IMG/VR virus record: IMGVR_UViG_3300037506_000184
Coordinates: 1-64,000 of that record
Length of the DNA: 64,000 bases
From: a virus
Strand: one strand, 5' to 3'
The first letter of the stretch is position 1. Each line of letters starts with the position of its first letter. The position numbers and the translations under genes were made by a program. Positions 1-64,000 of the stretch are shown here, one piece after another. Below the pieces are notes generated by a model. That model saw only the letters and a program-made list of their open reading frames with translations, did no database searches and was not told the origin of the DNA.

Positions 1-280
1 CTTCTCGGCGATCGCCAAGAGCGCGGCGCCGCTGTCGACCTTGGCGACCTTGGCGCAGGCCATGATCGAGGCGACGCGCGTGACGAGCGCGTAGTCGCCG
101 TTCACGGGCTTGTCCGGCAGCGCGCCGGCCACGAAGCCGGGAGGAGGATTGTGCTTCTCCATCAGCTCCTTGCCCTTCGCCTCCATCGCCTGACGATGCT
201 CGGCGAGAGCGCCGCCGATGACGTCCTTGATCGACGCATCGAGCTCTTTCTTCGTCATGTTGATGACCGGGGCTCCCATG
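1..280 (-). CDS. Probable major capsid protein, N-terminal ~93 codons only (runs off the left edge)
   Basis: ATG at 280-278 is preceded by GAGGAGAA, 29 nt downstream of the protease stop. The frame stays open to position 1 (MGAPVINMTKKELDASIKDV...). The call rests on the protease-then-capsid gene order, not on capsid motifs. Confidence 0.4.
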
Positions 281-309
281 TTTTCTCCTCCCCTCGCGGG
301 TTCGTTTCG

Positions 310-1704
310 TCAGTCGAGCCGGCCCGTAGCGCGGCGCATGAATGATTGCTCCTGCTCCGCCAGCGCGGGCAGGACGTCGGTGGCGACGAGCTCGCGCAGC
401 TCGGCGCGGAATGCCTCCTGAGTCAGCGGCTGGCCGTCGACGTGGATCACGGGTTCGTCGGCGCCGGTGCTGGTATCCGCCGCCGCCGGAATCTCGATCC
501 CTTCCTCGGCAGCGATCGCATCGGCCTCTTTCGCGAAGCCGAAGAGCCGAAGCGTGGCGACGAGCTTCTCGGCCGGCAGCGACTCGGCCTTCATCGAGCG
601 GCGGAGGCCCGCGCACGACGCAACGAACCCGTCCCACGACTCCGGCGAGCGATCCCAGGGGGCCACTTCGCCGAGGCTCCGATAGTGCTGGCCGATGAAG
701 CGGCGGATTGCGGGAAGGTCGGCAGCCGGGATGTCCTTCTCGCCGAGGCGCGCGCTTGCGACGCGTACGGACTCGATCGACTCCAGCGTGTGCGCCTTCT
801 CGTAGGCGGTCGCGCCCTCGCTCTTCGAGCAGTCGGGGCAGATCTCCTTCGGCAGGAAGGCGGTGAGCCCGTCGGCGATGACGGGGTGCTCCTCGCAAAG
901 GTCCTTCGCGTTGCTTGCCACCGGAGCCTCCTTCCCCTGCTCGGAATCGCTGCGCCGGAACTCGATGTTGCCCCCGCCGTCGACGCTGAGCGCGATCGTC
1001 TCCGGCAAGCTCGCCTGCGCGTCCTTGCCGAGCGGGATCGACCAGGCCTTCTCGGTCCGAACGACGCGGTACATCGCCTCGGCGTCGGCGCGCTTCACCC
1101 AACCGCCGGGCCCGTCGATCCGATCGAGGAGGCTCTCGGCGTAGGTCTTCAACGCCTTGACGTTGATGCCCTCGGAAGCGGCGCGGATGAGCGCGTTCGC
1201 GTTCGCCGGCACGGCGACCATGGAGTGCTCGAGCAACTCCTGGGCGTTGAAGTTGTAGCCGCCGCGCGTCTCGTCGAACATCCACTCCATCGGGTCGAAG
1301 CCAACGGACGTGGCGCGCATGAAGCGCCCGCGGTAGAGCGCGTGGATGACCTTCGCCAGCTCGAACTCGTCGACCGCGAACTGATCGATGGCGATCAACT
1401 GCCGGTCACGGACGACGACGTCGACGGCCTGGGCGACCGAGAGGCCGGCGTAGTCGTGACCGACCAGAACAACCGGGTTCGCCCGATAGTTCTCGAGCTT
1501 CCACCCGGTGAGGCTGATCACGTCCTTGTCGCGATCGACGGAATCGTCGGAGATGACGAATTCGAGAGCGTTCGGGATGCCCTCGACCTGCTTGGCGGGA
1601 TGGGCGAGGCCCTTGCGGAGACAGGCGTGGGCGGGGGCTTGGCCGCTCTTGACGAGCGTTCCCCACTCGCTTCGTTCCATGATCCCCGCGGGCTCGTTCG
1701 GCAC
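310..1704 (-). CDS. HK97-family prohead serine protease (peptidase S78-like) with a ~250-aa C-terminal extension (possible scaffold)
   Basis: The N-terminal half has the family pattern: EFVISDDSVDRDKDVI, VVLVGHDY, ATSVGF, ELLEHSMVAVPANANAL. The C-terminal half is acidic and helical, like fused scaffolds. Confidence 0.85.
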   Translation of the reverse strand: MPNEPAGIMERSEWGTLVKSGQAPAHACLRKGLAHPAKQVEGIPNALEFVISDDSVDRDKDVISLTGWKLENYRANPVVLVGHDYAGLSVAQAVDVVVRDRQLIAIDQFAVDEFELAKVIHALYRGRFMRATSVGFDPMEWMFDETRGGYNFNAQELLEHSMVAVPANANALIRAASEGINVKALKTYAESLLDRIDGPGGWVKRADAEAMYRVVRTEKAWSIPLGKDAQASLPETIALSVDGGGNIEFRRSDSEQGKEAPVASNAKDLCEEHPVIADGLTAFLPKEICPDCSKSEGATAYEKAHTLESIESVRVASARLGEKDIPAADLPAIRRFIGQHYRSLGEVAPWDRSPESWDGFVASCAGLRRSMKAESLPAEKLVATLRLFGFAKEADAIAAEEGIEIPAAADTSTGADEPVIHVDGQPLTQEAFRAELRELVATDVLPALAEQEQSFMRRATGRLD

Positions 1705-1747
1705 TTCGTTCTCTCCCGAGCCCGGGAGGGTTTGAGCAAAAGAAAAA

Positions 1748-1784
1748 GGCCGCCCGGGCTCTTGTCCCAGAGCGGCCTCTTTTT
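1748..1784. terminator. Bidirectional terminator-like hairpin between the 67-aa gene and the protease gene
   Basis: AAAAA-GGCCGCccggGCTCTtgtcccAGAGCGGCC-tcTTTTT, with an A-run on one side and a T-run on the other. The stem has an internal bulge, so its strength is uncertain. Confidence 0.35.
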
Positions 1785-1859
1785 GGGCTTGCTCTCGTGT
1801 CTTGTGATTACGCGACTACGGGTAGCACCAAACTGCGGGTGGAGTCAAGCGGCGATTCG

Positions 1860-2063
1860 TCATCGCGACGTCGAGCGACGCCGTCTTGCTGTCGCCATCA
1901 ACTCCTGAATCGACTCGTGCATCTCGGTCGTCCTTCGCAGCCTCGCCCTCGTCGCGCGGTTCAGCTCTCGGCAGAATCGTTGCAGCGTCGGGCTCGAGCC
2001 CTGGCCGTGGCGTGGAATCTTGCCGTGCTTTCGGCTGCCAATTCCGCCGCGGCCGGAGATCAT
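1860..2063 (-). CDS. Hypothetical basic 67-aa protein
   Basis: An internal ATG at 2063 overlaps the upstream stop as ATGA (MISGRGGIGSRKHGKIPRHG...). It is the tail of an otherwise implausible 169-aa ORF. Confidence 0.4.
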   Translation of the reverse strand: MISGRGGIGSRKHGKIPRHGQGSSPTLQRFCRELNRATRARLRRTTEMHESIQELMATARRRRSTSR

Positions 2064-2287
2064 CTCGGCGTCTGCACCTCGAGCACGCGCGGCACCGCTC
2101 GCACGTGCTGCTCCTCGAGCCTGACGGTTAGTTTCCCGTTCTGCGCCGCGGCCGTCAGGCAGAAGTAGTCGTGGTCGCGCATGCGCGGCAGCAGCTCGGC
2201 GATCAGCTCGACCAGCTCGGCTTCGCGATCGGTCGTGACGTGGATCAGGCGACCGTCGCGGGTGCGGATTGCGGCGGGCTGGCTCAC
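2060..2287 (-). CDS. Hypothetical 75-aa protein
   Basis: A GTG start overlaps the AAA ATPase stop (GTGA). The composition is plausible (…IHVTTDREAELVELIAELLPRMRDHDYF…). Confidence 0.5.
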   Translation of the reverse strand: MSQPAAIRTRDGRLIHVTTDREAELVELIAELLPRMRDHDYFCLTAAAQNGKLTVRLEEQHVRAVPRVLEVQTPR

Positions 2288-3291
2288 GGGGTTGCCCCTG
2301 CCGCCATCGCGAACAACTCCGCCAGCGTGCAGTTGCTATCGCTCGGCCCCTGCGCAGCGCCACGCTCACGGAGCCACGCTTCTGCTTCCGTGCCCGAGAA
2401 CCTCCCGAACTCGACCCTCCCCATGCACCTCCCCTGCCTCGTCAGCGAGTCGTCGAGCGCTTCTTCCGTCGTCGCCGTGATGAGCATCGCGAGGCGGAGG
2501 CCCTGGCCGATGAAGCCTTCGAGCGCATTCAGCACGCGCGATCTGCTCGCCCCGCCGATCTTGCCAGTCGCGATGTCGTCGGCGTCCTCGAGCACGAGCA
2601 CGCGCGGCGCGTCGTCGCCAAGCAGCACGGAGAGCATGTAGTCGGCATCGCCGAAGAACGTGTCAGGATCGACGATGTAGTGCGCCTCGATCCCGCGCTC
2701 TGCCCAGGCGCGGAGAAGCGCACGGATCGCGTACGTCTTGCCTGTTCCCGGCGGTCCGAGGAAGAGCAGCAAACGCTCCGGGCTCGCCTTCTCCAGCGCA
2801 GCGAGGGATGCACGCGTCACCTCGGGATAGTTCGTAGCGATGTCCGAGAACGTCGGCGCGTCGATCTGGCGGTAGCGCACCTGCGCCCCGAACGTCGGGT
2901 TGTACGACCAGAACGCAACACGGATCGCTCCGGCGGCGCGCGTCGGCGGCGGGAGGATGCGAGCGATGTCTCGCGCCACGCTGCGCGCCTGCTCGGCCTT
3001 CTCGCTCGCGACTGTCCACGAGACGAAGCCGTCGCCAATCTCCAGGAGCACGAGAGCGCCGTTGAACTCACTGACGATGTGCTCGTAGCCTTCGCCCTCG
3101 GTCTCGGCGATGACAGACGCGCCGTAGCGCTCGAAGAGCCAGGCTGCATCGGCTGACGTGGCGCGGCTGCCGCTCGCCATGAATACGCGGCCCGCCTCGC
3201 GGCTTCGCGCGTAGAAGATCGCGCCGGCGGCGTGGTAGAGCTGGAAGCGGGAGGTGTCGGTGATCAGGTTGGTGGTCGCGCCGCTAGGCAT
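2284..3291 (-). CDS. Classic-clade AAA+ ATPase with a ~150-aa N-terminal domain
   Basis: Walker A is LFLGPPGTGKTY and Walker B is VLVLEDADD. The segment LTRQGRCMGRVEF resembles the classic AAA RPGRFD segment. Confidence 0.8.
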   Translation of the reverse strand: MPSGATTNLITDTSRFQLYHAAGAIFYARSREAGRVFMASGSRATSADAAWLFERYGASVIAETEGEGYEHIVSEFNGALVLLEIGDGFVSWTVASEKAEQARSVARDIARILPPPTRAAGAIRVAFWSYNPTFGAQVRYRQIDAPTFSDIATNYPEVTRASLAALEKASPERLLLFLGPPGTGKTYAIRALLRAWAERGIEAHYIVDPDTFFGDADYMLSVLLGDDAPRVLVLEDADDIATGKIGGASRSRVLNALEGFIGQGLRLAMLITATTEEALDDSLTRQGRCMGRVEFGRFSGTEAEAWLRERGAAQGPSDSNCTLAELFAMAAGATP

Positions 3292-3451
3292 GTCCGACCT
3301 CGGGCGGCGCTAGCACGATCGCGCGCTCCTCGGCGGTCAGCGGCCCGCCCACCACGATCGCCATGGCCGCCAGTCGATCGTCGTCGTTTGGCGCGAATGG
3401 ACGAAGTGCTTCGTTCAACCTCTCGGTCAAGTCGCGCTCCTCGTCGGTCAT
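3284..3451 (-). CDS. Hypothetical 55-aa protein (below the ORF-track size cut-off)
   Basis: Hand translation gives [55 protein letters not shown]. Its ATG shares TGATG with the upstream stop, and its stop overlaps the ATPase ATG by 8 nt. Confidence 0.35.
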   Translation of the reverse strand: MTDEERDLTERLNEALRPFAPNDDDRLAAMAIVVGGPLTAEERAIVLAPPEVGHA

Positions 3452-3786
3452 CACGCTCGCTCCGATCGCTTCAGTTCTCCGCGCTCAACGGCGGCGTGGA
3501 GCATCTCTCCTGTCGGGTTGTCAGGCAGGGGACGCCAGAACTGCGGCGCCGAAGGCAGAACCCGAACGTCAACCCATCCCCCCCGTCCCGGTAGCACCGC
3601 CAGAAACCTACCGAGCGGAAACTCCGCTCGAACGGTCTCCGGCTCGTAGGGCTGCAGCGCATTTCTCTCGCCCACATAGACCAGGCCACGATCCCAGAAG
3701 AGGAAGAGCTGCTTCCCGGACTCCGCCGTCCGTGCTGGCGGCTCCGTCTCGGTTACGGGCCGCCATCCCTCGGGGGCGTCCATCAC
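3451..3786 (-). CDS. Hypothetical ~110-aa protein
   Basis: The ATG at 3783 forms an ATGA overlap with the stop of the Thr/Pro-repeat gene. No recognisable motif. Confidence 0.5.
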
Positions 3787-4409
3787 CGATCAACTCTCAG
3801 CCACGACGAGACAACCGCGTTCGCGCTCGACGCCGTCACCCTCACACGCATCTTCGCGCACCACTGCGTCACCTCGAACGCGCCGTCCGCTGCCGTGAGA
3901 TCCGTCGTCGATCCGCCCGGACTCGTCGGCACGGCGAACTCAGGGCCACCCCATGTGTCGATGGGCGTGCAGAGCAAGTTGACCGTCGCGCTCGTTCCCG
4001 TGCGCTTGATCGGCACCGTCTTTCGCCCACCACCGGCCGGCAGATACTCCGACGTGCAGGGTGGTGTCGGGCATGGATGCTCGACCCAGAACGAGCCGCG
4101 CTCGTCTTTCGTCGGTGTTGGCGTAGCCGTCTTGGTCGGCGTCACCGTCGGCGTGTCGGTGACCGTCGGTGTCACGGTCGGTGTTGGCGTGCGCGTTGCC
4201 GTTGGCGTTCGAGTCGGTGTCGCCGTCGGTGTGTTGGTGGGAGTGTCGGTCGGCGTCGCGGTTGGGGTTGGAGTAGCCGTCGGCGTCGCAGTGTCCGTCG
4301 CCGTCGGCGTGTCCTCCGGTGTGTCGGTCGGTGTCGGCGACTGCCCGAGCGCCGGCGACACCAGCGCGAGCAGAAGGCCCAGGCCCAGCAGAATCGTTCC
4401 CCGTCTCAT
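3783..4409 (-). CDS. Secreted protein with an N-terminal Thr/Pro repeat linker and a ~100-aa Cys-containing globular C-terminus
   Basis: The signal peptide is [24 protein letters not shown]. About 75 residues of TPTxTPT repeats follow. The start overlaps the small-terminase stop. Confidence 0.65.
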
Positions 4410-5017
4410 CCCGTCTTCCTCCTCCTCCTCGGGGCACTTTTCTCTTTCCGCTCTTTTGCCGATCCGAGCAAGTCGACGATACGGTCGCGCTTTTCCTCAA
4501 CCGTCAGGTGCGCCCACGGCTCGGACCCGTCCGGCGTCGTCGGCGCAACCTTCGTCGGCTTGTACCATCCGAAGTGACGCGTGATCTGATCGAGTGCGGT
4601 TTGCTTGTCCCAAAACTTGAACTCGATCACTTCGACGGGTTGCGCCGTCTCGCCGGTACCTTCGACACAACGCCTCACCTTGATCGAGGCGATCGCCTTC
4701 AGCGCAATCTTCGGAATGTCACTGGGCCGACGGAGAATGAAACGGTCCCCGTCGACATCGAACAACTGCGATAGGTCTGATTCGGCGATCGGCTCGAGCT
4801 GAGAGATCACTCGCTCCTGCGTCCATTCGGTCTTTTTCGACAGCGCATCGCGCGCCTTCTGGATAGCGGCGGCTATACCAGGTTTTGCCAGGTTCTCCGC
4901 CGCAATCTGATTCGCCGTTCGCTGGCTATACCCGGCGCGGATCGCCGCCTGTGTTGCGTTGAGGTCGACGAGGTACTCCTCGACGAACCGTTGCTGCTTT
5001 GCCGAGAGCTTACCCAC
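4406..5017 (-). CDS. terS: Terminase small subunit (Terminase_2 / P27-like)
   Basis: Family motifs present: [41 protein letters not shown] and a later [19 protein letters not shown] prefer the GTG at 5017, just after the upstream stop at 5023. The ORF track extends the frame to 5089. Confidence 0.8.
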
Positions 5018-5022
5018 GATTC

Positions 5023-5310
5023 CTACGCCCCCGCTTCCCCGCTCGCTGCCTCTCCGCCCACGCCGTCGATCCTGACCCGATTCCCCCACGCGCGCCGGAT
5101 CAACCGCGCGATCTCGCCGAGCAGCGGGATCTGCCGCTCGCGGTGCCAGGAGATCTGGTCGAACGCCTTGAAGAGCTTCTCTCGCGTGTCACGGTGGCGG
5201 ACGCGCTCCTCGATCAACACGAGAGCGATCTGTCTCGCTGCCGGGTCGCTCGTCTCCTTGGCGAAGCGGCGGATGATGTCGTCACTCGGAATTCGCGTTA
5301 CCTGTCCCAT
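5023..5310 (-). CDS. Hypothetical 95-aa protein
   Basis: The internal ATG at 5310 has a GAGGAGG RBS (MGQVTRIPSDDIIRRFAKETSD...). The upstream part of the 182-aa ORF is Arg-rich noise. Confidence 0.5.
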   Translation of the reverse strand: MGQVTRIPSDDIIRRFAKETSDPAARQIALVLIEERVRHRDTREKLFKAFDQISWHRERQIPLLGEIARLIRRAWGNRVRIDGVGGEAASGEAGA

Positions 5311-5372
5311 CGGTCCTCCTCGGGGTTGAAGAAGGCGGGGGCAATGCCCCCGCTCTCGTTGTCGCTCGCTCC

Positions 5373-5873
5373 TCAGCCCGCCCAACCGCTCGCGCTGCAT
5401 TCGGGCGCGGCGGCAGTCTCCATCACGAGCCCGCTCTTCAGCGCCTGCAAGAACGCGTACGTCCCGGCGTGCACGACGCTGCCCGGCTCGATGGCGTTCG
5501 TGATGTCGGCGTCGAGAGACACGAGCAGGACCTTCAGCAGCGAGAGCCCACGGCTCACGCGCTTGCCCCACTTGCCGACGGGCCGGAGCGCCGTCTCCAA
5601 TTCGGGCAGCGACGGGCTCGACGTGAGCAGCAGCGATGCCGCCGCATCGACCGATGCTCTCGCCTGCATGACCTCATCGCTGCCAAGGTCGCTGATCTCC
5701 TCGGCGGCGAACTGGCCGGCCGCCTCGCCGATCGTCGTTGCCTTCGCGATGTCCTTCGGATCGGGGTTGTCGCCGCTGAAGACGCTCCCGATCTTCGAGC
5801 CGCATCCAGAGACCATGAGCATCGCGGCGATCGCTACCGCCACCGCTTCCCTCGTCCACTTCATTCCCAACAT
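5373..5873 (-). CDS. Lipoprotein, function unknown
   Basis: Signal peptide with lipobox AAMLMVSG-C. Confidence 0.6.
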   Translation of the reverse strand: MLGMKWTREAVAVAIAAMLMVSGCGSKIGSVFSGDNPDPKDIAKATTIGEAAGQFAAEEISDLGSDEVMQARASVDAAASLLLTSSPSLPELETALRPVGKWGKRVSRGLSLLKVLLVSLDADITNAIEPGSVVHAGTYAFLQALKSGLVMETAAAPECSASGWAG

Positions 5874-5924
5874 CGTCCTACCTCCTCGTCTCGGCCGGCC
5901 GTCGCCGGCAGGTTGATTTGCTCC

Positions 5925-7625
5925 TCACTCCGGACACACGCACCGACACGGCGCCTTGCACTGGCCCGCCGTTGAAGTCTTCGTCGGGATCGGTGTTCGG
6001 GTTGGGATCGGTGTCCGTGTCGGCGTTGCCTTCGTCGCCGTTCGCGTCGCTGTTCCCATTCTCGTCGCCGTGCTCGTTGCACTCGGGGGCACGACCGTAG
6101 TCGACGTCGGGATCTGGACTGGTGCCGCTGACTCCCACACCTCGATCGCGTTCGCGGCGCAGTTTCCCGTGCGCGGATCGACGCCGGGCCCCGAGTCATC
6201 GCGGAGCACATGGAGAACGCCGTCGACAAATTCCGGGTTGAAGTACGTCGTGCCCGGATTCATCCGCTGGAGCGCTGCGCCGGTCCTCGCGTCATAGAGC
6301 GCGATGCCGTCGGAGGCGACAGCGATCACGTCGCCGCTGGCCGCGAGAACGAGCTGCTCCTGGAGGCGTTCCGGCCAGTACGGGCAACTGTCGCGGCGCG
6401 GCACGATCGGCGCCGGCGAGGACCAGAGCACGTCGAGCGTCGTTCGATCATAGGCGCGGATCTCGGGCCCGTCGATCGTCCAGGCAATGGCAACGATGCG
6501 GTCGGGACCGACGAGAGGCGCGTCCTGGATCGTGAGCGGCACCTGCCCGACGTCACGCTCGGCCACGATCTCGAGCGTCGGCAGCTCCAGCGCAGCGAAG
6601 GCGCGTGAGGCGCCACCGACCTGGATGAGCCCTTGCGGGAAGCGATCGTATTCCGTCTGCCGGTAGGTGTAGAGCCGGACCCCGTCGGTTGAGAGCGATC
6701 CCCACGATCCCGGCCGCGAGAAGAGCCGCGCATCCGCACCACGCTTGGAGGTTTCCCACGTGCAAAGCCCATCGGTGCACGGCGGTGGCGGCGCGATCAG
6801 ACGATCCGGGAAGGCCGCGCTCACGACCGTGTTGGTGACCAGGTAGCGGCCGGCGTACACGGCATCGTTGGCGATCGAATACCCGAGAGGCTCGCGGTGC
6901 TGCTCTGCCGCGGCGTTCGGGACTCTCCCGAGCCACGACCAGAGACAACCGAGGTTCGGGTTGCCGTATGGCATCGCGTAGCGGCAGAGGTACTGACCGC
7001 CGCCGTGCCACTGCCGGCGGGAGATGTGTGTGAGCTCGCTATCGTCGTCGCGGCACGTGATCGGCCCGAAAACGTCGCTCTCGCGCCGCATCGAAACGAA
7101 ATCGTTCGTGAAGCGTAGAAAGCCCGACTCCATCAGGAACCCACCAACGTGCGCGGTCCCAAGCCTGCCGGCGCTCGGCGAGACGTAGGAGCTGAACTGG
7201 CAGGGGTGGTGTCCGGAGTCGGTCTCGATGCCAGCCTTCGGTGAGTACGACTCGAGCCAGTAGAGCCGCGGCCGATAGGTCGTCGACGATGGCCCGACGT
7301 CTTTCCAGCCGCGGCAGCGGTCGACGTAGGCGAACCACTTGCCCGAACCGTGCGCGAAGCTCGGATCGCCGCCGACGACGCTGCCGCCAATCATGGCGAC
7401 GCAGTCGCGAATCGTGAGCGTGTCGATCTGCACGGCATCGGTCGGCGTCCACTCGCCGGAGAGGAAGCGTTGGATCCTGATCTCGTTCGTCCGCACGAGC
7501 GGAGCCGATACCTGCGTCTGCGCCCAACCGGAGTGCCGCTCGTCGCGGCGGAATTGGCTCCAGTCCTCGGCGAACGCGGGCGCCGGAAGCAGAGAGACCA
7601 TGAGCAGCAAGACGGCCAGCATCAT
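5925..7625 (-). CDS. Secreted PQQ/BamB-like beta-propeller protein with a C-terminal Thr/Pro-rich, Cys-ending tail
   Basis: Signal peptide MMLAVLLLMVSLLPAPAFA. The motif EDWSQFRRDERHSGW is typical of PQQ-like propeller N-termini. The tail reads TRTPIPTRTPIPTKTST...CKAPCRCVCPE. Confidence 0.65.
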   Translation of the reverse strand: MMLAVLLLMVSLLPAPAFAEDWSQFRRDERHSGWAQTQVSAPLVRTNEIRIQRFLSGEWTPTDAVQIDTLTIRDCVAMIGGSVVGGDPSFAHGSGKWFAYVDRCRGWKDVGPSSTTYRPRLYWLESYSPKAGIETDSGHHPCQFSSYVSPSAGRLGTAHVGGFLMESGFLRFTNDFVSMRRESDVFGPITCRDDDSELTHISRRQWHGGGQYLCRYAMPYGNPNLGCLWSWLGRVPNAAAEQHREPLGYSIANDAVYAGRYLVTNTVVSAAFPDRLIAPPPPCTDGLCTWETSKRGADARLFSRPGSWGSLSTDGVRLYTYRQTEYDRFPQGLIQVGGASRAFAALELPTLEIVAERDVGQVPLTIQDAPLVGPDRIVAIAWTIDGPEIRAYDRTTLDVLWSSPAPIVPRRDSCPYWPERLQEQLVLAASGDVIAVASDGIALYDARTGAALQRMNPGTTYFNPEFVDGVLHVLRDDSGPGVDPRTGNCAANAIEVWESAAPVQIPTSTTVVPPSATSTATRMGTATRTATKATPTRTPIPTRTPIPTKTSTAGQCKAPCRCVCPE

Positions 7626-7951
7626 CGCACTTCACCCGATCCACGAAGCGCTGTTTCGTGAGCCTCGACCTCGTCGAGAAACTGCTCAGCGAGCAGCGCG
7701 CACGTCGCCGTGTAGCTTGCCGTCGCCTGGGCCTGCTTGATCGCCTCAAGGTCGGCGATGAACTGCGGCGTCGCCATGATCGAGATGCGTTCTTCGTGGC
7801 CGGGATGAGTGCCGCCGCATTCGCGTGATACGATCGGCGCCGTTTTGGCGATCTCGGCGGCGACGTTGGGTGTTGCGGCGCGGTGGGCGGCGGCGCCTAT
7901 CGCGATGCCGGTCGCCATCGTCAGGGCTCCGAGCGTGATCGGTGTTCTCAT
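7622..7951 (-). CDS. Small secreted protein, 109 aa
   Basis: The ATG at 7951 forms an ATGA overlap with the upstream stop. The N-terminus is signal-like (MRTPITLGALTMATGIAIGAAA). Confidence 0.45.
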   Translation of the reverse strand: MRTPITLGALTMATGIAIGAAAHRAATPNVAAEIAKTAPIVSRECGGTHPGHEERISIMATPQFIADLEAIKQAQATASYTATCALLAEQFLDEVEAHETALRGSGEVR

Positions 7952-8409
7952 GGCTCGCACCTTTCCGGGTGTGTCAGCACCCGCAGTAGGAGCTGCCTCA
8001 CGTGCGCAGGCGCGCAGCAGCCGGCCCACGCGACCGCGGCCTCGCAGTCGGCGCGCACCAGCGCGTCACCGCCCGTCGCGTCCGCCGCTCGCGCTCCCGC
8101 CGCGTCGCGGACCGCTGGGCCCTCGGTCAGCGGCGGTAGCGGTAGCGGGTGGGTGGCGCAGCCGGTGAGCAGGGCGGCGAGTAACACCACGCACGCCGCG
8201 ACCGCCTTGCGCCGCCTCTCGGCGTGGTATTGACGCGCCGCCAGAACTCCGACCACGGCAGGAATGACAACGAATCCGCCGTGATCCCAGACGTGTTCGA
8301 GTATGCCTGCGACGGCGAAGGTGATCTCCGCCGCAAGCACGCATAAACCGGCCGCGAAAATCCCGAATCCGAACGCGTCGAGAAACCGCGCCATGGTGTT
8401 CTTGCTCAT
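7948..8409 (-). CDS. Membrane protein with two or three TM helices followed by an in-frame lipobox segment
   Basis: Only the last 153 codons of the 405-aa ORF look real (MSKNTMARFLDAFGFGIFAAGLCVLAAEI...). An internal RRRKAVAACVVLLAALLTG-C looks like a lipoprotein signal. Confidence 0.5.
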   Translation of the reverse strand: MSKNTMARFLDAFGFGIFAAGLCVLAAEITFAVAGILEHVWDHGGFVVIPAVVGVLAARQYHAERRRKAVAACVVLLAALLTGCATHPLPLPPLTEGPAVRDAAGARAADATGGDALVRADCEAAVAWAGCCAPAHVRQLLLRVLTHPERCEP

Positions 8410-8729
8410 GCGATCCTCCGAATCGGCACAACCTTCGCCGGCCTGACGTACATCCGCGCCGACACCTCGCGCCGCGACGGCAGCCGGTGGTCCCTGCGAG
8501 CCCGTGTCACGTAGTCGGCAACCTGGATCTCGGCCGCGCGCGTCCCGTCGAGCCAGCACGCAAGCGCCTCGATCCGGTCGGCGAACGAGTCTCGTGACAA
8601 CGCTCGGACGAATCGACGCCAATGCGGATCGCGCGTCGCTTCGTTGCGCTCGCGAAGACTCGCCCACGGGAGCTGGTCGACGCGGGCGAGAAACCGCCAG
8701 GCCGTCGGCGGTAGGCGTTCCCAGCGCAT
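8406..8729 (-). CDS. Hypothetical 107-aa protein
   Basis: The ORF is flanked by coupled neighbours. No motif recognised. Confidence 0.45.
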   Translation of the reverse strand: MRWERLPPTAWRFLARVDQLPWASLRERNEATRDPHWRRFVRALSRDSFADRIEALACWLDGTRAAEIQVADYVTRARRDHRLPSRREVSARMYVRPAKVVPIRRIA

Positions 8730-9119
8730 TCAGTGCCTCCCCTGCCGATCGGCCAGCGCCACCTGGTACGCGGCGGCTGCCGCCTCGCAGTCGTCGGCGT
8801 CGAGCTCGATCACCACGAGCACGTCCGACGGCGAGGCCGCGAAGATCACGCGGTTGCCGTGCACGCCTTCGACGACGATGCGCCCCGGCTCCGCTTCGAG
8901 AAGCCTCCCGCCGGCGTGGTGGCCTGAGCGGAGCGTGATTGAGACCCAGCGGCCGAGGTGCTCGGTGAGGATATCGGGGGCTTGTTGTGGAGCTTTCGCC
9001 TTGCGGGCTCGCCACCACGAGCGGATCCGCGAAGGCACATAGCCCGTGAGGGCGCTCAAGAAAACGAACCAGCAGGCGGCGACGACGAGGATCCTTGCGA
9101 TCTGGCTCGTATCGCTCAT
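8730..9119 (-). CDS. Membrane-anchored hypothetical protein
   Basis: The ATG at 9119 forms an ATGA overlap with the upstream stop. There is one N-terminal TM helix (ILVVAACWFVFLSALTGYV). Confidence 0.45.
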   Translation of the reverse strand: MSDTSQIARILVVAACWFVFLSALTGYVPSRIRSWWRARKAKAPQQAPDILTEHLGRWVSITLRSGHHAGGRLLEAEPGRIVVEGVHGNRVIFAASPSDVLVVIELDADDCEAAAAAYQVALADRQGRH

Positions 9120-9610
9120 GCACACTCCAGGCTCGCGAACTCGTTTCGCGTCGGCCGCTCTTCACCGCACTCGGAGCACTCCCAGCCCCCGCCCTTCGCG
9201 TGTTCGAGCTTGTGGCGCGGCTTGCGGTCGATCAGGTCGTAGCGCCCGGGGCCGAGCTTCCGGACCCTTTCGCCCTTTCGCGCCGCGGCGCCGAGGGTCG
9301 TGTCGACGCTCGCGGGTGTGGAGCCGATGCGTTCGGCGATCTCGGCGGCGGTGAGAGGGCCTGCCGCGAGAGCTTCGACGGCGCGGTCGGTGATCGTGCC
9401 GGTTGAGCGCGGGCGTGGTGGGGCGGTGACTTCGACCGAGGCGGTCTGGACCGCAGGAGCCGGCTCGTCGCGTCTCAGCGTTGCGATCAGGTTCTCGATG
9501 CCGTTGACGACGGACTCGAGGCGCTCGACATCGGCGCGCGCCTGGTCGAGCTTGCGACGGCAGTCGGCGCCGGCGCGCTCGAGGCTTTCGATCAGCTCGG
9601 CGTTGCTCAT
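9116..9610 (-). CDS. Coiled-coil plus winged-helix-like DNA-binding protein
   Basis: A coiled N-terminus is followed by AVEALAAGPLTAAEIAERIGSTPASVDTTLGAAARKGERVRKLGPGRYDL, which reads as wHTH-like. Confidence 0.5.
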   Translation of the reverse strand: MSNAELIESLERAGADCRRKLDQARADVERLESVVNGIENLIATLRRDEPAPAVQTASVEVTAPPRPRSTGTITDRAVEALAAGPLTAAEIAERIGSTPASVDTTLGAAARKGERVRKLGPGRYDLIDRKPRHKLEHAKGGGWECSECGEERPTRNEFASLECA

Positions 9611-9613
9611 GGC

Positions 9614-10351
9614 TCAGTGCACCGCGCCCTTCTCGATCGCCTCGCGCTGCTCACGCGGCAGGCGCTTGCGGTCCTCACGCCGGGCAATCGTCACGGCGTC
9701 TTCGACCGTGGGCGGTTCGTCCCGGCCGTCGTCGATGCGCTCAGCCGCCCCCTGCACGGCGCCACCGAGCCGCTTTCGCAGATCCCGCAGCAGCGCGGCC
9801 GTCTCGGGCCGCTTGTCCTCGAGCTCGCCGGTGATGACCTTGCCGATTTGCACGGGCTCTTTCGTCGGCGGTGCCGGGAGCTGCGGGAGCGCCCCGGCAG
9901 ACGCCGCTGATTCGCGCATGGTGCGCTCGAGGATCCCGCGGTAAAGCTGCAGAAAGTGCGCCCGGTCGGCCATCTGGTTCGTGCTCATGCAGAGCGTTCG
10001 CCAGCCCATCGAGTCGACGGCCATCCGGGTCAGCGCGTGCAGTCTCGACGGCTCGCCGTAGCTGCCGACGCGGGTGATCTCGGCGAGCACCTGGCCCCAC
10101 GCCTCGTCGGGAGCGGGGAGTGAGACACTCGAGGCCTTGGCGTGGCGCTCGACGATCATGCGCCGCAGGTCTGCGCAATCGAGGCGTTCGCTGCTCGAGC
10201 GCATCCAGTCCATCGCGACCGCCTTTGCGACGTCGAAATCGAGATCCGTGATCAGCTCGGCGTAGAGTTCGATCTGCCGCGTGGTCCACGCCGGCACCGG
10301 GTAGCGGGCAGCGACCATCAGGGTGATGTCTTCCGCTTGTTCGTAGGTCAT
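9614..10351 (-). CDS. G39P-like helicase-loader / replication protein
   Basis: From the ATG at 10351 (ATGA overlap): MTYEQAEDITLMVAARYPVPAWTTRQIELYAELITDLDFDVAKAVAMDW. This resembles the loader-and-inhibitor-of-G40P pattern. Confidence 0.55.
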   Translation of the reverse strand: MTYEQAEDITLMVAARYPVPAWTTRQIELYAELITDLDFDVAKAVAMDWMRSSSERLDCADLRRMIVERHAKASSVSLPAPDEAWGQVLAEITRVGSYGEPSRLHALTRMAVDSMGWRTLCMSTNQMADRAHFLQLYRGILERTMRESAASAGALPQLPAPPTKEPVQIGKVITGELEDKRPETAALLRDLRKRLGGAVQGAAERIDDGRDEPPTVEDAVTIARREDRKRLPREQREAIEKGAVH

Positions 10352-11295
10352 GCGTTCCCCTTGGCGGCGCGACGAGCCAGCACCTCGTCGATCGCGGCAT
10401 CGGTGGCGCCGGCGGCGAACTGCTGCCCGGGCTTCCGCGCGGAAGTGCCAGCGGCTTTCACCTCCGCGTCGATCCTGGTCAGCCGCTGTCGCTCGTTCTG
10501 GAAGAACCACCGGAGCCACGAGTACGGGTTTCCGCGGCCGTTCGATTTCGATTTCCGAATCGCCGCTTCGCCATCGGGGCCGGAGAGGCTACTGGCCGCC
10601 TCGATCAGTGTCGGAAGGAACGGGACAGTGCCGTAGCCGCGGCGGATGTCGTAGAGCGCCTGCGCTGGATCCAGCAGCTCACGCAGGTAGGGTGTTGCCT
10701 TCGCGATCTCAACCGCTTCGGCAAGTTCGCCGTCGACGACGACGGGCTTTTCCGCCCTGGTAGTAGATTCATCGTCGTCTACTTCTCCAGAAAGATTCGA
10801 TACAAAATCAGTTACTGGAGATGGAGTAGGAGAAGGAGGGTTACAAAACCCTTGGCCCGACCCTTCGGGCAGACCCTTACCGCCACCCTTACCCTGACCC
10901 TTACGGTCACCCTTATCAGTACCCTTACCCTGACCCTTACCTCCCCAGCGCTTCTCGGCCGACCTCTGGCCGCCCCTTGAGCCGCTCTCTCGGGCCTCGA
11001 TTTGGGCCTGCCTAACAGCGTAGAGCTTCGCGTTGATGAGCCGTTCCGGCCGCTCCGGGTGTGGATCGAAGCAGGCCAGGATCTCAGTCTTGAGGCGCCC
11101 CCAGCGCTGCCCAAGGGTCGACAGGTTGGCCAAGAGTCGATCGTCCCCTGGCAATGAGCAATCGTCATCCGCCCAGGCATGGCAGAGAAGGCGGATGTAG
11201 GCGCCCTGCTGCTCTAGTGTCATGAGCGCGATGCGCGTCGATCCGAGCCAGTCGGAGGCATAGAACTGGAACGCTGGAGGGAGTCCCTTCGCCAT
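10348..11295 (-). CDS. DUF1376 (YdaU-like) phage replication-associated protein with a Gly/Lys low-complexity linker
   Basis: FQFYASDWLGSTRIALMTLEQQGAYIRLLCHAWADD is the DUF1376 hallmark. The linker is GKGQGKGTDKGDRKGQGKGGGKG. Confidence 0.75.
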   Translation of the reverse strand: MAKGLPPAFQFYASDWLGSTRIALMTLEQQGAYIRLLCHAWADDDCSLPGDDRLLANLSTLGQRWGRLKTEILACFDPHPERPERLINAKLYAVRQAQIEARESGSRGGQRSAEKRWGGKGQGKGTDKGDRKGQGKGGGKGLPEGSGQGFCNPPSPTPSPVTDFVSNLSGEVDDDESTTRAEKPVVVDGELAEAVEIAKATPYLRELLDPAQALYDIRRGYGTVPFLPTLIEAASSLSGPDGEAAIRKSKSNGRGNPYSWLRWFFQNERQRLTRIDAEVKAAGTSARKPGQQFAAGATDAAIDEVLARRAAKGNA

Positions 11296-11297
11296 CG

Positions 11298-11594
11298 CTA
11301 CGCCGCCCTCCTGCGCCCGATCTCCCGATTGAGGTACCAAGCGGCCTTCTCGAGATCCGTGAGCGCGTCACCCTTGCGGTCGGCCCGGGCGACGTACTTG
11401 ACGACGTTGCCGAGATTGAACCCGAGCCCCCACGCCTCAATCGCGTCGATCACCTCAATGCCACCGGTGACGTAGTGGGCGGGATGGTTCACCGGATCGG
11501 TAGGCATCCCGTAGCGACTGTCGCGACTGCACCATTTCGGGCACGGTCCTGCCGTGAGGCCGTGCACGTGCATGGCGGTGGGGCCGATTTCCAT
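11298..11594 (-). CDS. DUF3310 phage protein
   Basis: Family pattern present: HPAHYVTGGIEVIDAIEAWGLGFNLGNVVKYVARADRKGDALTDLEKAAWYL. Confidence 0.75.
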   Translation of the reverse strand: MEIGPTAMHVHGLTAGPCPKWCSRDSRYGMPTDPVNHPAHYVTGGIEVIDAIEAWGLGFNLGNVVKYVARADRKGDALTDLEKAAWYLNREIGRRRAA

Positions 11595-11978
11595 CTACGC
11601 CGCCCTCCCCCCAGCCCGATCCTCGCCCTTGCGCTCCCGCGGCTGCGGTGGATGCGTCCGCGCGCATTCCCCCTCGTGCCCAAGGAGCCGCCCGCACGCC
11701 GGGTTCTCGCAGAGCCCAATCGATCGCCGACGCGCCCTGTCGCCGGCGCCGAACGGATGGAGCGGCTCTTTCGAGGGCAGCAGATCGACCTTGATCCGCC
11801 CTGCGGTGGCGAGCTTCACGAGGTCGCTGACCCGCATACCCTGGCCGCCCTTCTCGATGTTTCGGAGCCAGCTCTCGCCGACGCCGGCCAGGATCGCGAA
11901 GCCTTTCACGCTGAAGCCGCACCGGAGCCGGAGCTCGCGGACGCGCTGACCGAGACGCACGTTGAACTCGTGCTCTGC
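11595..11978 (-). CDS. XRE-family HTH transcriptional regulator
   Basis: From the ATG at 11978: NVRLGQRVRELRLRCGFSVKGFAILAGVGESWLRNIEKG. Confidence 0.65.
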   Translation of the reverse strand, partial: AEHEFNVRLGQRVRELRLRCGFSVKGFAILAGVGESWLRNIEKGGQGMRVSDLVKLATAGRIKVDLLPSKEPLHPFGAGDRARRRSIGLCENPACGRLLGHEGECARTHPPQPRERKGEDRAGGRAA

Positions 11979-11983
11979 CGGCG

Positions 11984-12187
11984 TCATTCCCACACCTCGG
12001 CCCGAGCCTGGGCCCGCGCCGTCTCGAGCATCGAGTTGAACTTGCCTGGCGGGAGCTGCATCCCGGCGAGCGTGACGAACTTCGCGTTGACGGCGCTGTC
12101 GTCGCTGAGATCCGGATCGATCCAGAGGGGCAGCGCGACAGCACAACCGGCGCCGAGGATGAAGCCGACGATGCCGGCGGCGATCAC
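11984..12187 (-). CDS. Small single-TM protein, 67 aa
   Basis: GTG at 12187 with a GGAGG RBS and a GTGA overlap with the upstream stop (VIAAGIVGFILGAGCAVALPLW...). Confidence 0.4.
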   Translation of the reverse strand: MIAAGIVGFILGAGCAVALPLWIDPDLSDDSAVNAKFVTLAGMQLPPGKFNSMLETARAQARAEVWE

Positions 12188-12597
12188 GAGACACCTCCCC
12201 ACCACTTCTTGCCGCAGGCCTCGCAGTCGATCCCGAGCCCACCGGTGAGCACGAGGTCTCGCACCTCGCCGGCGACATCGATCCCGAATCGACCAAGCCA
12301 CGAGCGAAACCGCTTCGACGGCCAGACTGGGAGCCCGGTGGCCTCGTCATCGTCCCAGGCGCCCGAGAGCGCAGCGCAGAACGGACAGCGGCAGCGGATG
12401 AGCCCGCGGGCGAGCAGCTCCGGCAGGGCGGCACCGAGGGCCGTCAGGCGACCGAATAGGCCGTCGGCAGCGAGAAGGCGCACCGGGGGCGCCGGGGTCT
12501 CTGCCGCCTCTTCCTTCCTCTCCACTCCCTCGTCCACTTCCTTCTCCGCCCCCGGATTCTGCTTGCACGAGTCCGGGGCTTCAGGTACGATTTCCAT
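12184..12597 (-). CDS. Hypothetical Cys-containing protein
   Basis: ATG at 12597 (MEIVPEAPDS...). CRCPFC and CEAC pairs suggest a zinc site. Confidence 0.45.
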   Translation of the reverse strand: MEIVPEAPDSCKQNPGAEKEVDEGVERKEEAAETPAPPVRLLAADGLFGRLTALGAALPELLARGLIRCRCPFCAALSGAWDDDEATGLPVWPSKRFRSWLGRFGIDVAGEVRDLVLTGGLGIDCEACGKKWWGGVS

Positions 12598-12669
12598 CGT
12601 TGAGCCTTTCTCGCCCGGATCGGACGCCGCCAAGCTGGCCGATCCGGGCGTTGCTGTTTTGTGGGCCTG

Positions 12670-12972
12670 CTACTCGGTCGGGTTCGGGTTCTCCTCGTTC
12701 GCCGGGTTCTCCGGTGCCGGCGGCTCCCCTCCCGGCGCCGCGATCGCCGCCGCGAGCTTCTCGGTCATCCCGTCGATCTGCGCCTGATGCGCGTCGAAGA
12801 GCGCCTTCTGCTCGTCGGTGAGTCCACCGGCCGCCTCTTCGAGCTGCTGGCGCAGATTCGCCTCCGAGGCGCGGAGAACGCCGAACGCGGCCACGGCCGA
12901 ATCGACCACGCCCGCCAGCCGTTCCACCTTCTGCAGGGATTCCTGCAGCTCGTCGTCACGAAGTCCCATCAT
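12670..12972 (-). CDS. Coiled-coil hypothetical protein
   Basis: 100-aa ORF with acidic, helical composition. Confidence 0.5.
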   Translation of the reverse strand: MMGLRDDELQESLQKVERLAGVVDSAVAAFGVLRASEANLRQQLEEAAGGLTDEQKALFDAHQAQIDGMTEKLAAAIAAPGGEPPAPENPANEENPNPTE

Positions 12973-13193
12973 CCACCTCCTGGTTTGTTGCCGCCGCGGC
13001 GTGCGGTTTTTTCGTCGCGACGGACGGCCGCGTCGAGTTTGTCCGTCGATTCATCGAGCAGTTCGTTGATGCGCCGCTTCGTTGCCGCCTCGCGCTCATG
13101 GCGCCGGCGCCGGTCGTCGAGCGCGGTGTGGATCAGCGCCAGGACGAGCGCGAGAGCGACGCAAGCGGCGACGATGGCGAGGGCGGTCAGCAT
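12969..13193 (-). CDS. Small single-TM protein, 74 aa
   Basis: Internal ATG at 13193 (MLTALAIVAACVALALVLALIH...). Confidence 0.45.
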   Translation of the reverse strand: MLTALAIVAACVALALVLALIHTALDDRRRRHEREAATKRRINELLDESTDKLDAAVRRDEKTARRGGNKPGGG

Positions 13194-13329
13194 CGAGCCT
13201 CCGCTGGCCGGCGCAACACGTACCACCACGGCACCACGGACGACGGCCGATGCGAGCACGAGACGACGTGCCAGCCGACGAGGACGAGGCGCACGGCGCG
13301 CGTGTAGTCGGTGATGGCGTAGTCGTAGG

Positions 13330-13886
13330 TCATGCGGTGGCCTCTTCCTGTTCGGCACTCGACCCAATCAGGTCGAACAGCGTCGGCGTGGCGATCTCGC
13401 GATCGACGGAACGTACGTGTTCAACGCCGTCGTCGAAGTAACTTCCGTTCAATTCGACGCCGATCGAGCGGCGACCGAGCTTCGTTGCGCAGTAGGGCAC
13501 GGTCATGAGGCCGCCGAACGGATCGAGCACGTGATGCTGAGGCCCAGCTTCTCCGCGTCGCGGCGGAATTCCTGGCGGACGCCGAGCGGCGCAACGATCA
13601 GCGCACGGCCGCCGACGCGTTCGGTGATCAGCCGCAGGATCTCGAGCTGCATGAACGTCTTGCCGAGCCCGAAAGCGGCGAAGATGGCCCGCCTTCCTCC
13701 CTCGACCGCCCAGCGAACGATCGCCCGCTGGTGCGGCTTCAGCATCGGGTTGATGTCCGACTCCTCGATCGAGAAGCCGTACGAGTGATCAAGCTTCACC
13801 TTGGCGCGGAGGAAGGCCTCGTAGGCGTCGATCGTGACAGTCTCGGCCGCGAGCCCGGCGCCGGCGGATGTCTCGGCGTACCTCAC
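13330..13886 (-). pseudogene. Deletion remnant of a phage SNF2/DEAD helicase - DNA methyltransferase fusion gene
   Basis: The 127-aa N-terminal piece carries KPHQRAIVRWAVEGGRRAIFAAFGLGKTFMQLE...LIVAPLGVRQEF. It abuts, in a different frame, a 66-aa C-terminal methylase piece (VLDPFGGLMTVPYCATKLGRRSIGVELNGSYF). The junction lies around 13528-13545. Confidence 0.6.
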
Positions 13887-14401
13887 GGCTGCTCCTCGAT
13901 CGGCTCGACCGTGACGACCACCTCGGGCGGCGCGCCCTGTGCGGCAATCCGCTTTCGGATCCGCACGTCCGCCACCTGCGAATCGTCGATCCAGAGAACG
14001 CCCTTGCCGCTATCTTTGACGGCCTTCAAAACGTTGTCGGCATCGGGCTTCTTCGCGTGCGGCCGCTCTGGCCGGGGTTTGGTTTTCCGCCACTCCGACC
14101 GAGGGCAGGTGAAGCGAGCGATGACGTCGACGCGCACGGGCCCGGTGAACGGTCGCAGACCGGCGGCTGCCATGCCGGCGCGCAGATGGTCTTGCGCCAT
14201 AGCCTTCCAGTTCCGCGACTTCGTTGGGTCGAAGACCGTCGTGATCGTCTGGCCGCTCTTGAGCCGCACCTTGCCGACCCGGCCGCGGCCCTGGGCGTGC
14301 GGTTCGCCAGGGATGGTGATGGTGACGCGCGTGTGAGGTTTCGCCGGCGCGCCGTACGCAGGCGCCTCGTCGCAGCGGAGAAGGCCAAGCTGCTCGTTCA
14401 T
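13883..14401 (-). CDS. rusA: RusA-family Holliday-junction resolvase
   Basis: Family pattern present: IPGEPHAQGRGRV..., KKPDADNVLKAVKDSGKGVLWIDDSQV. I prefer the ATG at 14401. Confidence 0.8.
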   Translation of the reverse strand: MNEQLGLLRCDEAPAYGAPAKPHTRVTITIPGEPHAQGRGRVGKVRLKSGQTITTVFDPTKSRNWKAMAQDHLRAGMAAAGLRPFTGPVRVDVIARFTCPRSEWRKTKPRPERPHAKKPDADNVLKAVKDSGKGVLWIDDSQVADVRIRKRIAAQGAPPEVVVTVEPIEEQP

Positions 14402-14727
14402 GCCGGCGCTCCACAGCGGCAGCTCACGTGCTCCTGCCCGCAATCGTCGCAGGTCGCCGCGCGCAGCCGCTTGTAATCGTCGAGGTGCGGGCGCTGCTCG
14501 TCTCGCAGCCGCTCCGCCGTCGCGCGATCTCCGGCCTTCACGGCGGCGCAGATCGGCGCGACGTAGGCGGCGGCGCGGTCACGGGCGGCGAGGGCGGCCG
14601 TCATGCTGCTGCGCGCCTCCGGTACAGTGTCGAGCCGAAGATGCGCGCCAACGTGCCTCGCTGCTCGCTGGGCGTCTTCTCGGATTTCCCCCGCCGCTTC
14701 CACGCTGCCCTGGTCGTCGGCAGCCAT
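14398..14727 (-). CDS. Hypothetical 109-aa protein
   Basis: The stop overlaps the RusA start. The C-terminal CDDCGQEHVSCRC is a Cys cluster. It overlaps the next ORF by 127 nt, so one of the two may be wrong. Confidence 0.4.
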   Translation of the reverse strand: MAADDQGSVEAAGEIREDAQRAARHVGAHLRLDTVPEARSSMTAALAARDRAAAYVAPICAAVKAGDRATAERLRDEQRPHLDDYKRLRAATCDDCGQEHVSCRCGAPA

Positions 14728-14942
14728 GCGCGGGTCCTCAGCAGGCGGAGCGCTTCCCTGACCGGCACGCGGACGACTTCGCGCGCGCCGATCTTGCGGA
14801 GGGTGAAGAGCTTGCCGAGATTTCGACTCACCGACGGCGGACGTACGGCCCGGAGCGTTCGCGCCAGGACCTTCGCTGCGTGACGTCGCTCCTGGCGGAT
14901 CTCGAGCGGCGGCCTTGGATGACGGTTGTAGAGCGTGCTCAT
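14601..14942 (-). CDS. Possible excisionase/MerR-type HTH protein (only the first ~70 codons are convincing)
   Basis: VSRNLGKLFTLRKIGAREVVRVPVREALRLL resembles the excisionase-type HTH tail. The C-terminal third is Arg-rich and overlaps the neighbouring ORF. Confidence 0.3.
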   Translation of the reverse strand: MSTLYNRHPRPPLEIRQERRHAAKVLARTLRAVRPPSVSRNLGKLFTLRKIGAREVVRVPVREALRLLRTRAWLPTTRAAWKRRGKSEKTPSEQRGTLARIFGSTLYRRRAAA

Positions 14943-14964
14943 CGGCTCACCCCGGAGAGGGGCG

Positions 14965-14990
14965 CACGGAGGCCGCGGAGCCTCCGTGCT
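14965..14990. other. Perfect 10-bp stem-loop in an intergenic region
   Basis: GCACGGAGGC-cgcgga-GCCTCCGTGC. A weak TTT follows on the plus strand only. Confidence 0.3.
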
Positions 14991-15147
14991 TTGGGAGTAG
15001 TCCCGGGCGGAAGGGGGAAAAGCACCGCCGGGACGCGGGGCAGAGGGATCGGCGCGGAGCGGAAGGTCCCATCCAAGCGGCCGTCCCTCACGGCCCGGTC
15101 CACTCCTGTTGCCCGCAACTGAGGTGACGTCGCGACGCCGAAGTCGA

Positions 15148-15309
15148 TCATTCCGCCGGCTCCATGAACAGGCCCAGGTGCTTGCCCATCAACATCGCAG
15201 CCGCGTAGATCGCCATGATGATCGCGGCCCAGCCCTTGCCCTCGTCGAAGAAGTGCAAGGCGAGCATCGCTGAGGCGCCGAACGCCATGCCGTAGACGAA
15301 ATCCGTCAC
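15148..15309 (-). CDS. Small membrane protein, 53 aa
   Basis: The GTG at 15309 forms a GTGA overlap with the HNH gene stop (VTDFVYGMAFGASAMLALHFF...AIIMAIYAAAMLMG). Confidence 0.4.
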   Translation of the reverse strand: MTDFVYGMAFGASAMLALHFFDEGKGWAAIIMAIYAAAMLMGKHLGLFMEPAE

Positions 15310-15605
15310 GCGGCCTCCCTGATCCTGCGGCGGCGCGGCATGGGATCGACCGGAACAGCCTCGCGCCGATAGCGGTTGCGGAAGCGTTCGGCGGGCTCGC
15401 CTTCCAGCGGCGCCTCGACAGCGGAACCCTTGAAGCGATTGCACCGACCGTGCACGGCCTGGAGATTCGAGAGACGGTTGCTGCCGCCGTGCGCGCGCGG
15501 AACGATGTGGTCGAGCGTCGCGTCCTTCCAGCGGAGCCCGCCACCGCAGAGCGCGCAGCGGTAGCGCTGACGTCGCCAGAGGACCTTGCGGCGATGCTTC
15601 AGCAT
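15306..15605 (-). CDS. HNH endonuclease
   Basis: HNH signature present: CALCGGGLRWKDATLDHIVPRAHGGSNRLSNLQAVHGRCNRFK. Confidence 0.8.
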   Translation of the reverse strand: MLKHRRKVLWRRQRYRCALCGGGLRWKDATLDHIVPRAHGGSNRLSNLQAVHGRCNRFKGSAVEAPLEGEPAERFRNRYRREAVPVDPMPRRRRIREAA

Positions 15606-16250
15606 CTATGCAGCCTCCTGGACGCGGACGTAGTGACCGCCTCGGCCGACGCCACGGCCACCATGGGCGAAGCTGTGGTGATCGCGGCAAAGCCAGACGA
15701 CCTCGAGCGGCTTGCTATGGTCGGGATGGTGGGCGTGAACGAGGAGCGCGCCGCAGGCCTCGAGTTCGCACGGCTGAGGGACGAGCTTGCCCGAACGGAT
15801 CGCATTGCGGACGGCGTTCCGCGCCGCGACGTGAACCGGATCGCGTCGCTTGACGTATCGGCTGTTGTCGGTGCTGACCCCGCCCTTCCAATTCGCATTC
15901 AGCTCGCCGCGCTGGTCGCGCTTGGTCGCGCCGACGCCACCTGCAACGTTCCGGCAATGCTCGCCGCAGAACCGGCTCGTCTTCACCCGGTCGGTGCGCG
16001 GGAAGTAGGACTCGCCACACTGCTCGCAGATCTTGGCGACCTTCGAGAGGTAGCGGCGCTGGGGGCGAGGCGCGCGAAGGGGATGGGCTAGCGCTTCCTC
16101 GTCGGATACGAGGTCGGCACCGGTAGTCTTGCTACCGATTTGAGGCGAAAACGCCCCGATATAGCCCCCGGTGCCGGCAGCTCTGGCAGGCTCAACAAGG
16201 GCACTCTCCGACGAGAAAGCCTTAGAACGATAGCTATTTGCGGCGTCCAC
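15606..16250 (-). CDS. HNH-like zinc-finger nuclease
   Basis: CEQCGESY...FCGEHC, followed by HAHHPDHSKPLEVVWLCRDHH, a typical phage HNH tail. The annotated start overlaps the integrase stop by 17 nt, so the true start may be internal. Confidence 0.7.
   Translation of the reverse strand: MDAANSYRSKAFSSESALVEPARAAGTGGYIGAFSPQIGSKTTGADLVSDEEALAHPLRAPRPQRRYLSKVAKICEQCGESYFPRTDRVKTSRFCGEHCRNVAGGVGATKRDQRGELNANWKGGVSTDNSRYVKRRDPVHVAARNAVRNAIRSGKLVPQPCELEACGALLVHAHHPDHSKPLEVVWLCRDHHSFAHGGRGVGRGGHYVRVQEAA
16119..16139. repeat. Imperfect inverted repeat ACCGGTAG-tcttg-CTACCGaT
   Basis: Read directly from the DNA. It uses the same 8-mer as the inverted repeat at 16340-16372. Confidence 0.5.
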
Positions 16251-17529
16251 GAAGAGGTTGGGTCAACGATGGGCGTTCCGTTCGAGACCCATCGCTCACC
16301 CTCTCCTTTCCCTTCAGATTTCCACCACTTGCAGCGGCTGACCGGTAGACTTTCGCCTCGGTGCTACCGGTCAGCCAGGCCAGCGGGTCCGTCGTCGAGC
16401 GCGGCATGTACCTGGCGTAGTGCTTCTGGAGCATGTCCAGGCTCGTGCCCGTGTAGTCGCAAACCCACTGCGGCGGGGCCGGTCGCGTCTCGTCCGAGAG
16501 CGCGAGCGAGATGAAGCTGTGGCGAAGCTGGTACATGCGCCGCGGCCGGATACCCAACGCCCGGAGCGCCGGTAGCCACTTCCGTTCGTAGACGCGCGCC
16601 TGCCTGATCGGCCGGCCCGACGCCGCGAGGAACACCGGCATCTCCGGCGTTACGTGCAGCGGCTTCAGGTCGGCCAGCACGGTCCGCAGGCGGGATGACA
16701 GCGGGCGTAGGACGCGCTCGCTCTTGTCCGTCTTCGGCGCCGCCCGCTTGCCATCGACGACGCTGCTGCGGATCGAGATGAGACCGTCGCCCTTCGTGTC
16801 GACCTCGCCCCAGCAGATCCCAGCCGCCTCGCCCGGGCGCATGCCGGTATCGGCGAGCGCGAGGATGAACACGTACGCGTGCCAGTCCTTCTTGGCGATG
16901 TAGTCGAGAATGGCTTCGATCTCATCGCGCGTGAACGGGTCCACCTTTTGCCGTAACTGACGCTGCCAGGCGATACCGTCGGCCGGATTCTCGGAGATGA
17001 GCTTTCGCGCCTTGGCTTCACCGAGCAGCATGTGAAGCGTGCCGATGATGTTGCGGGCGTACTTTGCCGAGTAGGTCGCCGCTGTCTTCTTCGTCGGCTT
17101 GGCCGAGGAGAGAATCTTCGTTTGCAGCGCGATCACGTCCTCGCGGCGGATCGACTCGAGCGGCTTCTTGCCGAGCGCCGGCCGAATCCACTTCTTTAGA
17201 TGCGTGGCGAGCTGCTTCGCGTAGCGATGGCGAACAGCCGGCGGCTTCCGCTCGGCCTGGATCGCATCGGCGAAGGCGGCAAACGTACCGGCCGCGGGAC
17301 GGTAGCGCTCGAAGCGCCGGATATGGTTGCCGTGCGGGAAGAACCGCACGTAGTCCTGATCGAACGTGCCCTGCTCCATCGACTCGACGATGAGCACGCG
17401 AAGCGCCTCGACCTTGGCGCGCGTGCGGTCGCCGTCCTTCACGCCCGCCGACTCCCACCACTTCTTGCCGCGCCACGCGATGATGAACGTGAGCGTGCCC
17501 GCCTTGTTCTTGGTGACCCAGCAGCCCAT
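16234..17529 (-). CDS. int: Tyrosine recombinase (phage integrase)
   Basis: Motifs present: ALADTGMRPGEAAGICWGEVD, a second box LRHSFISLAL, and the C-terminal HYARY catalytic Tyr region. A tail of roughly 40-50 aa follows the Tyr. Confidence 0.9.
   Translation of the reverse strand: MGCWVTKNKAGTLTFIIAWRGKKWWESAGVKDGDRTRAKVEALRVLIVESMEQGTFDQDYVRFFPHGNHIRRFERYRPAAGTFAAFADAIQAERKPPAVRHRYAKQLATHLKKWIRPALGKKPLESIRREDVIALQTKILSSAKPTKKTAATYSAKYARNIIGTLHMLLGEAKARKLISENPADGIAWQRQLRQKVDPFTRDEIEAILDYIAKKDWHAYVFILALADTGMRPGEAAGICWGEVDTKGDGLISIRSSVVDGKRAAPKTDKSERVLRPLSSRLRTVLADLKPLHVTPEMPVFLAASGRPIRQARVYERKWLPALRALGIRPRRMYQLRHSFISLALSDETRPAPPQWVCDYTGTSLDMLQKHYARYMPRSTTDPLAWLTGSTEAKVYRSAAASGGNLKGKERVSDGSRTERPSLTQPLRGRRK
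16340..16372. repeat. Perfect 9-bp inverted repeat GACCGGTAG-N15-CTACCGGTC inside the integrase 3' end
   Basis: Read directly from the DNA. A separate 7-bp hairpin (CGATGGG...CCCATCG) lies at 16267-16294. Confidence 0.5.
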
Positions 17530-17840
17530 CAGAGCCCACCTACCAGATCGAAGTCGCAGCGGGGGCGTCGAGCGCGGGCGGCGGGCTTTCGGAGCTCGCC
17601 ATCGTCGCCGGCGAGCCAGCGAATGAAAGCCGACTTGACGATGATCGTGTGCGCGCCGTGCGGGCGAGTGTAGTGAACGCCTTCGACGAGGATGCCGTCT
17701 TTGATCTTGCGGCGGATATCCCGCGGCGAGAATGGGCCGAGCTTCGAGGCTTCGACGACGCTGATGTAGTCGCGATCGTCAAGGGGGCGCACGTCTCCCG
17801 CCCCCTTCCCTGCCCTCTCATCGCGTCCCAACTCTGCCAC
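17529..17840 (-). CDS. Excisionase-like DNA-binding protein
   Basis: ISVVEASKLGPFSPRDIRRKIKDGILVEGVHYTRPHGAHTIIVKSAFIRWL. It lies directly upstream of int and overlaps it. Confidence 0.6.
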   Translation of the reverse strand: MAELGRDERAGKGAGDVRPLDDRDYISVVEASKLGPFSPRDIRRKIKDGILVEGVHYTRPHGAHTIIVKSAFIRWLAGDDGELRKPAARARRPRCDFDLVGGL

Positions 17841-18174
17841 CTTCCACCTCTGTCCGGCGGTCCCATCACCCGACCGCCCGGCTCCCCCTTGCGGCGATCA
17901 GCCCATGCGCCGCTTACGTCTCAGTTTCTTCCGTTCGCGCTCCCGTTCAGCCCGTTCGAGTTTCTCTCTGTTCTGCTTCCGCGCTACCCGGCGGACATGT
18001 CCTGATGGTCGCCGTCGATGCCACCGCCGAGGTCCGGATCGGAGCCCTTCGGGCACACTGGGACTTCCGGCCGAAGTCGCCAGGGCTCCAGACGGCCGTC
18101 GGTGAACTCTTGGCGGATCGCCCGCTTTCGTCCGCCGCCGTGCGTGTCGCCAGGGTCCTCATGAAGCAGGCGTC

Positions 18175-18366
18175 CTAGCGAGCAGCGGCGGCCTTATCGT
18201 AGGCGACTTCTTCGCGCCGGATTAGGTCACGGAGCCACTCCGAGACGCTCGACCTGCGTCGCCAGGCGGCCAGGTCGGGCAGCCGGCGATACTGATCGTC
18301 GCTGATCCTGATTTGCAGAGGCTTGCTGAGGTTTTCCACCCTTCGAGACTTCTGCCGCCGTGACAT
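18175..18366 (-). CDS. Ribbon-helix-helix (CopG/Arc-like) regulator, 63 aa
   Basis: KPLQIRISDDQYRRLPDLAAWRRRSSVSEWLRDLI has an RHH beta-alpha-alpha pattern. Confidence 0.6.
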   Translation of the reverse strand: MSRRQKSRRVENLSKPLQIRISDDQYRRLPDLAAWRRRSSVSEWLRDLIRREEVAYDKAAAAR

Positions 18367-18374
18367 GGCGTGGA

Positions 18375-18397
18375 GTGTAATATAGGTGTCATTACAC
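18375..18397. promoter_or_regulatory. Candidate operator GTGTAAT-N9-ATTACAC
   Basis: The inverted repeat lies between the two RHH genes, 9 nt upstream of the 18366 start. It contains GTGTCATTAC, which recurs inverted at 18813-18822. Confidence 0.5.
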
Positions 18398-18399
18398 TG

Positions 18400-18681
18400 T
18401 CAATCCTGATCCTTGGATTTTTTCTCGGCGGCCTGGTCGATCTCATCTAATTCGACTCCACGGAACTTCATGTAGTCGAGAGCGGCTTGATCGGCCGCTT
18501 TGTCGCACGCTTCGATGATCCACCGGGACAGGTTGCCGCGCGTCAGCTTGTCCGCAACCCGCTGCCATCGGGCCTTCGACTCGAGCGGAACCCTTATCTG
18601 CGTAAGCTCGGTGCGGCTATTCCGAGTCGTCTTCTTCTTCGCCTTTGGGGTTTTCACGCCCCACTCTGACAAGTCCGGCAT
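18400..18681 (-). CDS. Second RHH-like regulator, 93 aa
   Basis: TQIRVPLESKARWQRVADKLTRGNLSRWIIEACDK. The region has lower GC than its surroundings. Confidence 0.5.
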   Translation of the reverse strand: MPDLSEWGVKTPKAKKKTTRNSRTELTQIRVPLESKARWQRVADKLTRGNLSRWIIEACDKAADQAALDYMKFRGVELDEIDQAAEKKSKDQD

Positions 18682-18784
18682 GCGCTCGCCTAGATGGAAA
18701 AGGGGGCGAACCAGGCGGGCTAATGCCGCCCTCCTCGAGCGACTGCCGCGTCGAGCGTGAAAATTTCCGAACTTCGGACTTGAC

Positions 18785-18822
18785 GTGTAATTACACTTCC
18801 ATTACAGTCCCCGTAATGACAC
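18785..18822. promoter_or_regulatory. Candidate operator cluster: 12-bp palindrome GTGTAATTACAC plus CATTAC-N7-GTAATGACAC
   Basis: Lies in the 235-nt AT-richer intergenic region upstream of the 18681 start. It has the same half-site family as 18375-18397. Confidence 0.5.
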
Positions 18823-18916
18823 TTGGTGGCGAACGGGCAGAGGGGGGGCCGGATCGGCTGGGCGAATCTCCCCCCACCGCAACACGGGAGTCCGCGTGAC
18901 CTATTCGGTCCGCACG

Positions 18917-19390
18917 TCATTTCCGTGCCCCGGGCCTCTGGTCAATGAGTTGACCAAACGCCCTGACGCCCCAGATCAGCGCGGCCAAGCCTCCGAAGAT
19001 GGCGAACACGACGAGCACATCGGCCGCGGTCGCGGGTTTTGCGGGACGCCTCGGTGGAACGTCCCCCCTTTTCGTCCCTGCCCCGAACAGTCCCTCGATC
19101 TCATCCGCCGTCGTCCAGCCAGTACCCGTCACGCCACGCGGCCGGATCTCGACCAGCCCCCAGTCGAAGCCCATGACGAAGACTTCGGCGCCGGATCTGG
19201 TCGCTCCACATCGGCCGGCGTCGATCAGGCGCTGCGCGGCGACCCTGTCGCCCTGCTGGGTCAGCTTCACCATCAGCGCCATCTCGTCCTTGGTCGCGCA
19301 GGTGAAGCCCTGCCCCTTCAAGCGGTAGGGACCGTTCTGAGCCAGGACAGTGGCGGCGGCGAGCAAGAGCGCAATGCCGGGCATCGTCAT
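18917..19390 (-). CDS. Secreted protein with a C-terminal membrane anchor
   Basis: Signal peptide MTMPGIALLLAAATVLAQ. C-terminal TM helix VLVVFAIFGGLAALIWGV. Confidence 0.5.
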   Translation of the reverse strand: MTMPGIALLLAAATVLAQNGPYRLKGQGFTCATKDEMALMVKLTQQGDRVAAQRLIDAGRCGATRSGAEVFVMGFDWGLVEIRPRGVTGTGWTTADEIEGLFGAGTKRGDVPPRRPAKPATAADVLVVFAIFGGLAALIWGVRAFGQLIDQRPGARK

Positions 19391-19444
19391 CTACTGGTAC
19401 CGATTGCGGGGCAGACAGAGGGAGTCGGCACTACGCGATCTCCC

Positions 19445-19843
19445 TCAGTAGACCCCATCGTCGCACCGAGTCTCCCCGCCGCTCACCGCGCAGCGGAACC
19501 GCGGCTCGAGGCACACCCGGCACGCCATGCACCGGAGCCCCGCCAGCCTGCCGTTGACGCAGCGGTCGTACTCCGCCCCGCTGGCCTCGCCAGCCGTGCA
19601 CGGGCTGCAAGCGGTGGGGCGTCGGTCCTCGGCATCGACTCGGCATCCTCCGAGAAGGCCGAACAGGAGCAGCGCCAGGAACGGCAGCGTGAACAGCAGC
19701 GTCATGGCACAGCCGATACGGGTCATCTGGTCGCCGGTCTGCTGAAGCCGAAGAGCTGCCGTCGGCGGCCCGCCACATCTCGGGCAGACCTTCGCGAGCG
19801 AGCTGATCTCAGCCCCGCATTCTCGGCAGGTGATCAAGGGCAT
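19445..19843 (-). CDS. Zinc-ribbon membrane protein
   Basis: N-terminal CRECG...CPRCG, one TM helix, and a Cys-rich C-terminal domain. It is the first gene of the leftward block. Confidence 0.55.
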   Translation of the reverse strand: MPLITCRECGAEISSLAKVCPRCGGPPTAALRLQQTGDQMTRIGCAMTLLFTLPFLALLLFGLLGGCRVDAEDRRPTACSPCTAGEASGAEYDRCVNGRLAGLRCMACRVCLEPRFRCAVSGGETRCDDGVY

Positions 19844-19856
19844 GGCTCTCCCCTAT

Positions 19857-19902
19857 CCCGAACCGCAGCACATTCCCCCGTCGCCGCCGCCGTTGGTTCG
19901 GG
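19857..19902. promoter_or_regulatory. Inverted repeat CCCGAACC-N30-GGTTCGGG in the divergent control region
   Basis: Read directly from the DNA. It sits between the first leftward gene (start 19843) and the first rightward gene (start 19945). Confidence 0.35.
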
Positions 19903-19944
19903 CGGCCGGACGCTACCACCGGCAGTGACGGGAGCGCAAATCCG

Positions 19945-20193
19945 ATGATCTCCGAGCGCGCCCGTCGATTCCATTTCTACGCGGGCTTCCTCTCCGGCCT
20001 TCGCGGCAACCCTCCGACGATGGCCCGTGCCGGCGCGCCGGCCGACGTCAAGGCCGCGTTCGCCGATGGGCATGCAGCCGGGCGGGAGAGGCGGGAAGCG
20101 CGCGAGCACGCGGAGAGCGTTCCGCCGTGCGAGCGCACGGGCATCGAGTCGGACGAGTGCGACTGCATCGACCAGGAGGACCGTCGCGTATGA
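19945..20193 (+). CDS. Hypothetical 82-aa protein
   Basis: First ORF of the rightward block. No motif recognised. Confidence 0.45.
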   Translation: MISERARRFHFYAGFLSGLRGNPPTMARAGAPADVKAAFADGHAAGRERREAREHAESVPPCERTGIESDECDCIDQEDRRV

Positions 20194-20405
20194 CCGACCA
20201 GGCAACCGCAGAGGCCATCATCGAGGCCGCGAACGTCGCCGACGAGGCGATCCGCGACGGCTTGGAACTCCTTGCCGCCGCCGTGCTGTACGCGGACTGC
20301 CGCGACGAGGAGACGGCCGCGCGGCGGGTCGTGACGCTCAAGCAGTCGCTCCTCGTCGCGCGGGTCGAGCACGTCGAGAAGGCGAGAAAGGCGGCGGCCC
20401 AATGA
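20190..20405 (+). CDS. Hypothetical 71-aa protein
   Basis: ATGA overlap with the upstream stop (MTDQATAEAIIEAANVADEA...). Confidence 0.45.
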   Translation: MTDQATAEAIIEAANVADEAIRDGLELLAAAVLYADCRDEETAARRVVTLKQSLLVARVEHVEKARKAAAQ

Positions 20406-20584
20406 CGCTGCGCGAGCTGGCGCTGTTCTTCCTGACGGTTGTGCTCGCGGCCGTCGCGATCACCGCCGTCTGGCACGGCACGACAACGCCGGCGGGGCCG
20501 AGCACGGAGAGCGCCGTCGAGTTTTACCTGTTCGGCGAGGACGTGTGCCCGACGCCGACGTCGGTCGTTTGGATGGAGGTCTAA
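20402..20584 (+). CDS. Small single-TM protein, 60 aa
   Basis: ATGA overlap with the upstream stop (MTLRELALFFLTVVLAAVAITAVW...). Confidence 0.4.
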   Translation: MTLRELALFFLTVVLAAVAITAVWHGTTTPAGPSTESAVEFYLFGEDVCPTPTSVVWMEV

Positions 20585-20820
20585 TGCGCCACCTCACCAA
20601 GGGAATCGTCGTCGACGATGCCGGCCACTACTACTTCTCGCCTGTTCTGATCGCCGCCGCCGTCGCCGAGCTGTTCAACGAGGGCCAGACGCCGACCGGT
20701 CAGGCCGTCTCGCGGCTCCTGATCGAGCGCGCGCTCAATGCCGAGGCCGCCGGGGCCGATTCCGTCGGCGAGATTATGGAGCGACGCGGCAAGGCGCCGT
20801 TCACAAGGAGAGCGGCATGA
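20584..20820 (+). CDS. Hypothetical 78-aa protein
   Basis: TAATG overlap with the upstream stop (MRHLTKGIVVDDAGHYYFSP...). Confidence 0.45.
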   Translation: MRHLTKGIVVDDAGHYYFSPVLIAAAVAELFNEGQTPTGQAVSRLLIERALNAEAAGADSVGEIMERRGKAPFTRRAA

Positions 20821-20987
20821 TCGACGCGGCCACCCATGCGGATTCGATGATCCGCGCCTCCGGTGTCGAGCTCGCGCTCTCGCTGGCCCGCCTCAACGTG
20901 CAGCTCCGGCCGCGCGAGCGCGCAGGGTTCTGGCGGGACGTGGCGGCGGAGATCGAGAAGCGGCGGGAGAAGGAGACGGCGTCATGA
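20817..20987 (+). CDS. Hypothetical 56-aa protein
   Basis: ATGA overlap with the upstream stop (MIDAATHADSMIRASGVELAL...). Confidence 0.4.
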   Translation: MIDAATHADSMIRASGVELALSLARLNVQLRPRERAGFWRDVAAEIEKRREKETAS

Positions 20988-21250
20988 GAATCGTCGATCC
21001 CCAGCGGGACGCATCGCTGCTCGCCTTCGCGAAACGCGCGCACGCGCACTTCGCGGAATGTCCCAATCACTACTCGTATACCGATCAGGTCGAACGGCCC
21101 GACGACGGGCTCGCCTATGCCGCCATCCGACCGGGCGAACTGCTCGCGCTCAGGTGGAACGAGGTTACCGTCCTCGTCCTTCGCGTGAGCGACGTCGACG
21201 AGGTGCTGCTCTACGACGAGAGCAGCCTACAGCCGAAGATGGGAGAGTAG
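20984..21250 (+). CDS. Hypothetical 88-aa protein
   Basis: ATGA overlap with the upstream stop (MRIVDPQRDASLLAFAKRAHAHF...). Confidence 0.45.
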   Translation: MRIVDPQRDASLLAFAKRAHAHFAECPNHYSYTDQVERPDDGLAYAAIRPGELLALRWNEVTVLVLRVSDVDEVLLYDESSLQPKMGE

Positions 21251-21252
21251 CC

Positions 21253-22182
21253 ATGTTGACCGCGGAAGAACGCGCCCAGCGACGTCCCTACCTCGGCTCC
21301 TCCGACGCTGCGGCTATCCTCGGGCTCAGCCCGTTTGCGACCGCGCGCGACGTCTGGTGGGACAAGTGCGGCCCCGAGATCCCCGACGACGAGCTGAAGG
21401 AGCAGCAGTTCGGGAGCCTGCTCGAGGATGCCGTCTGCGCGTACGCCTCGAAGCGCCTCGGCCTTCCGATCACGCGGAAGGTGTTCGTTGTCGCCGATCG
21501 CGGACCCGGCGCCGGTGTTCTCGCCGCGAGCCTCGACGCCGTCGTCGACGGTCGCCCGGAAGGGGTCGAGGCGAAGACGGCGGGTAGCTCCGCAGGTTGG
21601 GGCGACGAGGGAAGCGACGAGGTGCCCGAGCACGTGCTGATCCAGTGCCAGCACCAAGCGTACGTCGCGAACCTGGAGCGCGTCTGGGTGCCGGCGCTCG
21701 TCGTCGGCTACCGCGCAGAGTTCCGCCTCTACTGCGTCAACCGGCACGAGGGGCTCATCAACGCGATCGTCGACGCGGAGATGCGCTTCTACCGCGAGCA
21801 CATCGAGCCGCGGATCCCGCCCGACGGCTACACCGTACCGCCGATCGAGTACGTGAAGCATGCGCGTCGGACGGCGGCAAAGACGGTCGAGCTCGACGCC
21901 GACGCAATCGCCGCGTGGAACGGGCTCGAGGAAGCGAAGGCAGAGGCGAAGCGGATCGAGAACCTCTGCGACGATCGGAAGGCGGCGGTTCTGGCACTGC
22001 TCGGCGATGCCGAGGCCGGCAAGCTGCCCGACGGCCGCACGATCACCTACTTCGAGCAGAACAGCGCGCCGCGCTGCGACTACACGCGGCTCCGCGCGCT
22101 TCACCCGGGCGCGTATCTCGAGTGCGTCTCGCAGGGGACGCACCGCACGCTCCGAATTCAGAAAGCCAAAGGAGGAAAGTGA
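21253..22182 (+). CDS. YqaJ-like (lambda Exo-type, PD-(D/E)XK) recombination exonuclease
   Basis: RPYLGSSDAAAILGLSPFATARDVWWDK is the YqaJ hallmark. Later motifs ASLDAVV...GVEAKT and QCQHQAY are also present. Confidence 0.8.
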   Translation: MLTAEERAQRRPYLGSSDAAAILGLSPFATARDVWWDKCGPEIPDDELKEQQFGSLLEDAVCAYASKRLGLPITRKVFVVADRGPGAGVLAASLDAVVDGRPEGVEAKTAGSSAGWGDEGSDEVPEHVLIQCQHQAYVANLERVWVPALVVGYRAEFRLYCVNRHEGLINAIVDAEMRFYREHIEPRIPPDGYTVPPIEYVKHARRTAAKTVELDADAIAAWNGLEEAKAEAKRIENLCDDRKAAVLALLGDAEAGKLPDGRTITYFEQNSAPRCDYTRLRALHPGAYLECVSQGTHRTLRIQKAKGGK

Positions 22183-22185
22183 ATC

Positions 22186-23172
22186 ATGGCAGACTCTCTC
22201 GAGCAGATGGCGGGGGTTCCCGCCGTGGCAAGGCCGACCGGCCCGGCTTCGTCGTTCCTCGACCCGGCGAGCTTCGAGCTGATCCAGCGCGTGGCGGGCA
22301 TGTTCGCCAAGGCCGAGGTCGTTCCGCAGCGTTTCCGCGGCAAGGTCGGGGACTGCGTGATCGCGATCGACATGGCGAACCGGCTCGACGCCTCGATCCT
22401 GCAGGTCATGCAAGCGCTCTATTCCGTGCACGGCAATCCGAGCTGGTCGGCAAAGTTCTTGATCGCCTCGTTCAACCAGTGCGGGCGCTTCTCCTCGATT
22501 CACTACAGGTGGATCGGAGAGAGGGGCAAGGATACGTGGGGCTGCGTCGCCTGGGCGACCGAGAAAGCGACCGGCGAGACCATCGAGGGCCCGGAGATCA
22601 CGATCGCCCTCGCGAAGAGCGAGGGCTGGTACAACAAGAACGGCTCCAAGTGGCAGACGATTCCCCAGCTCATGCTGATGTACCGCGCCGCGGCGTGGCT
22701 CGTGAACACGCACGCGCCGGAGATCAGCATGGGACTCCGGACCGTGGAGGAGAACGAGGAGATCGAGCTCGAGCCCCGCGGTGACGGATCGTACGGGGCA
22801 CCGAACGGAAACGGCGAGGCGAAGAGCCGCTCGGACGCGCTGGCCAACCGCCTCGGCCTGAAGGACGCGGACAGCAACGGGAACAGCGACGGCGGCACGG
22901 TTGTCGTCGAGCAGGACCCCGCCCTCGTCGAGCGCTGCAACGACCTGATCCTTTCGATCAACAGCTTCCACGTCGACGAGCCCGACGCGGGCGTCGACGC
23001 CCTCGAGGCGGCCGAGAACCAGCGCGACCTCGCCGGCATGGACAACGAGCGTCTGGCCGGCGTCGAGAAGTACCTCCGCAATGTGCTCGCGCAGAAGGAG
23101 AAGCTGAGCGGCGCGAAGAAGCCCGCCGGCAAGAGCGAGCAGCTCGGCCTCGGTGGGAAGTCGGAGATCTGA
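22186..23172 (+). CDS. recT: RecT-family single-strand annealing protein
   Basis: RecT-like core present: IAIDMANRLDASILQVMQALYSVHGNPSWSAKFLIASFN...AKSEGWYNKNGSKWQTIPQLMLMYRAAAWL. It sits next to the YqaJ exonuclease. Confidence 0.85.
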   Translation: MADSLEQMAGVPAVARPTGPASSFLDPASFELIQRVAGMFAKAEVVPQRFRGKVGDCVIAIDMANRLDASILQVMQALYSVHGNPSWSAKFLIASFNQCGRFSSIHYRWIGERGKDTWGCVAWATEKATGETIEGPEITIALAKSEGWYNKNGSKWQTIPQLMLMYRAAAWLVNTHAPEISMGLRTVEENEEIELEPRGDGSYGAPNGNGEAKSRSDALANRLGLKDADSNGNSDGGTVVVEQDPALVERCNDLILSINSFHVDEPDAGVDALEAAENQRDLAGMDNERLAGVEKYLRNVLAQKEKLSGAKKPAGKSEQLGLGGKSEI

Positions 23173-23247
23173 ACACCACGAGCCGTTAGGCGGCAGCGGT
23201 GAGAGCGCGGGGTGCCGCCATACAATCCCGCGTTTCGGAGCACCCAC

Positions 23248-25575
23248 ATGACCATGCACATCCACACCACGGGCATGAAGGCCCGCGACCTTGACCTGGA
23301 TCTTCCGGGGCCGTGCGTCTTGCTCGTCGGCTGCACCGGCTCAGGCAAGAGCACGATCCTCGATGCAATCCGCATCGCCGCCCTTCGCCACGTCCCTGCC
23401 CTCGGAAAAACCGAGGCGGCAACGGCGCAGCTCATGTCGGGCCGCGAGCTCTCCGTGACGTTGGCGCTCCCCGGCAAGCGCGTGATCCGCCAGAAGCTCA
23501 CCAAGGGCGCGCGGGGCAATCTCTCATGGGCGACCGAGTGCTCCTGGCTCGGCCCCGAAGCGAAGGATACCGAGCATGCGGCCGAGGCGCTCCGCCTCTT
23601 CGGCGAGGACGCAACCGCCGTCGCCGAGTGTCTCGACCTCCGGTCTCTGCTCGCCCTCTCCGGCCCACAGCGCACGGCCCGGATCGAGCAGCTCATGGCC
23701 ACCGAGACCGACCCGGACGCCCAAGCGCTCAGGCTTGCCCGTTACGCCTTCCAGCGCCTGGCCGATGTCGACGACCAGCGCATGAAGGACGTCGCCGATC
23801 ACACCACACTCCGGCCGCTCATCAACGGTTGGGACAAGGACGGCGCCCACGCCGGCCAGTACGCGAGCCTCGCTGAGGTCTGGCCGATGGTGAAAGCGAA
23901 GCTCACGGCCGAAGGCGGGCTCACCAGCGCCGCGGCGTGGGTGAACGAGGAGAAGCGCGCCGGCGCATTGGACCTCGCGAAGAAGGAGCGGGCCCGCGAC
24001 GAGCTCGCCCTTCGGCTCCAGGAGATCGCCGATCCCGACGCCGACGAGATCGCCCGCCTCGAAGAGACGCGCGCAGCACTCGACCAGCACATCGGCGCCG
24101 CCGGCGAGCGGGCGTCGGAAGCGATGCGACGCCGAAACGAGATCGGCAAGGCCGATGCGGCGCTCAGCCGTGCCAAGGCGGAGGCCGCAACGGCGCTGAC
24201 CGCGCGCCAGCGCTACGAGCAGGACGCCGCGGCCGCCGGCGATTGGAAGGCACGGCTCGAGGAGATCGAGGCCGAGCTCGAGGCCATCGTCACCGGCGCC
24301 ACGCCGGACCCGGGCGCTTCGGTCGAAGCCGAGCGGCGCGCTCAGATCGAGGAGCGGCTCTCTGCTCTCGCGGAGGAGATCGCCACGGCCGAGGGTGCCA
24401 TCCCGGCCGAGCCGATCAGCACGGACGCCCTGGCCGCCGAGATCGCCTCCCTGATGCGCCAGCTCCAGGCCGCGCGCGCGAACCCGTGGGCGGAGGTGCG
24501 GATGCTCGCCGCCGATATCCGGGAGCAGGCGAGCCGCATCCCGAAGGCCAAGGAGATCAGCAAGAAGGCCGATCGCCTCGTCGAGATCGCCGGCGCCAAC
24601 GTTGACGATCCCGCGGCGCTCACGGCCGCGATCGAGGCGAAGGAGGCCGAGAAGGCGCGCGCCGAGAAGGAAGCGAGCGGCATCCGCGAGAAGCGACGCT
24701 ACGCGCAGGAGGCCCTCGCCAAGCTCCTCGGCGAACGCGACGAGCTACGGCTGGAAGCGCACCAGGTGAAAGAGCAGATCGACGCCGCGAAGCGACAGGC
24801 CGACTCCGCCACCTTCGACCGCCGAACGAAGCTCACGGTCGAGCGCACCGACCTCCGCCACAAGCTGGAGATGCTCTCCAGGCGCGACCGCGAGACGGAG
24901 AAGGCCGCCGTCACCACCGGCGAAGCCCTACGCTCCGCTGAGGCTCTCAGGCTTCAGCTCGGCGACGCACCCGAAGACGTTGCAGGCGTCGATGAAGCGT
25001 TGACCGCCGAGCGCGACGAGGTGGCCGGTCGGCTTTCGCGAATGCTGGATGCCCGTGCGCAGCACCGGCAGCTCGCCGACGTCATCGCCGAGATCAACCG
25101 CCTCGGTGCGCGGCATGCCGTGCTGCTCGCGATCGAGGATGCGTGCAAGCGGCTCCGCGCCGATGAGGTGGCCGCGCAGGGCGGCCCGCTCCTGGAGATC
25201 CTGACGACGTACCTTCGCGCGGCGGGACGCACCGAGACGCCGTACATCGTGGCCAACCGGACGAGCTGCGACTTCGGATGGGTGCGCGGCGACAAGCAGG
25301 TATCGATCGCCGCGATGTCGGGAGGTGAGTGGGGACTCTTCGCGGCTGGTCTCACGGCGGCGCTCCTCATTCTCAGGGCCGCGCCCGTGCGGATTTTGCT
25401 CGTCGAGAGCGCCGAGCTCGACACGCCCACACTGCAGCAGATGCTCCGCGGCATCGCGGCGCTGAAGAGCGAGCTGACCGCGTGTCTCGCCGCTGCATGG
25501 CACGGCGAGAGCGTGAAGGTTGACGGTTGGACGGTGCTGCGGGCGAGCGGCGAGCGTATCGCTGAGGCCGCATGA
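23248..25575 (+). CDS. SMC/Rad50/SbcC-like coiled-coil ATPase
   Basis: Walker A is VGCTGSGKST. About 500 aa of coiled coil follow. The ABC signature MSGGEWGL and a degenerate Walker B RILLVESAELD lie near the C-terminus. Confidence 0.7.
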   Translation: MTMHIHTTGMKARDLDLDLPGPCVLLVGCTGSGKSTILDAIRIAALRHVPALGKTEAATAQLMSGRELSVTLALPGKRVIRQKLTKGARGNLSWATECSWLGPEAKDTEHAAEALRLFGEDATAVAECLDLRSLLALSGPQRTARIEQLMATETDPDAQALRLARYAFQRLADVDDQRMKDVADHTTLRPLINGWDKDGAHAGQYASLAEVWPMVKAKLTAEGGLTSAAAWVNEEKRAGALDLAKKERARDELALRLQEIADPDADEIARLEETRAALDQHIGAAGERASEAMRRRNEIGKADAALSRAKAEAATALTARQRYEQDAAAAGDWKARLEEIEAELEAIVTGATPDPGASVEAERRAQIEERLSALAEEIATAEGAIPAEPISTDALAAEIASLMRQLQAARANPWAEVRMLAADIREQASRIPKAKEISKKADRLVEIAGANVDDPAALTAAIEAKEAEKARAEKEASGIREKRRYAQEALAKLLGERDELRLEAHQVKEQIDAAKRQADSATFDRRTKLTVERTDLRHKLEMLSRRDRETEKAAVTTGEALRSAEALRLQLGDAPEDVAGVDEALTAERDEVAGRLSRMLDARAQHRQLADVIAEINRLGARHAVLLAIEDACKRLRADEVAAQGGPLLEILTTYLRAAGRTETPYIVANRTSCDFGWVRGDKQVSIAAMSGGEWGLFAAGLTAALLILRAAPVRILLVESAELDTPTLQQMLRGIAALKSELTACLAAAWHGESVKVDGWTVLRASGERIAEAA

Positions 25576-25952
25576 AGCTCACCGACCTCCGTCCCTGCGA
25601 CGCGTGCAACGGCCCGCTGCAAGGTAAGCCGGGCGGTGTCCGCTCGGCGACGTGGTACGTGGTCCGCGTCACGCAGGCGATGCTGAACCCGAAGGCCGCC
25701 GGCCGGACCCTCGGGCTGGCACAGTTCTTCGGCCAGGGCTCCATCAGCCCGGCCGCACTCAACCTCGCCGAGGTCATGGGCGACTGCGGTGATGACGCGG
25801 TGATGATCCTCGGCGACAAAGAACCGGCGCTCACGACCGAGCTGTTCATCTGCTTCGACTGCTACTGCGGCCCGCTCGATCTAGCGTCCGTCGTCGAGCG
25901 GCGTGCCCGGGCGACCGAAGAAGCGGGGGACGGACGGCGGGAAGCGGAATGA
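25572..25952 (+). CDS. Hypothetical Cys-containing 126-aa protein
   Basis: ATGA overlap with the upstream stop. CDAC near the N-terminus and CFDCYC later suggest a zinc site. Confidence 0.45.
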   Translation: MKLTDLRPCDACNGPLQGKPGGVRSATWYVVRVTQAMLNPKAAGRTLGLAQFFGQGSISPAALNLAEVMGDCGDDAVMILGDKEPALTTELFICFDCYCGPLDLASVVERRARATEEAGDGRREAE

Positions 25953-26042
25953 TCCCGATGCCCGAGCTGCCCGACGATACCGACTTCGCCGTCGGCATCG
26001 GGTGGGCGGACGGAATCGGAAGCTGGTCAACGATTTGGAGGG

Positions 26043-26552
26043 ATGGGGATGGGAACGACCTACAGCGAATCGCCACACATTCACGGCCTCGCGATGGACG
26101 TGATGAAGCAGTACCACGGCAAGCTGCTCGAAGCCGGGGTGACGGTCGGCGTCCTGCTGGCAAGTGACGAGGATGAAGACGGCTTCAATCAACCGGCGCT
26201 GAAACGCAGCGGCTATCCTGCCGCCGCCAAGGTGCAAATCGCCAGTCTGGCGGATCGTGCCCGCGGCATCGCCGACGTGAAGCTCGTCGTCGACGAGTAC
26301 GCCTGGGAGCAGTTGCCCGAAGCGTCGCGCCTCGCGCTGCTCGATCACGAGCTGGAGCACGTCGTTCTCGTCTTCGACAACAAGACCGGCGAGCTGAAAC
26401 GCGACGACCTCGGGCGGCCGAAGCTCAAGATCCAGCCGCACGACTTCGAAGTCGGCGTGTTCATCTCGGTCGCCGAGCGGCATCGAGAAGCGGCGGTCGA
26501 AGTGCGGGAGCTGAAGCGGTTTCGCAGCGAGCAGATGGATCTGTTCGGCTGA
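26043..26552 (+). CDS. Putative phage metallopeptidase-like protein
   Basis: LALLDHELEHVVLVFD is an HExxH-type motif. The true start is uncertain because 25949-26042 is covered by a different frame. Confidence 0.5.
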   Translation: MGMGTTYSESPHIHGLAMDVMKQYHGKLLEAGVTVGVLLASDEDEDGFNQPALKRSGYPAAAKVQIASLADRARGIADVKLVVDEYAWEQLPEASRLALLDHELEHVVLVFDNKTGELKRDDLGRPKLKIQPHDFEVGVFISVAERHREAAVEVRELKRFRSEQMDLFG

Positions 26553-26812
26553 TGCTCGACCCCGACGCCACCTACATCGTCTGCATCCCCGCATCCTGGC
26601 GCGCATCACCCGTGCCGGGAGCGGAGACCCGCGAGTGCAGCGAATGCGCGGACGATGTGTGGCTCGCACCGTCTGGGCAGGCGATCGTCGACCGAGAGAA
26701 GGCGGCGATCGTCTGCATCGTGTGCGCGGCGACGGCGAAGGGCGAGCATTCGGTGATCGGGCCGAACCCGGAGCAGGTCAGGGAGATTCTCGCGGCGCTG
26801 ATGGCGTCGTGA
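26552..26812 (+). CDS. Hypothetical zinc-ribbon-like 86-aa protein
   Basis: The start overlaps the upstream stop. Contains CSEC and CIVC pairs. Confidence 0.45.
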   Translation: MLDPDATYIVCIPASWRASPVPGAETRECSECADDVWLAPSGQAIVDREKAAIVCIVCAATAKGEHSVIGPNPEQVREILAALMAS

Positions 26813-26831
26813 GGGGACGGAGGAGGCGGCG

Positions 26832-28748
26832 GTGGACGGACCGAAGGCACTTCACTTGTTCTCTGGCGTGGGCGGCGCGGCACTCGGTTTTCAACGCGCC
26901 GGCTTTCGTAGTGTTGGCGCTTTCGATTCAGACGCGTTGGCCTGCAAGGCGTTCGAGTATCTGACCGGCGATACACCAACGCGCGCCGACCTCTCGACGA
27001 TGAGTCCGGAGGAAATGCGGCAGGCCTGCCTCGATCGCCCTGACGTCGTGTTTCTGAGTCCACCGTGTAAGGGCCATTCGGGCTGTCTGCCGCAGGCGAT
27101 GGCGGACAGCGAGCGCTACCAGGAAATGAACGCGCTTTCGCTCCGCGGCATCTTCCTCGCCGTCGAGGCCTGGAAGACACCACCGCCGCTGATCGTCATG
27201 GAGAACGTACCGCGCATCACGTCGCGCGGGCGTCATTGGCTCGACCAGGTGAAGGGTCTGCTCGAGGGCTACGACTACGCCACGCGAGAGACGGTGCACG
27301 ACGCGGGCGAGCTCGGCGGCCTCGGACAGCGACGCAAGCGCTTCCTCCTCGTCGCACGCCACACGAAGCAGGTGCCGGCCTTCATGCGCGTCCCGCCGAA
27401 GAAGCCGCTCCGCGGCGTGGGTGAGATCCTCGGCCTGCTGCCGGTGCCGGTACCCGGTTCGACAGACGGCGGGCCCATGCACAAGCTGCCGCGGCTCTCG
27501 CCGAAGAACTGGGTGCGGCTCGCGCTCATCCCTGCCGGCGGCGACTGGCGCGATCTGCCGTCCTCGGTGGCGATCGTCGCAGGACCACACCGGCACTACG
27601 GCGGCCTCGGCGTGAACGCTTGGGACGATCCGAGCAAGACTGTCGTCGGCGCCGCCGATCCGAAGAACAAGCCGGTGAGCGTACAGGATCCGCGCCTCGG
27701 TCCGCGCGCTGCGCGACAGAATGGAGGCTTCGGGGTCAACGAGTGGAAGGACCCGAGCCATGCCGTGATCGCGGAGGGCAGCGTTCGCAACACGTGGTCC
27801 TCGGTTTCCGATCCGCGCATCGAAGGCTCGCCGCATCGCCACAACGGCAAGTACGGCGTCGAGAGCTGGGACGATCCGGCGCATGCGGTGATCGGGCAGG
27901 CGCGCACCGGTAAGGGCTGGGCTGGGGTGTCCGATCCGCGGGTGAATACTGCGGGGCCATCGGCCCACAACGGCCGCTTGGGCGTCGAGGATTGGGACGC
28001 GCCTTCGCATACGATCACGGGCCGCCTCGACGCGCGCACCCGCTGGGGATCGGTCAACGACCCTCGCCTCATGTGCTCGCCGCGCGCCGGCGTCTACGGC
28101 GTCGGCGACTGGAGCGAACCGGCCGGCGCAGTGATCGGCTCTGCGAGCCACGACAACGGCCGGCACAGTGTCGCCGACCCGCGGGTCACCTGCGAGCGCC
28201 GCGAGGGCTCGCTCGGTGTCACGGGCTGGGACGAGCCGAGCACCTCGGTGATCGCGAACGGGCGCATCCACAACGGCCCGTGGCAGGTTGCCGACCCGCG
28301 CCTCGACCACGAACCGCGCCGTGGCAGCTACGGTGTTACGGGCTGGGCTGAAGCGACGCACTGCGTCCGTGGCGTGCAGAAGATCCAGAACGGTGAGGCG
28401 AGCGTCGCGGACCCGCGCGTTCCCGAGATCGTCGGCCCCTACTTCGACATCGAGGACAACCGACCGCGCTACCTCGTGATCGTTGCCGCCGACGGTACCT
28501 GGCACCGGCCGATGACGACGCTGGAGCTCGCCGCGCTGCAGAACTTCCCGGTGCAGCATCGCGGCGGCTGGCTGCTACTTCCCGGCAACGATGCCGAGCG
28601 CCGTGAGCTGATCGGAAACGCCGTGCCTCCCGCGGCTGCGGAAGCGATCGCGCTTGCCTGTCTCGAGGTCCTCGCCGGCGCCGGCACGTTCAGGCTCTCG
28701 TCGGAGCCGATCTGGGTCGGGCCGGGAGAGAGGCTGATCGAGGCATGA
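26832..28748 (+). CDS. DNA (cytosine-5) methyltransferase with seven tandem ~40-aa repeats in the variable region
   Basis: C5 motifs in canonical order: LFSGVGG (I), SPPCKGHS (IV), ENVPR (VI), QRRKRFLLV (VIII), TTLELAALQNFP (IX), GNAVPP (X). Seven GxxGVxxWxxPSxxVxx...DPR units occupy residues ~256-531. Confidence 0.85.
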   Translation: MDGPKALHLFSGVGGAALGFQRAGFRSVGAFDSDALACKAFEYLTGDTPTRADLSTMSPEEMRQACLDRPDVVFLSPPCKGHSGCLPQAMADSERYQEMNALSLRGIFLAVEAWKTPPPLIVMENVPRITSRGRHWLDQVKGLLEGYDYATRETVHDAGELGGLGQRRKRFLLVARHTKQVPAFMRVPPKKPLRGVGEILGLLPVPVPGSTDGGPMHKLPRLSPKNWVRLALIPAGGDWRDLPSSVAIVAGPHRHYGGLGVNAWDDPSKTVVGAADPKNKPVSVQDPRLGPRAARQNGGFGVNEWKDPSHAVIAEGSVRNTWSSVSDPRIEGSPHRHNGKYGVESWDDPAHAVIGQARTGKGWAGVSDPRVNTAGPSAHNGRLGVEDWDAPSHTITGRLDARTRWGSVNDPRLMCSPRAGVYGVGDWSEPAGAVIGSASHDNGRHSVADPRVTCERREGSLGVTGWDEPSTSVIANGRIHNGPWQVADPRLDHEPRRGSYGVTGWAEATHCVRGVQKIQNGEASVADPRVPEIVGPYFDIEDNRPRYLVIVAADGTWHRPMTTLELAALQNFPVQHRGGWLLLPGNDAERRELIGNAVPPAAAEAIALACLEVLAGAGTFRLSSEPIWVGPGERLIEA

Positions 28749-29422
28749 TCCCTCGCCTGCAAATACTGGACGCCGCTGGCCTCGCCCACGCCCAAGCCGT
28801 CGTCGCGCGCCATCACTATCTCCGAAAGCCGGTCGACGTCCGCTGCATGCCCGAGGCGTACGCCATCCGCCTCGATTCCGTTCCGGGCCCGGTCGGCTTC
28901 TTCATCCTCGGGCGCCCGCAGGCCACGAAGTGTTTCCCTTGGTACGGATCGCTCGAGGAGACCGCGCGCGGCCGGGCCGAGGTGACCCGGTGGCAGGTTC
29001 TGAATCTCGCCCGGGTGTACTTCGACCCGCGCGTCCAGCCGGGCGGCGAGCGCTTCGGGGCCGGTTATCTGCCGGGCTTCGTCGACCGTCGGCACGCCTT
29101 CCGCTCGACGCTCGGCTCGGCGGCGATCACCGAACTCGCCCACCAGGTCGTGCGCGATTACCTGATCCGGCGGCCGCCCTGCTTTCTGGAGGAGCCGTAC
29201 GAGCTCCGCTGGCTGCTGTCCTATTGCGACACGCGGCTGCATCGCGGGACCCTCTATCGCGCCGCAGGCTTCGAGCTCTGGCGCACGAACGCGGCGGGCA
29301 TCCAAACGTGGCGCCGGCCACTACGGGCGCTGACGCCGGCGGAGGACGCGGAGGTGCGGGCGGCGGCGGAGAGTCACCCGCGATCGATTCGGTTTCGGGA
29401 GCAGCGGCGGAGGGCCGCCTGA
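28745..29422 (+). CDS. GNAT-fold-like HHYL-motif protein (Mom / XF1762 / DUF4338-like pattern); candidate DNA base-modifying enzyme
   Basis: ARHHYLRKP, GFFILGRPQA, VLNLARVYF and LLSYCDTRLHRGTLYRAAGFE match the pattern I associate with Mom-like and DruA-like acyltransferase-fold domains. This is recognition by pattern only. Confidence 0.4.
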   Translation: MIPRLQILDAAGLAHAQAVVARHHYLRKPVDVRCMPEAYAIRLDSVPGPVGFFILGRPQATKCFPWYGSLEETARGRAEVTRWQVLNLARVYFDPRVQPGGERFGAGYLPGFVDRRHAFRSTLGSAAITELAHQVVRDYLIRRPPCFLEEPYELRWLLSYCDTRLHRGTLYRAAGFELWRTNAAGIQTWRRPLRALTPAEDAEVRAAAESHPRSIRFREQRRRAA

Positions 29423-29760
29423 TGCGCTGCATCTCCTTCGCCGCCACGACTCCCCAGATCCGCGCCCGCACCAAGACCGTCACGCGCCGGATCGGCTGGT
29501 GGGATCTGAAGCCAGGAGATCGCCTGCTCGCCGTCGAGAAGTACCGTGGCGTGCGGCGAGAGAATCGCGTCGAGCTCGGCGTGATCGAGGTCGTGTCGGT
29601 GCGGAAGGAACGCCTGGACGCGATCACGCAAGAGGACGTCGAGCGCGAGGGCTTTCTCGGGATGTCGCCGGCCGAATTCGTCGAGTTCTTCTGTCGGCTG
29701 AATCGTTGCCGTTCGGACGCGAGGCCGAACCGGATCGAGTTTCGGTACGTGGAGGAGTGA
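29422..29760 (+). CDS. ASCH (PUA-like) domain protein
   Basis: TGATG overlap with the upstream stop. Motifs: MRCISFAATTPQIRARTKTVTRRIGW...LKPGDRLLAVEK. Confidence 0.6.
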   Translation: MRCISFAATTPQIRARTKTVTRRIGWWDLKPGDRLLAVEKYRGVRRENRVELGVIEVVSVRKERLDAITQEDVEREGFLGMSPAEFVEFFCRLNRCRSDARPNRIEFRYVEE

Positions 29761-30060
29761 ATGAGCCATCGAGACAACTGCCCTGACCGCTACACCGCAC
29801 GCCGCGAAGGCGAGCGCGCCTTCGACTACGGCCGCGGGATCTACAGCAACCCCTACGACGGCGGCTGCGACGAAGCCTCCGAGGAGTGGCGCCGCGGCTA
29901 CCGTGAAGCCGAGGACCGGCGGGGGGAAGAGGAAGCGGCCGAACGCACGGCAGAGCGTCGGCACCAGGAGTACCTCGACGAGCAGCGCTACCTCGAAGAG
30001 CGGTTCTACGCCGAGCAGTGTCCGGAGCAGCCGATGCCGGAAGAGGAGCCGCAAAAATGA
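29761..30060 (+). CDS. Hypothetical acidic 99-aa protein
   Basis: The ORF abuts the previous stop. No motif recognised. Confidence 0.4.
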   Translation: MSHRDNCPDRYTARREGERAFDYGRGIYSNPYDGGCDEASEEWRRGYREAEDRRGEEEAAERTAERRHQEYLDEQRYLEERFYAEQCPEQPMPEEEPQK

Positions 30061-30482
30061 ACGATCCACAGATCGGCACCGTGGCAGTCCTGAACGTCGG
30101 CGAGGGTGACCTGACGCTGACCTTCGACAAGTCGAAGCCCGCCGAGCGCGAGCGCGCCAAGAAGATCATCACCGACATGCTGGCGCGCGGCTATGCGATC
30201 CTCGTGCAGGTGGGCGAGCACGACGGCGAGCCGGTCTACCAGCGCGCCAAGGGCTTCGATCCCGAGACGTGCGAATATCTGATCGTCGGGGTTGCCGAGG
30301 ACGAGGCGCGCGTCACGACCGAAGGCAATGTGATCGTCCCCGAAGTGGTCGAAGCGGAGTTAGCCCCCGACATTCCGCCACCGGCACCTCTCAAGCGTGG
30401 TCGCCCCCGGAAACTGACGACCGAGCGCATCCCGGCCGAGAAGACGCGCACGGTCGCAGTGGCCCGGACGGCTGGCGGGTGA
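30057..30482 (+). CDS. Hypothetical protein with a C-terminal AT-hook-like KRGRPRK
   Basis: ATGA overlap at 30057 (MNDPQIGTVAVLNVGEGDLTLTF...). Confidence 0.45.
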   Translation: MNDPQIGTVAVLNVGEGDLTLTFDKSKPAERERAKKIITDMLARGYAILVQVGEHDGEPVYQRAKGFDPETCEYLIVGVAEDEARVTTEGNVIVPEVVEAELAPDIPPPAPLKRGRPRKLTTERIPAEKTRTVAVARTAGG

Positions 30483-30483
30483 G

Positions 30484-31302
30484 ATGGCGACCGCTGCTCA
30501 AAAGCGACGCGAGAAGAAGCGAAGCCGTCGACGACGGCGAATCGAGCGCGCCGGGAACCCGCCGCAAGGGCAGCGCCCCTCCTTCCGCGCCGGCGACAGC
30601 TTCGGCAAGGTGCGTCAGACGCTTCGCGGCATCGCCGCCATGTCGGGCGAGTGGGCCGGGATCCCGATGCCGCTCGACCACGCGAGACTCGTGGTTGAGC
30701 CAAATTATCCGTACGCGAAAGGGCTCGAATCTATCGCCCCGTCGCTGCCGATGTATGAGCGACCGAACGACGACGGCGAAGACTACGGCAAGTGGAAGGT
30801 CCGCAATCGGTTCTGGTCGGTGCGCAAGAGCTCCACCATAGTCGTCATGGAGAAGCCGGACGGATCGATCACGTGGGGAATCGACCCTGGCATCCACCAT
30901 CTCGGCCACGACCTCTCGACACTTGGCTGCGCGGAAGCCTGGGGCTTCGAGCAGGAGGCCAAGGCGCTGAAGCTGCTGGAGTCGATGGTCCGCCCGCACA
31001 AGTTCAAACAGTACGTGATGACGGGCATGTTCATGGACAAGAGCGACCGATCGGGCGTGATCTACCTGTTCCGCAGGCTGAAGCCGACGGTCGCAATGAC
31101 GCCGCATCGCCCGGACGGACGAATGGGCATCCTGGCCGCGCTCTGCATGCACCCGATCGCTTACTACGAGGGGTCCTGGGGCGGCTCGATGACGCCGACG
31201 GACGATGTAGTGGCGCATCTCGCTTTGATGCGGGGAGACGAGGCGATGTTCTGGCGGCGATCGAATCAGCACCCGCCGCATCGACCGGAGGCGGGGTTGT
31301 GA
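30484..31302 (+). CDS. Hypothetical 272-aa protein
   Basis: Basic N-terminus and globular remainder. No family recognised. Confidence 0.5.
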   Translation: MATAAQKRREKKRSRRRRRIERAGNPPQGQRPSFRAGDSFGKVRQTLRGIAAMSGEWAGIPMPLDHARLVVEPNYPYAKGLESIAPSLPMYERPNDDGEDYGKWKVRNRFWSVRKSSTIVVMEKPDGSITWGIDPGIHHLGHDLSTLGCAEAWGFEQEAKALKLLESMVRPHKFKQYVMTGMFMDKSDRSGVIYLFRRLKPTVAMTPHRPDGRMGILAALCMHPIAYYEGSWGGSMTPTDDVVAHLALMRGDEAMFWRRSNQHPPHRPEAGL

Positions 31303-31476
31303 GCGGCTCTTCCAACCTCGGCCCGTGCTGCGCCTGTCGCGGTACCGAGGTTCGCACGATGGTCGCGATCGAGCGCCTCTCACCGCACAACAGCCAATGC
31401 TCGCCGCGGTTCACGACCGGGAGTCACGATACATGCTCCGCGTGGACGGCGACGACGCCGGGCGAGGAGGATTGAG

Positions 31477-32247
31477 ATGAAGCTAGACCGCGTGACGATC
31501 ACGGGCGCCGACGATTCGGTCGACCCGGTCGACCTGCTGAAGCTCTCGGCGGAATTTCCGTTCGTCGAGTGGGCACTGCTGTTCAAGCACCAGAACGACG
31601 AGTCGCCGCGCCCGCGCTGGCCTCGTTTGCGCTGGTTCGAGACGCTCTTCGAGCTGGTGCGTGGGCGCAGCACGACTCCGCAATTCGCCCTGCATCTCTG
31701 CGGCATGCCGTGCGTGCGCTTTCTGGAGTCGTCGCCTTCCCTCTTCAGCGGTGACCACGAGAGCGTCCCGGGTGGCCTGCTTCAGCTCTGCCGACGCATC
31801 CAGCTGAACACGCACGGGGAACCACACGGTTGGGCTCCGCCGACGGCGATCGCGCTTGTTTCCTTCGAACGTCTGCCGCTCACCGAGATCATCTGCCAGA
31901 TCGACGGCGGCTGTGGCATTAGCCTCTTTCGTGCCCTCGCAGCCGAAGAAATGTACGTGTTCCCGTTCTACGACCTGAGCCACGGCGCGGGCGTGCTGCC
32001 GAAGGAGTGGCCAGCGAACTATCTCGACAAAGACGGTTCCGTTGAAGTCACCTACTGCGGCTACGGCGGAGGCCTCGGTCCCGAGAACGTCGAGCAGGAG
32101 CTGCCGCGCATCGCCGAAGCGGCCGGCGGTCGGTTCTGGATCGACATGGAGACGAAGGTGCGCAGCCAGGTCGACGGCCGCGACGTCTTCGACCTGGAGA
32201 AGGTGCGGCGGGTGCTGGAGATCTGCGCGCCGTACGTGGAGGGGTGA
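31477..32247 (+). CDS. TIM-barrel protein resembling phosphoribosylanthranilate isomerase (TrpF-like)
   Basis: ITGADD at the N-terminus, then ALHLCG, RIQLNTHG, and the C-terminal GYGGGLGPENV...WIDMETKVR...D..KV. These parallel PRAI blocks. This is pattern recognition only. Confidence 0.45.
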   Translation: MKLDRVTITGADDSVDPVDLLKLSAEFPFVEWALLFKHQNDESPRPRWPRLRWFETLFELVRGRSTTPQFALHLCGMPCVRFLESSPSLFSGDHESVPGGLLQLCRRIQLNTHGEPHGWAPPTAIALVSFERLPLTEIICQIDGGCGISLFRALAAEEMYVFPFYDLSHGAGVLPKEWPANYLDKDGSVEVTYCGYGGGLGPENVEQELPRIAEAAGGRFWIDMETKVRSQVDGRDVFDLEKVRRVLEICAPYVEG

Positions 32248-32693
32248 TGCGCGCCCTATCGCTCTGGCAGCCGTGGGCGTCGTACATGGCCTGCGGCTTC
32301 AAGCTCGTTGAAACGCGCCCCTGGGCGACGCCGTACAAGGGCCTCGTCGCGATCCATGCTGCGAAGACGCGCGAGGACCTCGACATGACCCAGGACCTCT
32401 GGGAGCTGCTCTCCGAGGACGCTCGCCGTCGCGGGTTTCTCACGCCCGATCCGCTGCCGCTCGGCGCCATCGTCGCCGTCGGTAAGCTGACCGGCTGCGC
32501 GAGGACTACGAGCCTGGTTCGGTCGATCAGCGACGACGAGAAGACGCTCGGCAACTACGAGCCCGGCCGGTGGGGATGGGTGTTCGAGGACATTCGGCGG
32601 CTGCCGGAGCCGATGCCGTACAAGGGCGAGCGCGGGTTGTGGGAGCTGCCGGCGGAGATCAGGGGGCGGCTGAAGGAAGCGGTTGGGCTGTGA
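32244..32693 (+). CDS. ASCH domain protein (second copy)
   Basis: ATGA overlap with the upstream stop. ALSLWQPWASYMACGFKLVETRPW is the classic ASCH opening. Confidence 0.65.
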   Translation: MMRALSLWQPWASYMACGFKLVETRPWATPYKGLVAIHAAKTREDLDMTQDLWELLSEDARRRGFLTPDPLPLGAIVAVGKLTGCARTTSLVRSISDDEKTLGNYEPGRWGWVFEDIRRLPEPMPYKGERGLWELPAEIRGRLKEAVGL

Positions 32694-32914
32694 TGAGACC
32701 GCACACCTGCCACGCGCGCGGCTGCCCGGTTGCCGTGCCGCCGAAGATGCTCATGTGCCGCCGGCACTGGTTCATGGTGCCGAAGCTGCTCCGGGATCGT
32801 GTCTGGGCGACATACCGGACCGGCCAGGAAGAGGGCAACGCCGACGTCACAAGGGAATACCTCGACGCGGCAGACGCGGCGATCGAAGCGGTGGCGGCGA
32901 AGGAAAAGCGGTGA
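32693..32914 (+). CDS. Small zinc-binding protein, 73 aa
   Basis: TGATG overlap with the upstream stop (MRPHTCHARGCPVAVPPKMLMCRRHW...). Confidence 0.45.
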   Translation: MRPHTCHARGCPVAVPPKMLMCRRHWFMVPKLLRDRVWATYRTGQEEGNADVTREYLDAADAAIEAVAAKEKR

Positions 32915-33738
32915 TGCAGCACCGCCTCCCGATCCCGACCAAGCCGGAGCTGTCCCAATGGTGGACGCCTGAATGGGCGGCTGCCCTCCTGGTCGAGCAC
33001 CACTTCGCCGATCTCTCGGAGAGCGATCGCGTCCTCGAGCCGACGTGTGGCCGCGGCGCCTGGCTGAAGGCCGTCCCGGCGAACGTGCCGGCGATCGGCG
33101 TCGAGATCGACGAGGACGTCGCGCGGCGCGCCGCCGAGGACACCGGGCGCCAGGTGCTCATCGGCGACTTCCGCCGGGTCGAGCTGCCGTGGGATCCTAC
33201 GCTCGTTGTCGGCAATCCGCCGTTCGTCACCGACCTGGTTGACGAGCTCCTCGAGCACGCGCGCCGCTGGCTCCCGTCGAACGGCCGCTGCGGGCTTCTG
33301 CTCCCGGCGTACACCTTTCAGACGCCGCGGCGCGTGACTAGGTGGGCGCGCGACTGGTCGATCGCGACCGAGCTGGTACCGAGGACGCTCTTCATGCGGT
33401 CGCGGCTGCCGCTCGTCTTTGCGCTGTTCACCAAGAGCGAGATGCGCACGATGACCGGGCTCGCCCTCTACCGCGAGTGCTCCGACCTCGAGCGGGTGAG
33501 CGCCGGGGCGCGCCTCGTTCTCGTGCACGGGCGATCGAGACAGAGCGTCTGGCGTGCCCTGGTGGCGGCGACGCTGGCTGAGCTGGGCGGCGAGGCGTCC
33601 CTCCCCGAGCTCTACGCGGCGATCGAGCCGCGCCGGCCGACGCCGAACGGGTTCTGGCGGGAGAAGGTCCGCCAGGTGGTGCAGATCGATTGCGAATCGC
33701 CGTCGCGCGGGGTTTGGCGGCTGAGAGGTGCGGCATGA
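32914..33738 (+). CDS. N6-adenine-type DNA methyltransferase (NPPF)
   Basis: Motif I is VLEPTCGRGAW and motif IV is VVGNPPF. TGATG overlap with the upstream stop. Confidence 0.75.
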   Translation: MQHRLPIPTKPELSQWWTPEWAAALLVEHHFADLSESDRVLEPTCGRGAWLKAVPANVPAIGVEIDEDVARRAAEDTGRQVLIGDFRRVELPWDPTLVVGNPPFVTDLVDELLEHARRWLPSNGRCGLLLPAYTFQTPRRVTRWARDWSIATELVPRTLFMRSRLPLVFALFTKSEMRTMTGLALYRECSDLERVSAGARLVLVHGRSRQSVWRALVAATLAELGGEASLPELYAAIEPRRPTPNGFWREKVRQVVQIDCESPSRGVWRLRGAA

Positions 33739-34817
33739 GCGACAACAGCAAGATTTCGTGGTGCGATGCCTCGTGGAATCCTATTCGGGGCTGCTCCCGC
33801 GTCTCTCCCGGCTGCGGCGATAGCCACGGCGGCGGATGCTACGCCGAGCGCCAGGCGCACCGCTTCTCCGGCCCCGGCAAACCGTACGAGGGGCTGACCA
33901 AACTCACCGCACACGGCCCGCGATGGACGGGCAAGGTGCGGCTCGTGCCGGAGCTGCTCGACTGGCCGCTGCGGAAGAAGAAGCCGCTGCGTGTGTTCGT
34001 GAACTCGATGAGCGATCTGTTCCACGAGGGACTGAGCGACGAGGAGATCGCCGTCGTGTTCGCCGTGATGGCCCTCGCGCCGCAACACTGCTTTCAAGTG
34101 CTGACAAAACGTCCTGAGAGAATGCGCCGCTGGTTCGAGTGGCTACGTTCCGGCGACCTGCGCGAGGCTCCGGAGCAGCGGACCCTCGGACTGGCCCTTG
34201 CGCACGCCTGGCGCGAGGGGGCGGCCGGCATCGTCGGTCCGCTCGTGCGCGGCGAGTTGGAGTGGCCGCTGCCGAACGTGTGGCTCGGCGTCTCGGTCGA
34301 GAACCAAGCGACCGCCGACGAACGCATTCCGCTGCTGCTCGACACGCCGGCAGCGGTGCGGTGGATCAGTGCGGAGCCGCTATTGGAGGTGGTGCGGCTG
34401 GAGTCGAATCTGGTCGACCCGGAATATTGCTGCTGGCACTGTGGCGCGCAGATCATTCGCGGCCCTGGCAATAGCTACCAGGATGAGCGAAGGCTCCTCC
34501 GCAACTGTGTCGTGTGCAAGGCATCTCTCGACGGCAGGCGCCGGCTCGATTGGGTGGTAGCTGGCGGCGAAAGCGGCCCATCGGCCAGGCCCTGCGACGT
34601 GCGGTGGATTCGCTCGCTGCGCGACCAGTGCCAGGCGGCGGGAACGAAGGTGTTCGTCAAGCAGCTCGGGTCGCGGCCGGTCTTCCAGGGTGCCGACGTC
34701 GACATGAGCCTGCAGATCGACGGCCCGAGCCTGAGACTGCGCCACAAGGCCGGCGCCGATCCTTCCGAATGGCCGGAGGATCTCAGGGTGCAGGAGTTTC
34801 CCGACTCTGCGGGATGA
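33735..34817 (+). CDS. Phage Gp37/Gp68 family protein (DUF5131) with an inserted zinc ribbon
   Basis: Family motifs present: ISWCDASWNPIRGCSRVSPGC, VFVNSMSDLFH, VLTKRPERM, WLGVSVENQ, WISAEPLL, WVVAGGESGPSARP, FVKQLG. The insert is CCWHCG...CVVC. Confidence 0.85.
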   Translation: MSDNSKISWCDASWNPIRGCSRVSPGCGDSHGGGCYAERQAHRFSGPGKPYEGLTKLTAHGPRWTGKVRLVPELLDWPLRKKKPLRVFVNSMSDLFHEGLSDEEIAVVFAVMALAPQHCFQVLTKRPERMRRWFEWLRSGDLREAPEQRTLGLALAHAWREGAAGIVGPLVRGELEWPLPNVWLGVSVENQATADERIPLLLDTPAAVRWISAEPLLEVVRLESNLVDPEYCCWHCGAQIIRGPGNSYQDERRLLRNCVVCKASLDGRRRLDWVVAGGESGPSARPCDVRWIRSLRDQCQAAGTKVFVKQLGSRPVFQGADVDMSLQIDGPSLRLRHKAGADPSEWPEDLRVQEFPDSAG

Positions 34818-34842
34818 AGGTCGTGGAGCCGGAGAGGAGAGG

Positions 34843-35253
34843 TTGATGGAAAAGGTCGAGTCGACGCTTCAGGAGCAGGTGCGGTTTGTCATCCGCCAGG
34901 AGCTGGCCAAGCAGATGTTCAAGGGCCGCATGCCATCACTTTCAGCGATGGCCCGGCGTATCGGTTGGAAGCCGCAGGAGGTCGACGCCTTTCTCGATGG
35001 CAAGCCGGTAAGGCACCTTCGTCAGATTTCCGATCTGTTTCTCGCCCTCGGCGGCGAGCCAAGGCTGACGCCGCATCCGGTCGTGCCGCCGTCGCTGATG
35101 TGGATCACACCAACCGCGCCGCTGGTCTGCTCGACTTCCCGTCTCGGACTCCGCTGCTTGTCGCCAACCGGATTCACCCTCGTATCGGTTGGCCCGTTCG
35201 TCGCTCGCTGCTCGTGTGGCGCGCGGTACGAGTTCGAGGTCGGCCGTGTCTGA
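34843..35253 (+). CDS. Hypothetical protein, possible N-terminal HTH
   Basis: 136-aa ORF. SLSAMARRIGWKPQEVDAFLDGK is HTH-like. Confidence 0.4.
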   Translation: MMEKVESTLQEQVRFVIRQELAKQMFKGRMPSLSAMARRIGWKPQEVDAFLDGKPVRHLRQISDLFLALGGEPRLTPHPVVPPSLMWITPTAPLVCSTSRLGLRCLSPTGFTLVSVGPFVARCSCGARYEFEVGRV

Positions 35254-36196
35254 CCTTACCGACAAGAAGGACACCAAGCTCGCCACGGCGGCTGAGCTGC
35301 GGGCAGAGTATGATTTCATGCGCAACGAACTGGAAGCGGGGACGGCAGTCGTTAGCTTCGGCTATCTCGATGGATTAGCCTCACGCGCCATCGCCGCTCT
35401 CGCCGCCGCCGAACAGCGCGTCGGCGAGTTGGAGAAGGCACACCGCCGTTTTCCGCTGACGACAGGTGGCAGCGTGCCGTGGCTTCTCGGCGAGGAAGGA
35501 TACCGCACCTACGCTAAGTTCAACGGGAACGACCAGTCCATCGAGCGCATGGCGCAGCGCGGCGGGTTTGCCTTCGAGGAGTTGGCGTGCCTGGTTCAGG
35601 GTCACACGGGCTACGGACAGCCGCAACACCTCGACTGCATCGAAGCCCTCAGGCGGCGCCTGTCGGCTGAAGAAGCCGAGCGTCAACGCGCGGTAGCCGC
35701 CGAGGCGGAAGTGGCGCGGCTGCGCGCGGAGAACCAACAACTCGCAAACGACATCGAGCCGATGCGCCGAGCGATCTACGATGCCGAGGAGGAACTGGAG
35801 GAAGCCGGGCGGCCCGAAGGGGAGTACCTGCAGACCGGGATTGCAGCACTGCGCGGGCAGGTGGCGGCGCTGCGGGAGTTGGTGGAACGCGAAGCCGCAT
35901 GGTGGTGCAAGACTTCCAAAACGAACCGGCTGGCGGGATCGAACATCTTGACGCTGCAGCTCACGGTGAACGGCAGCGCAGCGCATGCTTCCAATCTGCA
36001 AGCCGCTGTCGCTACTGCTCTCGGCACCGCCGCCGCCCACGACGCCCGCATCCGCACCGAGGGACACGCGGCAGGCGTCGCCGAGGAGCGGGCACGAGCG
36101 CTGGACATCGCGCGGGCGCACTTCTCCGACGTGTACTGCGTCGACAAGCTGCGGGCGTTCGAGGAAGAGTTGGCGACGGAGGAGCCGACGACGTGA
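35246..36196 (+). CDS. Coiled-coil protein, 316 aa
   Basis: An in-frame GTG at 35246 overlaps the upstream stop. Contains long heptad-like segments. Confidence 0.45.
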   Translation: MSDLTDKKDTKLATAAELRAEYDFMRNELEAGTAVVSFGYLDGLASRAIAALAAAEQRVGELEKAHRRFPLTTGGSVPWLLGEEGYRTYAKFNGNDQSIERMAQRGGFAFEELACLVQGHTGYGQPQHLDCIEALRRRLSAEEAERQRAVAAEAEVARLRAENQQLANDIEPMRRAIYDAEEELEEAGRPEGEYLQTGIAALRGQVAALRELVEREAAWWCKTSKTNRLAGSNILTLQLTVNGSAAHASNLQAAVATALGTAAAHDARIRTEGHAAGVAEERARALDIARAHFSDVYCVDKLRAFEEELATEEPTT

Positions 36197-37980
36197 TGAT
36201 CAAACTCGCCGAAGACCTTTCTTTCCCCATCGACCTCGCCGGCCAGACTCTGCTCATCGTCGGCAAGCGCGGCAGCGGCAAGTCTACGACCTGCGTCCGC
36301 ATCGCCGAGGAGTTCTTCGCGGCGCAGGTGCCGTTCGTCGTGATCGATCCGACGGATACGTGGTGGGGTCTCAAGTCCTCTCGCGACGGCAAGGCGCCCG
36401 GGCTCGGCGTCTACGTCTTCGGCGGCCGTCACCAGGATCTGCCGCTCGAGCCAACCGGCGGCATGCTCGCTGCCGACGTCGTGATCGACAACGGCATCTC
36501 GGCCGTGTTCTCGACGAAGCACTTCACCGGCAAGGATCGGAGCCGCTTCGTCACCGACTTTGCCGGCCGGCTGCTACAGCGCAACGCGTCGTCGCTGCAT
36601 GTCTTCCTCGAAGAGGCGCACGAGGCCGCGCCCCAGAATCCGTTCAAGGCCGACCGCGAGCACGAGATGCTCTCCCGCGTGACGCGCATTTGGAAGCTTG
36701 GCCGCGCTTCCGGGCTCGGTGGTAGCGCCATCACTCAGCGTCCGGCATCGCTGTCGAAGGACATCACGACGCAGGCCGAAATCCTCATCGTCCATCGCAT
36801 GCTCGGCCCGCAGGACGTCGCCGCGGTGAAGGAGTGGATCAAGTACCACGGCGAGCGCGACGACATCCTGGCGCAGCTCTCGACGCTCAGAACGGGCGAA
36901 GCGTTCGTCTGGGCGCCAGACTTCCCGGAGGACAAGCCGATCGGGCTCAGGCGCGTGCGCATCCTGCCGCGCACTACGTTCGATTCGTCGGCCACTCCGA
37001 AGGCCGGGCAGCGGCGTGCTGAGCCGAAGGAGCTGGCGCCCGTCGACCTCGAACGACTCAGCGCCGCGATGGCCGCGACCATCGAGCGCGCGAAGGCAGA
37101 CGATCCGAAGGAGCTGCGCCGGCGGATCCAGCAGCTCGAGCGCGAGCTCGCCGCGGCGAAGAAGGCGGCGCCGGCGGCCGAGCGCGTCGAGGTACCGGTG
37201 CTGAGCGCCACGCAGACCGAGCTACTCAATGGGCTCACGAGCCGCGTCGAGCTGGCGCTCGATCAGATCTCCGGGCTCCGTAGGGGAATCGCTGCCACTG
37301 ACGAGCACTGCCTGGCGGTCAAGGATGAGGTGGGCCGCCTCTGGGCCGAGATCGCCGCAGCTACGGGCGCGCGCCCGGTAGCGACCGCCTGCTCCGTCCC
37401 TGCCCGCCCCGAGACGCGGCGCGCGGTGGCGAAGATGGCGGAGCATGCGGCGAGCAACGGCCGCAAGCCTACTGCGACACCGCCCGATGGCCCGCTCACC
37501 GGCCCGGAACAGCGCATCCTCGACGCGATCGCCTGGCTCGAAGGCATCGGCGTCACCGAGCCCGAGCAAACGGCCGTCGCGTTTCTCGCCGGCTACGCGT
37601 ACGGCGCCGGCTCATTCAACAATCCGAAGGGCCGACTCCGCGCCCGCGGCTTCGTTGACTACCTGCCGCAGAATCGAATCCGGCTGACCGACGCAGGCCG
37701 CCCGTACGCGAATCATCCCGACGCGCCGCTTACCGCTGAGGCGATGCACGAGCATGTGCTCGGCCGCCTGCCAGGACCGGAGCAACGAGTGCTGCGTCCG
37801 CTGCTCGACGCCTACCCGAACAGGGTGGCAAAGGATGCGCTGGCGGTGGCTGCGGGTTACACGCCGGGCGCAGGCTCGTTCAACAATCCCTGCGGCCGCC
37901 TGCGATCGCTTGGGCTGATCGACTACCCGGAGCCGGGGTTCGCGGTGGCGCGGGGGATTTTGTTTTTGCGGTTCGAGTGA
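36196..37980 (+). CDS. HerA/FtsK-superfamily (DUF87-like) P-loop ATPase with two C-terminal winged-helix repeats
   Basis: Walker A is IVGKRGSGKST and Walker B is LHVFLEEAHE, followed by ITQRPASL. The tail has duplicated PGPEQR(I/V)L...AGY..GAGSFNNP.GRLR..G units. Confidence 0.7.
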   Translation: MIKLAEDLSFPIDLAGQTLLIVGKRGSGKSTTCVRIAEEFFAAQVPFVVIDPTDTWWGLKSSRDGKAPGLGVYVFGGRHQDLPLEPTGGMLAADVVIDNGISAVFSTKHFTGKDRSRFVTDFAGRLLQRNASSLHVFLEEAHEAAPQNPFKADREHEMLSRVTRIWKLGRASGLGGSAITQRPASLSKDITTQAEILIVHRMLGPQDVAAVKEWIKYHGERDDILAQLSTLRTGEAFVWAPDFPEDKPIGLRRVRILPRTTFDSSATPKAGQRRAEPKELAPVDLERLSAAMAATIERAKADDPKELRRRIQQLERELAAAKKAAPAAERVEVPVLSATQTELLNGLTSRVELALDQISGLRRGIAATDEHCLAVKDEVGRLWAEIAAATGARPVATACSVPARPETRRAVAKMAEHAASNGRKPTATPPDGPLTGPEQRILDAIAWLEGIGVTEPEQTAVAFLAGYAYGAGSFNNPKGRLRARGFVDYLPQNRIRLTDAGRPYANHPDAPLTAEAMHEHVLGRLPGPEQRVLRPLLDAYPNRVAKDALAVAAGYTPGAGSFNNPCGRLRSLGLIDYPEPGFAVARGILFLRFE

Positions 37981-38012
37981 GGCTGCTATGAGCGTCGGCC
38001 GCGGAAGGGCTT

Positions 38013-38077
38013 TGCACAGAAACCCCCCGTCTGCACAGAAACCCTAGCTGACGGGTGACGGCTGCACAAAAACCCCC
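38013..38077 (+). repeat. Three direct repeats TGCACA(G/A)AAACCC(CC)
   Basis: Copies at 38013-38028, 38032-38044 and 38063-38077. They lie in the convergent gap just after the ATPase stop. An inverted pair CTGACGGG / CCTGTCAG is interleaved with them. Confidence 0.6.
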
Positions 38078-38079
38078 TG

Positions 38080-38238
38080 TCAGTCCTTGCGAGCCTTCCC
38101 GAAGAACATCTGGATCGCGAAGGGGCCGTAGTCCTCCGTCCTGTCGATCATCTTTGGCGTGAACGGCGCGTCGTCCGGCCCTTCCGGGGTAAGTTTCTCG
38201 ATCGGCTGGCCGAGGAATCCCTTCCGTTCCTTTTCCAT
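38080..38238 (-). CDS. Hypothetical 52-aa protein (below the ORF-track cut-off)
   Basis: Hand translation gives MEKERKGFLGQPIEKLTPEGPDDAPFTPKMIDRTEDYGPFAIQMFFGKARKD. The ATG lies 4 nt after the upstream stop. Confidence 0.3.
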   Translation of the reverse strand: MEKERKGFLGQPIEKLTPEGPDDAPFTPKMIDRTEDYGPFAIQMFFGKARKD

Positions 38239-38242
38239 GAGA

Positions 38243-38530
38243 TCACCTTGGCACAAGCCCGCCGTCCCCGTCGAACCGGAGCACCGTTGCCGGTCCCCAA
38301 TCGATCGGCTGCTTCCACTTCAACTGCTCCAGCGCCGTGCCGAGCGCCTGCTGGAGCAGTTCCGCCTGCTTCGCCGTGAGCGGCAGCGTCAGGACGCTTT
38401 GCGGCTGCCCTAGCTGGTCTCGTTCCGTGATGACCAGGGCAACCGGGTTTTCGTCGAGCTGAACCGACCAGCGGACCGACCAGCGGCCGTCGACCAGCTC
38501 GTTACCGTAGGGGGCGGGATCTTCCGACAT
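38243..38530 (-). CDS. Hypothetical 95-aa protein
   Basis: ORF with plausible composition. No motif recognised. Confidence 0.45.
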   Translation of the reverse strand: MSEDPAPYGNELVDGRWSVRWSVQLDENPVALVITERDQLGQPQSVLTLPLTAKQAELLQQALGTALEQLKWKQPIDWGPATVLRFDGDGGLVPR

Positions 38531-38935
38531 GGGCGGTCCCTACCTCGCCATGGGGCGGCCCGCAACCCGAAAGCGGGAGAAAAGATCACCGGGTCGAAGT
38601 TGGTCGGCGTCGGCGTGTTCGTCGGTGTCGTCCCCTTGCGAGCTCGTCCGGGAAAGCCACGGGACTTCCCTCGCAGTGCGCAGGATTGAACGGACCCAGC
38701 TCAAATTCGCCTCGAATGCTGACGTCAAATTCTTGACGATCGTAGTCGTCGACACGTCCCTCTAGCCCAACAGATGTTGTGCTTTCCGCCATTTCTGCGC
38801 GCATGCGAGCCCGCAGGAACCGGTCAAAGATCGTGGTTTCATTCTTGCTCGATGACCATTCAGCACCTCTTTGCGCGCTTCGGACAGCAACGAAGGCGCG
38901 GCAGGGGCGCGAATACATCGAGAGAGGAGGTCGCC

Positions 38936-39016
38936 ATGTTCGAGACGGTGGTGTTGGCGGTAGCGCTGCCAGCCGTGCTCATCGCGATCACGTGCTACGT
39001 GACGCGTCGGGCGTAA
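38936..39016 (+). CDS. Candidate 26-aa hydrophobic peptide (type I toxin-like)
   Basis: AGAGAGGAGG lies 5 nt upstream of the ATG. The peptide is MFETVVLAVALPAVLIAITCYVTRRA. The hairpin at 39037-39058 follows it. Confidence 0.3.
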   Translation: MFETVVLAVALPAVLIAITCYVTRRA

Positions 39017-39036
39017 GGCTGCAGGCAGCAGGGCTC

Positions 39037-39058
39037 GGGGACGGTGCCAGCCGTCCCC
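39037..39058 (+). terminator. Stem-loop GGGGACGG-tgccag-CCGTCCCC downstream of the small peptide ORF
   Basis: Perfect 8-bp GC-rich stem with no clear U-run. Confidence 0.3.
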
Positions 39059-39181
39059 GGCCTCCCTACTCGCGATTCTGTGGAGCAATCGACGTACCTG
39101 ATCGCCGTCAAAGCGACAAGCGAAAAGGATTCCCGATCCATCGTCCCCTCGCGCACTTTTGGACGTAACGAAGTGGCGAAA

Positions 39182-39376
39182 ATGCACCGGGTGCGCTACG
39201 TCTGGGCCGTGCGCGCCACCCCCTACGACCAGGCCCTCCGGGCCGAGCTCCGCGAGCTTCAACGCAAGCGCTGGTCGGTGCGACGGATGGCCGATCGCTA
39301 CAAGGTGACCGAGGTCGATATGGCGCGCCAGCTCCGGCGCCTCGGCCTCCTCGAGACGGCCACCCGCAAGGCGTAG
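39182..39376 (+). CDS. Small HTH-like protein, 64 aa
   Basis: Internal ATG at 39182. WSVRRMADRYKVTEVDMARQLRRLGL is HTH-like. Confidence 0.4.
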   Translation: MHRVRYVWAVRATPYDQALRAELRELQRKRWSVRRMADRYKVTEVDMARQLRRLGLLETATRKA

Positions 39377-39423
39377 CCACCCCGTTCCGGCCCCACTTTT
39401 TTGCGCGCCCACCATCTTTTCGC

Positions 39424-39452
39424 TTGCGCCGCGTCGTTGCGGAGTATATATA
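39424..39452 (+). promoter_or_regulatory. Sigma70-like promoter upstream of ardC
   Basis: TTGCGC, a 17-nt spacer, then TATATA, within a conspicuous TATATATATATT tract in otherwise GC-rich DNA. Confidence 0.45.
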
Positions 39453-39458
39453 TATTCC

Positions 39459-40370
39459 ATGACGACAACAAACGAGGGGCAAAAAATGACAGCCTACGAG
39501 ATCGTGACCGAGCAGATCCTGTCCCAGCTCGAAAACGGTACCGTTCCTTGGCGGAAGCCGTGGCGCGGAAGCGGCTGGACGCCGCGCAATCTGATCAGCC
39601 GCAAGCCGTATCGCGGGATCAACGTTCTGATCCTCGCTTCGCGCGGCTTCGCTTCGCCGTACTGGCTGACGCTGAACCAGGCGAACAAGCTGGGCGGTCG
39701 CATCCGCAAGGGCGAGAAGTCGACCGCCGTCGTGTTCTGGAAGCAGATCAAGGTCGAAGACGTCGACGCCGTGACGGGTGAGAGGACGAAGAAGTCGATT
39801 CCCCTGCTCCGCTACTACCGCGTGTTCAACGTCGAGCAGACTGACGGAATCGTGGTTCCCGAGTCGTACGCTCCCGCAACCGTCGAGCCGATCATCGAGG
39901 CCGAGAAGATCGTGGGCACCATGCCGGCGCGTCCGGTGATCCAGCACGGCGGCGACGTCGCCTGCTACTCGCCGCGCCGTGACGTGGTGACGATGCCGCC
40001 GCGCGCCTCCTTCGACGGCGGCGAGCACTACTACGCGACCCTGTTCCACGAACTCGGCCATTCGACTGGCCATGCAAGCCGCCTCGGCCGCAAGGGCGTG
40101 GACGGCGAAACTCTCGCCCCCTTCGGTTCGCCCGACTACTCGCACGAGGAACTGGTCGCTGAGATCACCTCGGCGTTCCTCTGCAGTGAGTCCGGGATCG
40201 GCTCGGTCATCATCGAGAACTCGGCCGCCTACATCGCAAGCTGGCTCAAGGCGCTGCGCGACGATCGCCGCATGGTCGTGATCGCCGCCGCGCAGGCCCA
40301 GAAGGCCGCCGACTTCATCCTCGATCGGAAGGCCGGCGAGGAATCGGAGGACGAGGCCTCGAACGGCTGA
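39459..40370 (+). CDS. ardC: ArdC-like antirestriction protein (N-terminal ssDNA-binding domain plus zincin metalloprotease)
   Basis: Family motifs present: ILSQLENGTVPWRKPW, YRGINVLIL, YWLTLNQANKLGG.IRKGEK, and the HExxH motif LFHELGHSTGH. The likelier start is the ATG at 39486, which has a GAGGGG RBS. Confidence 0.85.
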   Translation: MTTTNEGQKMTAYEIVTEQILSQLENGTVPWRKPWRGSGWTPRNLISRKPYRGINVLILASRGFASPYWLTLNQANKLGGRIRKGEKSTAVVFWKQIKVEDVDAVTGERTKKSIPLLRYYRVFNVEQTDGIVVPESYAPATVEPIIEAEKIVGTMPARPVIQHGGDVACYSPRRDVVTMPPRASFDGGEHYYATLFHELGHSTGHASRLGRKGVDGETLAPFGSPDYSHEELVAEITSAFLCSESGIGSVIIENSAAYIASWLKALRDDRRMVVIAAAQAQKAADFILDRKAGEESEDEASNG

Positions 40371-40383
40371 GAGAGAACCGGGA

Positions 40384-40408
40384 GCGGGGGGCTTCGGCCC
40401 CCTGCTTT
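40384..40408 (+). terminator. Intrinsic terminator-like hairpin after ardC
   Basis: GCGGGGGGC-TTCG-GCCCCCTGC (9-bp stem, UUCG loop) followed by TTT. Confidence 0.5.
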
Positions 40409-40423
40409 CATGGGGAGGATGCG

Positions 40424-40627
40424 ATGGTGAAGCTCGGAACGATCAAGGTGTCGAGGCGGGTGCAAACGAAGGGCACTGGTCGCAACAAGAAGAAGTACGA
40501 GACGGTCGCCGTCTACCTGAGTGGGCAGCGGCTCGAGGCCGCGGGATTCGAGGTCGGCGACGAGCTTGACGTCGAAGTGGAGCTGGGAGAAATTCGGCTC
40601 AGGCGACGCTCCAAGCGCCGCGGCTGA
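40424..40627 (+). CDS. SymE-like / AbrB-fold small protein
   Basis: A basic N-terminus is followed by VYLSGQRLEAAGFEVGDELDVEVELGEIRLRR. This matches the SymE/SpoVT-AbrB pattern (L.G.WL..AGF..G..V.V). A GGGGAGGA RBS is present. Confidence 0.55.
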   Translation: MVKLGTIKVSRRVQTKGTGRNKKKYETVAVYLSGQRLEAAGFEVGDELDVEVELGEIRLRRRSKRRG

Positions 40628-40644
40628 AACTCCTGGGGGAACCC

Positions 40645-41580
40645 ATGCGTCTTGCGCTGATAAAACAAACTCTTGAGACAGCCTCGCCTCGACTAGTTGC
40701 CCACAAAGTACAGAGTTCCGCCGGAATGACCCGCATCTCCGGCGTGCAAGGCGCCATGCGCGCTGTTCGTGAAATTCAGCGAACCGGTGTGTTGCGTAAC
40801 GAGGTAGGGGGCGTTCTTGAAATACGCGCAGTGGCAGAGGCGGTGCAGCAAGATATCTCAGTGGAGAACGAGCTTGCGAACTCCTTCTCGCGAGCCCTTG
40901 GGACGTTGAAGGATCGAGCCGAATGTCTTGTCGCCGCCCTTCAGGACATCGCCCTACGGGAGGAACCCGAGAGCCTAATCGTACGCATACCAGATGAACT
41001 CGACATCAAGGACCTGGTGTCGCTGTTGCAGAAGATTGGTCTCGCCCTCGAGCAGTCACTTATCGGGTACACCGACGCCCAACTAAAAATCGGTCACTTC
41101 GACTACGGTTCAAATTGGATCGAGTTTTCCCTTCGTTCCTTGACTGCGATTACGATCATGAGCCGTCTCATTCTGCTAGTTGAGCAGGGAGACATTGCGG
41201 TCACGAAAGCCATGGCCCGACGGGTTCAGTTGCAGGAGTTGACTCAGGAAGCTCGCCTGGAGAAGGAGGTGGCTGAGCAACTCCTGGGGACATTTGACCG
41301 AAAGATACGGGACGAGCAGGAAGCCGCACTCTGTGAAATAGCCAATTTGGCCGGTGTTCCCGCCGAGCAACAACCCGACTACATCGTCAAGCTAAAACTC
41401 ACGATGAATGTACTCTCAGAATTGAAGCAGAAGGGTGTCGAACTTCATCCCTCACTGACGGCACCGACAGAGATAGTCGACGTCTTTTCATCGATTCGCG
41501 AGCTCATCCAGGAAGTCGCGCAGCTTCCAGGGACTGCAAGGCTGACCGACGGCCGCCAAGGGTCGGGAGAGGCCGATTGA
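40645..41580 (+). CDS. Orphan 311-aa all-helical protein in a low-GC patch
   Basis: The long ORF has good coding composition. By eye, many of its 60-nt lines are about 45-55% GC, clearly below the flanks. No motif recognised. Confidence 0.55.
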   Translation: MRLALIKQTLETASPRLVAHKVQSSAGMTRISGVQGAMRAVREIQRTGVLRNEVGGVLEIRAVAEAVQQDISVENELANSFSRALGTLKDRAECLVAALQDIALREEPESLIVRIPDELDIKDLVSLLQKIGLALEQSLIGYTDAQLKIGHFDYGSNWIEFSLRSLTAITIMSRLILLVEQGDIAVTKAMARRVQLQELTQEARLEKEVAEQLLGTFDRKIRDEQEAALCEIANLAGVPAEQQPDYIVKLKLTMNVLSELKQKGVELHPSLTAPTEIVDVFSSIRELIQEVAQLPGTARLTDGRQGSGEAD

Positions 41581-41592
41581 CGGCTAAGGAGA

Positions 41593-42387
41593 CTACGTCA
41601 CCACCCTCGCGCGCCTCAGTGTCTGATCCGTGAATAGCCGCCCAGCGTTGACGGTCCCGCCGGCCAGGACTCCCGCCGGCAGCGCGATCCGCTTCAGCGT
41701 TCCGCCGTTGACCGTGAACTGACCGGCGCCGAGCGTCGCGACAACTCCGTCGACGTCGACCCCATACGGGCCGTCGCACTTGAGAACGATGCCGCCGCCG
41801 GCGCCGTGCCCCGCATTGACGTCGCCCTCGGGCGCGCCGTGCGCGAGGATGATGCCCGACGACGGCACGAAGATCCGCGCGGCGGAGAAGAGCCGGATGA
41901 GACCGCCGCCGTCGCCTCCTGACGCACCGTCGGCCACGGTCGAGCCGCCGCCGCCTGATCCCTTCACACCGCTGTCGTCTGTCGTTGCGTCGCCCTGCCC
42001 TGCGGTCGCCAGATAGCCTCCGTCCTGCCCGGCCGCGCCGCCGAAGGGGCCCTCGCCGGCAACCTGCGCGACGCCGCCGCGATAGCCGACGCCGGAGGAG
42101 AGCAGCGCGCCGCCGATCTCGACGTCCTGGGCGTGGAGCTCGAGCGCGCCGAAGGTTGAGCCGTCGTAGTCGAGCACGGTCACGGTGACATCGGCGACGA
42201 TCTCGAATCGGCCGACGTTCAGATGAACGCCGGCGACGATCAAATCCTCGGCGATGATCCAGTCGGCGCCGCCGTGGTTCCCGCCGCCGGTCGGCGTCCA
42301 GGAGATCGCCTCGACGGGAACGGGCGGGGTCGTTTCGCCGTAGCGGTGGCCGGTGCCGTAGCGCGCGCCTGTGCCGTACTTGGCCAT
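41593..42387 (-). CDS. Glycine-rich beta-helix-like protein (tail-fibre-tip-like)
   Basis: GGGGSTVADGASGGDGGGLIRLF and GHGAGGGIVLKC segments resemble the Gly-rich C-terminus of the 561-aa fibre-like protein at 56758-58443. Confidence 0.55.
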   Translation of the reverse strand: MAKYGTGARYGTGHRYGETTPPVPVEAISWTPTGGGNHGGADWIIAEDLIVAGVHLNVGRFEIVADVTVTVLDYDGSTFGALELHAQDVEIGGALLSSGVGYRGGVAQVAGEGPFGGAAGQDGGYLATAGQGDATTDDSGVKGSGGGGSTVADGASGGDGGGLIRLFSAARIFVPSSGIILAHGAPEGDVNAGHGAGGGIVLKCDGPYGVDVDGVVATLGAGQFTVNGGTLKRIALPAGVLAGGTVNAGRLFTDQTLRRARVVT

Positions 42388-42390
42388 CCC

Positions 42391-42579
42391 CTACCGCACG
42401 TCGTATCCGGTCAGCCAGCCAGCCGCTGCGCCGATCACCAGAACCGCCGCGGCGCGCCACGGATGGCGTAACAGGGAGGCCAACAGACAGGCAGACCACC
42501 AGCGGCAGTCGAACGGGCGGGGCGGTCCCCCATCCAGTTGGAAGATCAGTCTCTTCATCGACTGGTACTGCTCAGCCAC
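42391..42579 (-). CDS. Small membrane protein, 62 aa
   Basis: ORF with two hydrophobic segments. Weak support. Confidence 0.35.
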   Translation of the reverse strand: MAEQYQSMKRLIFQLDGGPPRPFDCRWWSACLLASLLRHPWRAAAVLVIGAAAGWLTGYDVR

Positions 42580-42781
42580 GGCCGTGCTCCCGCATGCGTG
42601 CCAGTAGCTTCTCCACCTCGGCGCCGGAGTCCACCGGGGCGGGTCGGGGGCGGTGAATCATGACGATCTTCCCGTCCAGCGCAACGCGATCTGCCTCCCC
42701 GTTGCAGTCGCATCCCTCGGTGAACACCTCGCAGTCCTGCGGCATCTTCGCGAGCGCCTCGATCAGCTCTGAGACTTTCAT
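42572..42781 (-). CDS. Hypothetical 69-aa protein
   Basis: The start overlaps the upstream stop (MKVSELIEALAKMPQDCEVFTEGCDCNGE...). Confidence 0.45.
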   Translation of the reverse strand: MKVSELIEALAKMPQDCEVFTEGCDCNGEADRVALDGKIVMIHRPRPAPVDSGAEVEKLLARMREHGRG

Positions 42782-43812
42782 CCCCGCGACCGTTTCCAGG
42801 CCACAAACTCATCCCATTCCGCCTCGCCCACCAGCATCCCCTCGATCGCCTCGACGTTGCGCGCGTCGCCCTCGATGAACTCCAGCTCCGGGCCGTTCTT
42901 CTCGGCGTTCACGCGGACCGGCTCCGCGACCTTCTCGATGCGGAGGACGGTCCTCAATCCGCCATCCTCGTTGATGTGATTTCGCAGCACGAAGCCGCGC
43001 AGCTTCGGGATGCGTTCGCCGTTCAACTCGATAAATGCAGGGGTTCGCTCGGCGCCGAGGCGGATGCGGACGCGGGAGGGTTCGGTCAGGCGGTGCGTCT
43101 TGCCGATTGCCGCAACTTCGTCCTTGACGATCTGCGCGGCGCGCTCCCGGAGCCGGTCGCCGTAGCGCTCCATGACCTTGCCCAGGAATCCGGTCATGGG
43201 ACTCGCGGGCATACGCACGTCGACCGTGACGCCCTGGTCGGCGCCCGGGCGCGCTGAGTCGATCATTGGGGCGACCGACCCCGCACGCTTCGCTATGACA
43301 TGATCCTCGATCTCGCTAAAAGTTGGGAATGCCGGCGGCAACCCGAACACTCCGGCGTTGTCGAACTTGCGACGGCACCTGTTTGCATCCTCGTTGGCGG
43401 TCGTCACCTGCTCCCGCAGCGATCTGATGCGCGGGTCGGCGTTCTCGCGGCAGAGCAGAAGATGCGTTACGTGGTACTCGGTCATCTCCTTCGCTGGCTG
43501 TCCGGCGGAGAAAATGAACTTCGCGATCGAGAGGCATGGTGCAAACCCGAGAATTGATTCGCGCCATTCCGCACCCCCGCCCAACTTCAGCTCGGCGGCG
43601 TACACGACCGCCCCAGTCTCCCCGGCCGCGATCGGTACCGGGTAGGACTTCACCAGCGTGGCAAAGCCGATAGGCTGCGTATTCTGGTTTCCGGCAAGCA
43701 AAATCGGGACGATTTCACCGTGCGGGATTTTGACCAGCGTGGGATCGACCGCTAGCCCGTTGCGATCCGGCTTCCCATCGAGGATCTCGACCAGAACATC
43801 CTTGATCAACAT
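42778..43812 (-). CDS. Hypothetical 344-aa protein
   Basis: Long ORF with good composition, divergent from terL. No motif recognised. Confidence 0.5.
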   Translation of the reverse strand: MLIKDVLVEILDGKPDRNGLAVDPTLVKIPHGEIVPILLAGNQNTQPIGFATLVKSYPVPIAAGETGAVVYAAELKLGGGAEWRESILGFAPCLSIAKFIFSAGQPAKEMTEYHVTHLLLCRENADPRIRSLREQVTTANEDANRCRRKFDNAGVFGLPPAFPTFSEIEDHVIAKRAGSVAPMIDSARPGADQGVTVDVRMPASPMTGFLGKVMERYGDRLRERAAQIVKDEVAAIGKTHRLTEPSRVRIRLGAERTPAFIELNGERIPKLRGFVLRNHINEDGGLRTVLRIEKVAEPVRVNAEKNGPELEFIEGDARNVEAIEGMLVGEAEWDEFVAWKRSRG

Positions 43813-43829
43813 CGGCCCCGCCTCCTCGG

Positions 43830-45374
43830 TTGCCGCGAGTCTACACCAGCAAGCCCATGTGCTACAAGGCGCGCATGGCCACCGCGGCCGAAGCCGAGGC
43901 GCTCACCGAGGACCTCGACGAGCTGGTCAAGCACCTGACGCCCGAGGAGCGCGCCGAGCTGGACGGGCTCATGCTGTCGCTGCCCGTGAGCCTCCGGACG
44001 TTCGTTCGCGGCGCGTGGTCGATCATCGAGCCGGGGACGGAGATCACTTGGGGGTGGCATCTCGACGCCATCTGCGACCACCTGGAAGCGGTCACTCGTG
44101 GTGAAATCCGCGATCTTCTGATCTGCGTCCCGCCTCGATTCTCGAAGTCGACCGTGGCGTCGGTGTGCTGGCCGGCTTGGGCATGGACCATCAACCCTGC
44201 ATGGCGGTTCCTCTGCTCCAGCTACAGCTCAGATCTCTCCATGCTTCACGCCGTGGCATCGCGGCGCGTGATCGAGCATCCCTGGTTTCAGGCGCGATGG
44301 GGCCAGCAGTTTCGCCTCACCACCGACCAGAACGTAAAGATGAACTTCGAGAACGATCGGCGCGGCATGCGCATCTCGACATCGACCGGCGCCACGGTGA
44401 CCGGGCTGGGCGGTGACTTTTTGGCCTGCGATGATCCGCACAACATCATCAAGGTACAGAGCGACGCGATCCGCGAAGCCGACGTCCGCTGGTTCAAGAG
44501 CGCATGGACGACCCGGCGAAACGATCCGAAGAAGAGCGCGCGCGTCGTGATCCTCCAGCGTGCGCACGAAAAGGATGTCGCCGCCGAGTGCATCAGCCAA
44601 GGCTTCGCGCAGCTCGTGCTCGCCAACGAATACGACGGGCGAAAGTGGTCGAGTCCGGTGCTGAACCGCGACACGGGGAAGCCGTGGAAGGATCCGCGAA
44701 CGAAGAAGGGCGAGCTGCTCTGCCCTGCCCGCCTGGACGCGGCGGCAACGAAAGCGCTCAAGACGAAGGAGCTCGGAAGCTACGGATACGCCAGCCAATT
44801 TCAGCAGCAGCCGCAGCCCCCCGGCGGCGGCATCTTCAAGCGGAAGAACTGGCAGTATTACCGGATCGCCCCCGCCGACCTAGAGCTCATCATTCATTCC
44901 TGGGACATGAGCTTCAAGGACCTGGAGACGTCCGACTACGTCGTCGGTCAGGTCTGGGGGAAGCGGCGCGCCGATGCCTTCCTGCTCGATCAGGTGCGCG
45001 AGCAGATGGGAATCACCGCCAGCCTCGCCGCCGTGCGGGCGCTCCGCGCCAAGTGGCCGGCGACGTCGGGAATCTACGTCGAGGACAAGGCCAACGGCCC
45101 GGCGGTGATCGAGCTGCTGAAGCGCGAGATCCCCGGCATCGTCGCCGTCCAGGCCGAGATCTCGAAAGTCGCCCGTGCCCGCGCCGTCGAGCCGTTCCAG
45201 CAGTCGGGCAACGTCTTCCTGCCGTTCGAGGCCCCGTGGCTCGAGGACTATCTCGACGAGCTGGCCAAGTTCCCGCGCGGCCAGAACGACGACCAGGTCG
45301 ACGCGACGACGCAGGCGCTCAGGGTGCTCTTTCTCCGCGAGGCGGCAGTGGAGCAGAAGGCAAACCTTTGGTAG
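43830..45374 (+). CDS. terL: Terminase large subunit
   Basis: Motifs present: FVRGAWSIIEPGTEITWGWHLDAICDHLEAV, LLICVPPRFSKST, and the C-terminal nuclease-domain pattern ending FPRGQNDDQVDATTQAL. The start may instead be the ATG at 43875. Confidence 0.85.
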   Translation: MPRVYTSKPMCYKARMATAAEAEALTEDLDELVKHLTPEERAELDGLMLSLPVSLRTFVRGAWSIIEPGTEITWGWHLDAICDHLEAVTRGEIRDLLICVPPRFSKSTVASVCWPAWAWTINPAWRFLCSSYSSDLSMLHAVASRRVIEHPWFQARWGQQFRLTTDQNVKMNFENDRRGMRISTSTGATVTGLGGDFLACDDPHNIIKVQSDAIREADVRWFKSAWTTRRNDPKKSARVVILQRAHEKDVAAECISQGFAQLVLANEYDGRKWSSPVLNRDTGKPWKDPRTKKGELLCPARLDAAATKALKTKELGSYGYASQFQQQPQPPGGGIFKRKNWQYYRIAPADLELIIHSWDMSFKDLETSDYVVGQVWGKRRADAFLLDQVREQMGITASLAAVRALRAKWPATSGIYVEDKANGPAVIELLKREIPGIVAVQAEISKVARARAVEPFQQSGNVFLPFEAPWLEDYLDELAKFPRGQNDDQVDATTQALRVLFLREAAVEQKANLW

Positions 45375-45514
45375 TGTCCCTGGGGCCACTCACCCACGCA
45401 TGGCGGCGCCGCTGCTGCACCGTTTGGCTAGAACGGAAGCGGCGCCGCACCCGCCCCTAGTGCCGCAACCGTGCCGGGGTTATTCTGGCCTGCGCCCGTC
45501 GCCTTTGGTAGTGT
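45365..45514 (+). repeat. 13-bp direct repeat CCTTTGGTAGTGT (x2) flanking a structured 124-nt insert between terL and the portal gene
   Basis: Copies at 45365-45377 (includes the terL stop) and 45502-45514. Between them the palindromic GCGGCGCCGC occurs twice (45403, 45439) around CCGTT...AACGG, giving a compound hairpin of about 15 bp. Confidence 0.6.
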
Positions 45515-45546
45515 AAGCCCGGCCCCGAGGAAGAAAGGCGGCAGCA

Positions 45547-48225
45547 ATGCCGAGGGCTGCGGTGGCGAGGAAGGGGAAGCCGGGGGCGGTTTCTTCCGGT
45601 ACCCGTGCGCTCGCGAGAGCGGGGCAGGCATCAGGAAGAGGGTCGAAGCAGTCGAACGCGGCCCAGGCGGAACGAGTCATCTCGGGACTCTTCCCGGGCT
45701 GGATGCGCGAGCCTCCTGTGCGCGGCACGCTCGACCACCTGAAGGCCTACCTGACCATGCCGGTACTCCGCGCCGCGGTCTACCGGATCGCCTCGGCAGA
45801 GGCGTCGGTGATCTGGCACCTCTACGGGATCCGCGAGCCCGGGCGTGGTGGTCGGTTCATCCGCGACGTCAGGATCCAGCGCTCGAACAGCAAGGTCACA
45901 CGCTCCCACCTGATCGAGCAGGCGCGCGAGCGTTTCGACGTGACCGAGATCGTCGAACACCCGATGCTCGACCTTCTCTACAACGCCAACGACTTCATGA
46001 TCGGCTCCAACCTGCGCATGCTGACCGGGGCACACATCGAGCTCGCCGGCGAGAGCTTCTGGTTCTTGCAGTTCATGCCCGTGCAGATCGGTAGTCGAAC
46101 CTTCGAAGTGCCGACGCAGGCATGGCCGGTGCCGCCCAACTGGGTAAGCGACGTGCCCCGCGCCGGCAAGCCGAAGTTCGAAATCACCCACGATGGAATC
46201 AGCGAGCCGGTCGAAGCGAGCCAGATGATCTGGTTCCGCGACCCGAACCCCGTGAATCCGTACGGCCGCGGCTCCGGTTTCACGATGGCGCTCAGCCGCG
46301 ATCTCGACATCGAGCAATTCGGAGCGGACACGCAGATCCGCCGCTTCTATAACCGCGGCCGCCCGGATCTGTTGATCAGCGGGCCTGGGCTTGGTGGCCC
46401 CGAGAACACGAAGACGCTCGAGCGGAAGATGCGCCGCAAGGTCGGCGGCTTCATGGACGCGTTCAAGGCGTTCTTTCTCGGCGCCGAGGTCGAGGTCCAT
46501 CACCTGTCGGAGAGCCTGGCCGATCTGCAGCTCCTCGAGCTGCGGAAAGACGAGCGGGATGCCGTCCTGCAAACCTTCGGCATCTCGCCCGAGATCCTCG
46601 GAATCCTCTCGAACTCGAACCGGGCGACGATCGCCGAGGCCGAGCGCATCTTTGCCCGTTACGTCCTCGAGCCGCGCCTCGAGGTCATCCGCGAGACGCT
46701 GCAAGAGAGACTCGCTCCGCTCTACGACGATCGCCTGATCGTCGACTACGAGTCACCGGTCCCGCAGGACAAGGAGCACCAGTTGAACGCCATGAAGGCT
46801 GCGCCGTGGACAGCCGATGGCAACGAGTGGCGCAAGGTGCAGGGGCTTCCGCCAGACGACTCCTTGGCCGGGATCCGCATGGTGCCGATCAACCTAACGC
46901 CGGCGCGCTCGCTCGAGCCGGAGCCGCCTGCCGATCCGATGCCGCCGGCATTGCCGGCCCCGAACGATCCGGCCCCGGCAGACGGCGGCGGTGGCCCCGC
47001 CGTCGATGAGGGCAAGGGCGCGAGCCGCGCCGCCAAGGACGAGACCGTTCCCGTGAGCGGTCTCTGGCTCTCGATCAGCGGCATGAACGTCGACGTCTAC
47101 CTCGAGACCGAGGGCGCGTGGCGCTGGCCCATCCACGAGGAGGTCGTCCTCGAGGAGGGCGGTATCGGTCCAGTCTCTCACATCGTCGAGCCGGCCGGCA
47201 TCCTCGGCGCACCGGCGCTGCGCGGCAAGGTCCACCCGCTGAAGACCGGACGCGAGCCTTGGAAGAGCTGCGGCCACGTGGATCTCGGGCTCTGCACCCG
47301 CTGCAAGCTCGAGGTGCTCACGGCGGACGCGCACGAATGGGCAACCAAGCAGGGGGACGCCGAGGACCTACTCGTCCATCGCGTCGTCGATCGCCTCGAG
47401 CCGAGCACGCGTCAGGCGTTCATCCGCGCCATGATGGAAGTCCAGCTCGAGACTGATCTCGAACGGCTCCGCGCCATGCTGATTCAGCAGAACGTCCTCG
47501 GCGCCGAGGAAGTCGTCCCGTGGAAGGCGCTCGAGGCGCGGCTCCGCGACTTCGAGGAGGCGCACATCCGCCCCGGGCACCTGGCCGTGGCCGACGGTGC
47601 GGCCGACAACCTGAACGACCAGCTCGGGATCACGCTGCGCTTCGACCGGACAAACCCGCGCGCAGTGCAATGGGCGAGCAGCAACGCGGCGCGCCTGGTG
47701 ACCGAGGTTGCCGAACAGACGAAGCTCGCCATCCGCGAAACGATCGTCGACTCGTTCCGGAACCAGATCACGGCCGATGAGACGGCACGAAACCTCCGCT
47801 CGATGATCGGCATCCACAGCCGCCAGGCGGCGACGTTACGCAAGTTCCGGCTGAGTCTCGTCGAGCAGGGAATCACCGGCGAGGCGCTCGAAACGCGTGT
47901 CGCGAAAGTCGCTGCCGCGATGCTTCGCAAGCGCGCCACGCTGATCGCCCGCACGGAGCTGATCACGAGCTCCAACATGGGGCAGCAGCTTCTGTGGGAG
48001 CAGGGAATTCAGAAGAATCTGATCGACGACGACAGGGCGCGGAAGATCTGGATCACGACGCCAGACGACAGATTGGATTTTCTGGTCTGTGAACCCATGC
48101 CCACGATGCCCGAGAATCAAGACCTTCACGTCAACGAGGAGTTCACCACGGGCGAGGCCGAGAAGATCCTGCAGCCGACGGCTCACCCGGACTGTCGCTG
48201 CACGACCGGGCTCGTCTTCAAGTGA
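45547..48225 (+). CDS. Portal protein fused to a Mu F / SPP1 gp7-like head-morphogenesis domain
   Basis: The N-terminal ~430 aa are HK97-type portal-like (EHPMLDLLYNANDFM..., GESFWFL). A Pro-rich linker and a Cys-containing insert follow. The C-terminal MuF pattern ends LIARTELITSSN...PTAHPDCRCT. Confidence 0.85.
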   Translation: MPRAAVARKGKPGAVSSGTRALARAGQASGRGSKQSNAAQAERVISGLFPGWMREPPVRGTLDHLKAYLTMPVLRAAVYRIASAEASVIWHLYGIREPGRGGRFIRDVRIQRSNSKVTRSHLIEQARERFDVTEIVEHPMLDLLYNANDFMIGSNLRMLTGAHIELAGESFWFLQFMPVQIGSRTFEVPTQAWPVPPNWVSDVPRAGKPKFEITHDGISEPVEASQMIWFRDPNPVNPYGRGSGFTMALSRDLDIEQFGADTQIRRFYNRGRPDLLISGPGLGGPENTKTLERKMRRKVGGFMDAFKAFFLGAEVEVHHLSESLADLQLLELRKDERDAVLQTFGISPEILGILSNSNRATIAEAERIFARYVLEPRLEVIRETLQERLAPLYDDRLIVDYESPVPQDKEHQLNAMKAAPWTADGNEWRKVQGLPPDDSLAGIRMVPINLTPARSLEPEPPADPMPPALPAPNDPAPADGGGGPAVDEGKGASRAAKDETVPVSGLWLSISGMNVDVYLETEGAWRWPIHEEVVLEEGGIGPVSHIVEPAGILGAPALRGKVHPLKTGREPWKSCGHVDLGLCTRCKLEVLTADAHEWATKQGDAEDLLVHRVVDRLEPSTRQAFIRAMMEVQLETDLERLRAMLIQQNVLGAEEVVPWKALEARLRDFEEAHIRPGHLAVADGAADNLNDQLGITLRFDRTNPRAVQWASSNAARLVTEVAEQTKLAIRETIVDSFRNQITADETARNLRSMIGIHSRQAATLRKFRLSLVEQGITGEALETRVAKVAAAMLRKRATLIARTELITSSNMGQQLLWEQGIQKNLIDDDRARKIWITTPDDRLDFLVCEPMPTMPENQDLHVNEEFTTGEAEKILQPTAHPDCRCTTGLVFK

Positions 48226-48240
48226 GCCCTGGGAGCAGCG

Positions 48241-48284
48241 CCGGAGCGGCCAGGAAGGCTCCACACCAGTCTGGCCGTTTCCGG
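48241..48284. terminator. Imperfect hairpin in the convergent gap after the portal gene
   Basis: CCGGAgcGGCCAG-N17-CTGGCCgttTCCGG. No strong U-run. Confidence 0.3.
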
Positions 48285-48338
48285 CGCGACACTCGCGAGA
48301 GTGCAACCGTAGGACGCCGCCAGGCGCGTGTCGAGCGC

Positions 48339-48686
48339 TCAGGCGGCCTTCTTCTCTTCGGTCGTGGAGGCGTCCGCAGGCGCAGCTTCGCCGCTGGTCC
48401 CGTTGGTCGCGGCCGCGGTCTTCTCCTTGACCGCCTGCAGCGCACCGAGGGCCCCGCGCATGCGCTCGATCCCCATCGCGATCTCGCCGAGTTGGTTGTC
48501 GATCGCGGCGCGCGCCTGAAGGAGACGTTGCTGCTCCGCGCGTGCTCCGTCCAGCTCGGCGCGCCACCTGGTCTCGAGCTCGCCGATCACGTTCGTGACC
48601 GGGGGGGCGGCGACGGCTTCTTCCGAATGCTCGCCGTTCTGCGATCGGTCTTGGCCCTGATCCACCATCCTCGGGTCTCCCTTCAT
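48339..48686 (-). CDS. Coiled-coil 115-aa protein, last gene of the two-component block
   Basis: ORF with heptad-like ELETRWRAELDGARAEQQRLLQARAAIDNQL. Confidence 0.45.
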   Translation of the reverse strand: MKGDPRMVDQGQDRSQNGEHSEEAVAAPPVTNVIGELETRWRAELDGARAEQQRLLQARAAIDNQLGEIAMGIERMRGALGALQAVKEKTAAATNGTSGEAAPADASTTEEKKAA

Positions 48687-48750
48687 CCCAAGATCTGGAC
48701 TCGTAATTGACTTATCACATCAGTCCGCCAGAAGCCCGGCCACGGCGTGA

Positions 48751-49305
48751 TCAGACGGGAGGCGCAACGAGCGCACCCACCTTCGCAGCGATCCCGGCCA
48801 CGTCGAACGGCTTGGAGATCACCTCGACAGCGCCGCAACCGATCGCATCCCGTACGTTTTGGGGGTCCGCATGCCCGGTCAGCACGAGTACGCGAACACC
48901 GCGGCGCGTCAGCTCGCGGACCAGCGGCAGACCGTCGAGGCCGGCTCCGATGCGTAGATCGACGATCGCGACGTTGATGACGATGTTTCGCGCGAACCAC
49001 CTGGCCCGCTCCACCGTCTCGGCGGCGAGGTAGCTGCACGAGCTGCCCCAATAGTGCTCGGCGACCTGACGCAGCGACTCGCGCACGCCGAATTCATCGT
49101 CGACGATCAGCAAGGTAAATCGACGGCGGGTCAGCGTTGCTGTCGAATCGTGGCCGTTGCCGCGATCGTGACCGTTGGCGCCTGATTGACGCCCGACTTC
49201 CCCCCCTGCTACTGCCCCGCCAGCCATCGCCAGACCTCCGTTGTCTGGTGTGGTCAGGGTGGCCGTCGCGGGCTGTACTCCGCGGCGGCTGCCCGTCCGC
49301 CTCAC
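48751..49305 (-). CDS. Stand-alone response-regulator receiver protein
   Basis: LLIVDDEFGVRESL, the phospho-acceptor VAIVDLRI, VLVLTGHAD and VISKPFD. An alternative start lies at 49227. Confidence 0.75.
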   Translation of the reverse strand: MRRTGSRRGVQPATATLTTPDNGGLAMAGGAVAGGEVGRQSGANGHDRGNGHDSTATLTRRRFTLLIVDDEFGVRESLRQVAEHYWGSSCSYLAAETVERARWFARNIVINVAIVDLRIGAGLDGLPLVRELTRRGVRVLVLTGHADPQNVRDAIGCGAVEVISKPFDVAGIAAKVGALVAPPV

Positions 49306-49352
49306 ATCTCGTTATGGTGGCTACCACGCTACTGTGTGAGTATCAACCGGAA

Positions 49353-50483
49353 TCACCCGCCGCCGGCCAGTGTGAACCGGAACGCCGCTCCTCTTCCCGG
49401 CTCCGACTCTGCCCATACCCGGCCGCCGTGCCGATGCACGATGCGGCGCACCGTTGCCAGCCCAACCCCGCTTCCGGCGTACTCGTTGCCGTGCAGCCGG
49501 ACGAACGGCGAGAACAGCTTGCCGGCGGTCGACGGGTCGAATCCAATGCCGTTGTCGGCGACGAAGAACGCGCCGTCAGCCGTCCCGATCTCGATGCGCG
49601 CCGCCACCCGATCGCGCGAGTACTTCATCGCATTGCCGATTAGGTTGGTCATCAGCACGCGCATGAGAGCGCTATCGGCCTGCACGGTCAGCCCATCGGC
49701 CACGGCACACTCCACGTCGCGCTCGATCTCTCGCTCTCGCAGCTCCGCAGCCACGGACCTGGCCAGTGCTGAGAGGTCAACCGGCTCAAGTCGCAGATCC
49801 TGCGTCCCGACCCGCGACAGCACCAGCAAGCCGGAGACGATCTCCTCGCAGCGCGACACCGCGACCCGGATTCGCCCCACGTGCCCCTGCGTCTCGGCGC
49901 TGAGAGTGGCGTCTTCCACGATGAGCCGCGCATAGCCGGCGATCACCCGTAGCGGCGCGCGCAGATCATGGCTCACGGCGTAGGCGAACGCCTCCAGCTC
50001 GGTTGCAATTGCCCGTAGCTGTTCGTTGGCCGCCGCCAACTCTTGCCCGCGCCGGACGATCTCCCGCTCGTGCTCGCCCTGGAGCTCGACGAAGGCGGTC
50101 ACGTCCTCGACCCGGTGCAGCACATACGCGACACGGCCATCGATCCAGACCGGCGAGTTGTGCGGCGACCAATGGCGGGTTTCCCACGTGCCGTCGGGCC
50201 GGCGGATCGCGTAACGCTGCACGGCCATCGTATCCGGCTCACCCGACGCCGCTCGCTCGAACGATTCGCGCACGTTTCGCTCGGCGTGAATGTCGGCGTC
50301 CGATTCGGCCTCGGGGAACACGTCGAACACGCCGCGACCAAGGATGGCGTCGCGCCGTGTCATCGTCGCCGCCAGGTAGGCGTCGGAGGCGGCGACGATG
50401 GTGAACGTCGGCGCGTCGGGTAGAAGGAGCAGAAACAAGCAGGATGTCGAGTTGAAGACGTCCTCGAAGGCGACCTCGACCAT
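49353..50483 (-). CDS. Cytoplasmic PAS-domain sensor histidine kinase
   Basis: H-box is FAYAVSHDLRAPL, N-box is LIGNAMKYS, G1 is DNGIGFD and G2 is GSGVGLATV. The N-terminus is PAS-like and has no TM segment. Confidence 0.85.
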   Translation of the reverse strand: MVEVAFEDVFNSTSCLFLLLLPDAPTFTIVAASDAYLAATMTRRDAILGRGVFDVFPEAESDADIHAERNVRESFERAASGEPDTMAVQRYAIRRPDGTWETRHWSPHNSPVWIDGRVAYVLHRVEDVTAFVELQGEHEREIVRRGQELAAANEQLRAIATELEAFAYAVSHDLRAPLRVIAGYARLIVEDATLSAETQGHVGRIRVAVSRCEEIVSGLLVLSRVGTQDLRLEPVDLSALARSVAAELREREIERDVECAVADGLTVQADSALMRVLMTNLIGNAMKYSRDRVAARIEIGTADGAFFVADNGIGFDPSTAGKLFSPFVRLHGNEYAGSGVGLATVRRIVHRHGGRVWAESEPGRGAAFRFTLAGGG

Positions 50484-50490
50484 CGCCCCC

Positions 50491-50670
50491 CTATTCGAGA
50501 TTCTTCAAGGCCTGCTCCATCTCGGTCAGTACCTTGAGGACCGTCTCCTGCAGCCGGTCGTACCGCTTCATGAGCGGCCGGGCGACGAAGACGTAGACAA
50601 TCGCCATGCCGATCACCAGCGTGAGCACGTGGGAGTTTGGATGCTCGAGGAACGGTAGCACCTTCTCCAT
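50491..50670 (-). CDS. Small single-TM protein, 59 aa
   Basis: TGATG overlap with the receiver gene stop (MEKVLPFLEHPNSHVLTLVIGMAIVYVFVARPL...). Confidence 0.4.
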   Translation of the reverse strand: MEKVLPFLEHPNSHVLTLVIGMAIVYVFVARPLMKRYDRLQETVLKVLTEMEQALKNLE

Positions 50671-51125
50671 CAGCGTCCCATCGCGACGAGCTTCTTGCAC
50701 TCGCGCACGCGGCAGAGGAGCTGGCGCGCGAAGGTTCGCCGCTGGTGCTCGTGCCGGACCTTGACCGCCAGCGCATCGATCAGTTGCGCGAGGCCGGTCT
50801 CGTTTATGTCGCCCTTGTACATCACGAGATCCGCGCCGCGCGACATCAGGTCGTCCGACATCGCCTTGTCGACGTGGCCGGTCAGAACGAGAAGCGCCGC
50901 CGGTCCGATCAGCGGGTAGATCCGGTTGAAGGTCTCCGGGTACTCGCCGTTCAGCACGTGGTTGTCGAGCACGACCGCATCGTAGGCGTTGCAGATGAGA
51001 CGTTCCTCGGCCGCAGCAATGGTATCGACGGCGTCGATGTCCATCGAGCGACGGGCGATGCGTGAGCCGAGCTTCAGGTCGTCGGGGTCGTCCTCGATCC
51101 AGAGGATTCGGAGCCGTTCGCTCAT
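50670..51125 (-). CDS. Stand-alone response-regulator receiver protein
   Basis: LRILWIEDDPDD, AVVLDNHV, LLVLTGH and MYKGD. Its ATG overlaps the stop of the transglycosylase-like gene (ATGA). Confidence 0.7.
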   Translation of the reverse strand: MSERLRILWIEDDPDDLKLGSRIARRSMDIDAVDTIAAAEERLICNAYDAVVLDNHVLNGEYPETFNRIYPLIGPAALLVLTGHVDKAMSDDLMSRGADLVMYKGDINETGLAQLIDALAVKVRHEHQRRTFARQLLCRVRECKKLVAMGR

Positions 51126-51604
51126 GCGAGACTCGCCCATCCTGTCGCCCAGCTCGCCGGCCAATCCTTCTTTCGCGGCAAGCCCGGGTTCCAGCATCGC
51201 AAATAATACCTCCACGCCACCTCGCGCTCGTCCGGCAACGGCAGCGGCGCCGGGTCCGTCCATAGCAGGAGCCGCGCAAATCCGGCGGCAAGCGTGTCGC
51301 AGTATTCGACCGCCTGGTACACGGCCGCCGTCGTCGGCTCGACATCCAGAGCGGCGCAGAGCTGGCGCGCGAGATCGCGTGACGCGGGATGCCCGAGGAC
51401 GCCGGAGATCGCCTGCTTCGGCTTCCCTTCGAACTGCCAGTACGAACGGCCTACGCCATTGCCGAGCTGCCGACGGTGGGCGATGTGGGTCTCCTGGAAG
51501 GCGCACGCGACGAGCAGCGCCCGCGCCGCCCGCGAATCCATGCGCGGCGGCAGGAGCGACAGCGCCGGCGTGATGGCGGAGCGTATGAGGACGGCAGGGA
51601 TCAC
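51122..51604 (-). CDS. Putative lytic transglycosylase-like endolysin
   Basis: ACAFQETHIAHRRQLGNGVGRSYWQFE resembles the E...G.xxxWQFE pattern of a phage transglycosylase-like family as I remember it. It lies directly after a holin-like gene. I prefer the GTG at 51604. Confidence 0.45.
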   Translation of the reverse strand: MIPAVLIRSAITPALSLLPPRMDSRAARALLVACAFQETHIAHRRQLGNGVGRSYWQFEGKPKQAISGVLGHPASRDLARQLCAALDVEPTTAAVYQAVEYCDTLAAGFARLLLWTDPAPLPLPDEREVAWRYYLRCWNPGLPRKKDWPASWATGWASLA

Positions 51605-51611
51605 GCCCCAG

Positions 51612-52112
51612 CTACCCCTGCGGCGCGGCCGGCGGCGCCGTCGCTGCCGCCTCCAGCTTGCTGATTGCCGCCCCGACGTCGGCGCCCTTCTGGTAGGCCA
51701 AGACGACCTTCTTCGCATGCTCGGCGACGACAGCGGTCGGCAATGCCTCACCCGGCGCCGCGCTTCTTTCGCCGAGCAGGAAGTGCAGCGACGTCGGCAA
51801 GTACGTCTTGCCGAGCTTGAACATCACCCCGGGCACGCACCCGGCGAGCAGAACCTTCGTCAGTAGCTGGTCGCCGCGGAAGTTGGGCGTGCTCAGCTCC
51901 GTCAAGAGCCCGACGATGAAACCGAGCCCGAGCACGAAGAAGATGTAGTTGTCCGGGTCCTCGAAGGGGCCCTGATACCAGCGCGGCGGGGCACCCGGCT
52001 TACTGATCATGACCGGCTTCAGCAGGCTCGTCAGGACGAACGTGAGCAGGATCATCGGCATGTTGGCGAGCGCCAGCAGGGCGCTCACGGCGTCGGTGAA
52101 GATCTTGTCCAT
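51612..52112 (-). CDS. Holin-like protein with three TM helices
   Basis: Three hydrophobic helices and a charged C-terminal tail, positioned upstream of the lysin-like gene. No family motif recognised. Confidence 0.45.
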   Translation of the reverse strand: MDKIFTDAVSALLALANMPMILLTFVLTSLLKPVMISKPGAPPRWYQGPFEDPDNYIFFVLGLGFIVGLLTELSTPNFRGDQLLTKVLLAGCVPGVMFKLGKTYLPTSLHFLLGERSAAPGEALPTAVVAEHAKKVVLAYQKGADVGAAISKLEAAATAPPAAPQG

Positions 52113-52133
52113 CGCTATCTCTCCTCCCCTCCC

Positions 52134-52508
52134 TCAAAGCTTCGTATCGCGCACGATCACCTGCCCGTCGCACGAGAACTTGTGACCGTTCACGTCCGTG
52201 GCGTTCACGTGGATCTGGTAGCGCGCCTTGTTGGTCCTGCCCGCCGCCTCGAAGATCCAGCAGAACTTCTTCGGGTCGCCCGCGCAGATCGCTGCATTCG
52301 AGACGAGCGAATCCTTGCCGGCGTCGACACCTTCGCGGACGTCGACAGCGATCGTCGCGGTCGCGATGTTCGCCGCACCGCGCGGCGCAAAATCGCAATC
52401 CCAGAGCCAACGCTCGTCTCGCTGGATGACGAGGGTTCCGTTGTCGGCGTGTACGACCGCGGGCGCGAGTAGCGCGGCAAGGATGATCCCGCAAAGTGCA
52501 TTTCTCAT
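52134..52508 (-). CDS. Secreted 124-aa protein
   Basis: ATG at 52508 with a GGGAGG RBS and an ATGA overlap. Signal peptide [21 protein letters not shown]. Confidence 0.5.
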
Positions 52509-53317
52509 GGTGAAGCCTCCCATGGCGCCCCCTTGGCTGGCGCCTCCCATCGGTCTGGCACCGCGTCCGATTCCCAACCGGAAGGCCGCGCCTCTGCCTC
52601 CCATGATCCTCGAGGCAGGATGGGCGTGCTCGATGGCGTTGCCGTTGCCGTGTTCGTCGCCCCCGGCAACGGCGTGCTCGTAGCCGTCGCGGTAGGCGTC
52701 CGGGTAGCCGTCGGCGTCGCCGTTCGGGTCTCCGTCGCCGTCGGCGTCCTCGTTGGAGTCAAGGTGTCGGTCGGTGTGCGCGTCGGCGTCGAGCTCGGCG
52801 TCGGCGTCGACGTCGGGGTCTCCGTAGGTGTGCGCGTTGCCGTCGGAGTCCGTGTCGGCGTGTCCGTCTCCGTCGGCGTCACGGTCGGTGTCGACGTCCT
52901 GGTCGGCGTGTCGGTGGCCGTGGGCGTGCGCGTCGGGGTTGTCGTGGGTGTGTCGGTCGGTGTGTCCGTTCTCGTAGGCGTGGGCGTCGATGTCCTGGTC
53001 GGCGTGCTCGTCGCGGTCGGGGTCGACGTCGGCGTCACGGTGTGGGTCGGTGTCGCCGTAGGCGTGCTGGTCCTCGTCGGCGTGACAGTAGGCGTATCCG
53101 TCTCCGTCGCGGTCGGCTGCGTGCCCGTCGGTGTGGATGTTGGCGAAGCAGTCGGCGTGACCGTGCCCTGATCGCGCAGCAGCAGCGAGACCGCCCCGGC
53201 AGGAGCGGGGGAGAGTAGGACAAGGATGAGGATCAGCCACACGCGCGCTCCGTCAGATCTGGCAATACTTCTGAGCCCCACCGCCCGGCCAATCCTTGCA
53301 GGTCGTGCCCGTGGCAC
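52505..53317 (-). CDS. Secreted Thr/Pro-repeat protein (about 170 residues of TPT repeats) with a Trp-rich tail
   Basis: The frame gives (V)[16 protein letters not shown] followed by TPTxTPT repeats, the same style as 3783-4409. The start is either the ATG at 53317 or the GTG at 53242. Confidence 0.55.
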
Positions 53318-56291
53318 CGGCCGACGTGCAGCTCGCGTCGTTCGTGCACGGGATCAGGATCGGCCGGCAGTCGATCGCTGGGTCATGCTCTGCGCGAAGA
53401 CAAGTTGCGAACATATCGGCGAGCGTCGGCTGCCCCTCGCTGCTCGACAGGTGGATGCCCAGAAAGTCGCTCGCTGGATAGTAGTCGGCGTCGCCCGTCG
53501 GGCTGCGCTCCTGAAACCACTTCTCTTGATCCGCCCAAGCGAGCCCCATCTCGATCGCAAGCTCCCGCTCCCAGGCGCCGAACGTTCTGAACTCGTTGTA
53601 CTGACAGGACCAGCCGGCGCCGAAGTCCTCGTGCGGCGCGTAGGTCGGAGAGATCACCACCCGGACATCTTTTCCGCCCGTGCGCGCGTCCCAGGTCTGC
53701 ACCATCGTGCGAAAGACGTTGCGTACGTAGCTCTGAGACGTCCGCTGCAGACAGATGCCACCCGGGCAGCCCGGCGAGGCGTAGTAGTCCAGCACCTCGC
53801 ACCAGCCGGAGGTCGATCCCTCATTGTCGCACGGACCCGCCGACGACGACGCGATACACGAACCGCCGCCGCTCGTGCAGCTCTCGCCGCACGGCAGGCT
53901 CTTGTTGTTCGAGCAGTAGCTGCAGTCGGTCGCAGACCCACACGCCGTGCCCGCGTTGAAGCCCTTGGTGGCGAACTTGTCGCCGTCGACGCAGAGCGCG
54001 GCGGTCGGAGCTTCCTGCCGGAGCCAGTTGGTTCCATCCGGCAGGTTACATGCTCCGTCGTTGTTCGGACCGCCGCAGGTGCCGCTACACTCCGAGTCGA
54101 TCGCGCAAGGCTTGATGCACTGCCCGAGTCGGCACTTCTCGCCGCCCGAACAGTTGGCGTCGATCGTACACGCCGCGAGGCTCGACTCCGAGCACCACGG
54201 CTGGTAGCAGCGGCCAGCGCGCGGGAACTCCTCCACCCAATCGTTCGCCGCGCAGTCGGCGAAGAGGACGTCGCAGTCCTGGTTGACCGAGCCCTTGTAA
54301 GCCTTGCGGTAGCTCGATGTCCCGTCGGCAATTGCGGTCGTCTGCGCGGCGAAGTCTGCGCACTTTCTTCCGCCCGCGGCCTGCCCGATGATGTCGTCGA
54401 CAGCGATGTCCGCCAGGCGCTCGACGAGCCGCGTGCCGATGTCGTCGCCGTTCCACCGCGAGTCGTTCATGAAGCAGACGGTTCGCCTGCCGTTCCCGTC
54501 GACGTCGGGGAAGGTGACGGCTTTCACGACGCTCGGCAACGTGTAGGTGACGGCAACGAAACCGCTCGTGAAAGCGACCTTGCCGGAGTTGCCGCTGTCT
54601 CCGGTCTGCTTCACCCCCCAATCCATTGTGCCGAAGTTGGAGGTCGTCCAACTGCCGCCGCCTGGTGCAACGTCGAAGATTGCCGTGGGCAGTCCGGCAT
54701 AGTCGTCTTCGGCGGTGTTGTTCACGTTGAAGCTGATCGACTGCGCGCTGCCACCGTCCGCGATCCCATACGAGACTGTTTTGTTCGCGTCCGTCGTGCT
54801 GTTCTCTCGGTACGCTGCCGAGACCGCGACCCAGGCATCACTTTCGAGCGTACCGGCGACCGGCGAGGGCGACGGCCACGGGCTGTGCGTGACGCGCTCC
54901 TCTTCGTTCAGCGCGCAGACGAGGCGTGTCGTTTGGCCGTCGGCTCGGCCGACTCCACCACTCGTGTCGTCGACGCAGGCGCCGTGATCGGTGCAGCCCG
55001 TTGCCTCGCAGGAGTTGATGCCGGCTGCCGCCACCAAATCGCTCACAAGCCAGCGTCGATCGAGGGCCTTTTGCAAGTCCCCCGGCGTCGCGTTCAAATC
55101 GTAGTGCTCGATGTTGTCGAAGCGGATGAACATATCCTGCGCGGCCTTCGACGAGTCGGCTACGCCCCAACGCGAGCGCGCGACGTTTGCGATCACACTC
55201 GACGGGTTCGTGCACGTGCCGCCTCCGTCGCAGTCTCCGTTGATGCTGCATGCGGTGCCGGCCTCGGTGCCCCCCGTGCACGATCCCTGGGGCCGCTGCC
55301 CGCCGCCGATCTCGACCGCGCCCTTGTTCGGGAGACTCGTCGGGTTGTCGGCGTACAGGGTACACTGTACGTTGTATCCACCGAGGCCGAGGAAGTTGCG
55401 CGTCTCGACACAGACCTTGCGCCGCTGGCCGATGGTGAGGGTCAACTTCGAGTAGGTCGCCTTGCTGCACTTCGGTACGCCGCCGACCTCGGCGGGACAC
55501 TGCCCCCCTGAGGGCGCGCAGGAGTCGTCATTACCAGCGCACTTCGTGCAATGCGTTCCGTCAGTGAACGACTCCTCACACTCGAATTGGTCCTCGTCGT
55601 TGAAGTGAACCCGGAGAGTCCGTCGGGTGAAGTGCTGTGGCCCCCCACCGAACGCCGCCGGTGGGCAGTAGGTGGCGTTGTTGTCGCAGCCCACCGTAAT
55701 CACGCACTGGCGCACGCCGCCGCTCGACTCGGTGATGATGATCGGCACCTCGCCGAGTCCCATCCCGCACGCGCCGCCAGCACAATCTGCATTGCTCGCG
55801 CACGGCACGGTGGTGTTGTTGGTGCAGCGGCCGAGAAGCGTGACGTCGGCGCAGTCGAGAGAGCGCGGCGTTGCCGTGAAGTTGACGGGCATCGTCGCGC
55901 TTCGCCCCTGCTCAACGGCCATGTCGGCCTGGAAGTGGGACCACGGATTCGTGTCGTTTACGATCTCGAACGGCAGCTCGCAATTCTCAGTGCCGGCGCA
56001 GTCGTCATCCTCGTCGCAGGTGGTTCCCGAGAGCGCGACGCAGTAGCCGCGATTGAGATTGCAGGTCTGGCCGCCGCCGCAATCCCCGTCGACGACGCAA
56101 GGGCGGGCGCAGAAGCCAGCGCTGATCGCTCCGAGTGTCGGAATCTCCAGCTCACCGTCGACGATGATGCCGGACGTCGCGCCGAGTGGAGCGGTCGCAC
56201 CGAGCTCGAAGGGGATGACCACCGTAGGCTTCGCCCAGGCGGGGACCGCAACGAGCGCAATCGCGATCGTCAGGGCAGAAGTCCGTCGCAT
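53253..56291 (-). CDS. 1012-aa secreted cysteine-rich protein
   Basis: Signal peptide [20 protein letters not shown]. Repeated D(G/D/A)DC..G..C knots occur ([49 protein letters not shown]). The C-terminal region has MNDS and D..GIH, faintly SGNH-hydrolase-like. Confidence 0.7.
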
Positions 56292-56785
56292 GCGATCCCC
56301 GGGCTTGTCGGCCCGTCGCTCATACTCTCGGGCGCGTCTGGCGCGCCGCCGTAGATCCAGTGCCGAGGGTTGCTCGGGTCACGGGTCCAGAGCACCGACC
56401 AGTGCTGCGGCACCTCGAACAGGCGCTCGTCGGGTCCGAGGGTCCGGCCTGTGATCGGGTCGCGGTAGCCGGTCGTGTGCATGACGCACGGCAGCGTGTA
56501 CCGCACGTCGAATCCTTTCGGCGCCGCCTTCGGATCGCTCGCGGTCACGATCTCGCACGAGGTGTTGTCGGCCGCGACGGTCACCGTCCCGTGGTGCTGG
56601 ATGCCGTGGATGGTCGGAGAGACCGAGCAGGCGATCTTGGCCAGCGAAGCGCGACGTTCTGCTTTCTCGGCGCGGGCACGAAGAGTCCGTTTCGCGCGAG
56701 GCTCCGAGCGGCGCTCCAAACGCTCGACCGCATGGGTCGCCATCGGCAGGAGCGCGATCAGTAGGACGAGCAGTTTCCGTGACAC
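56270..56785 (-). CDS. Secreted 171-aa protein
   Basis: GTG at 56785 with a GGAGGAA RBS. Signal peptide VSRKLLVLLIALLPMATHA. Confidence 0.5.
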   Translation of the reverse strand: MSRKLLVLLIALLPMATHAVERLERRSEPRAKRTLRARAEKAERRASLAKIACSVSPTIHGIQHHGTVTVAADNTSCEIVTASDPKAAPKGFDVRYTLPCVMHTTGYRDPITGRTLGPDERLFEVPQHWSVLWTRDPSNPRHWIYGGAPDAPESMSDGPTSPGIACDGLLP

Positions 56786-58443
56786 GCGTTTCCTCCGGTC
56801 AGGCTGTAGGTGATCACCATTCCGGCACCGCCGGCGCCGCCGGTGCCGCACGTCGAGACAGCGCTGCCGCCCGTGCCTCCGGAGCACGTCGTGGTCACCG
56901 AGTTCCAGGTGACGGCAGACGCGATGATGAGGGCGTTGCCGCTTCCACCGCCGCCCGCCGATCCAGACGTCGAGCCGTTGCCAGCAGCATTGCCTGATAG
57001 GTCAATCGTCGCGCCGTCGAAGGTGGCCGTGCCCATACAAGCCACGACCAAGCCCCCACCACCGAAGCCGCCAGCACCAACCGTCCCGGAGGCGCCTGAC
57101 GGGCAACCACCTCCACCACCTCCGGTGCTTCCGAGTGCCGGCCGCTCGAACCAGAGGGTGTCCGCACCCGTGCCGGCGCCGCTCACTGGCGCAGCACCTC
57201 CACCAGAGCCGCCAAGAAATGGTAAAGCCTGTCCTGGAGCCCAACTGAACCAGGCTGTACGATTGCCAGCACCACCGTTCACGGAAGAAGTCGTACCCGC
57301 CGCGCCACCACCGAGCATCGTTGAGTGGCCCGGCTTCCCTGCCTGGTTGGCTGCGAGAGTGCCCCCAGCCACCGAGCACCCACCCAAGCCCTTGAGGTTG
57401 ATCTTCCCGTTTACCGTACAGTCGCCTCGAACGTAGAGCTGGAGCTGCGACGCCGCTGCGTTCAGGCAACCGGCGGTCACCGTGCGATCGATGGTGACGG
57501 TCCAGTCCGACGCAATGCTGAGCGACGAGAACTGCTTCAGGAAGCTCGGGGTGTTGTAGGTGTTGATCGAGTTGAACGCGCCGATGTGGGAGTTGGGAGT
57601 GAGCTTGCAGGTGCAGGAGTAGGAGTTGTCCGGGGTGTTGGTTCCGCTACAGCCCCCGGTGCAGGCCGCAGGGCAGTTGCCGGACCCTGGGGTCGTCCCG
57701 CAGCTTGCCCCCGAGCTTACGTCGGGCAGCGTGAACGCACCATCGGCACCGCTCCCCCAGAAAGTCGGGTCTGGGCCGGTTTCCTTGTAGGTGTCGGGAA
57801 TATGGGTGTTGGTGTGCACGGCGCTGATTGCGGCGTTCTCGTCCTCGTACATGGTCTCGTCGATCGTGCAGGTCTTGCCGACCGAGTTCCCGCAGAGGGT
57901 GAAGGTGGAACCGGCAGAAACGTCGCACTCGCCAGCGGAGCAGGTGACGTCGAACTCCAGGCCGAAGTCGATGAGCGATCCAACGCCTTGCAAGCTGTTG
58001 TTCCGCTTGACGCTCATCGGCGCGATCCGCTTCCACTCGCTCGCGATGTTGCAGGTGCCGTCGCCCGTCAGGCAGAGCCAACACTTCCAGTCATCCTCGT
58101 CGCAACAGACTTCGCGGGGCTTGCCGTCGGTAATGGTCGTGCAATCCGTGTCGTGGCTGCGCCAGCCGAGGATGTTCGAGCCGCTTGGCCGCGTTGTGTC
58201 GGTGCCTGAGTCGCCGCCGTCGATCGTCTTGTTGGTGAGCGTCTGCGCGCTGCTGAGATCCGCCGCGACGAAGCACGCGGTCCCCGTGTCGGTCCCGTTG
58301 TTCTTGACGCTCTCGTTCGCGGCGCAGTTGGGAACCGCAATTGCACCGTTGGCGCAGGTCGCGAAATCGCCCGAGCAGGTGAGCGCGTGCGCCGTCGACG
58401 CCGAGAGGAGCGCCAGCAGGGCGAGTGAGAACCAGCGCTTCAT
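56758..58443 (-). CDS. Tail-fibre-like protein with a signal peptide, a Cys-rich middle and a Gly-rich C-terminus
   Basis: Signal peptide MKRWFSLALLALLSASTAHA. SAQTLTNKTI is a motif common in phage fibres. The C-terminus has GGGGGCPSGASGTVGAGGFGGGG and GGGGSGNALII tracts. Confidence 0.65.
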   Translation of the reverse strand: MKRWFSLALLALLSASTAHALTCSGDFATCANGAIAVPNCAANESVKNNGTDTGTACFVAADLSSAQTLTNKTIDGGDSGTDTTRPSGSNILGWRSHDTDCTTITDGKPREVCCDEDDWKCWLCLTGDGTCNIASEWKRIAPMSVKRNNSLQGVGSLIDFGLEFDVTCSAGECDVSAGSTFTLCGNSVGKTCTIDETMYEDENAAISAVHTNTHIPDTYKETGPDPTFWGSGADGAFTLPDVSSGASCGTTPGSGNCPAACTGGCSGTNTPDNSYSCTCKLTPNSHIGAFNSINTYNTPSFLKQFSSLSIASDWTVTIDRTVTAGCLNAAASQLQLYVRGDCTVNGKINLKGLGGCSVAGGTLAANQAGKPGHSTMLGGGAAGTTSSVNGGAGNRTAWFSWAPGQALPFLGGSGGGAAPVSGAGTGADTLWFERPALGSTGGGGGGCPSGASGTVGAGGFGGGGLVVACMGTATFDGATIDLSGNAAGNGSTSGSAGGGGSGNALIIASAVTWNSVTTTCSGGTGGSAVSTCGTGGAGGAGMVITYSLTGGNACHGNCSSY

Positions 58444-59450
58444 CAGGCGATGCGCTCCGCCGTGCACGAGATCGTCGCATTCGCCGCCGTGGCCGATGCG
58501 ACAGCCCTGATCGCCACGCACTGGCCGGCCGTCGTCGAGCTGGTGGAGGCACCCGAATCACAGGTCGTTCCCGACGCGCTGATCTGGCACTGCGCCTTGG
58601 TCGTGTAGGAGATCGACCCGCAAGTGCCGGTGCCGATCGTGATCGTGAACGTATCCGAGCCGCCCGGCGCCGTGCTCGATCGGCAGTTGATGTTCTCGAA
58701 GGTCGCTGCCGCGTCGGTGGGAGCCGCCACGTTGGCCTCGGTCGCGTCGACCAGCCCCGGCCAGATGTAGACCGTGGAGCCGGACGTGAGCGGCATGCCC
58801 GTGCCGAAGCCGATCAGCGGCTTGATCTGCGTCGTCGTCGTGTCGAGATCGGAGGCGACGCCGTCCTGGCACTTCTTGAGCTTGTTCTCGGAGAGGTCGG
58901 CGAAGATGTTGTAGTTGCCGGTAGTGCAGCCGGGGTTGGTATCCGACTCGTCGAACTCGATGCCGAGGTTGTCGGTAACGAGCTGGCCGGTCAGGGTGCC
59001 GCCGGCGAGAGGGAGATAGCTGCTCGCCGTGATGTTGTCCGGCACGTCGTTGTCGCTGATCGTGCCGACGCTGACGGTGCCGCCGACGGACGATTGCTTG
59101 AGAAACTGGTTCGCGCCGCCCGTCGCCGAGAGGTCCGCTCCCGTGCCGCCCTTCCCGACCGGCACCTGCGCCGAGATCGACCACGTTCCGGTGTTGATCG
59201 TTGGCACGCCCGTCGAGGCAGAGGTATCGAGTCCGGTGCCGCCGTTGGCCGCCGGAACCTGGCCCGTGAGCGCGCAGCTCCCGTTTTGACAGGTGATGTT
59301 TTGCCCGCCGGTGATGGCACGCGCGGGAAGCGTGTTCAGCGAAAGGCTCGCCGTCCACATCAGCAGCCAGCCAAGCAGCGCCACGATGCCAGGCCGTGAC
59401 GGCCGACGCTTCGTGAATCGCCCTCGTGCGTCTCTCGGTTGATCGTTCAT
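58443..59450 (-). CDS. Tail-fibre-like protein with an N-terminal signal/anchor
   Basis: VPAANGGTGLDTSA, VGKGGTGADLSATG and YLPLAGGTLTGQL are classic fibre N-terminal motifs. They are preceded by RRPSRPGIVALLGWLLMWTASLSL. Confidence 0.65.
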   Translation of the reverse strand: MNDQPRDARGRFTKRRPSRPGIVALLGWLLMWTASLSLNTLPARAITGGQNITCQNGSCALTGQVPAANGGTGLDTSASTGVPTINTGTWSISAQVPVGKGGTGADLSATGGANQFLKQSSVGGTVSVGTISDNDVPDNITASSYLPLAGGTLTGQLVTDNLGIEFDESDTNPGCTTGNYNIFADLSENKLKKCQDGVASDLDTTTTQIKPLIGFGTGMPLTSGSTVYIWPGLVDATEANVAAPTDAAATFENINCRSSTAPGGSDTFTITIGTGTCGSISYTTKAQCQISASGTTCDSGASTSSTTAGQCVAIRAVASATAANATISCTAERIA

Positions 59451-59460
59451 CGCATCCTCC

Positions 59461-59919
59461 TCACTGCACTTCGAGTCTGAACGTTGGGACCGAGGTCGCT
59501 GCCCCGGACGAATAGGTGACCTTGACCGCGCCGCACTCGGCGACGAGGACGGAGGCGCTTCCGCTGCCTTCCTTCGCGGCGTTGGTGATCGAACAGGCGA
59601 GCGACGTCGGGGACGCCGCGCCCAAGGTGCCGCAGTCGCCGCTCACGACGGCGAGAGTCACCGTCTCCCCGGTGCCGGGTGCCGTCGTCACCGTGCAGCG
59701 CATGGTGCGCAGACGAAGCCCGTCGACCGGCACCTGTACCTCGTCGGGATCGAGGCTCACGTTGTCGCCGTCGAGCGGCATCCAGACGACGGTGCTGGAC
59801 GTGATCGGCGTGACCGCGCTGCCCGAGAGCGGCACTCGACGAGGTGGCCGCTCGGGTGGTTCGATCGCCCCGGCAGCCAAGGCGACCATGAGCAGGGCGA
59901 GGCAGAGGAAGCGCCTCAC
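59461..59919 (-). CDS. Secreted 152-aa protein
   Basis: The GTG at 59919 forms a GTGA overlap. Signal peptide VRRFLCLALLMVALAAGA. Confidence 0.5.
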   Translation of the reverse strand: MRRFLCLALLMVALAAGAIEPPERPPRRVPLSGSAVTPITSSTVVWMPLDGDNVSLDPDEVQVPVDGLRLRTMRCTVTTAPGTGETVTLAVVSGDCGTLGAASPTSLACSITNAAKEGSGSASVLVAECGAVKVTYSSGAATSVPTFRLEVQ

Positions 59920-60299
59920 GTGCCTTCCTCCTCGTCCTCCGCGTCCTCGAGCCGGTCGTGGGCAAGCTCGATCTGGGTGTAGACTTGGCCCTTCCGGACG
60001 TGGGCCAGCTCGGGTCGACTGCGCACGTAGATCCAGATCCGCTCGAACGCTGCGGCTCGTTTGTCTGGGACCGGCGGGTCGGCGTTCTCGACGTCGAGCA
60101 CGGTGTTCTCGACGACGGCGACGAAGACCTCCCACTCCCGGTTCCTCTCCTCGTCGGTGGCGTCGGGCATGCCGCGCTCGATCGATTTGGCTAGCCACTT
60201 GACCGAGACGACGAGCAGCTCGACGACCGACTTCGCGAGCTGTGGCGCAAGCGAGATCAGGGCCTCGGCGAAGGCGTCTTTTGCGGCGTCCTTCTTCAT
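59916..60299 (-). CDS. Hypothetical 127-aa protein without a signal peptide
   Basis: ATG at 60299 with an ATGA overlap (MKKDAAKDAFAEALISLAPQLAK...). Confidence 0.45.
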   Translation of the reverse strand: MKKDAAKDAFAEALISLAPQLAKSVVELLVVSVKWLAKSIERGMPDATDEERNREWEVFVAVVENTVLDVENADPPVPDKRAAAFERIWIYVRSRPELAHVRKGQVYTQIELAHDRLEDAEDEEEGT

Positions 60300-60883
60300 C
60301 CGCCGCACTCGATGTTGAGCGTCTCGCCCGACGTCCCCACCACGTAGATCGAGGACGCGTCGCGGCGATCCGATGGGCTGGTCGATCCCGACCACGGCAC
60401 CTTCACGCCAGTGTCGCAGTCGGTATCCAGGGTCGCGGGGCCGTAGCAGAACGGGCCTGCGTCCTCCGGATCGAGCCAGAGGGCGCACGAATAGGCGGGG
60501 GTGTAGGCGCCGCCGAAGAGCTGCTGGACCGATCCCGTGAGCGTCAGGCGCGCGCGCCAGGGACCGACGACGGGAACGAGGTACATGCCCTCCGCGCGCC
60601 GCTCCTCGCACGTACACGTGCCAGCGCCAGCGCCCGTGCAGCAGAGCCCTGGATCACCGGAGCCGACGCAAGCCGCATCGCAATCCCCATCGGTAGCGCA
60701 GAGGATCGAGGTGTCGCCCCAGCCGGCGCACTCGCCTTGGCTGTAGGTGTGGATCGGCACGGAGCCGACGCCCTGGTTGTCGAGCGTGCCGGTGCCGACG
60801 GACTGCGGGACGATCTGGGCGTAGGCCGGCAGCGCGGCCAGCGCTACCACCGCCACCAGAACCAGCCTCAGCCATCGCGCCAT
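60296..60883 (-). CDS. Secreted Cys-rich 195-aa protein
   Basis: Signal peptide MARWLRLVLVAVVALAALPAYA, followed by a CATDGDCDAACVGSGDPGLCC knot. Confidence 0.55.
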   Translation of the reverse strand: MARWLRLVLVAVVALAALPAYAQIVPQSVGTGTLDNQGVGSVPIHTYSQGECAGWGDTSILCATDGDCDAACVGSGDPGLCCTGAGAGTCTCEERRAEGMYLVPVVGPWRARLTLTGSVQQLFGGAYTPAYSCALWLDPEDAGPFCYGPATLDTDCDTGVKVPWSGSTSPSDRRDASSIYVVGTSGETLNIECGG

Positions 60884-60901
60884 GCGTCGCCCTCCGACTT
60901 C

Positions 60902-60962
60902 CCGGGCGGCATGTGTCGGCGGGCCTCCGAAGAGGGCGGCTCGACGCGGGCCGGTTCGCTAT
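60902..60962 (-). repeat. Copy A of a conserved ~62-nt intergenic element
   Basis: CCGGGCGGCATGTGTCG...GGCTCGACGCGGGCCGGTTCGCTAT. It aligns with 63120-63182 with conserved flanks around a variable central hairpin. It lies between an upstream stop and the next start. Confidence 0.6.
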
Positions 60963-60983
60963 GTTTCCCTTATCAGCTCTTGG

Positions 60984-63107
60984 TCAATGATTCACGTCCG
61001 AGCCCATGCCGGTGCTGGGCGTCTCCAGTACCAGATCGACCACGTTGGTGTTGATCGAGTTCGTGGTGTTCGCCGCGTCCACCACGATCGTGAGGTTCAT
61101 CATGTCGCCGGGGTCACACTGGTAGGCCGCGCCGGCGCTGGTGGAACAGTCCAGATTCACGTGAACGCACTCCTGGGTGTTGGCCGCCAGGTAGGTGATG
61201 TCGGCGTTCACCGCGTTGCTGAGCGCCCCCCAGGCCTGCCCGAGCCCGGTGCAACGGCAGGAAACGTCCATCGCGCTCGTCTCGGTCGTGCTCGATCCGC
61301 TGTTGACGCAGATCGTGAGCCCGGCATCGACTTGCACGCCAGCCGCGTACCCGTAGCCCGAGACCGTGTAGTCGTCGGGCAGCCGATACTGCACGTCGAT
61401 CTGGCTACCGGCGTTGTCGGCGCAGACGATCGGGTTGATGTACGGCCCCGAGCCGACCTGGGTCCGGCCGCCGAGCACGCAATTGGTTCCGTCGAGCACG
61501 GCGGACGGCATGAGCGAGACGGCACGGCCGGGAATCGGCGCGTCCGGCTCACCACGAATGACGGCCGTCGAAGAGTTCTCGTCGACGAGAGTTTCCCTCA
61601 CCGTGATCGAGGTCGACGCGACGGAGGCGACGGTCTTTCTCCCGTTGTTTCCCGCGTTCGCTGCCTCGAAGATGTTGATCTTCTGCCCGACGTTGAACCT
61701 GTATCCCTCATCGGTGTGTCCGGTCATGGTGATGGTTTTCGTCGAGGCCGTGAACTGCAGATTCCCCGACGTCCCGGCACCACGAATCGGGATCGTCCCC
61801 ACCGAGTGATACGTGACCGCAGTCGGCCGGTCCCACTCCGAGAGGCGCCAGATCGGCACGCCGCCGCCAGCCGTGTTGTTCCAGCCCATCAGGTAGACGC
61901 GGCCCCGACCGTCGAAGGCCATGTCGAACGCCTGCCGGGGAAAGGTGTCGTACCTCACCGCTTGGCGCGTGTTCGGGTCGAAACGGATCACGAAGTCGCC
62001 GAGCACCGGATTCGCGGCCGATCCGTGCCAGCCGCTCCACACGTACTGGCCGTCACAGTAGATCCCCCAGAACGAATCCGAATTCTTGCCGAAATACAGG
62101 TACTCTTGCACCTCCATTGTGTCGACGTCGATGCGCGCGAGCTGGCCGAATCTCGGGGCGCCAAGAGAGATCTCGCCGCCGACGTAGAGGTATTGCCCGC
62201 AGAGTGCGCTCTCATCGCCGGTCGCGAGCAGTGACGTCTTCTGCGCGACCACCGTCATCGTCGATGCGTCAACTTTCCACACGTCCGTCTCGTTCGTGCC
62301 CGTGCCGTCGCCGATGATCATCGCGTACAGGTAGCCGTCGCCGTATTCGAGGGTGTGGCAGCCGCGGTCGGTGCCGGTGAGTGTCGCCGAGCCTACTGAC
62401 GTCCCCGTGTCCGGATCGAGCTTGTAGATCACGGCCGGGTTTCCCCCGCAGGCGTAGAGGTATCGTTCGTCGGTGTCGCAGCTCTCGGCAACGCTCCAGT
62501 TGGTCGGGTTCACGCCCGCGAAAGGTTCGGTGTAAGTCATCGCTACGGGATCAACCGCCGTCACGCCGATCTCGTTCGGTGGCGCGTTCTCGCTGCCGGC
62601 GTGGCAGACGTACACCTTGTCAGTCCGCGCCATGTAGACGAGCTTGTCGGCGTGCTCGTGCGCGTCGTCGTTCGTGAGCGGCGGTGAGAGTTCAGTCTCT
62701 CCCGTGAGGTTTTCATCCACGCGAACCACTCGGAAGGGTCCAGACGTCGTCCCGCGATGCAGCGCGAAAAGCTTTCGGTGCTGCTCGACCCAGATCAGAT
62801 CATGCGCGAGATTGAACCCGGACGGCAGGTGATAAGTGATCGTCTTCCCCGACACGTAGGGCAGATCGAGGGCGTGCGCTGTATAGGGAGAGTTCATCGG
62901 CGAGCCGACGGCGCCCTGCCGCCGATCGAGATCCCTCCACCCGGCGTTGTCCGCGTCGACCGCTTCGAGCGACATGCCCGGGTCGAAATCGGCGCTGCGC
63001 TTCTGCATGCCGCGCTGGCGATTGTAGACGCCGTCTTCCTCCGCAACGGCCACTGACGCGACCAGCGCCAGCGCCACCACTCCCGCGATTGCTCGAACCA
63101 TGCCCAT
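60984..63107 (-). CDS. Secreted 707-aa beta-propeller-like protein
   Basis: Signal peptide MGMVRAIAGVVALALVASVAVA. Repeated YLY.../VW.. blade-like segments. The C-terminal third is Cys-containing and beta-rich. Confidence 0.6.
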   Translation of the reverse strand: MGMVRAIAGVVALALVASVAVAEEDGVYNRQRGMQKRSADFDPGMSLEAVDADNAGWRDLDRRQGAVGSPMNSPYTAHALDLPYVSGKTITYHLPSGFNLAHDLIWVEQHRKLFALHRGTTSGPFRVVRVDENLTGETELSPPLTNDDAHEHADKLVYMARTDKVYVCHAGSENAPPNEIGVTAVDPVAMTYTEPFAGVNPTNWSVAESCDTDERYLYACGGNPAVIYKLDPDTGTSVGSATLTGTDRGCHTLEYGDGYLYAMIIGDGTGTNETDVWKVDASTMTVVAQKTSLLATGDESALCGQYLYVGGEISLGAPRFGQLARIDVDTMEVQEYLYFGKNSDSFWGIYCDGQYVWSGWHGSAANPVLGDFVIRFDPNTRQAVRYDTFPRQAFDMAFDGRGRVYLMGWNNTAGGGVPIWRLSEWDRPTAVTYHSVGTIPIRGAGTSGNLQFTASTKTITMTGHTDEGYRFNVGQKINIFEAANAGNNGRKTVASVASTSITVRETLVDENSSTAVIRGEPDAPIPGRAVSLMPSAVLDGTNCVLGGRTQVGSGPYINPIVCADNAGSQIDVQYRLPDDYTVSGYGYAAGVQVDAGLTICVNSGSSTTETSAMDVSCRCTGLGQAWGALSNAVNADITYLAANTQECVHVNLDCSTSAGAAYQCDPGDMMNLTIVVDAANTTNSINTNVVDLVLETPSTGMGSDVNH

Positions 63108-63119
63108 CGTCTCCGATCT

Positions 63120-63182
63120 CCGGGCGGCATGGTGTCGAGCGGGGCCGTGAGGGCGCGGCTCGAACGCGGGCCGGTTTGCTGT
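63120..63182 (-). repeat. Copy B of the conserved ~62-nt intergenic element
   Basis: CCGGGCGGCATGGTGTCG...GGCTCGAACGCGGGCCGGTTTGCTGT. It occupies the same position relative to the flanking stop and start as copy A. Confidence 0.6.
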
Positions 63183-63185
63183 CGT

Positions 63186-63368
63186 TCAGCCTTTCTGCTG
63201 TTTCTCGGATTCCTTTTCTTCTGCCGCGAGCTTGAGAAGCCCCGTGATATGTCGGCGGCCCACCTCGCTGTTCCAAAGCACTTCGAACGCACCCTTCGCG
63301 TGACGTTTCATGTCCCGCTCGCGCTGCTCGTGCTTCTCCTGCTCGGTCGATTCAATCCTGCCGTTCAT
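63186..63368 (-). CDS. Hypothetical charged 60-aa protein
   Basis: ATGA overlap with the upstream stop (MNGRIESTEQEKHEQRERDMKRH...). Confidence 0.4.
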   Translation of the reverse strand: MNGRIESTEQEKHEQRERDMKRHAKGAFEVLWNSEVGRRHITGLLKLAAEEKESEKQQKG

Positions 63369-63994
63369 GTCGTCGGCGCCTCGTAGAGAATCACGGTGAC
63401 CGACAGGTTGATCGTCCCGCCGGTGAACGTGCCGCCACGCGGGGTGAAGATCAGGTCCGTGGCTGCGCGGATCTTCAGAAAGTCCGCCGTGCCCTTGTCG
63501 TTCGCGCGCGTGTTCACCGCCACGGGCTCGTTGTCGCCGAAGGCGCGGAGCGCGCCGCTCACGCCGAGATCCCAGCCGGTACACCCGGTCACGGTGGCCT
63601 CGACGTCATAACCGATGTCGAGAACGAGGCAGTGCGCAGGCAGGGCGTTCGTGATCGTAGCGCTTGCGCCCGAGAGGCCCGACTTCGTGAGCTCGATTAC
63701 GCGCTGGCGGAAACGGCCGCCGCCGCTGCGTCCCTGTAACGAGAGGATCTTCGACGTCTTGTCGTAGGTGAGGCCGAGATCGGCGCCGAACGAACCGCCA
63801 TCGTTGAACTGCACTTGGGTGTCGACCCCGCCGGGGGTTCCTGACCCGCCGCCGCCCGTCGAAATCTTCGACTCGTTTCCGAAATCGTCGCGGAAGTATG
63901 GGCCGTCGGCCTTGAAGTAGAACTGCCAGTAGTTCGACGGTGGAAGGCTGGACGGCGTCGACATCTCGCGCCATTCGAGCTGGCCTGGGGGCAT
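63365..63994 (-). CDS. Tail-fibre/collar-like protein
   Basis: GGVDTQVQFNDGGSFGADLGLTYDKTSKIL matches the common fibre N-terminal motif (QFN..G.FGG...TYD). No signal peptide. The start is close to the window edge. Confidence 0.55.
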   Translation of the reverse strand: MPPGQLEWREMSTPSSLPPSNYWQFYFKADGPYFRDDFGNESKISTGGGGSGTPGGVDTQVQFNDGGSFGADLGLTYDKTSKILSLQGRSGGGRFRQRVIELTKSGLSGASATITNALPAHCLVLDIGYDVEATVTGCTGWDLGVSGALRAFGDNEPVAVNTRANDKGTADFLKIRAATDLIFTPRGGTFTGGTINLSVTVILYEAPTT

Positions 63995-64000
63995 CCATCG

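Follow-up and report, generated by a model that had tools for sequence, protein, structure and literature searches.

Signal-peptide-bearing, fibre-related proteins encoded in the late operon of a temperate siphophage: a candidate exported cassette

Exported and fibre-related proteins in phages and bacteria

Bdellovibrio bacteriovorus produces mosaic adhesive trimer (MAT) fibres, which are related to phage tail fibres, carry a signal peptide and are exported (PMC10769870). By their description they resemble the proteins considered here, being a multi-member fibre-related family with interchangeable tip domains, a signal peptide and export, and the references of the same paper include structural work on C1q/TNF proteins (PMC10769870). 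In all MATs a beta-rich domain of roughly 130 aa follows the signal peptide, and an S74 chaperone-protease forms the C-terminal end of 13 of 21 (PMC10769870), whereas no S74 domain was detected in the proteins of the window, the 64,000-nucleotide stretch of viral DNA (IMG/VR record IMGVR_UViG_3300037506_000184, positions 1 to 64,000) analysed here. MATs also belong to a cellular predator, while the present genes lie in a phage operon. S74-type fibre-like neighbours occur at one Saccharibacteria locus (L028). Giant signal- or TM-anchored surface proteins of Saccharibacteria, Patescibacteria and Planctomycetes contain the module LPLAGGTLTGQL-DNLGIEF-SDTNPxC-KLKKC, which they share with g335 of the block (57-77% identity over ~50 residues). 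Many have an N-terminal signal or anchor, as in the block, but they are 1200-3100 aa long and have only this one module in common with it.

Lambda Lom and Bor and the Cor proteins of phi80 and HK022 are phage-encoded exported exclusion or surface proteins. The T5 lipoprotein Llp blocks FhuA (PMC9586334). Like the block, these phage genes have export signals, and their products act in the envelope of the producing cell, where they stop re-adsorption or superinfection or alter the surface. However, each of these is one small lipoprotein or outer-membrane barrel with no relation to fibres, usually expressed from an early or independent transcript, whereas the block comprises nine large Cys-rich proteins of receptor-binding-protein (RBP) modules with SPase I-type signals, encoded in a late operon and devoid of a lipobox. 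Virion-borne tailspike enzymes, e.g., G7C gp63.1 and P22 gp9, are SGNH esterases or beta-helix depolymerases. They share with the block a glycan-directed repertoire (a probable SGNH domain in g1012; beta-helix and ConA-like lectin domains in sister proteins), modular evolution and adjacency to tail genes, but the known tailspikes are cysteine-poor proteins that fold in the cytoplasm, bind the particle by an N-terminal domain and have no signal peptide. Spanins and mycobacteriophage LysB are lysis accessories acting beyond the inner membrane; they too are exported or envelope-acting phage proteins encoded beside the holin, and LysB is an esterase. No spanin pair of the lipobox/TM kind was found here, however, and LysB is small and cutinase-like, with neither signal peptide nor Cys-rich repeats.

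Organization of the block and its N-termini

The source element is a temperate siphophage genome of roughly 84 kb, probably circular, with an integrase at 16234-17529 of the window. Other genes for exported proteins or lipoproteins occur at 5373-7625 and 18917-19843. The anatomy of the block (52134-63107) is established: ten consecutive minus-strand genes with frames backed by GC3 fill ~11 kb, about 13% of the genome (Table 1). Gene junctions range from -28 to +21 nt, save two spacers of 78 and 100 nt around g707. These hold an element of ~75 nt, present in only two copies in the window, which align over most of their length with several short indels. The block yielded neither a sigma-70-like promoter nor a minus-strand terminator.

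Table 1. Coordinates of the block genes and flanking features in the window
Feature	Coordinates	Strand	Start and description
Tail-fibre protein, C-terminal 211 aa of 785 aa	63365..64000	-	no signal peptide; gene runs past window
60-aa gene	63186..63368	-	gene call of contig L002; no signal peptide; 4-nt overlap with fibre gene stop
Intergenic element, copy 1	63108..63182	-	~75 nt; upstream of g707
g707	60984..63107	-	ATG 63107; signal peptide MGMVRAIAGVVALALVASVAVA before EEDG
Intergenic element, copy 2	60884..60962	-	~75 nt; upstream of g195
g195	60296..60883	-	ATG 60883, GGAGG at -9; signal peptide MARWLRLVLVAVVALAALPAYA before QIVP; 12 Cys in mature protein
g127	59916..60299	-	sole block gene without signal peptide; no Cys; acidic C-terminus
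g152	59461..59919	-	GTG 59919, AGGAGG at -10; signal peptide MRRFLCLALLMVALAAGA before IEPP
g335	58443..59450	-	ATG 59450, AGGAGG at -8; fibre-like protein
g561	56758..58443	-	ATG 58443; signal peptide MKRWFSLALLALLSASTAHA before LTCSG; QTLTNKTI; 29 Cys
g171	56270..56785	-	GTG 56785, GGAGG at -8; signal peptide MSRKLLVLLIALLPMATHA before VERL
g1012	53253..56291	-	ATG 56291; 20-residue signal peptide before KPTV; 64 Cys
gTPT (~245 aa)	52505..53242	-	GTG 53242, GGAG upstream; 17-residue hydrophobic N-terminus before VSL
g124	52134..52508	-	ATG 52508, GGAGG 7 nt upstream; ATGA overlap with gTPT stop; 21-residue signal peptide before DNG; 4 Cys in mature protein
g166, multi-pass membrane protein, possible holin	51612..52112	-	hydrophobic segments; comes after block
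160-aa protein, PHROG 3108 (function unknown)	51122..51604	-	phrog_3108 E = 1e-37

Sec-type N-termini resembling signal peptides are found in 9/10 genes of the block. Signal peptides were called with a home-made heuristic based on n/h/c-regions and an AXA site, which is lenient (background positives 10/58). It flags nine of the ten block genes versus 10/58 genes elsewhere in the window (Fisher p = 1.6e-5), and the binomial chance of at least nine in ten at the lenient background rate is 1.1e-6. The original prediction that nine of the ten genes begin with signal peptides or anchors is thus upheld by the heuristic, by starts supported by Shine-Dalgarno (SD) motifs in most cases and by conservation in homologues. 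Chance hydrophobic N-termini could arise in GC-rich DNA if starts or frames were wrong: high-GC DNA holds many long alternative ORFs, two frames compete for gTPT, and public gene calls begin further downstream in g335 (313 aa), g152 (142 aa) and g171 (157 aa). However, SD motifs at proper spacing stand 5' of the starts that include the signal, and the internal starts have none, which argues against true starts lying downstream. The N-terminal architecture also persists in homologues that differ greatly in sequence and GC, and with the binomial p value given above such an artefact is extremely improbable. The originally proposed frame of the ~245-aa gene is favoured because of its ATGA overlap with g124 and the strong SD before that gene, although the public call uses an overlapping 368-aa Asp/His-rich ORF (52134-53240). 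In the favoured frame, ~200 aa of Thr/Pro repeats follow the hydrophobic N-terminus; TPT tracts also lie at the equivalent place in contig L031 and at the C-terminus of a g707 homologue (P0068).

Homologues from other phages retain the signals, including those whose mature parts have diverged to 33-57% identity, and signal-bearing homologues were noted among L003, L004, L031, L032, P0004-P0030 and P0065-68. They are kept for g195, g152, g335, g561 and g1012 in L003, for g561, g171 and g1012 (41-54% identity) in L004, and for g195, g152, g335 and the esterase in L031 and L032. Signal-less fibres begin in fibre-type fashion (MPSVFPTS... in the 785-aa fibre u785; MPTVFDQP... in P0031 and P0039), and their signal-bearing relatives have a signal peptide in place of this virion-anchor N-terminus. 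The Cys-containing mature products of the block have 2.0-6.9% Cys (gTPT has none) and the virion proteins encoded directly upstream 0.25-1.5%; counts are even in 7/8 Cys-containing signal-bearing products (p = 0.035). Judged from their sequences, the nine signal-bearing proteins probably leave the cytoplasm by export and do not enter the particle by the usual route.

Modules of the individual products

The first gene, g707, encodes propeller-like repeats (~60-440), a small beta domain (440-520) and a Cys-containing C-terminal domain (538-691). The beta-propeller modules originally proposed may correspond to these repeats; the fold itself is suggested by the repeats and by a sub-threshold match to DUF6923 (22.9 bits, cut-off 27). 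All four full-length homologues (P0065-P0068) have signal peptides, and the blades also occur in signal-less fibre-like proteins. The C-terminal domain is common to P0098, P0101 and P0110, and by eye it resembles the C-termini of P0022-type proteins. Homologues of g195 in L003 (57%) and L031 (64%) retain the hydrophobic N-terminus followed by VHA, and those of g152 in L003 (33%), L031 (79%) and L032 (37%) all have signal peptides. The signal-less g127 has a counterpart of 65% identity at the equivalent position in L031.

The fibre motifs that had been reported are present, GGTG repeats and YLPLAGGTLTGQL in g335 and QTLTNKTI in g561. The N-terminus of g335 has a long basic n-region, an h-region at 20-38 and a cleavage site between ARA and ITGG; its body comprises the GGTG repeats, the module YLPLAGGTLTGQLVTDNLGIEFDESDTNPGC...KLKKCQDG and a C-terminal jelly-roll knob. 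Among its 57 homologues, a signal peptide was found in 17 of the 19 that bear the module, and two cysteines of the module are invariant among 20 homologues. The AF2 model has a pLDDT of about 85-93 over residues 170-335, and in Foldseek it matches collagen-like, C1q and Mtd-N fibre proteins of viruses (best E = 9e-9), so that g335 models as a fibre shaft with a jelly-roll knob like those of viral fibre proteins. For the other member of the fibre-like pair, g561, the model is unusable (pLDDT 33). The C-terminal half of g561 is Gly-rich. Signal peptides are present in the L003 homologue (83% over the C-terminal 420 aa) and the L004 homologue (54%) of this protein, although their N-terminal regions are different. 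In g171 the signal peptide is followed by a basic stretch and a small 4-Cys domain; homologues occur in L003 (91%) and in L004 (41%, with a signal peptide).

The largest product, g1012, combines Cys-rich repeats with an SGNH/GDSL-like domain at about 600-960 and is represented by only two 90% clusters among 5.8 billion proteins. The family alignment (A3) shows no variation in the blocks (G/N)DSR, GG and ND. Against Pfam GDSL_2, the homologue P0002 scores 31.9 bits (cut-off 32.9) and the L031 protein 22.4 bits. Block V (DxxH) is atypical, with a D-H gap of four or five residues instead of two. An SGNH/GDSL esterase domain is predicted as probable, below the Pfam threshold.

Genomic setting, recurrence and proposed function

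The block continues a late operon in which genes for a J-like tip protein and signal-less tail fibres precede it and that for the possible holin follows, in agreement with the expectation that it sits where a phage keeps its host-recognition genes. The closest counterparts of the J-like protein come from phages of Acinetobacter, Brevundimonas and Pseudomonas, which makes a Gram-negative host, with its periplasm, likely. Upstream, the fibre-like gene originally placed at 63365-63994 is indeed fibre-like and has no signal peptide, but it represents only the C-terminal part of a 785-aa protein and does not lie just upstream of g707, since a 60-aa gene intervenes. The complete fibre was obtained from contig L002, whose positions 7386-9743 are 100% identical to the window; it has a fibre-anchor-type N-terminus (MPSVFPTSLD...), only 3 Cys in 785 aa and PHROG tail-fibre matches (phrog_9942, phrog_15388). 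Downstream, g166 gave no family match of its own; its 70% identical homologue in L004 is at the equivalent position, with a weak Phage_holin_6_1 gene two genes further on. The 160-aa protein has an SLT-like QET...WQF motif by eye and is a possible lysin, and its L003 homologue lies elsewhere, adjoining head genes.

Similar gene runs recur in at least a dozen uncultured phage contigs of GC 0.44-0.67, at varied positions inside late regions; no published description of such blocks was found in the literature. The block follows the tail fibres in the window and L004, lies between head-morphogenesis/DarB-like genes and protease/MCP genes in L003, and comes after a DarB-like helicase in L031 and after the major capsid gene in L035 and L041. 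Right-handed beta-helix, ConA-like lectin and GDSL signatures, all of them glycan-directed domains, are found in sister proteins from other phages. Similar runs were found in phage contigs; outside phages, one module was found, in giant surface proteins. The two inspected loci of such proteins are chromosomal, with cell-surface neighbours and no phage genes.

Some of these features would also suit true virion RBPs that require oxidative folding: they would be exported, form disulfides in the periplasm and dock onto particles assembled in the cytoplasm only after holin breach or lysis. The block directly follows the J-like protein and fibres in the window and L004 and lies inside head-tail structural modules in L035 and L041; its modules are shared with signal-less fibre-type proteins; sister proteins have tailspike-like domains; and the mosaic divergence between the window and L003 (33-91%) is typical of host-range genes. 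For T4, in-vitro complementation established that fibre attachment to completed particles can take place outside the cell. The position inside structural modules in several phages and the RBP-like shuffling of modules fit virion proteins equally well, and eleven kilobases would be a large investment for accessory proteins. However, we know of no tailed phage that assembles its fibres via periplasmic folding, and a literature search turned up none doing so via export. The signal-bearing proteins have no N-terminal anchor region like that of signal-less fibres, and the phage is already equipped with a J-like protein of 1573 aa and with fibres of 249 and 785 aa that have no signal. The cassette also shifts position between related phages, which fits an accessory module better than core virion parts. 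Incorporation into virions is conceivable but unlikely.

Alternatively, the genes might serve lysogenic conversion in the manner of morons, as surface adhesins, enzymes or superinfection-exclusion proteins expressed from the prophage. The phage is temperate, the spacers flanking g707 could hold a promoter in their repeated element, and further exported or lipoprotein genes are present elsewhere in the window. Cell-surface proteins of Saccharibacteria and Planctomycetes make use of the g335 module, and Bdellovibrio has signal-bearing, phage-fibre-like adhesins (PMC10769870). Yet the block genes overlap or nearly abut and are co-oriented with the tail and downstream genes, with no detectable promoter or terminator, while a published account describes classical morons as independently transcribed (PMC6469090). 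A weaker point, given partial contigs, is that no integrase occurs in the examined parts of several contigs with such runs. We consider a moron-like role quite improbable.

A role in lysis would have the conserved trio g561, g171 and g1012, encoded near the possible holin, form a periplasmic, LysB-like esterase complex that replaces spanins by attacking lipids of the outer membrane or polymers linked to the wall. Genes for small membrane or holin-like proteins come shortly after the trio (abutting it in L003, within two genes of it in the window and L004), a search around the possible lysis genes gave no spanin-like lipoprotein or TM pair, and the SGNH blocks are conserved in g1012. However, 1012 aa with 64 Cys far exceeds known lysis accessories, g335, g707 and their partners would be left unexplained, and the holin assignment comes from a weak Pfam match in L004 only; this alternative is very improbable.

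We therefore favour, with a probability of about 0.5, a set of late-expressed, Sec-exported RBP-like proteins with disulfide bonds, which would work on the envelope of the host instead of forming classical parts of the virion. This reading agrees with the original prediction of exported proteins built from fibre-type modules, for which the conserved signals, the cysteine pattern, the g335 model, the position and the occurrence of modules outside phages speak. The weakness of the holin and lysin assignments counts against it. Export itself, its target and its benefit to the phage are what we infer from these data. The cassette would combine the shaft and jelly-roll knob of g335, the propeller-like repeats of g707 with their shared Cys-containing tip domain, the Gly/Cys-rich g561, the probable SGNH esterase g1012 and the small partners g195, g152, g171, g124 and gTPT. 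Its genes would be transcribed jointly with the tail genes and the genes downstream. Sec would recognize each product by a classical n/h/c signal, cleavage would follow at the AXA site, and oxidation would take place outside the cytoplasm. A plain Sec signal in a Gram-negative host reaches the periplasm only, and no lipobox, autotransporter or sorting tag for outer-membrane or surface targeting was found in the block proteins. The products might thus act in the periplasm, if the host is Gram-negative, or upon release at lysis. There they would bind and modify envelope glycans of the host rather than ride on the virion, and their likely purposes may be to mask or destroy receptors on the producing cell and its debris, or to strip surface polymers.

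Probable circular genome map and layout of the late operon

The genome has a GC content of 66% throughout and reads, from its sequence, as that of a temperate tailed phage. The metagenomes behind this material are JGI 3300043180, SRR12687782 and IMG/VR 3300037506. The terminase and portal genes form a unit on the plus strand, and the protease/major-head gene lies on the minus strand at the other end of the window, which implies a circular map with this unit convergent on the remaining late genes. L002, a public contig identical to the window, extends past base 64000 and there carries further tail genes, including those of the signal-less fibre proteins u249 and u785, which match tail-fibre PHROGs. 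This continuation and the longest public contig holding g1012 (83,857 bp) suggest that the minus-strand structural operon probably wraps round a circular genome of ~84 kb; the block under study lies at the downstream end of this operon. The peptidase role of the 155-aa protein of L002 is a guess from its position in GTA-type tails.

Features of the phage genome and of the gene block, whose genes are named by product length in amino acids
Feature	Position	Strand	Remark
Prohead protease/major-head gene	310-1704	-	
Tyrosine integrase	16234-17529	-	
YqaJ exonuclease, SMC-like ATPase, C5 methylase, DUF5131 protein, HerA-like ATPase, ArdC	window	+	
Large terminase	43830-45374		
Portal fused to head-morphogenesis/protease-like domain	45547-48225	+	892 aa
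g124	52134-52508	-	
gTPT (Thr/Pro repeats)	52505-53242	-	frame ambiguous
g1012	53253-56291	-	
g171	56270-56785	-	
g561	56758-58443	-	
g335	58443-59450	-	
g152	59461-59919	-	
g127	59916-60299	-	sole block gene without signal
g195	60296-60883	-	
g707	60984-63107	-	
DUF2460, phiJL001-Gp84/BR0599 genes	L002, beyond base 64000		
155-aa protein	L002, beyond base 64000		weak minor-tail PHROG match
J-like tip protein	L002, beyond base 64000		1573 aa; Phage-tail_3; PHROG 'tail protein', E = 4e-47
Fibre protein u249	L002, beyond base 64000		249 aa
Fibre protein u785	L002, beyond base 64000		785 aa

No near cultured phage exists: the closest large terminase is that of Aeromonas phage 56 (41% identity), and neither megablast of 52000-64000 nor tblastn of g335 and g1012 against cultured phages gave a match. 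The tblastn search with g707 returned a single weak match, in an uncultured 636-kb phage. The tip protein is nearest to its counterparts in Acinetobacter, Brevundimonas and Pseudomonas siphophages, a resemblance that hints weakly at a Gram-negative host, perhaps a high-GC proteobacterium. An actinobacterial (mycolata) host, with an analogy to LysB, was suggested by the GC content and by a homologue binned to a Mycobacterium MAG; it was set aside since the binned contig measures only 1.9 kb and proteobacterial phages have similar tail tips.

Several other genes deserve mention. Directly past the genes trailing the block come those for a PAS histidine kinase (49353-50483, -) and for a response regulator with a receiver domain only (50670-51125, -). 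Matches of the kinase are scattered over Deinococcus, haloarchaea and Streptomyces and indicate no host. The related contig L004 keeps the kinase in the same place (14425-17270; 49-71% identity in two segments), accompanied by two receivers, one of them weakly similar (27%); it is unusual for a phage late operon to end in a conserved two-component system. On the plus strand, a DNA-modification and anti-restriction set occupies 26832-29422, 33690-34817 and 39459-40370, with a C5 cytosine methylase, a weak Mom-like match, a DUF5131 protein and an ArdC bearing a metallopeptidase domain. Within 5373-7625 (-), a 566-aa protein has a classical signal (MMLAVLLLMVSLLPAPAFA|EDWSQFRRDERHSGW) and appears PQQ-propeller-like by eye, with no Pfam or NCBIfam match, and is followed by a 163-aa lipoprotein candidate (MKWTREAVAVAIAAMLMVSGC). 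Near the integrase, at 18917-19843 (-), two proteins look moron-like in position: one of 157 aa, which has a signal peptide (MTMPGIALLLAAATVLA|QNG), and a lipoprotein candidate of 93 aa starting at 19726.

Along the stretch that starts with the fibre gene, includes the possible holin and ends with the response regulator, gene junctions range from -28 to +21 nt, several of them being ATGA-type overlaps; only the two spacers flanking g707, of 78 and 100 nt, depart from this. A 60-aa gene separates the u785 gene from g707. A scan of 48000-64000, for E. coli-type signals only, found neither a sigma-70-like promoter nor a minus-strand terminator. Independent moron units appear less likely, given the overlapping genes and the outcome of this E. 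coli-centric scan, and lysogenic conversion, which the temperate character of the phage would allow, is an improbable role for the block. Both g707-flanking spacers share an element of ~75 nt (63108-63182 and 60884-60962, -; upstream of g707 and g195), the copies being alike over most of their length with short indels. The window and the fetched loci contain no further copy of it, and no convincing conserved RNA fold was found for it. Since g707 is absent from the cassettes of the related loci L003 and L031, the element may mark cassette-insertion junctions; alternatively, it may be a regulatory site.

Gene starts, export signals and cysteine content

The minus-strand frames of the block are backed by GC3 analysis. 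Every possible start of each block gene was listed with the 20 nt upstream, and GGAGG, AGGAGG or GGAG was found at -6 to -12 before most starts that yield hydrophobic N-termini; no such Shine-Dalgarno motifs precede the internal starts within the same 20 nt. These motifs and the conservation of the signals argue against mis-called starts as the source of the signals, and an artefact is very unlikely. Two of the gene calls in the original prediction need qualification. The fibre-like gene placed just upstream of the block (63365-63994) is indeed fibre, and its 209-aa ORF is a fragment, the C-terminal quarter of u785, not a complete gene. The Thr/Pro-repeat gene lies in a region (52134-53252, -) with two long overlapping ORFs, the TPT-repeat frame and an Asp/His-rich one of 368 aa (52134-53240). 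Prodigal-type and public gene calls choose the latter, and base composition cannot separate the two, both being high in GC3. The claimed frame is favoured by the coupled start of g124, whose ATG has GGAGG 7 nt ahead and an ATGA overlap with the preceding stop, and by TPT tracts at equivalent sites in relatives. TP-rich tails end the L031 esterase homologue and the g707 homologue P0068.

Signals were sought with a lenient home-made n/h/c plus AXA heuristic, a Sec-type signal having a positively charged n-region, an uncharged hydrophobic h-region of ~8-20 residues and small residues at -3/-1 (AXA). The claim that nine of the ten consecutive genes begin with signal-like N-termini is borne out, against 10 of 58 genes elsewhere in the window (Fisher p = 1.6e-5); at the lenient background rate, the chance of at least nine in ten is 1.1e-6. 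Predicted cleavage sites include AYA|Q, AHA|L, THA|V, AWA|K, ARA|I and VHA|D. Read from the GTG at 53242, gTPT has no basic n-region. Lipoprotein and Tat export were set aside, as their motifs were not found in the block: a pattern scan for the lipobox [LVI][ASTVI][GAS]C found none in 52134-63107, the only candidates being at 5864 (-) and 19726 (-), and no Tat motif (S/T-R-R-x-F-L-K) was seen by eye, KRRPSRPG of g335 being no match and the other proteins having no suitable RR pair.

The signals are kept as the mature proteins drift, in loci L003, L004, L031 and L032, in homologous proteins P0004-P0030 and P0065-68, and in 8 of 10 IMG/VR loci. The IMG/VR locus L003 encodes homologues of g195 (57%), g152 (33%), g335 (partial, 35%), g561 (83%), g171 (91%) and g1012 (91%), and all N-termini inspected among them are signal-like. 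The trio of g561, g171 and g1012 recurs in L004-L007 (54%, 41% and 54%) with the signals MEVKQLGAGRFWLLVATVLALIALSLARVDA|Q, MLRKLHRLLIALVVLSLASPALA|R and MRRTLAVIALLAIASVTEA|A, and L031 and L032 hold blocks of the g195/g127/g152/g335 type followed by more signal-bearing, Cys-rich proteins (39 and 66 Cys). All four full-length homologues of g707 have a signal. For g335, with 57 homologues in all, the signal goes with its conserved Cys module: it is present in 17 of the 19 full-length homologues carrying the module and in 11 of the 30 that match only the generic GGTG repeats (p = 3e-4).

Cysteine makes up 2.0-6.9% of the Cys-containing mature products (64 residues in g1012, 29 in g561; none in gTPT), compared with 0.25-1.5% of the signal-less virion proteins just upstream. 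Its number is even in seven of the eight Cys-containing mature products (p = 0.035), and two cysteines of the g335 module never vary across an alignment of 20 members. Such content and parity is the pattern expected of disulfide-bonded extracytoplasmic proteins.

The architecture of the proteins differs correspondingly by eye. Signal-less fibres start with fibre-type N-termini (u785 with MPSVFPTSLDSW..., P0031 and P0039 with MPTVFDQP..., and P0069 seemingly with one of P2 type), and in their signal-bearing relatives the signal peptide occupies this position, with the shaft or repeats following straight after. No tail- or baseplate-anchoring N-terminal domain was seen in the signal-bearing proteins in this comparison, and none of the nine matches a curated tail-fibre profile in Pfam or PHROG; Pfam, PHROG and NCBIfam searches of the cluster proteins gave almost no matches. 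Conservation, Cys content, Cys parity and architecture are four independent lines by which the signals are taken to be real. The most economical reading is that the block proteins leave the cytoplasm and fold oxidatively, as RBP-derived binders and enzymes (RBP, receptor-binding protein) in which the particle anchor would have been swapped for an export signal.

Protein modules and their recurrence

The fibre motifs quoted in the original prediction are present in g335, which has GGTG repeats and the YLPLAGGTLTGQL motif, and in g561. As for structure, the fibre-like pair fared unequally. The AF2 model of g335 (24 sequences) gives a confident jelly-roll, a C-terminal beta-sandwich at residues 170-335 (pLDDT ~85-93), preceded by an extended region of low confidence and, at the N-terminus, by a helix (20-38). 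That of g561, from a four-sequence alignment, is unusable (pLDDT 33), so that this protein is called fibre-like by its motifs. Foldseek searches of the g335 model against viral models retrieved collagen-like, C1q, Mtd-N and Stf-repeat fibre proteins (E down to 9e-9). Against the PDB nothing fell below E = 0.01; the weak matches were to jelly-roll and TNF/C1q folds and to the fibre of Agrobacterium phage 7-7-1. Shaft repeats with a distal knob, as in tail fibres, are thus established at the level of a predicted model for g335 only. PDB sequence searches of g335, g561, g1012 and g707 gave no match.

The repeats of g707 reach 22.9 bits with DUF6923 (cut-off 27), and its homologues show DGxYLY...KID..T repeats; similar propeller-like repeats occur in signal-less fibre-like proteins. 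They are followed by a beta domain of ~80 aa common among phage structural proteins and by a C-terminal domain that contains Cys and recurs in P0098, P0101 and the signal-bearing P0110; by eye, this domain resembles the C-termini of the signal-bearing g335 relatives P0022, P0024, P0025 and P0028. The g1012 protein has hardly any counterparts: only two clusters at 90% were found among 5.8 billion proteins. SGNH blocks I-III are invariant in the four-member alignment A3 (D610-S611-R612, G640-G641, N683-D684), block I being NDSR in g1012 and GDSR in L031, and the family has Cys-rich inserts. Block V is atypical, DFLGIH with D and H four residues apart; L031 has DQAH nearby. Pfam GDSL_2 scores 31.9 bits in P0002 (cut-off 32.9) and 22.4 bits in L031, with no match for g1012 itself. 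The assignments of g1012 as a putative SGNH/GDSL esterase and of g707 as a putative propeller are therefore sub-threshold. Sister proteins in other phages include a right-handed beta-helix, a ConA-like lectin and, by eye, a tailspike-like protein with 52 Cys. Overall, the predicted parts list is that of receptor-binding and receptor-modifying proteins.

A putative esterase so close to possible lysis genes could be taken for a lysis accessory, together with the rest of its trio. The holin and lysin assignments downstream are weak: the multi-pass membrane protein g166, the possible holin, has no family match, and the 160-aa possible lysin belongs to PHROG 3108 (function unknown). No spanin lipobox was found near 49000-53500, the site of g124 being of SPase I type. 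A lysis role for the trio is quite improbable.

A scan of IMG/VR for the g335 module retrieved ten viral contigs (GC 0.44-0.67), and the module protein bears a signal in eight. Its neighbours are often signal-bearing and Cys-rich as well, in seven of eight consecutive genes of L038, four of L042, three or four of L035 and three of L040, gene calls in these other loci being partly crude ORF picks. L008 has four signal-bearing genes in a row, whose products are a beta-helix protein, a fibre, a lectin and a protein of 846 aa, and in L010 a signal-bearing block comes after the terminase and portal genes. The cassette does not always sit in the same place: it follows the tail fibres in the window and L004, separates head-morphogenesis/DarB-like genes from the protease/MCP genes in L003 and comes after a DarB-like helicase in L031. 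In L035 and L041 it stands directly behind the major capsid gene, ahead of the genes for the tail terminator and the tape measure. By these placements, the cassette appears mobile within late regions.

The module also occurs outside phages. A scan of species-representative genomes found it in giant proteins (1200-3100 aa) of Saccharibacteria, Patescibacteria and Planctomycetes MAGs (L013-L030), many with an N-terminal signal or anchor; the signature of the module is LPLAGGTLTGQL-DNLGIEF-SDTNPxC. In the two loci whose flanks were inspected, L025 and L028, no phage genes were found. The module gene of L028 (5645-12436) has S74 chaperone and YadA-head fibre-like neighbours, which gives the locus the look of a MAT-like fibre cluster carried by an episymbiont; that of L025 lies beside WxL-interacting and PKD proteins, with housekeeping genes.

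Possible roles and significance

A non-virion role is favoured, with a probability of about 0.5, given the mobility of the cassette within late regions and the ordinary fibres that the phage already possesses. In this role the proteins would act on envelope glycans, either those of the infected cell or those in the lysate. Once exported, they might mask or destroy receptors, trim nascent polysaccharide in the periplasm, or be released as free depolymerase-like factors. The location of the cassette inside structural modules and its RBP-like mosaicism would fit a virion role, in which periplasmic folding would precede docking at lysis, a new assembly route; this is considered unlikely. Somewhat more doubtful still is a whole class of phages that would export fibres, spikes and esterases through Sec, lock them with disulfides in the periplasm and join them to finished particles only once the holin opens the inner membrane. 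To our knowledge, no such compartment-split pathway of virion assembly has been described for Caudoviricetes.

A literature search found no description of signal-bearing RBP-like clusters in phages. [quoted passage not shown] The signal peptide is common to the MAT fibres and the window proteins, whereas no S74 match was found in the latter, and neither analogue is a phage-borne, multi-gene, Cys-rich cassette.

If the proteins are exported, late-operon cassettes, here 11 kb or ~13% of the genome, would be devoted to secreted RBP-like binders and enzymes, which standard annotation labels 'hypothetical' or 'tail fibre', and tools for predicting host range would err in treating each fibre-like gene as that of a virion RBP. 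They would also offer a source of disulfide-stabilised glycan-binding or glycan-cleaving proteins for biotechnology. If they are virion parts instead, tailed-phage assembly would have to include a periplasmic branch. The g335 module is common to the phage proteins and to the giant surface proteins seen in Saccharibacteria and Planctomycetes, which suggests that adhesion modules have been exchanged between phages and cell surfaces. Export of the block proteins would represent an unexplored means by which phages reshape or mask the host surface during infection.
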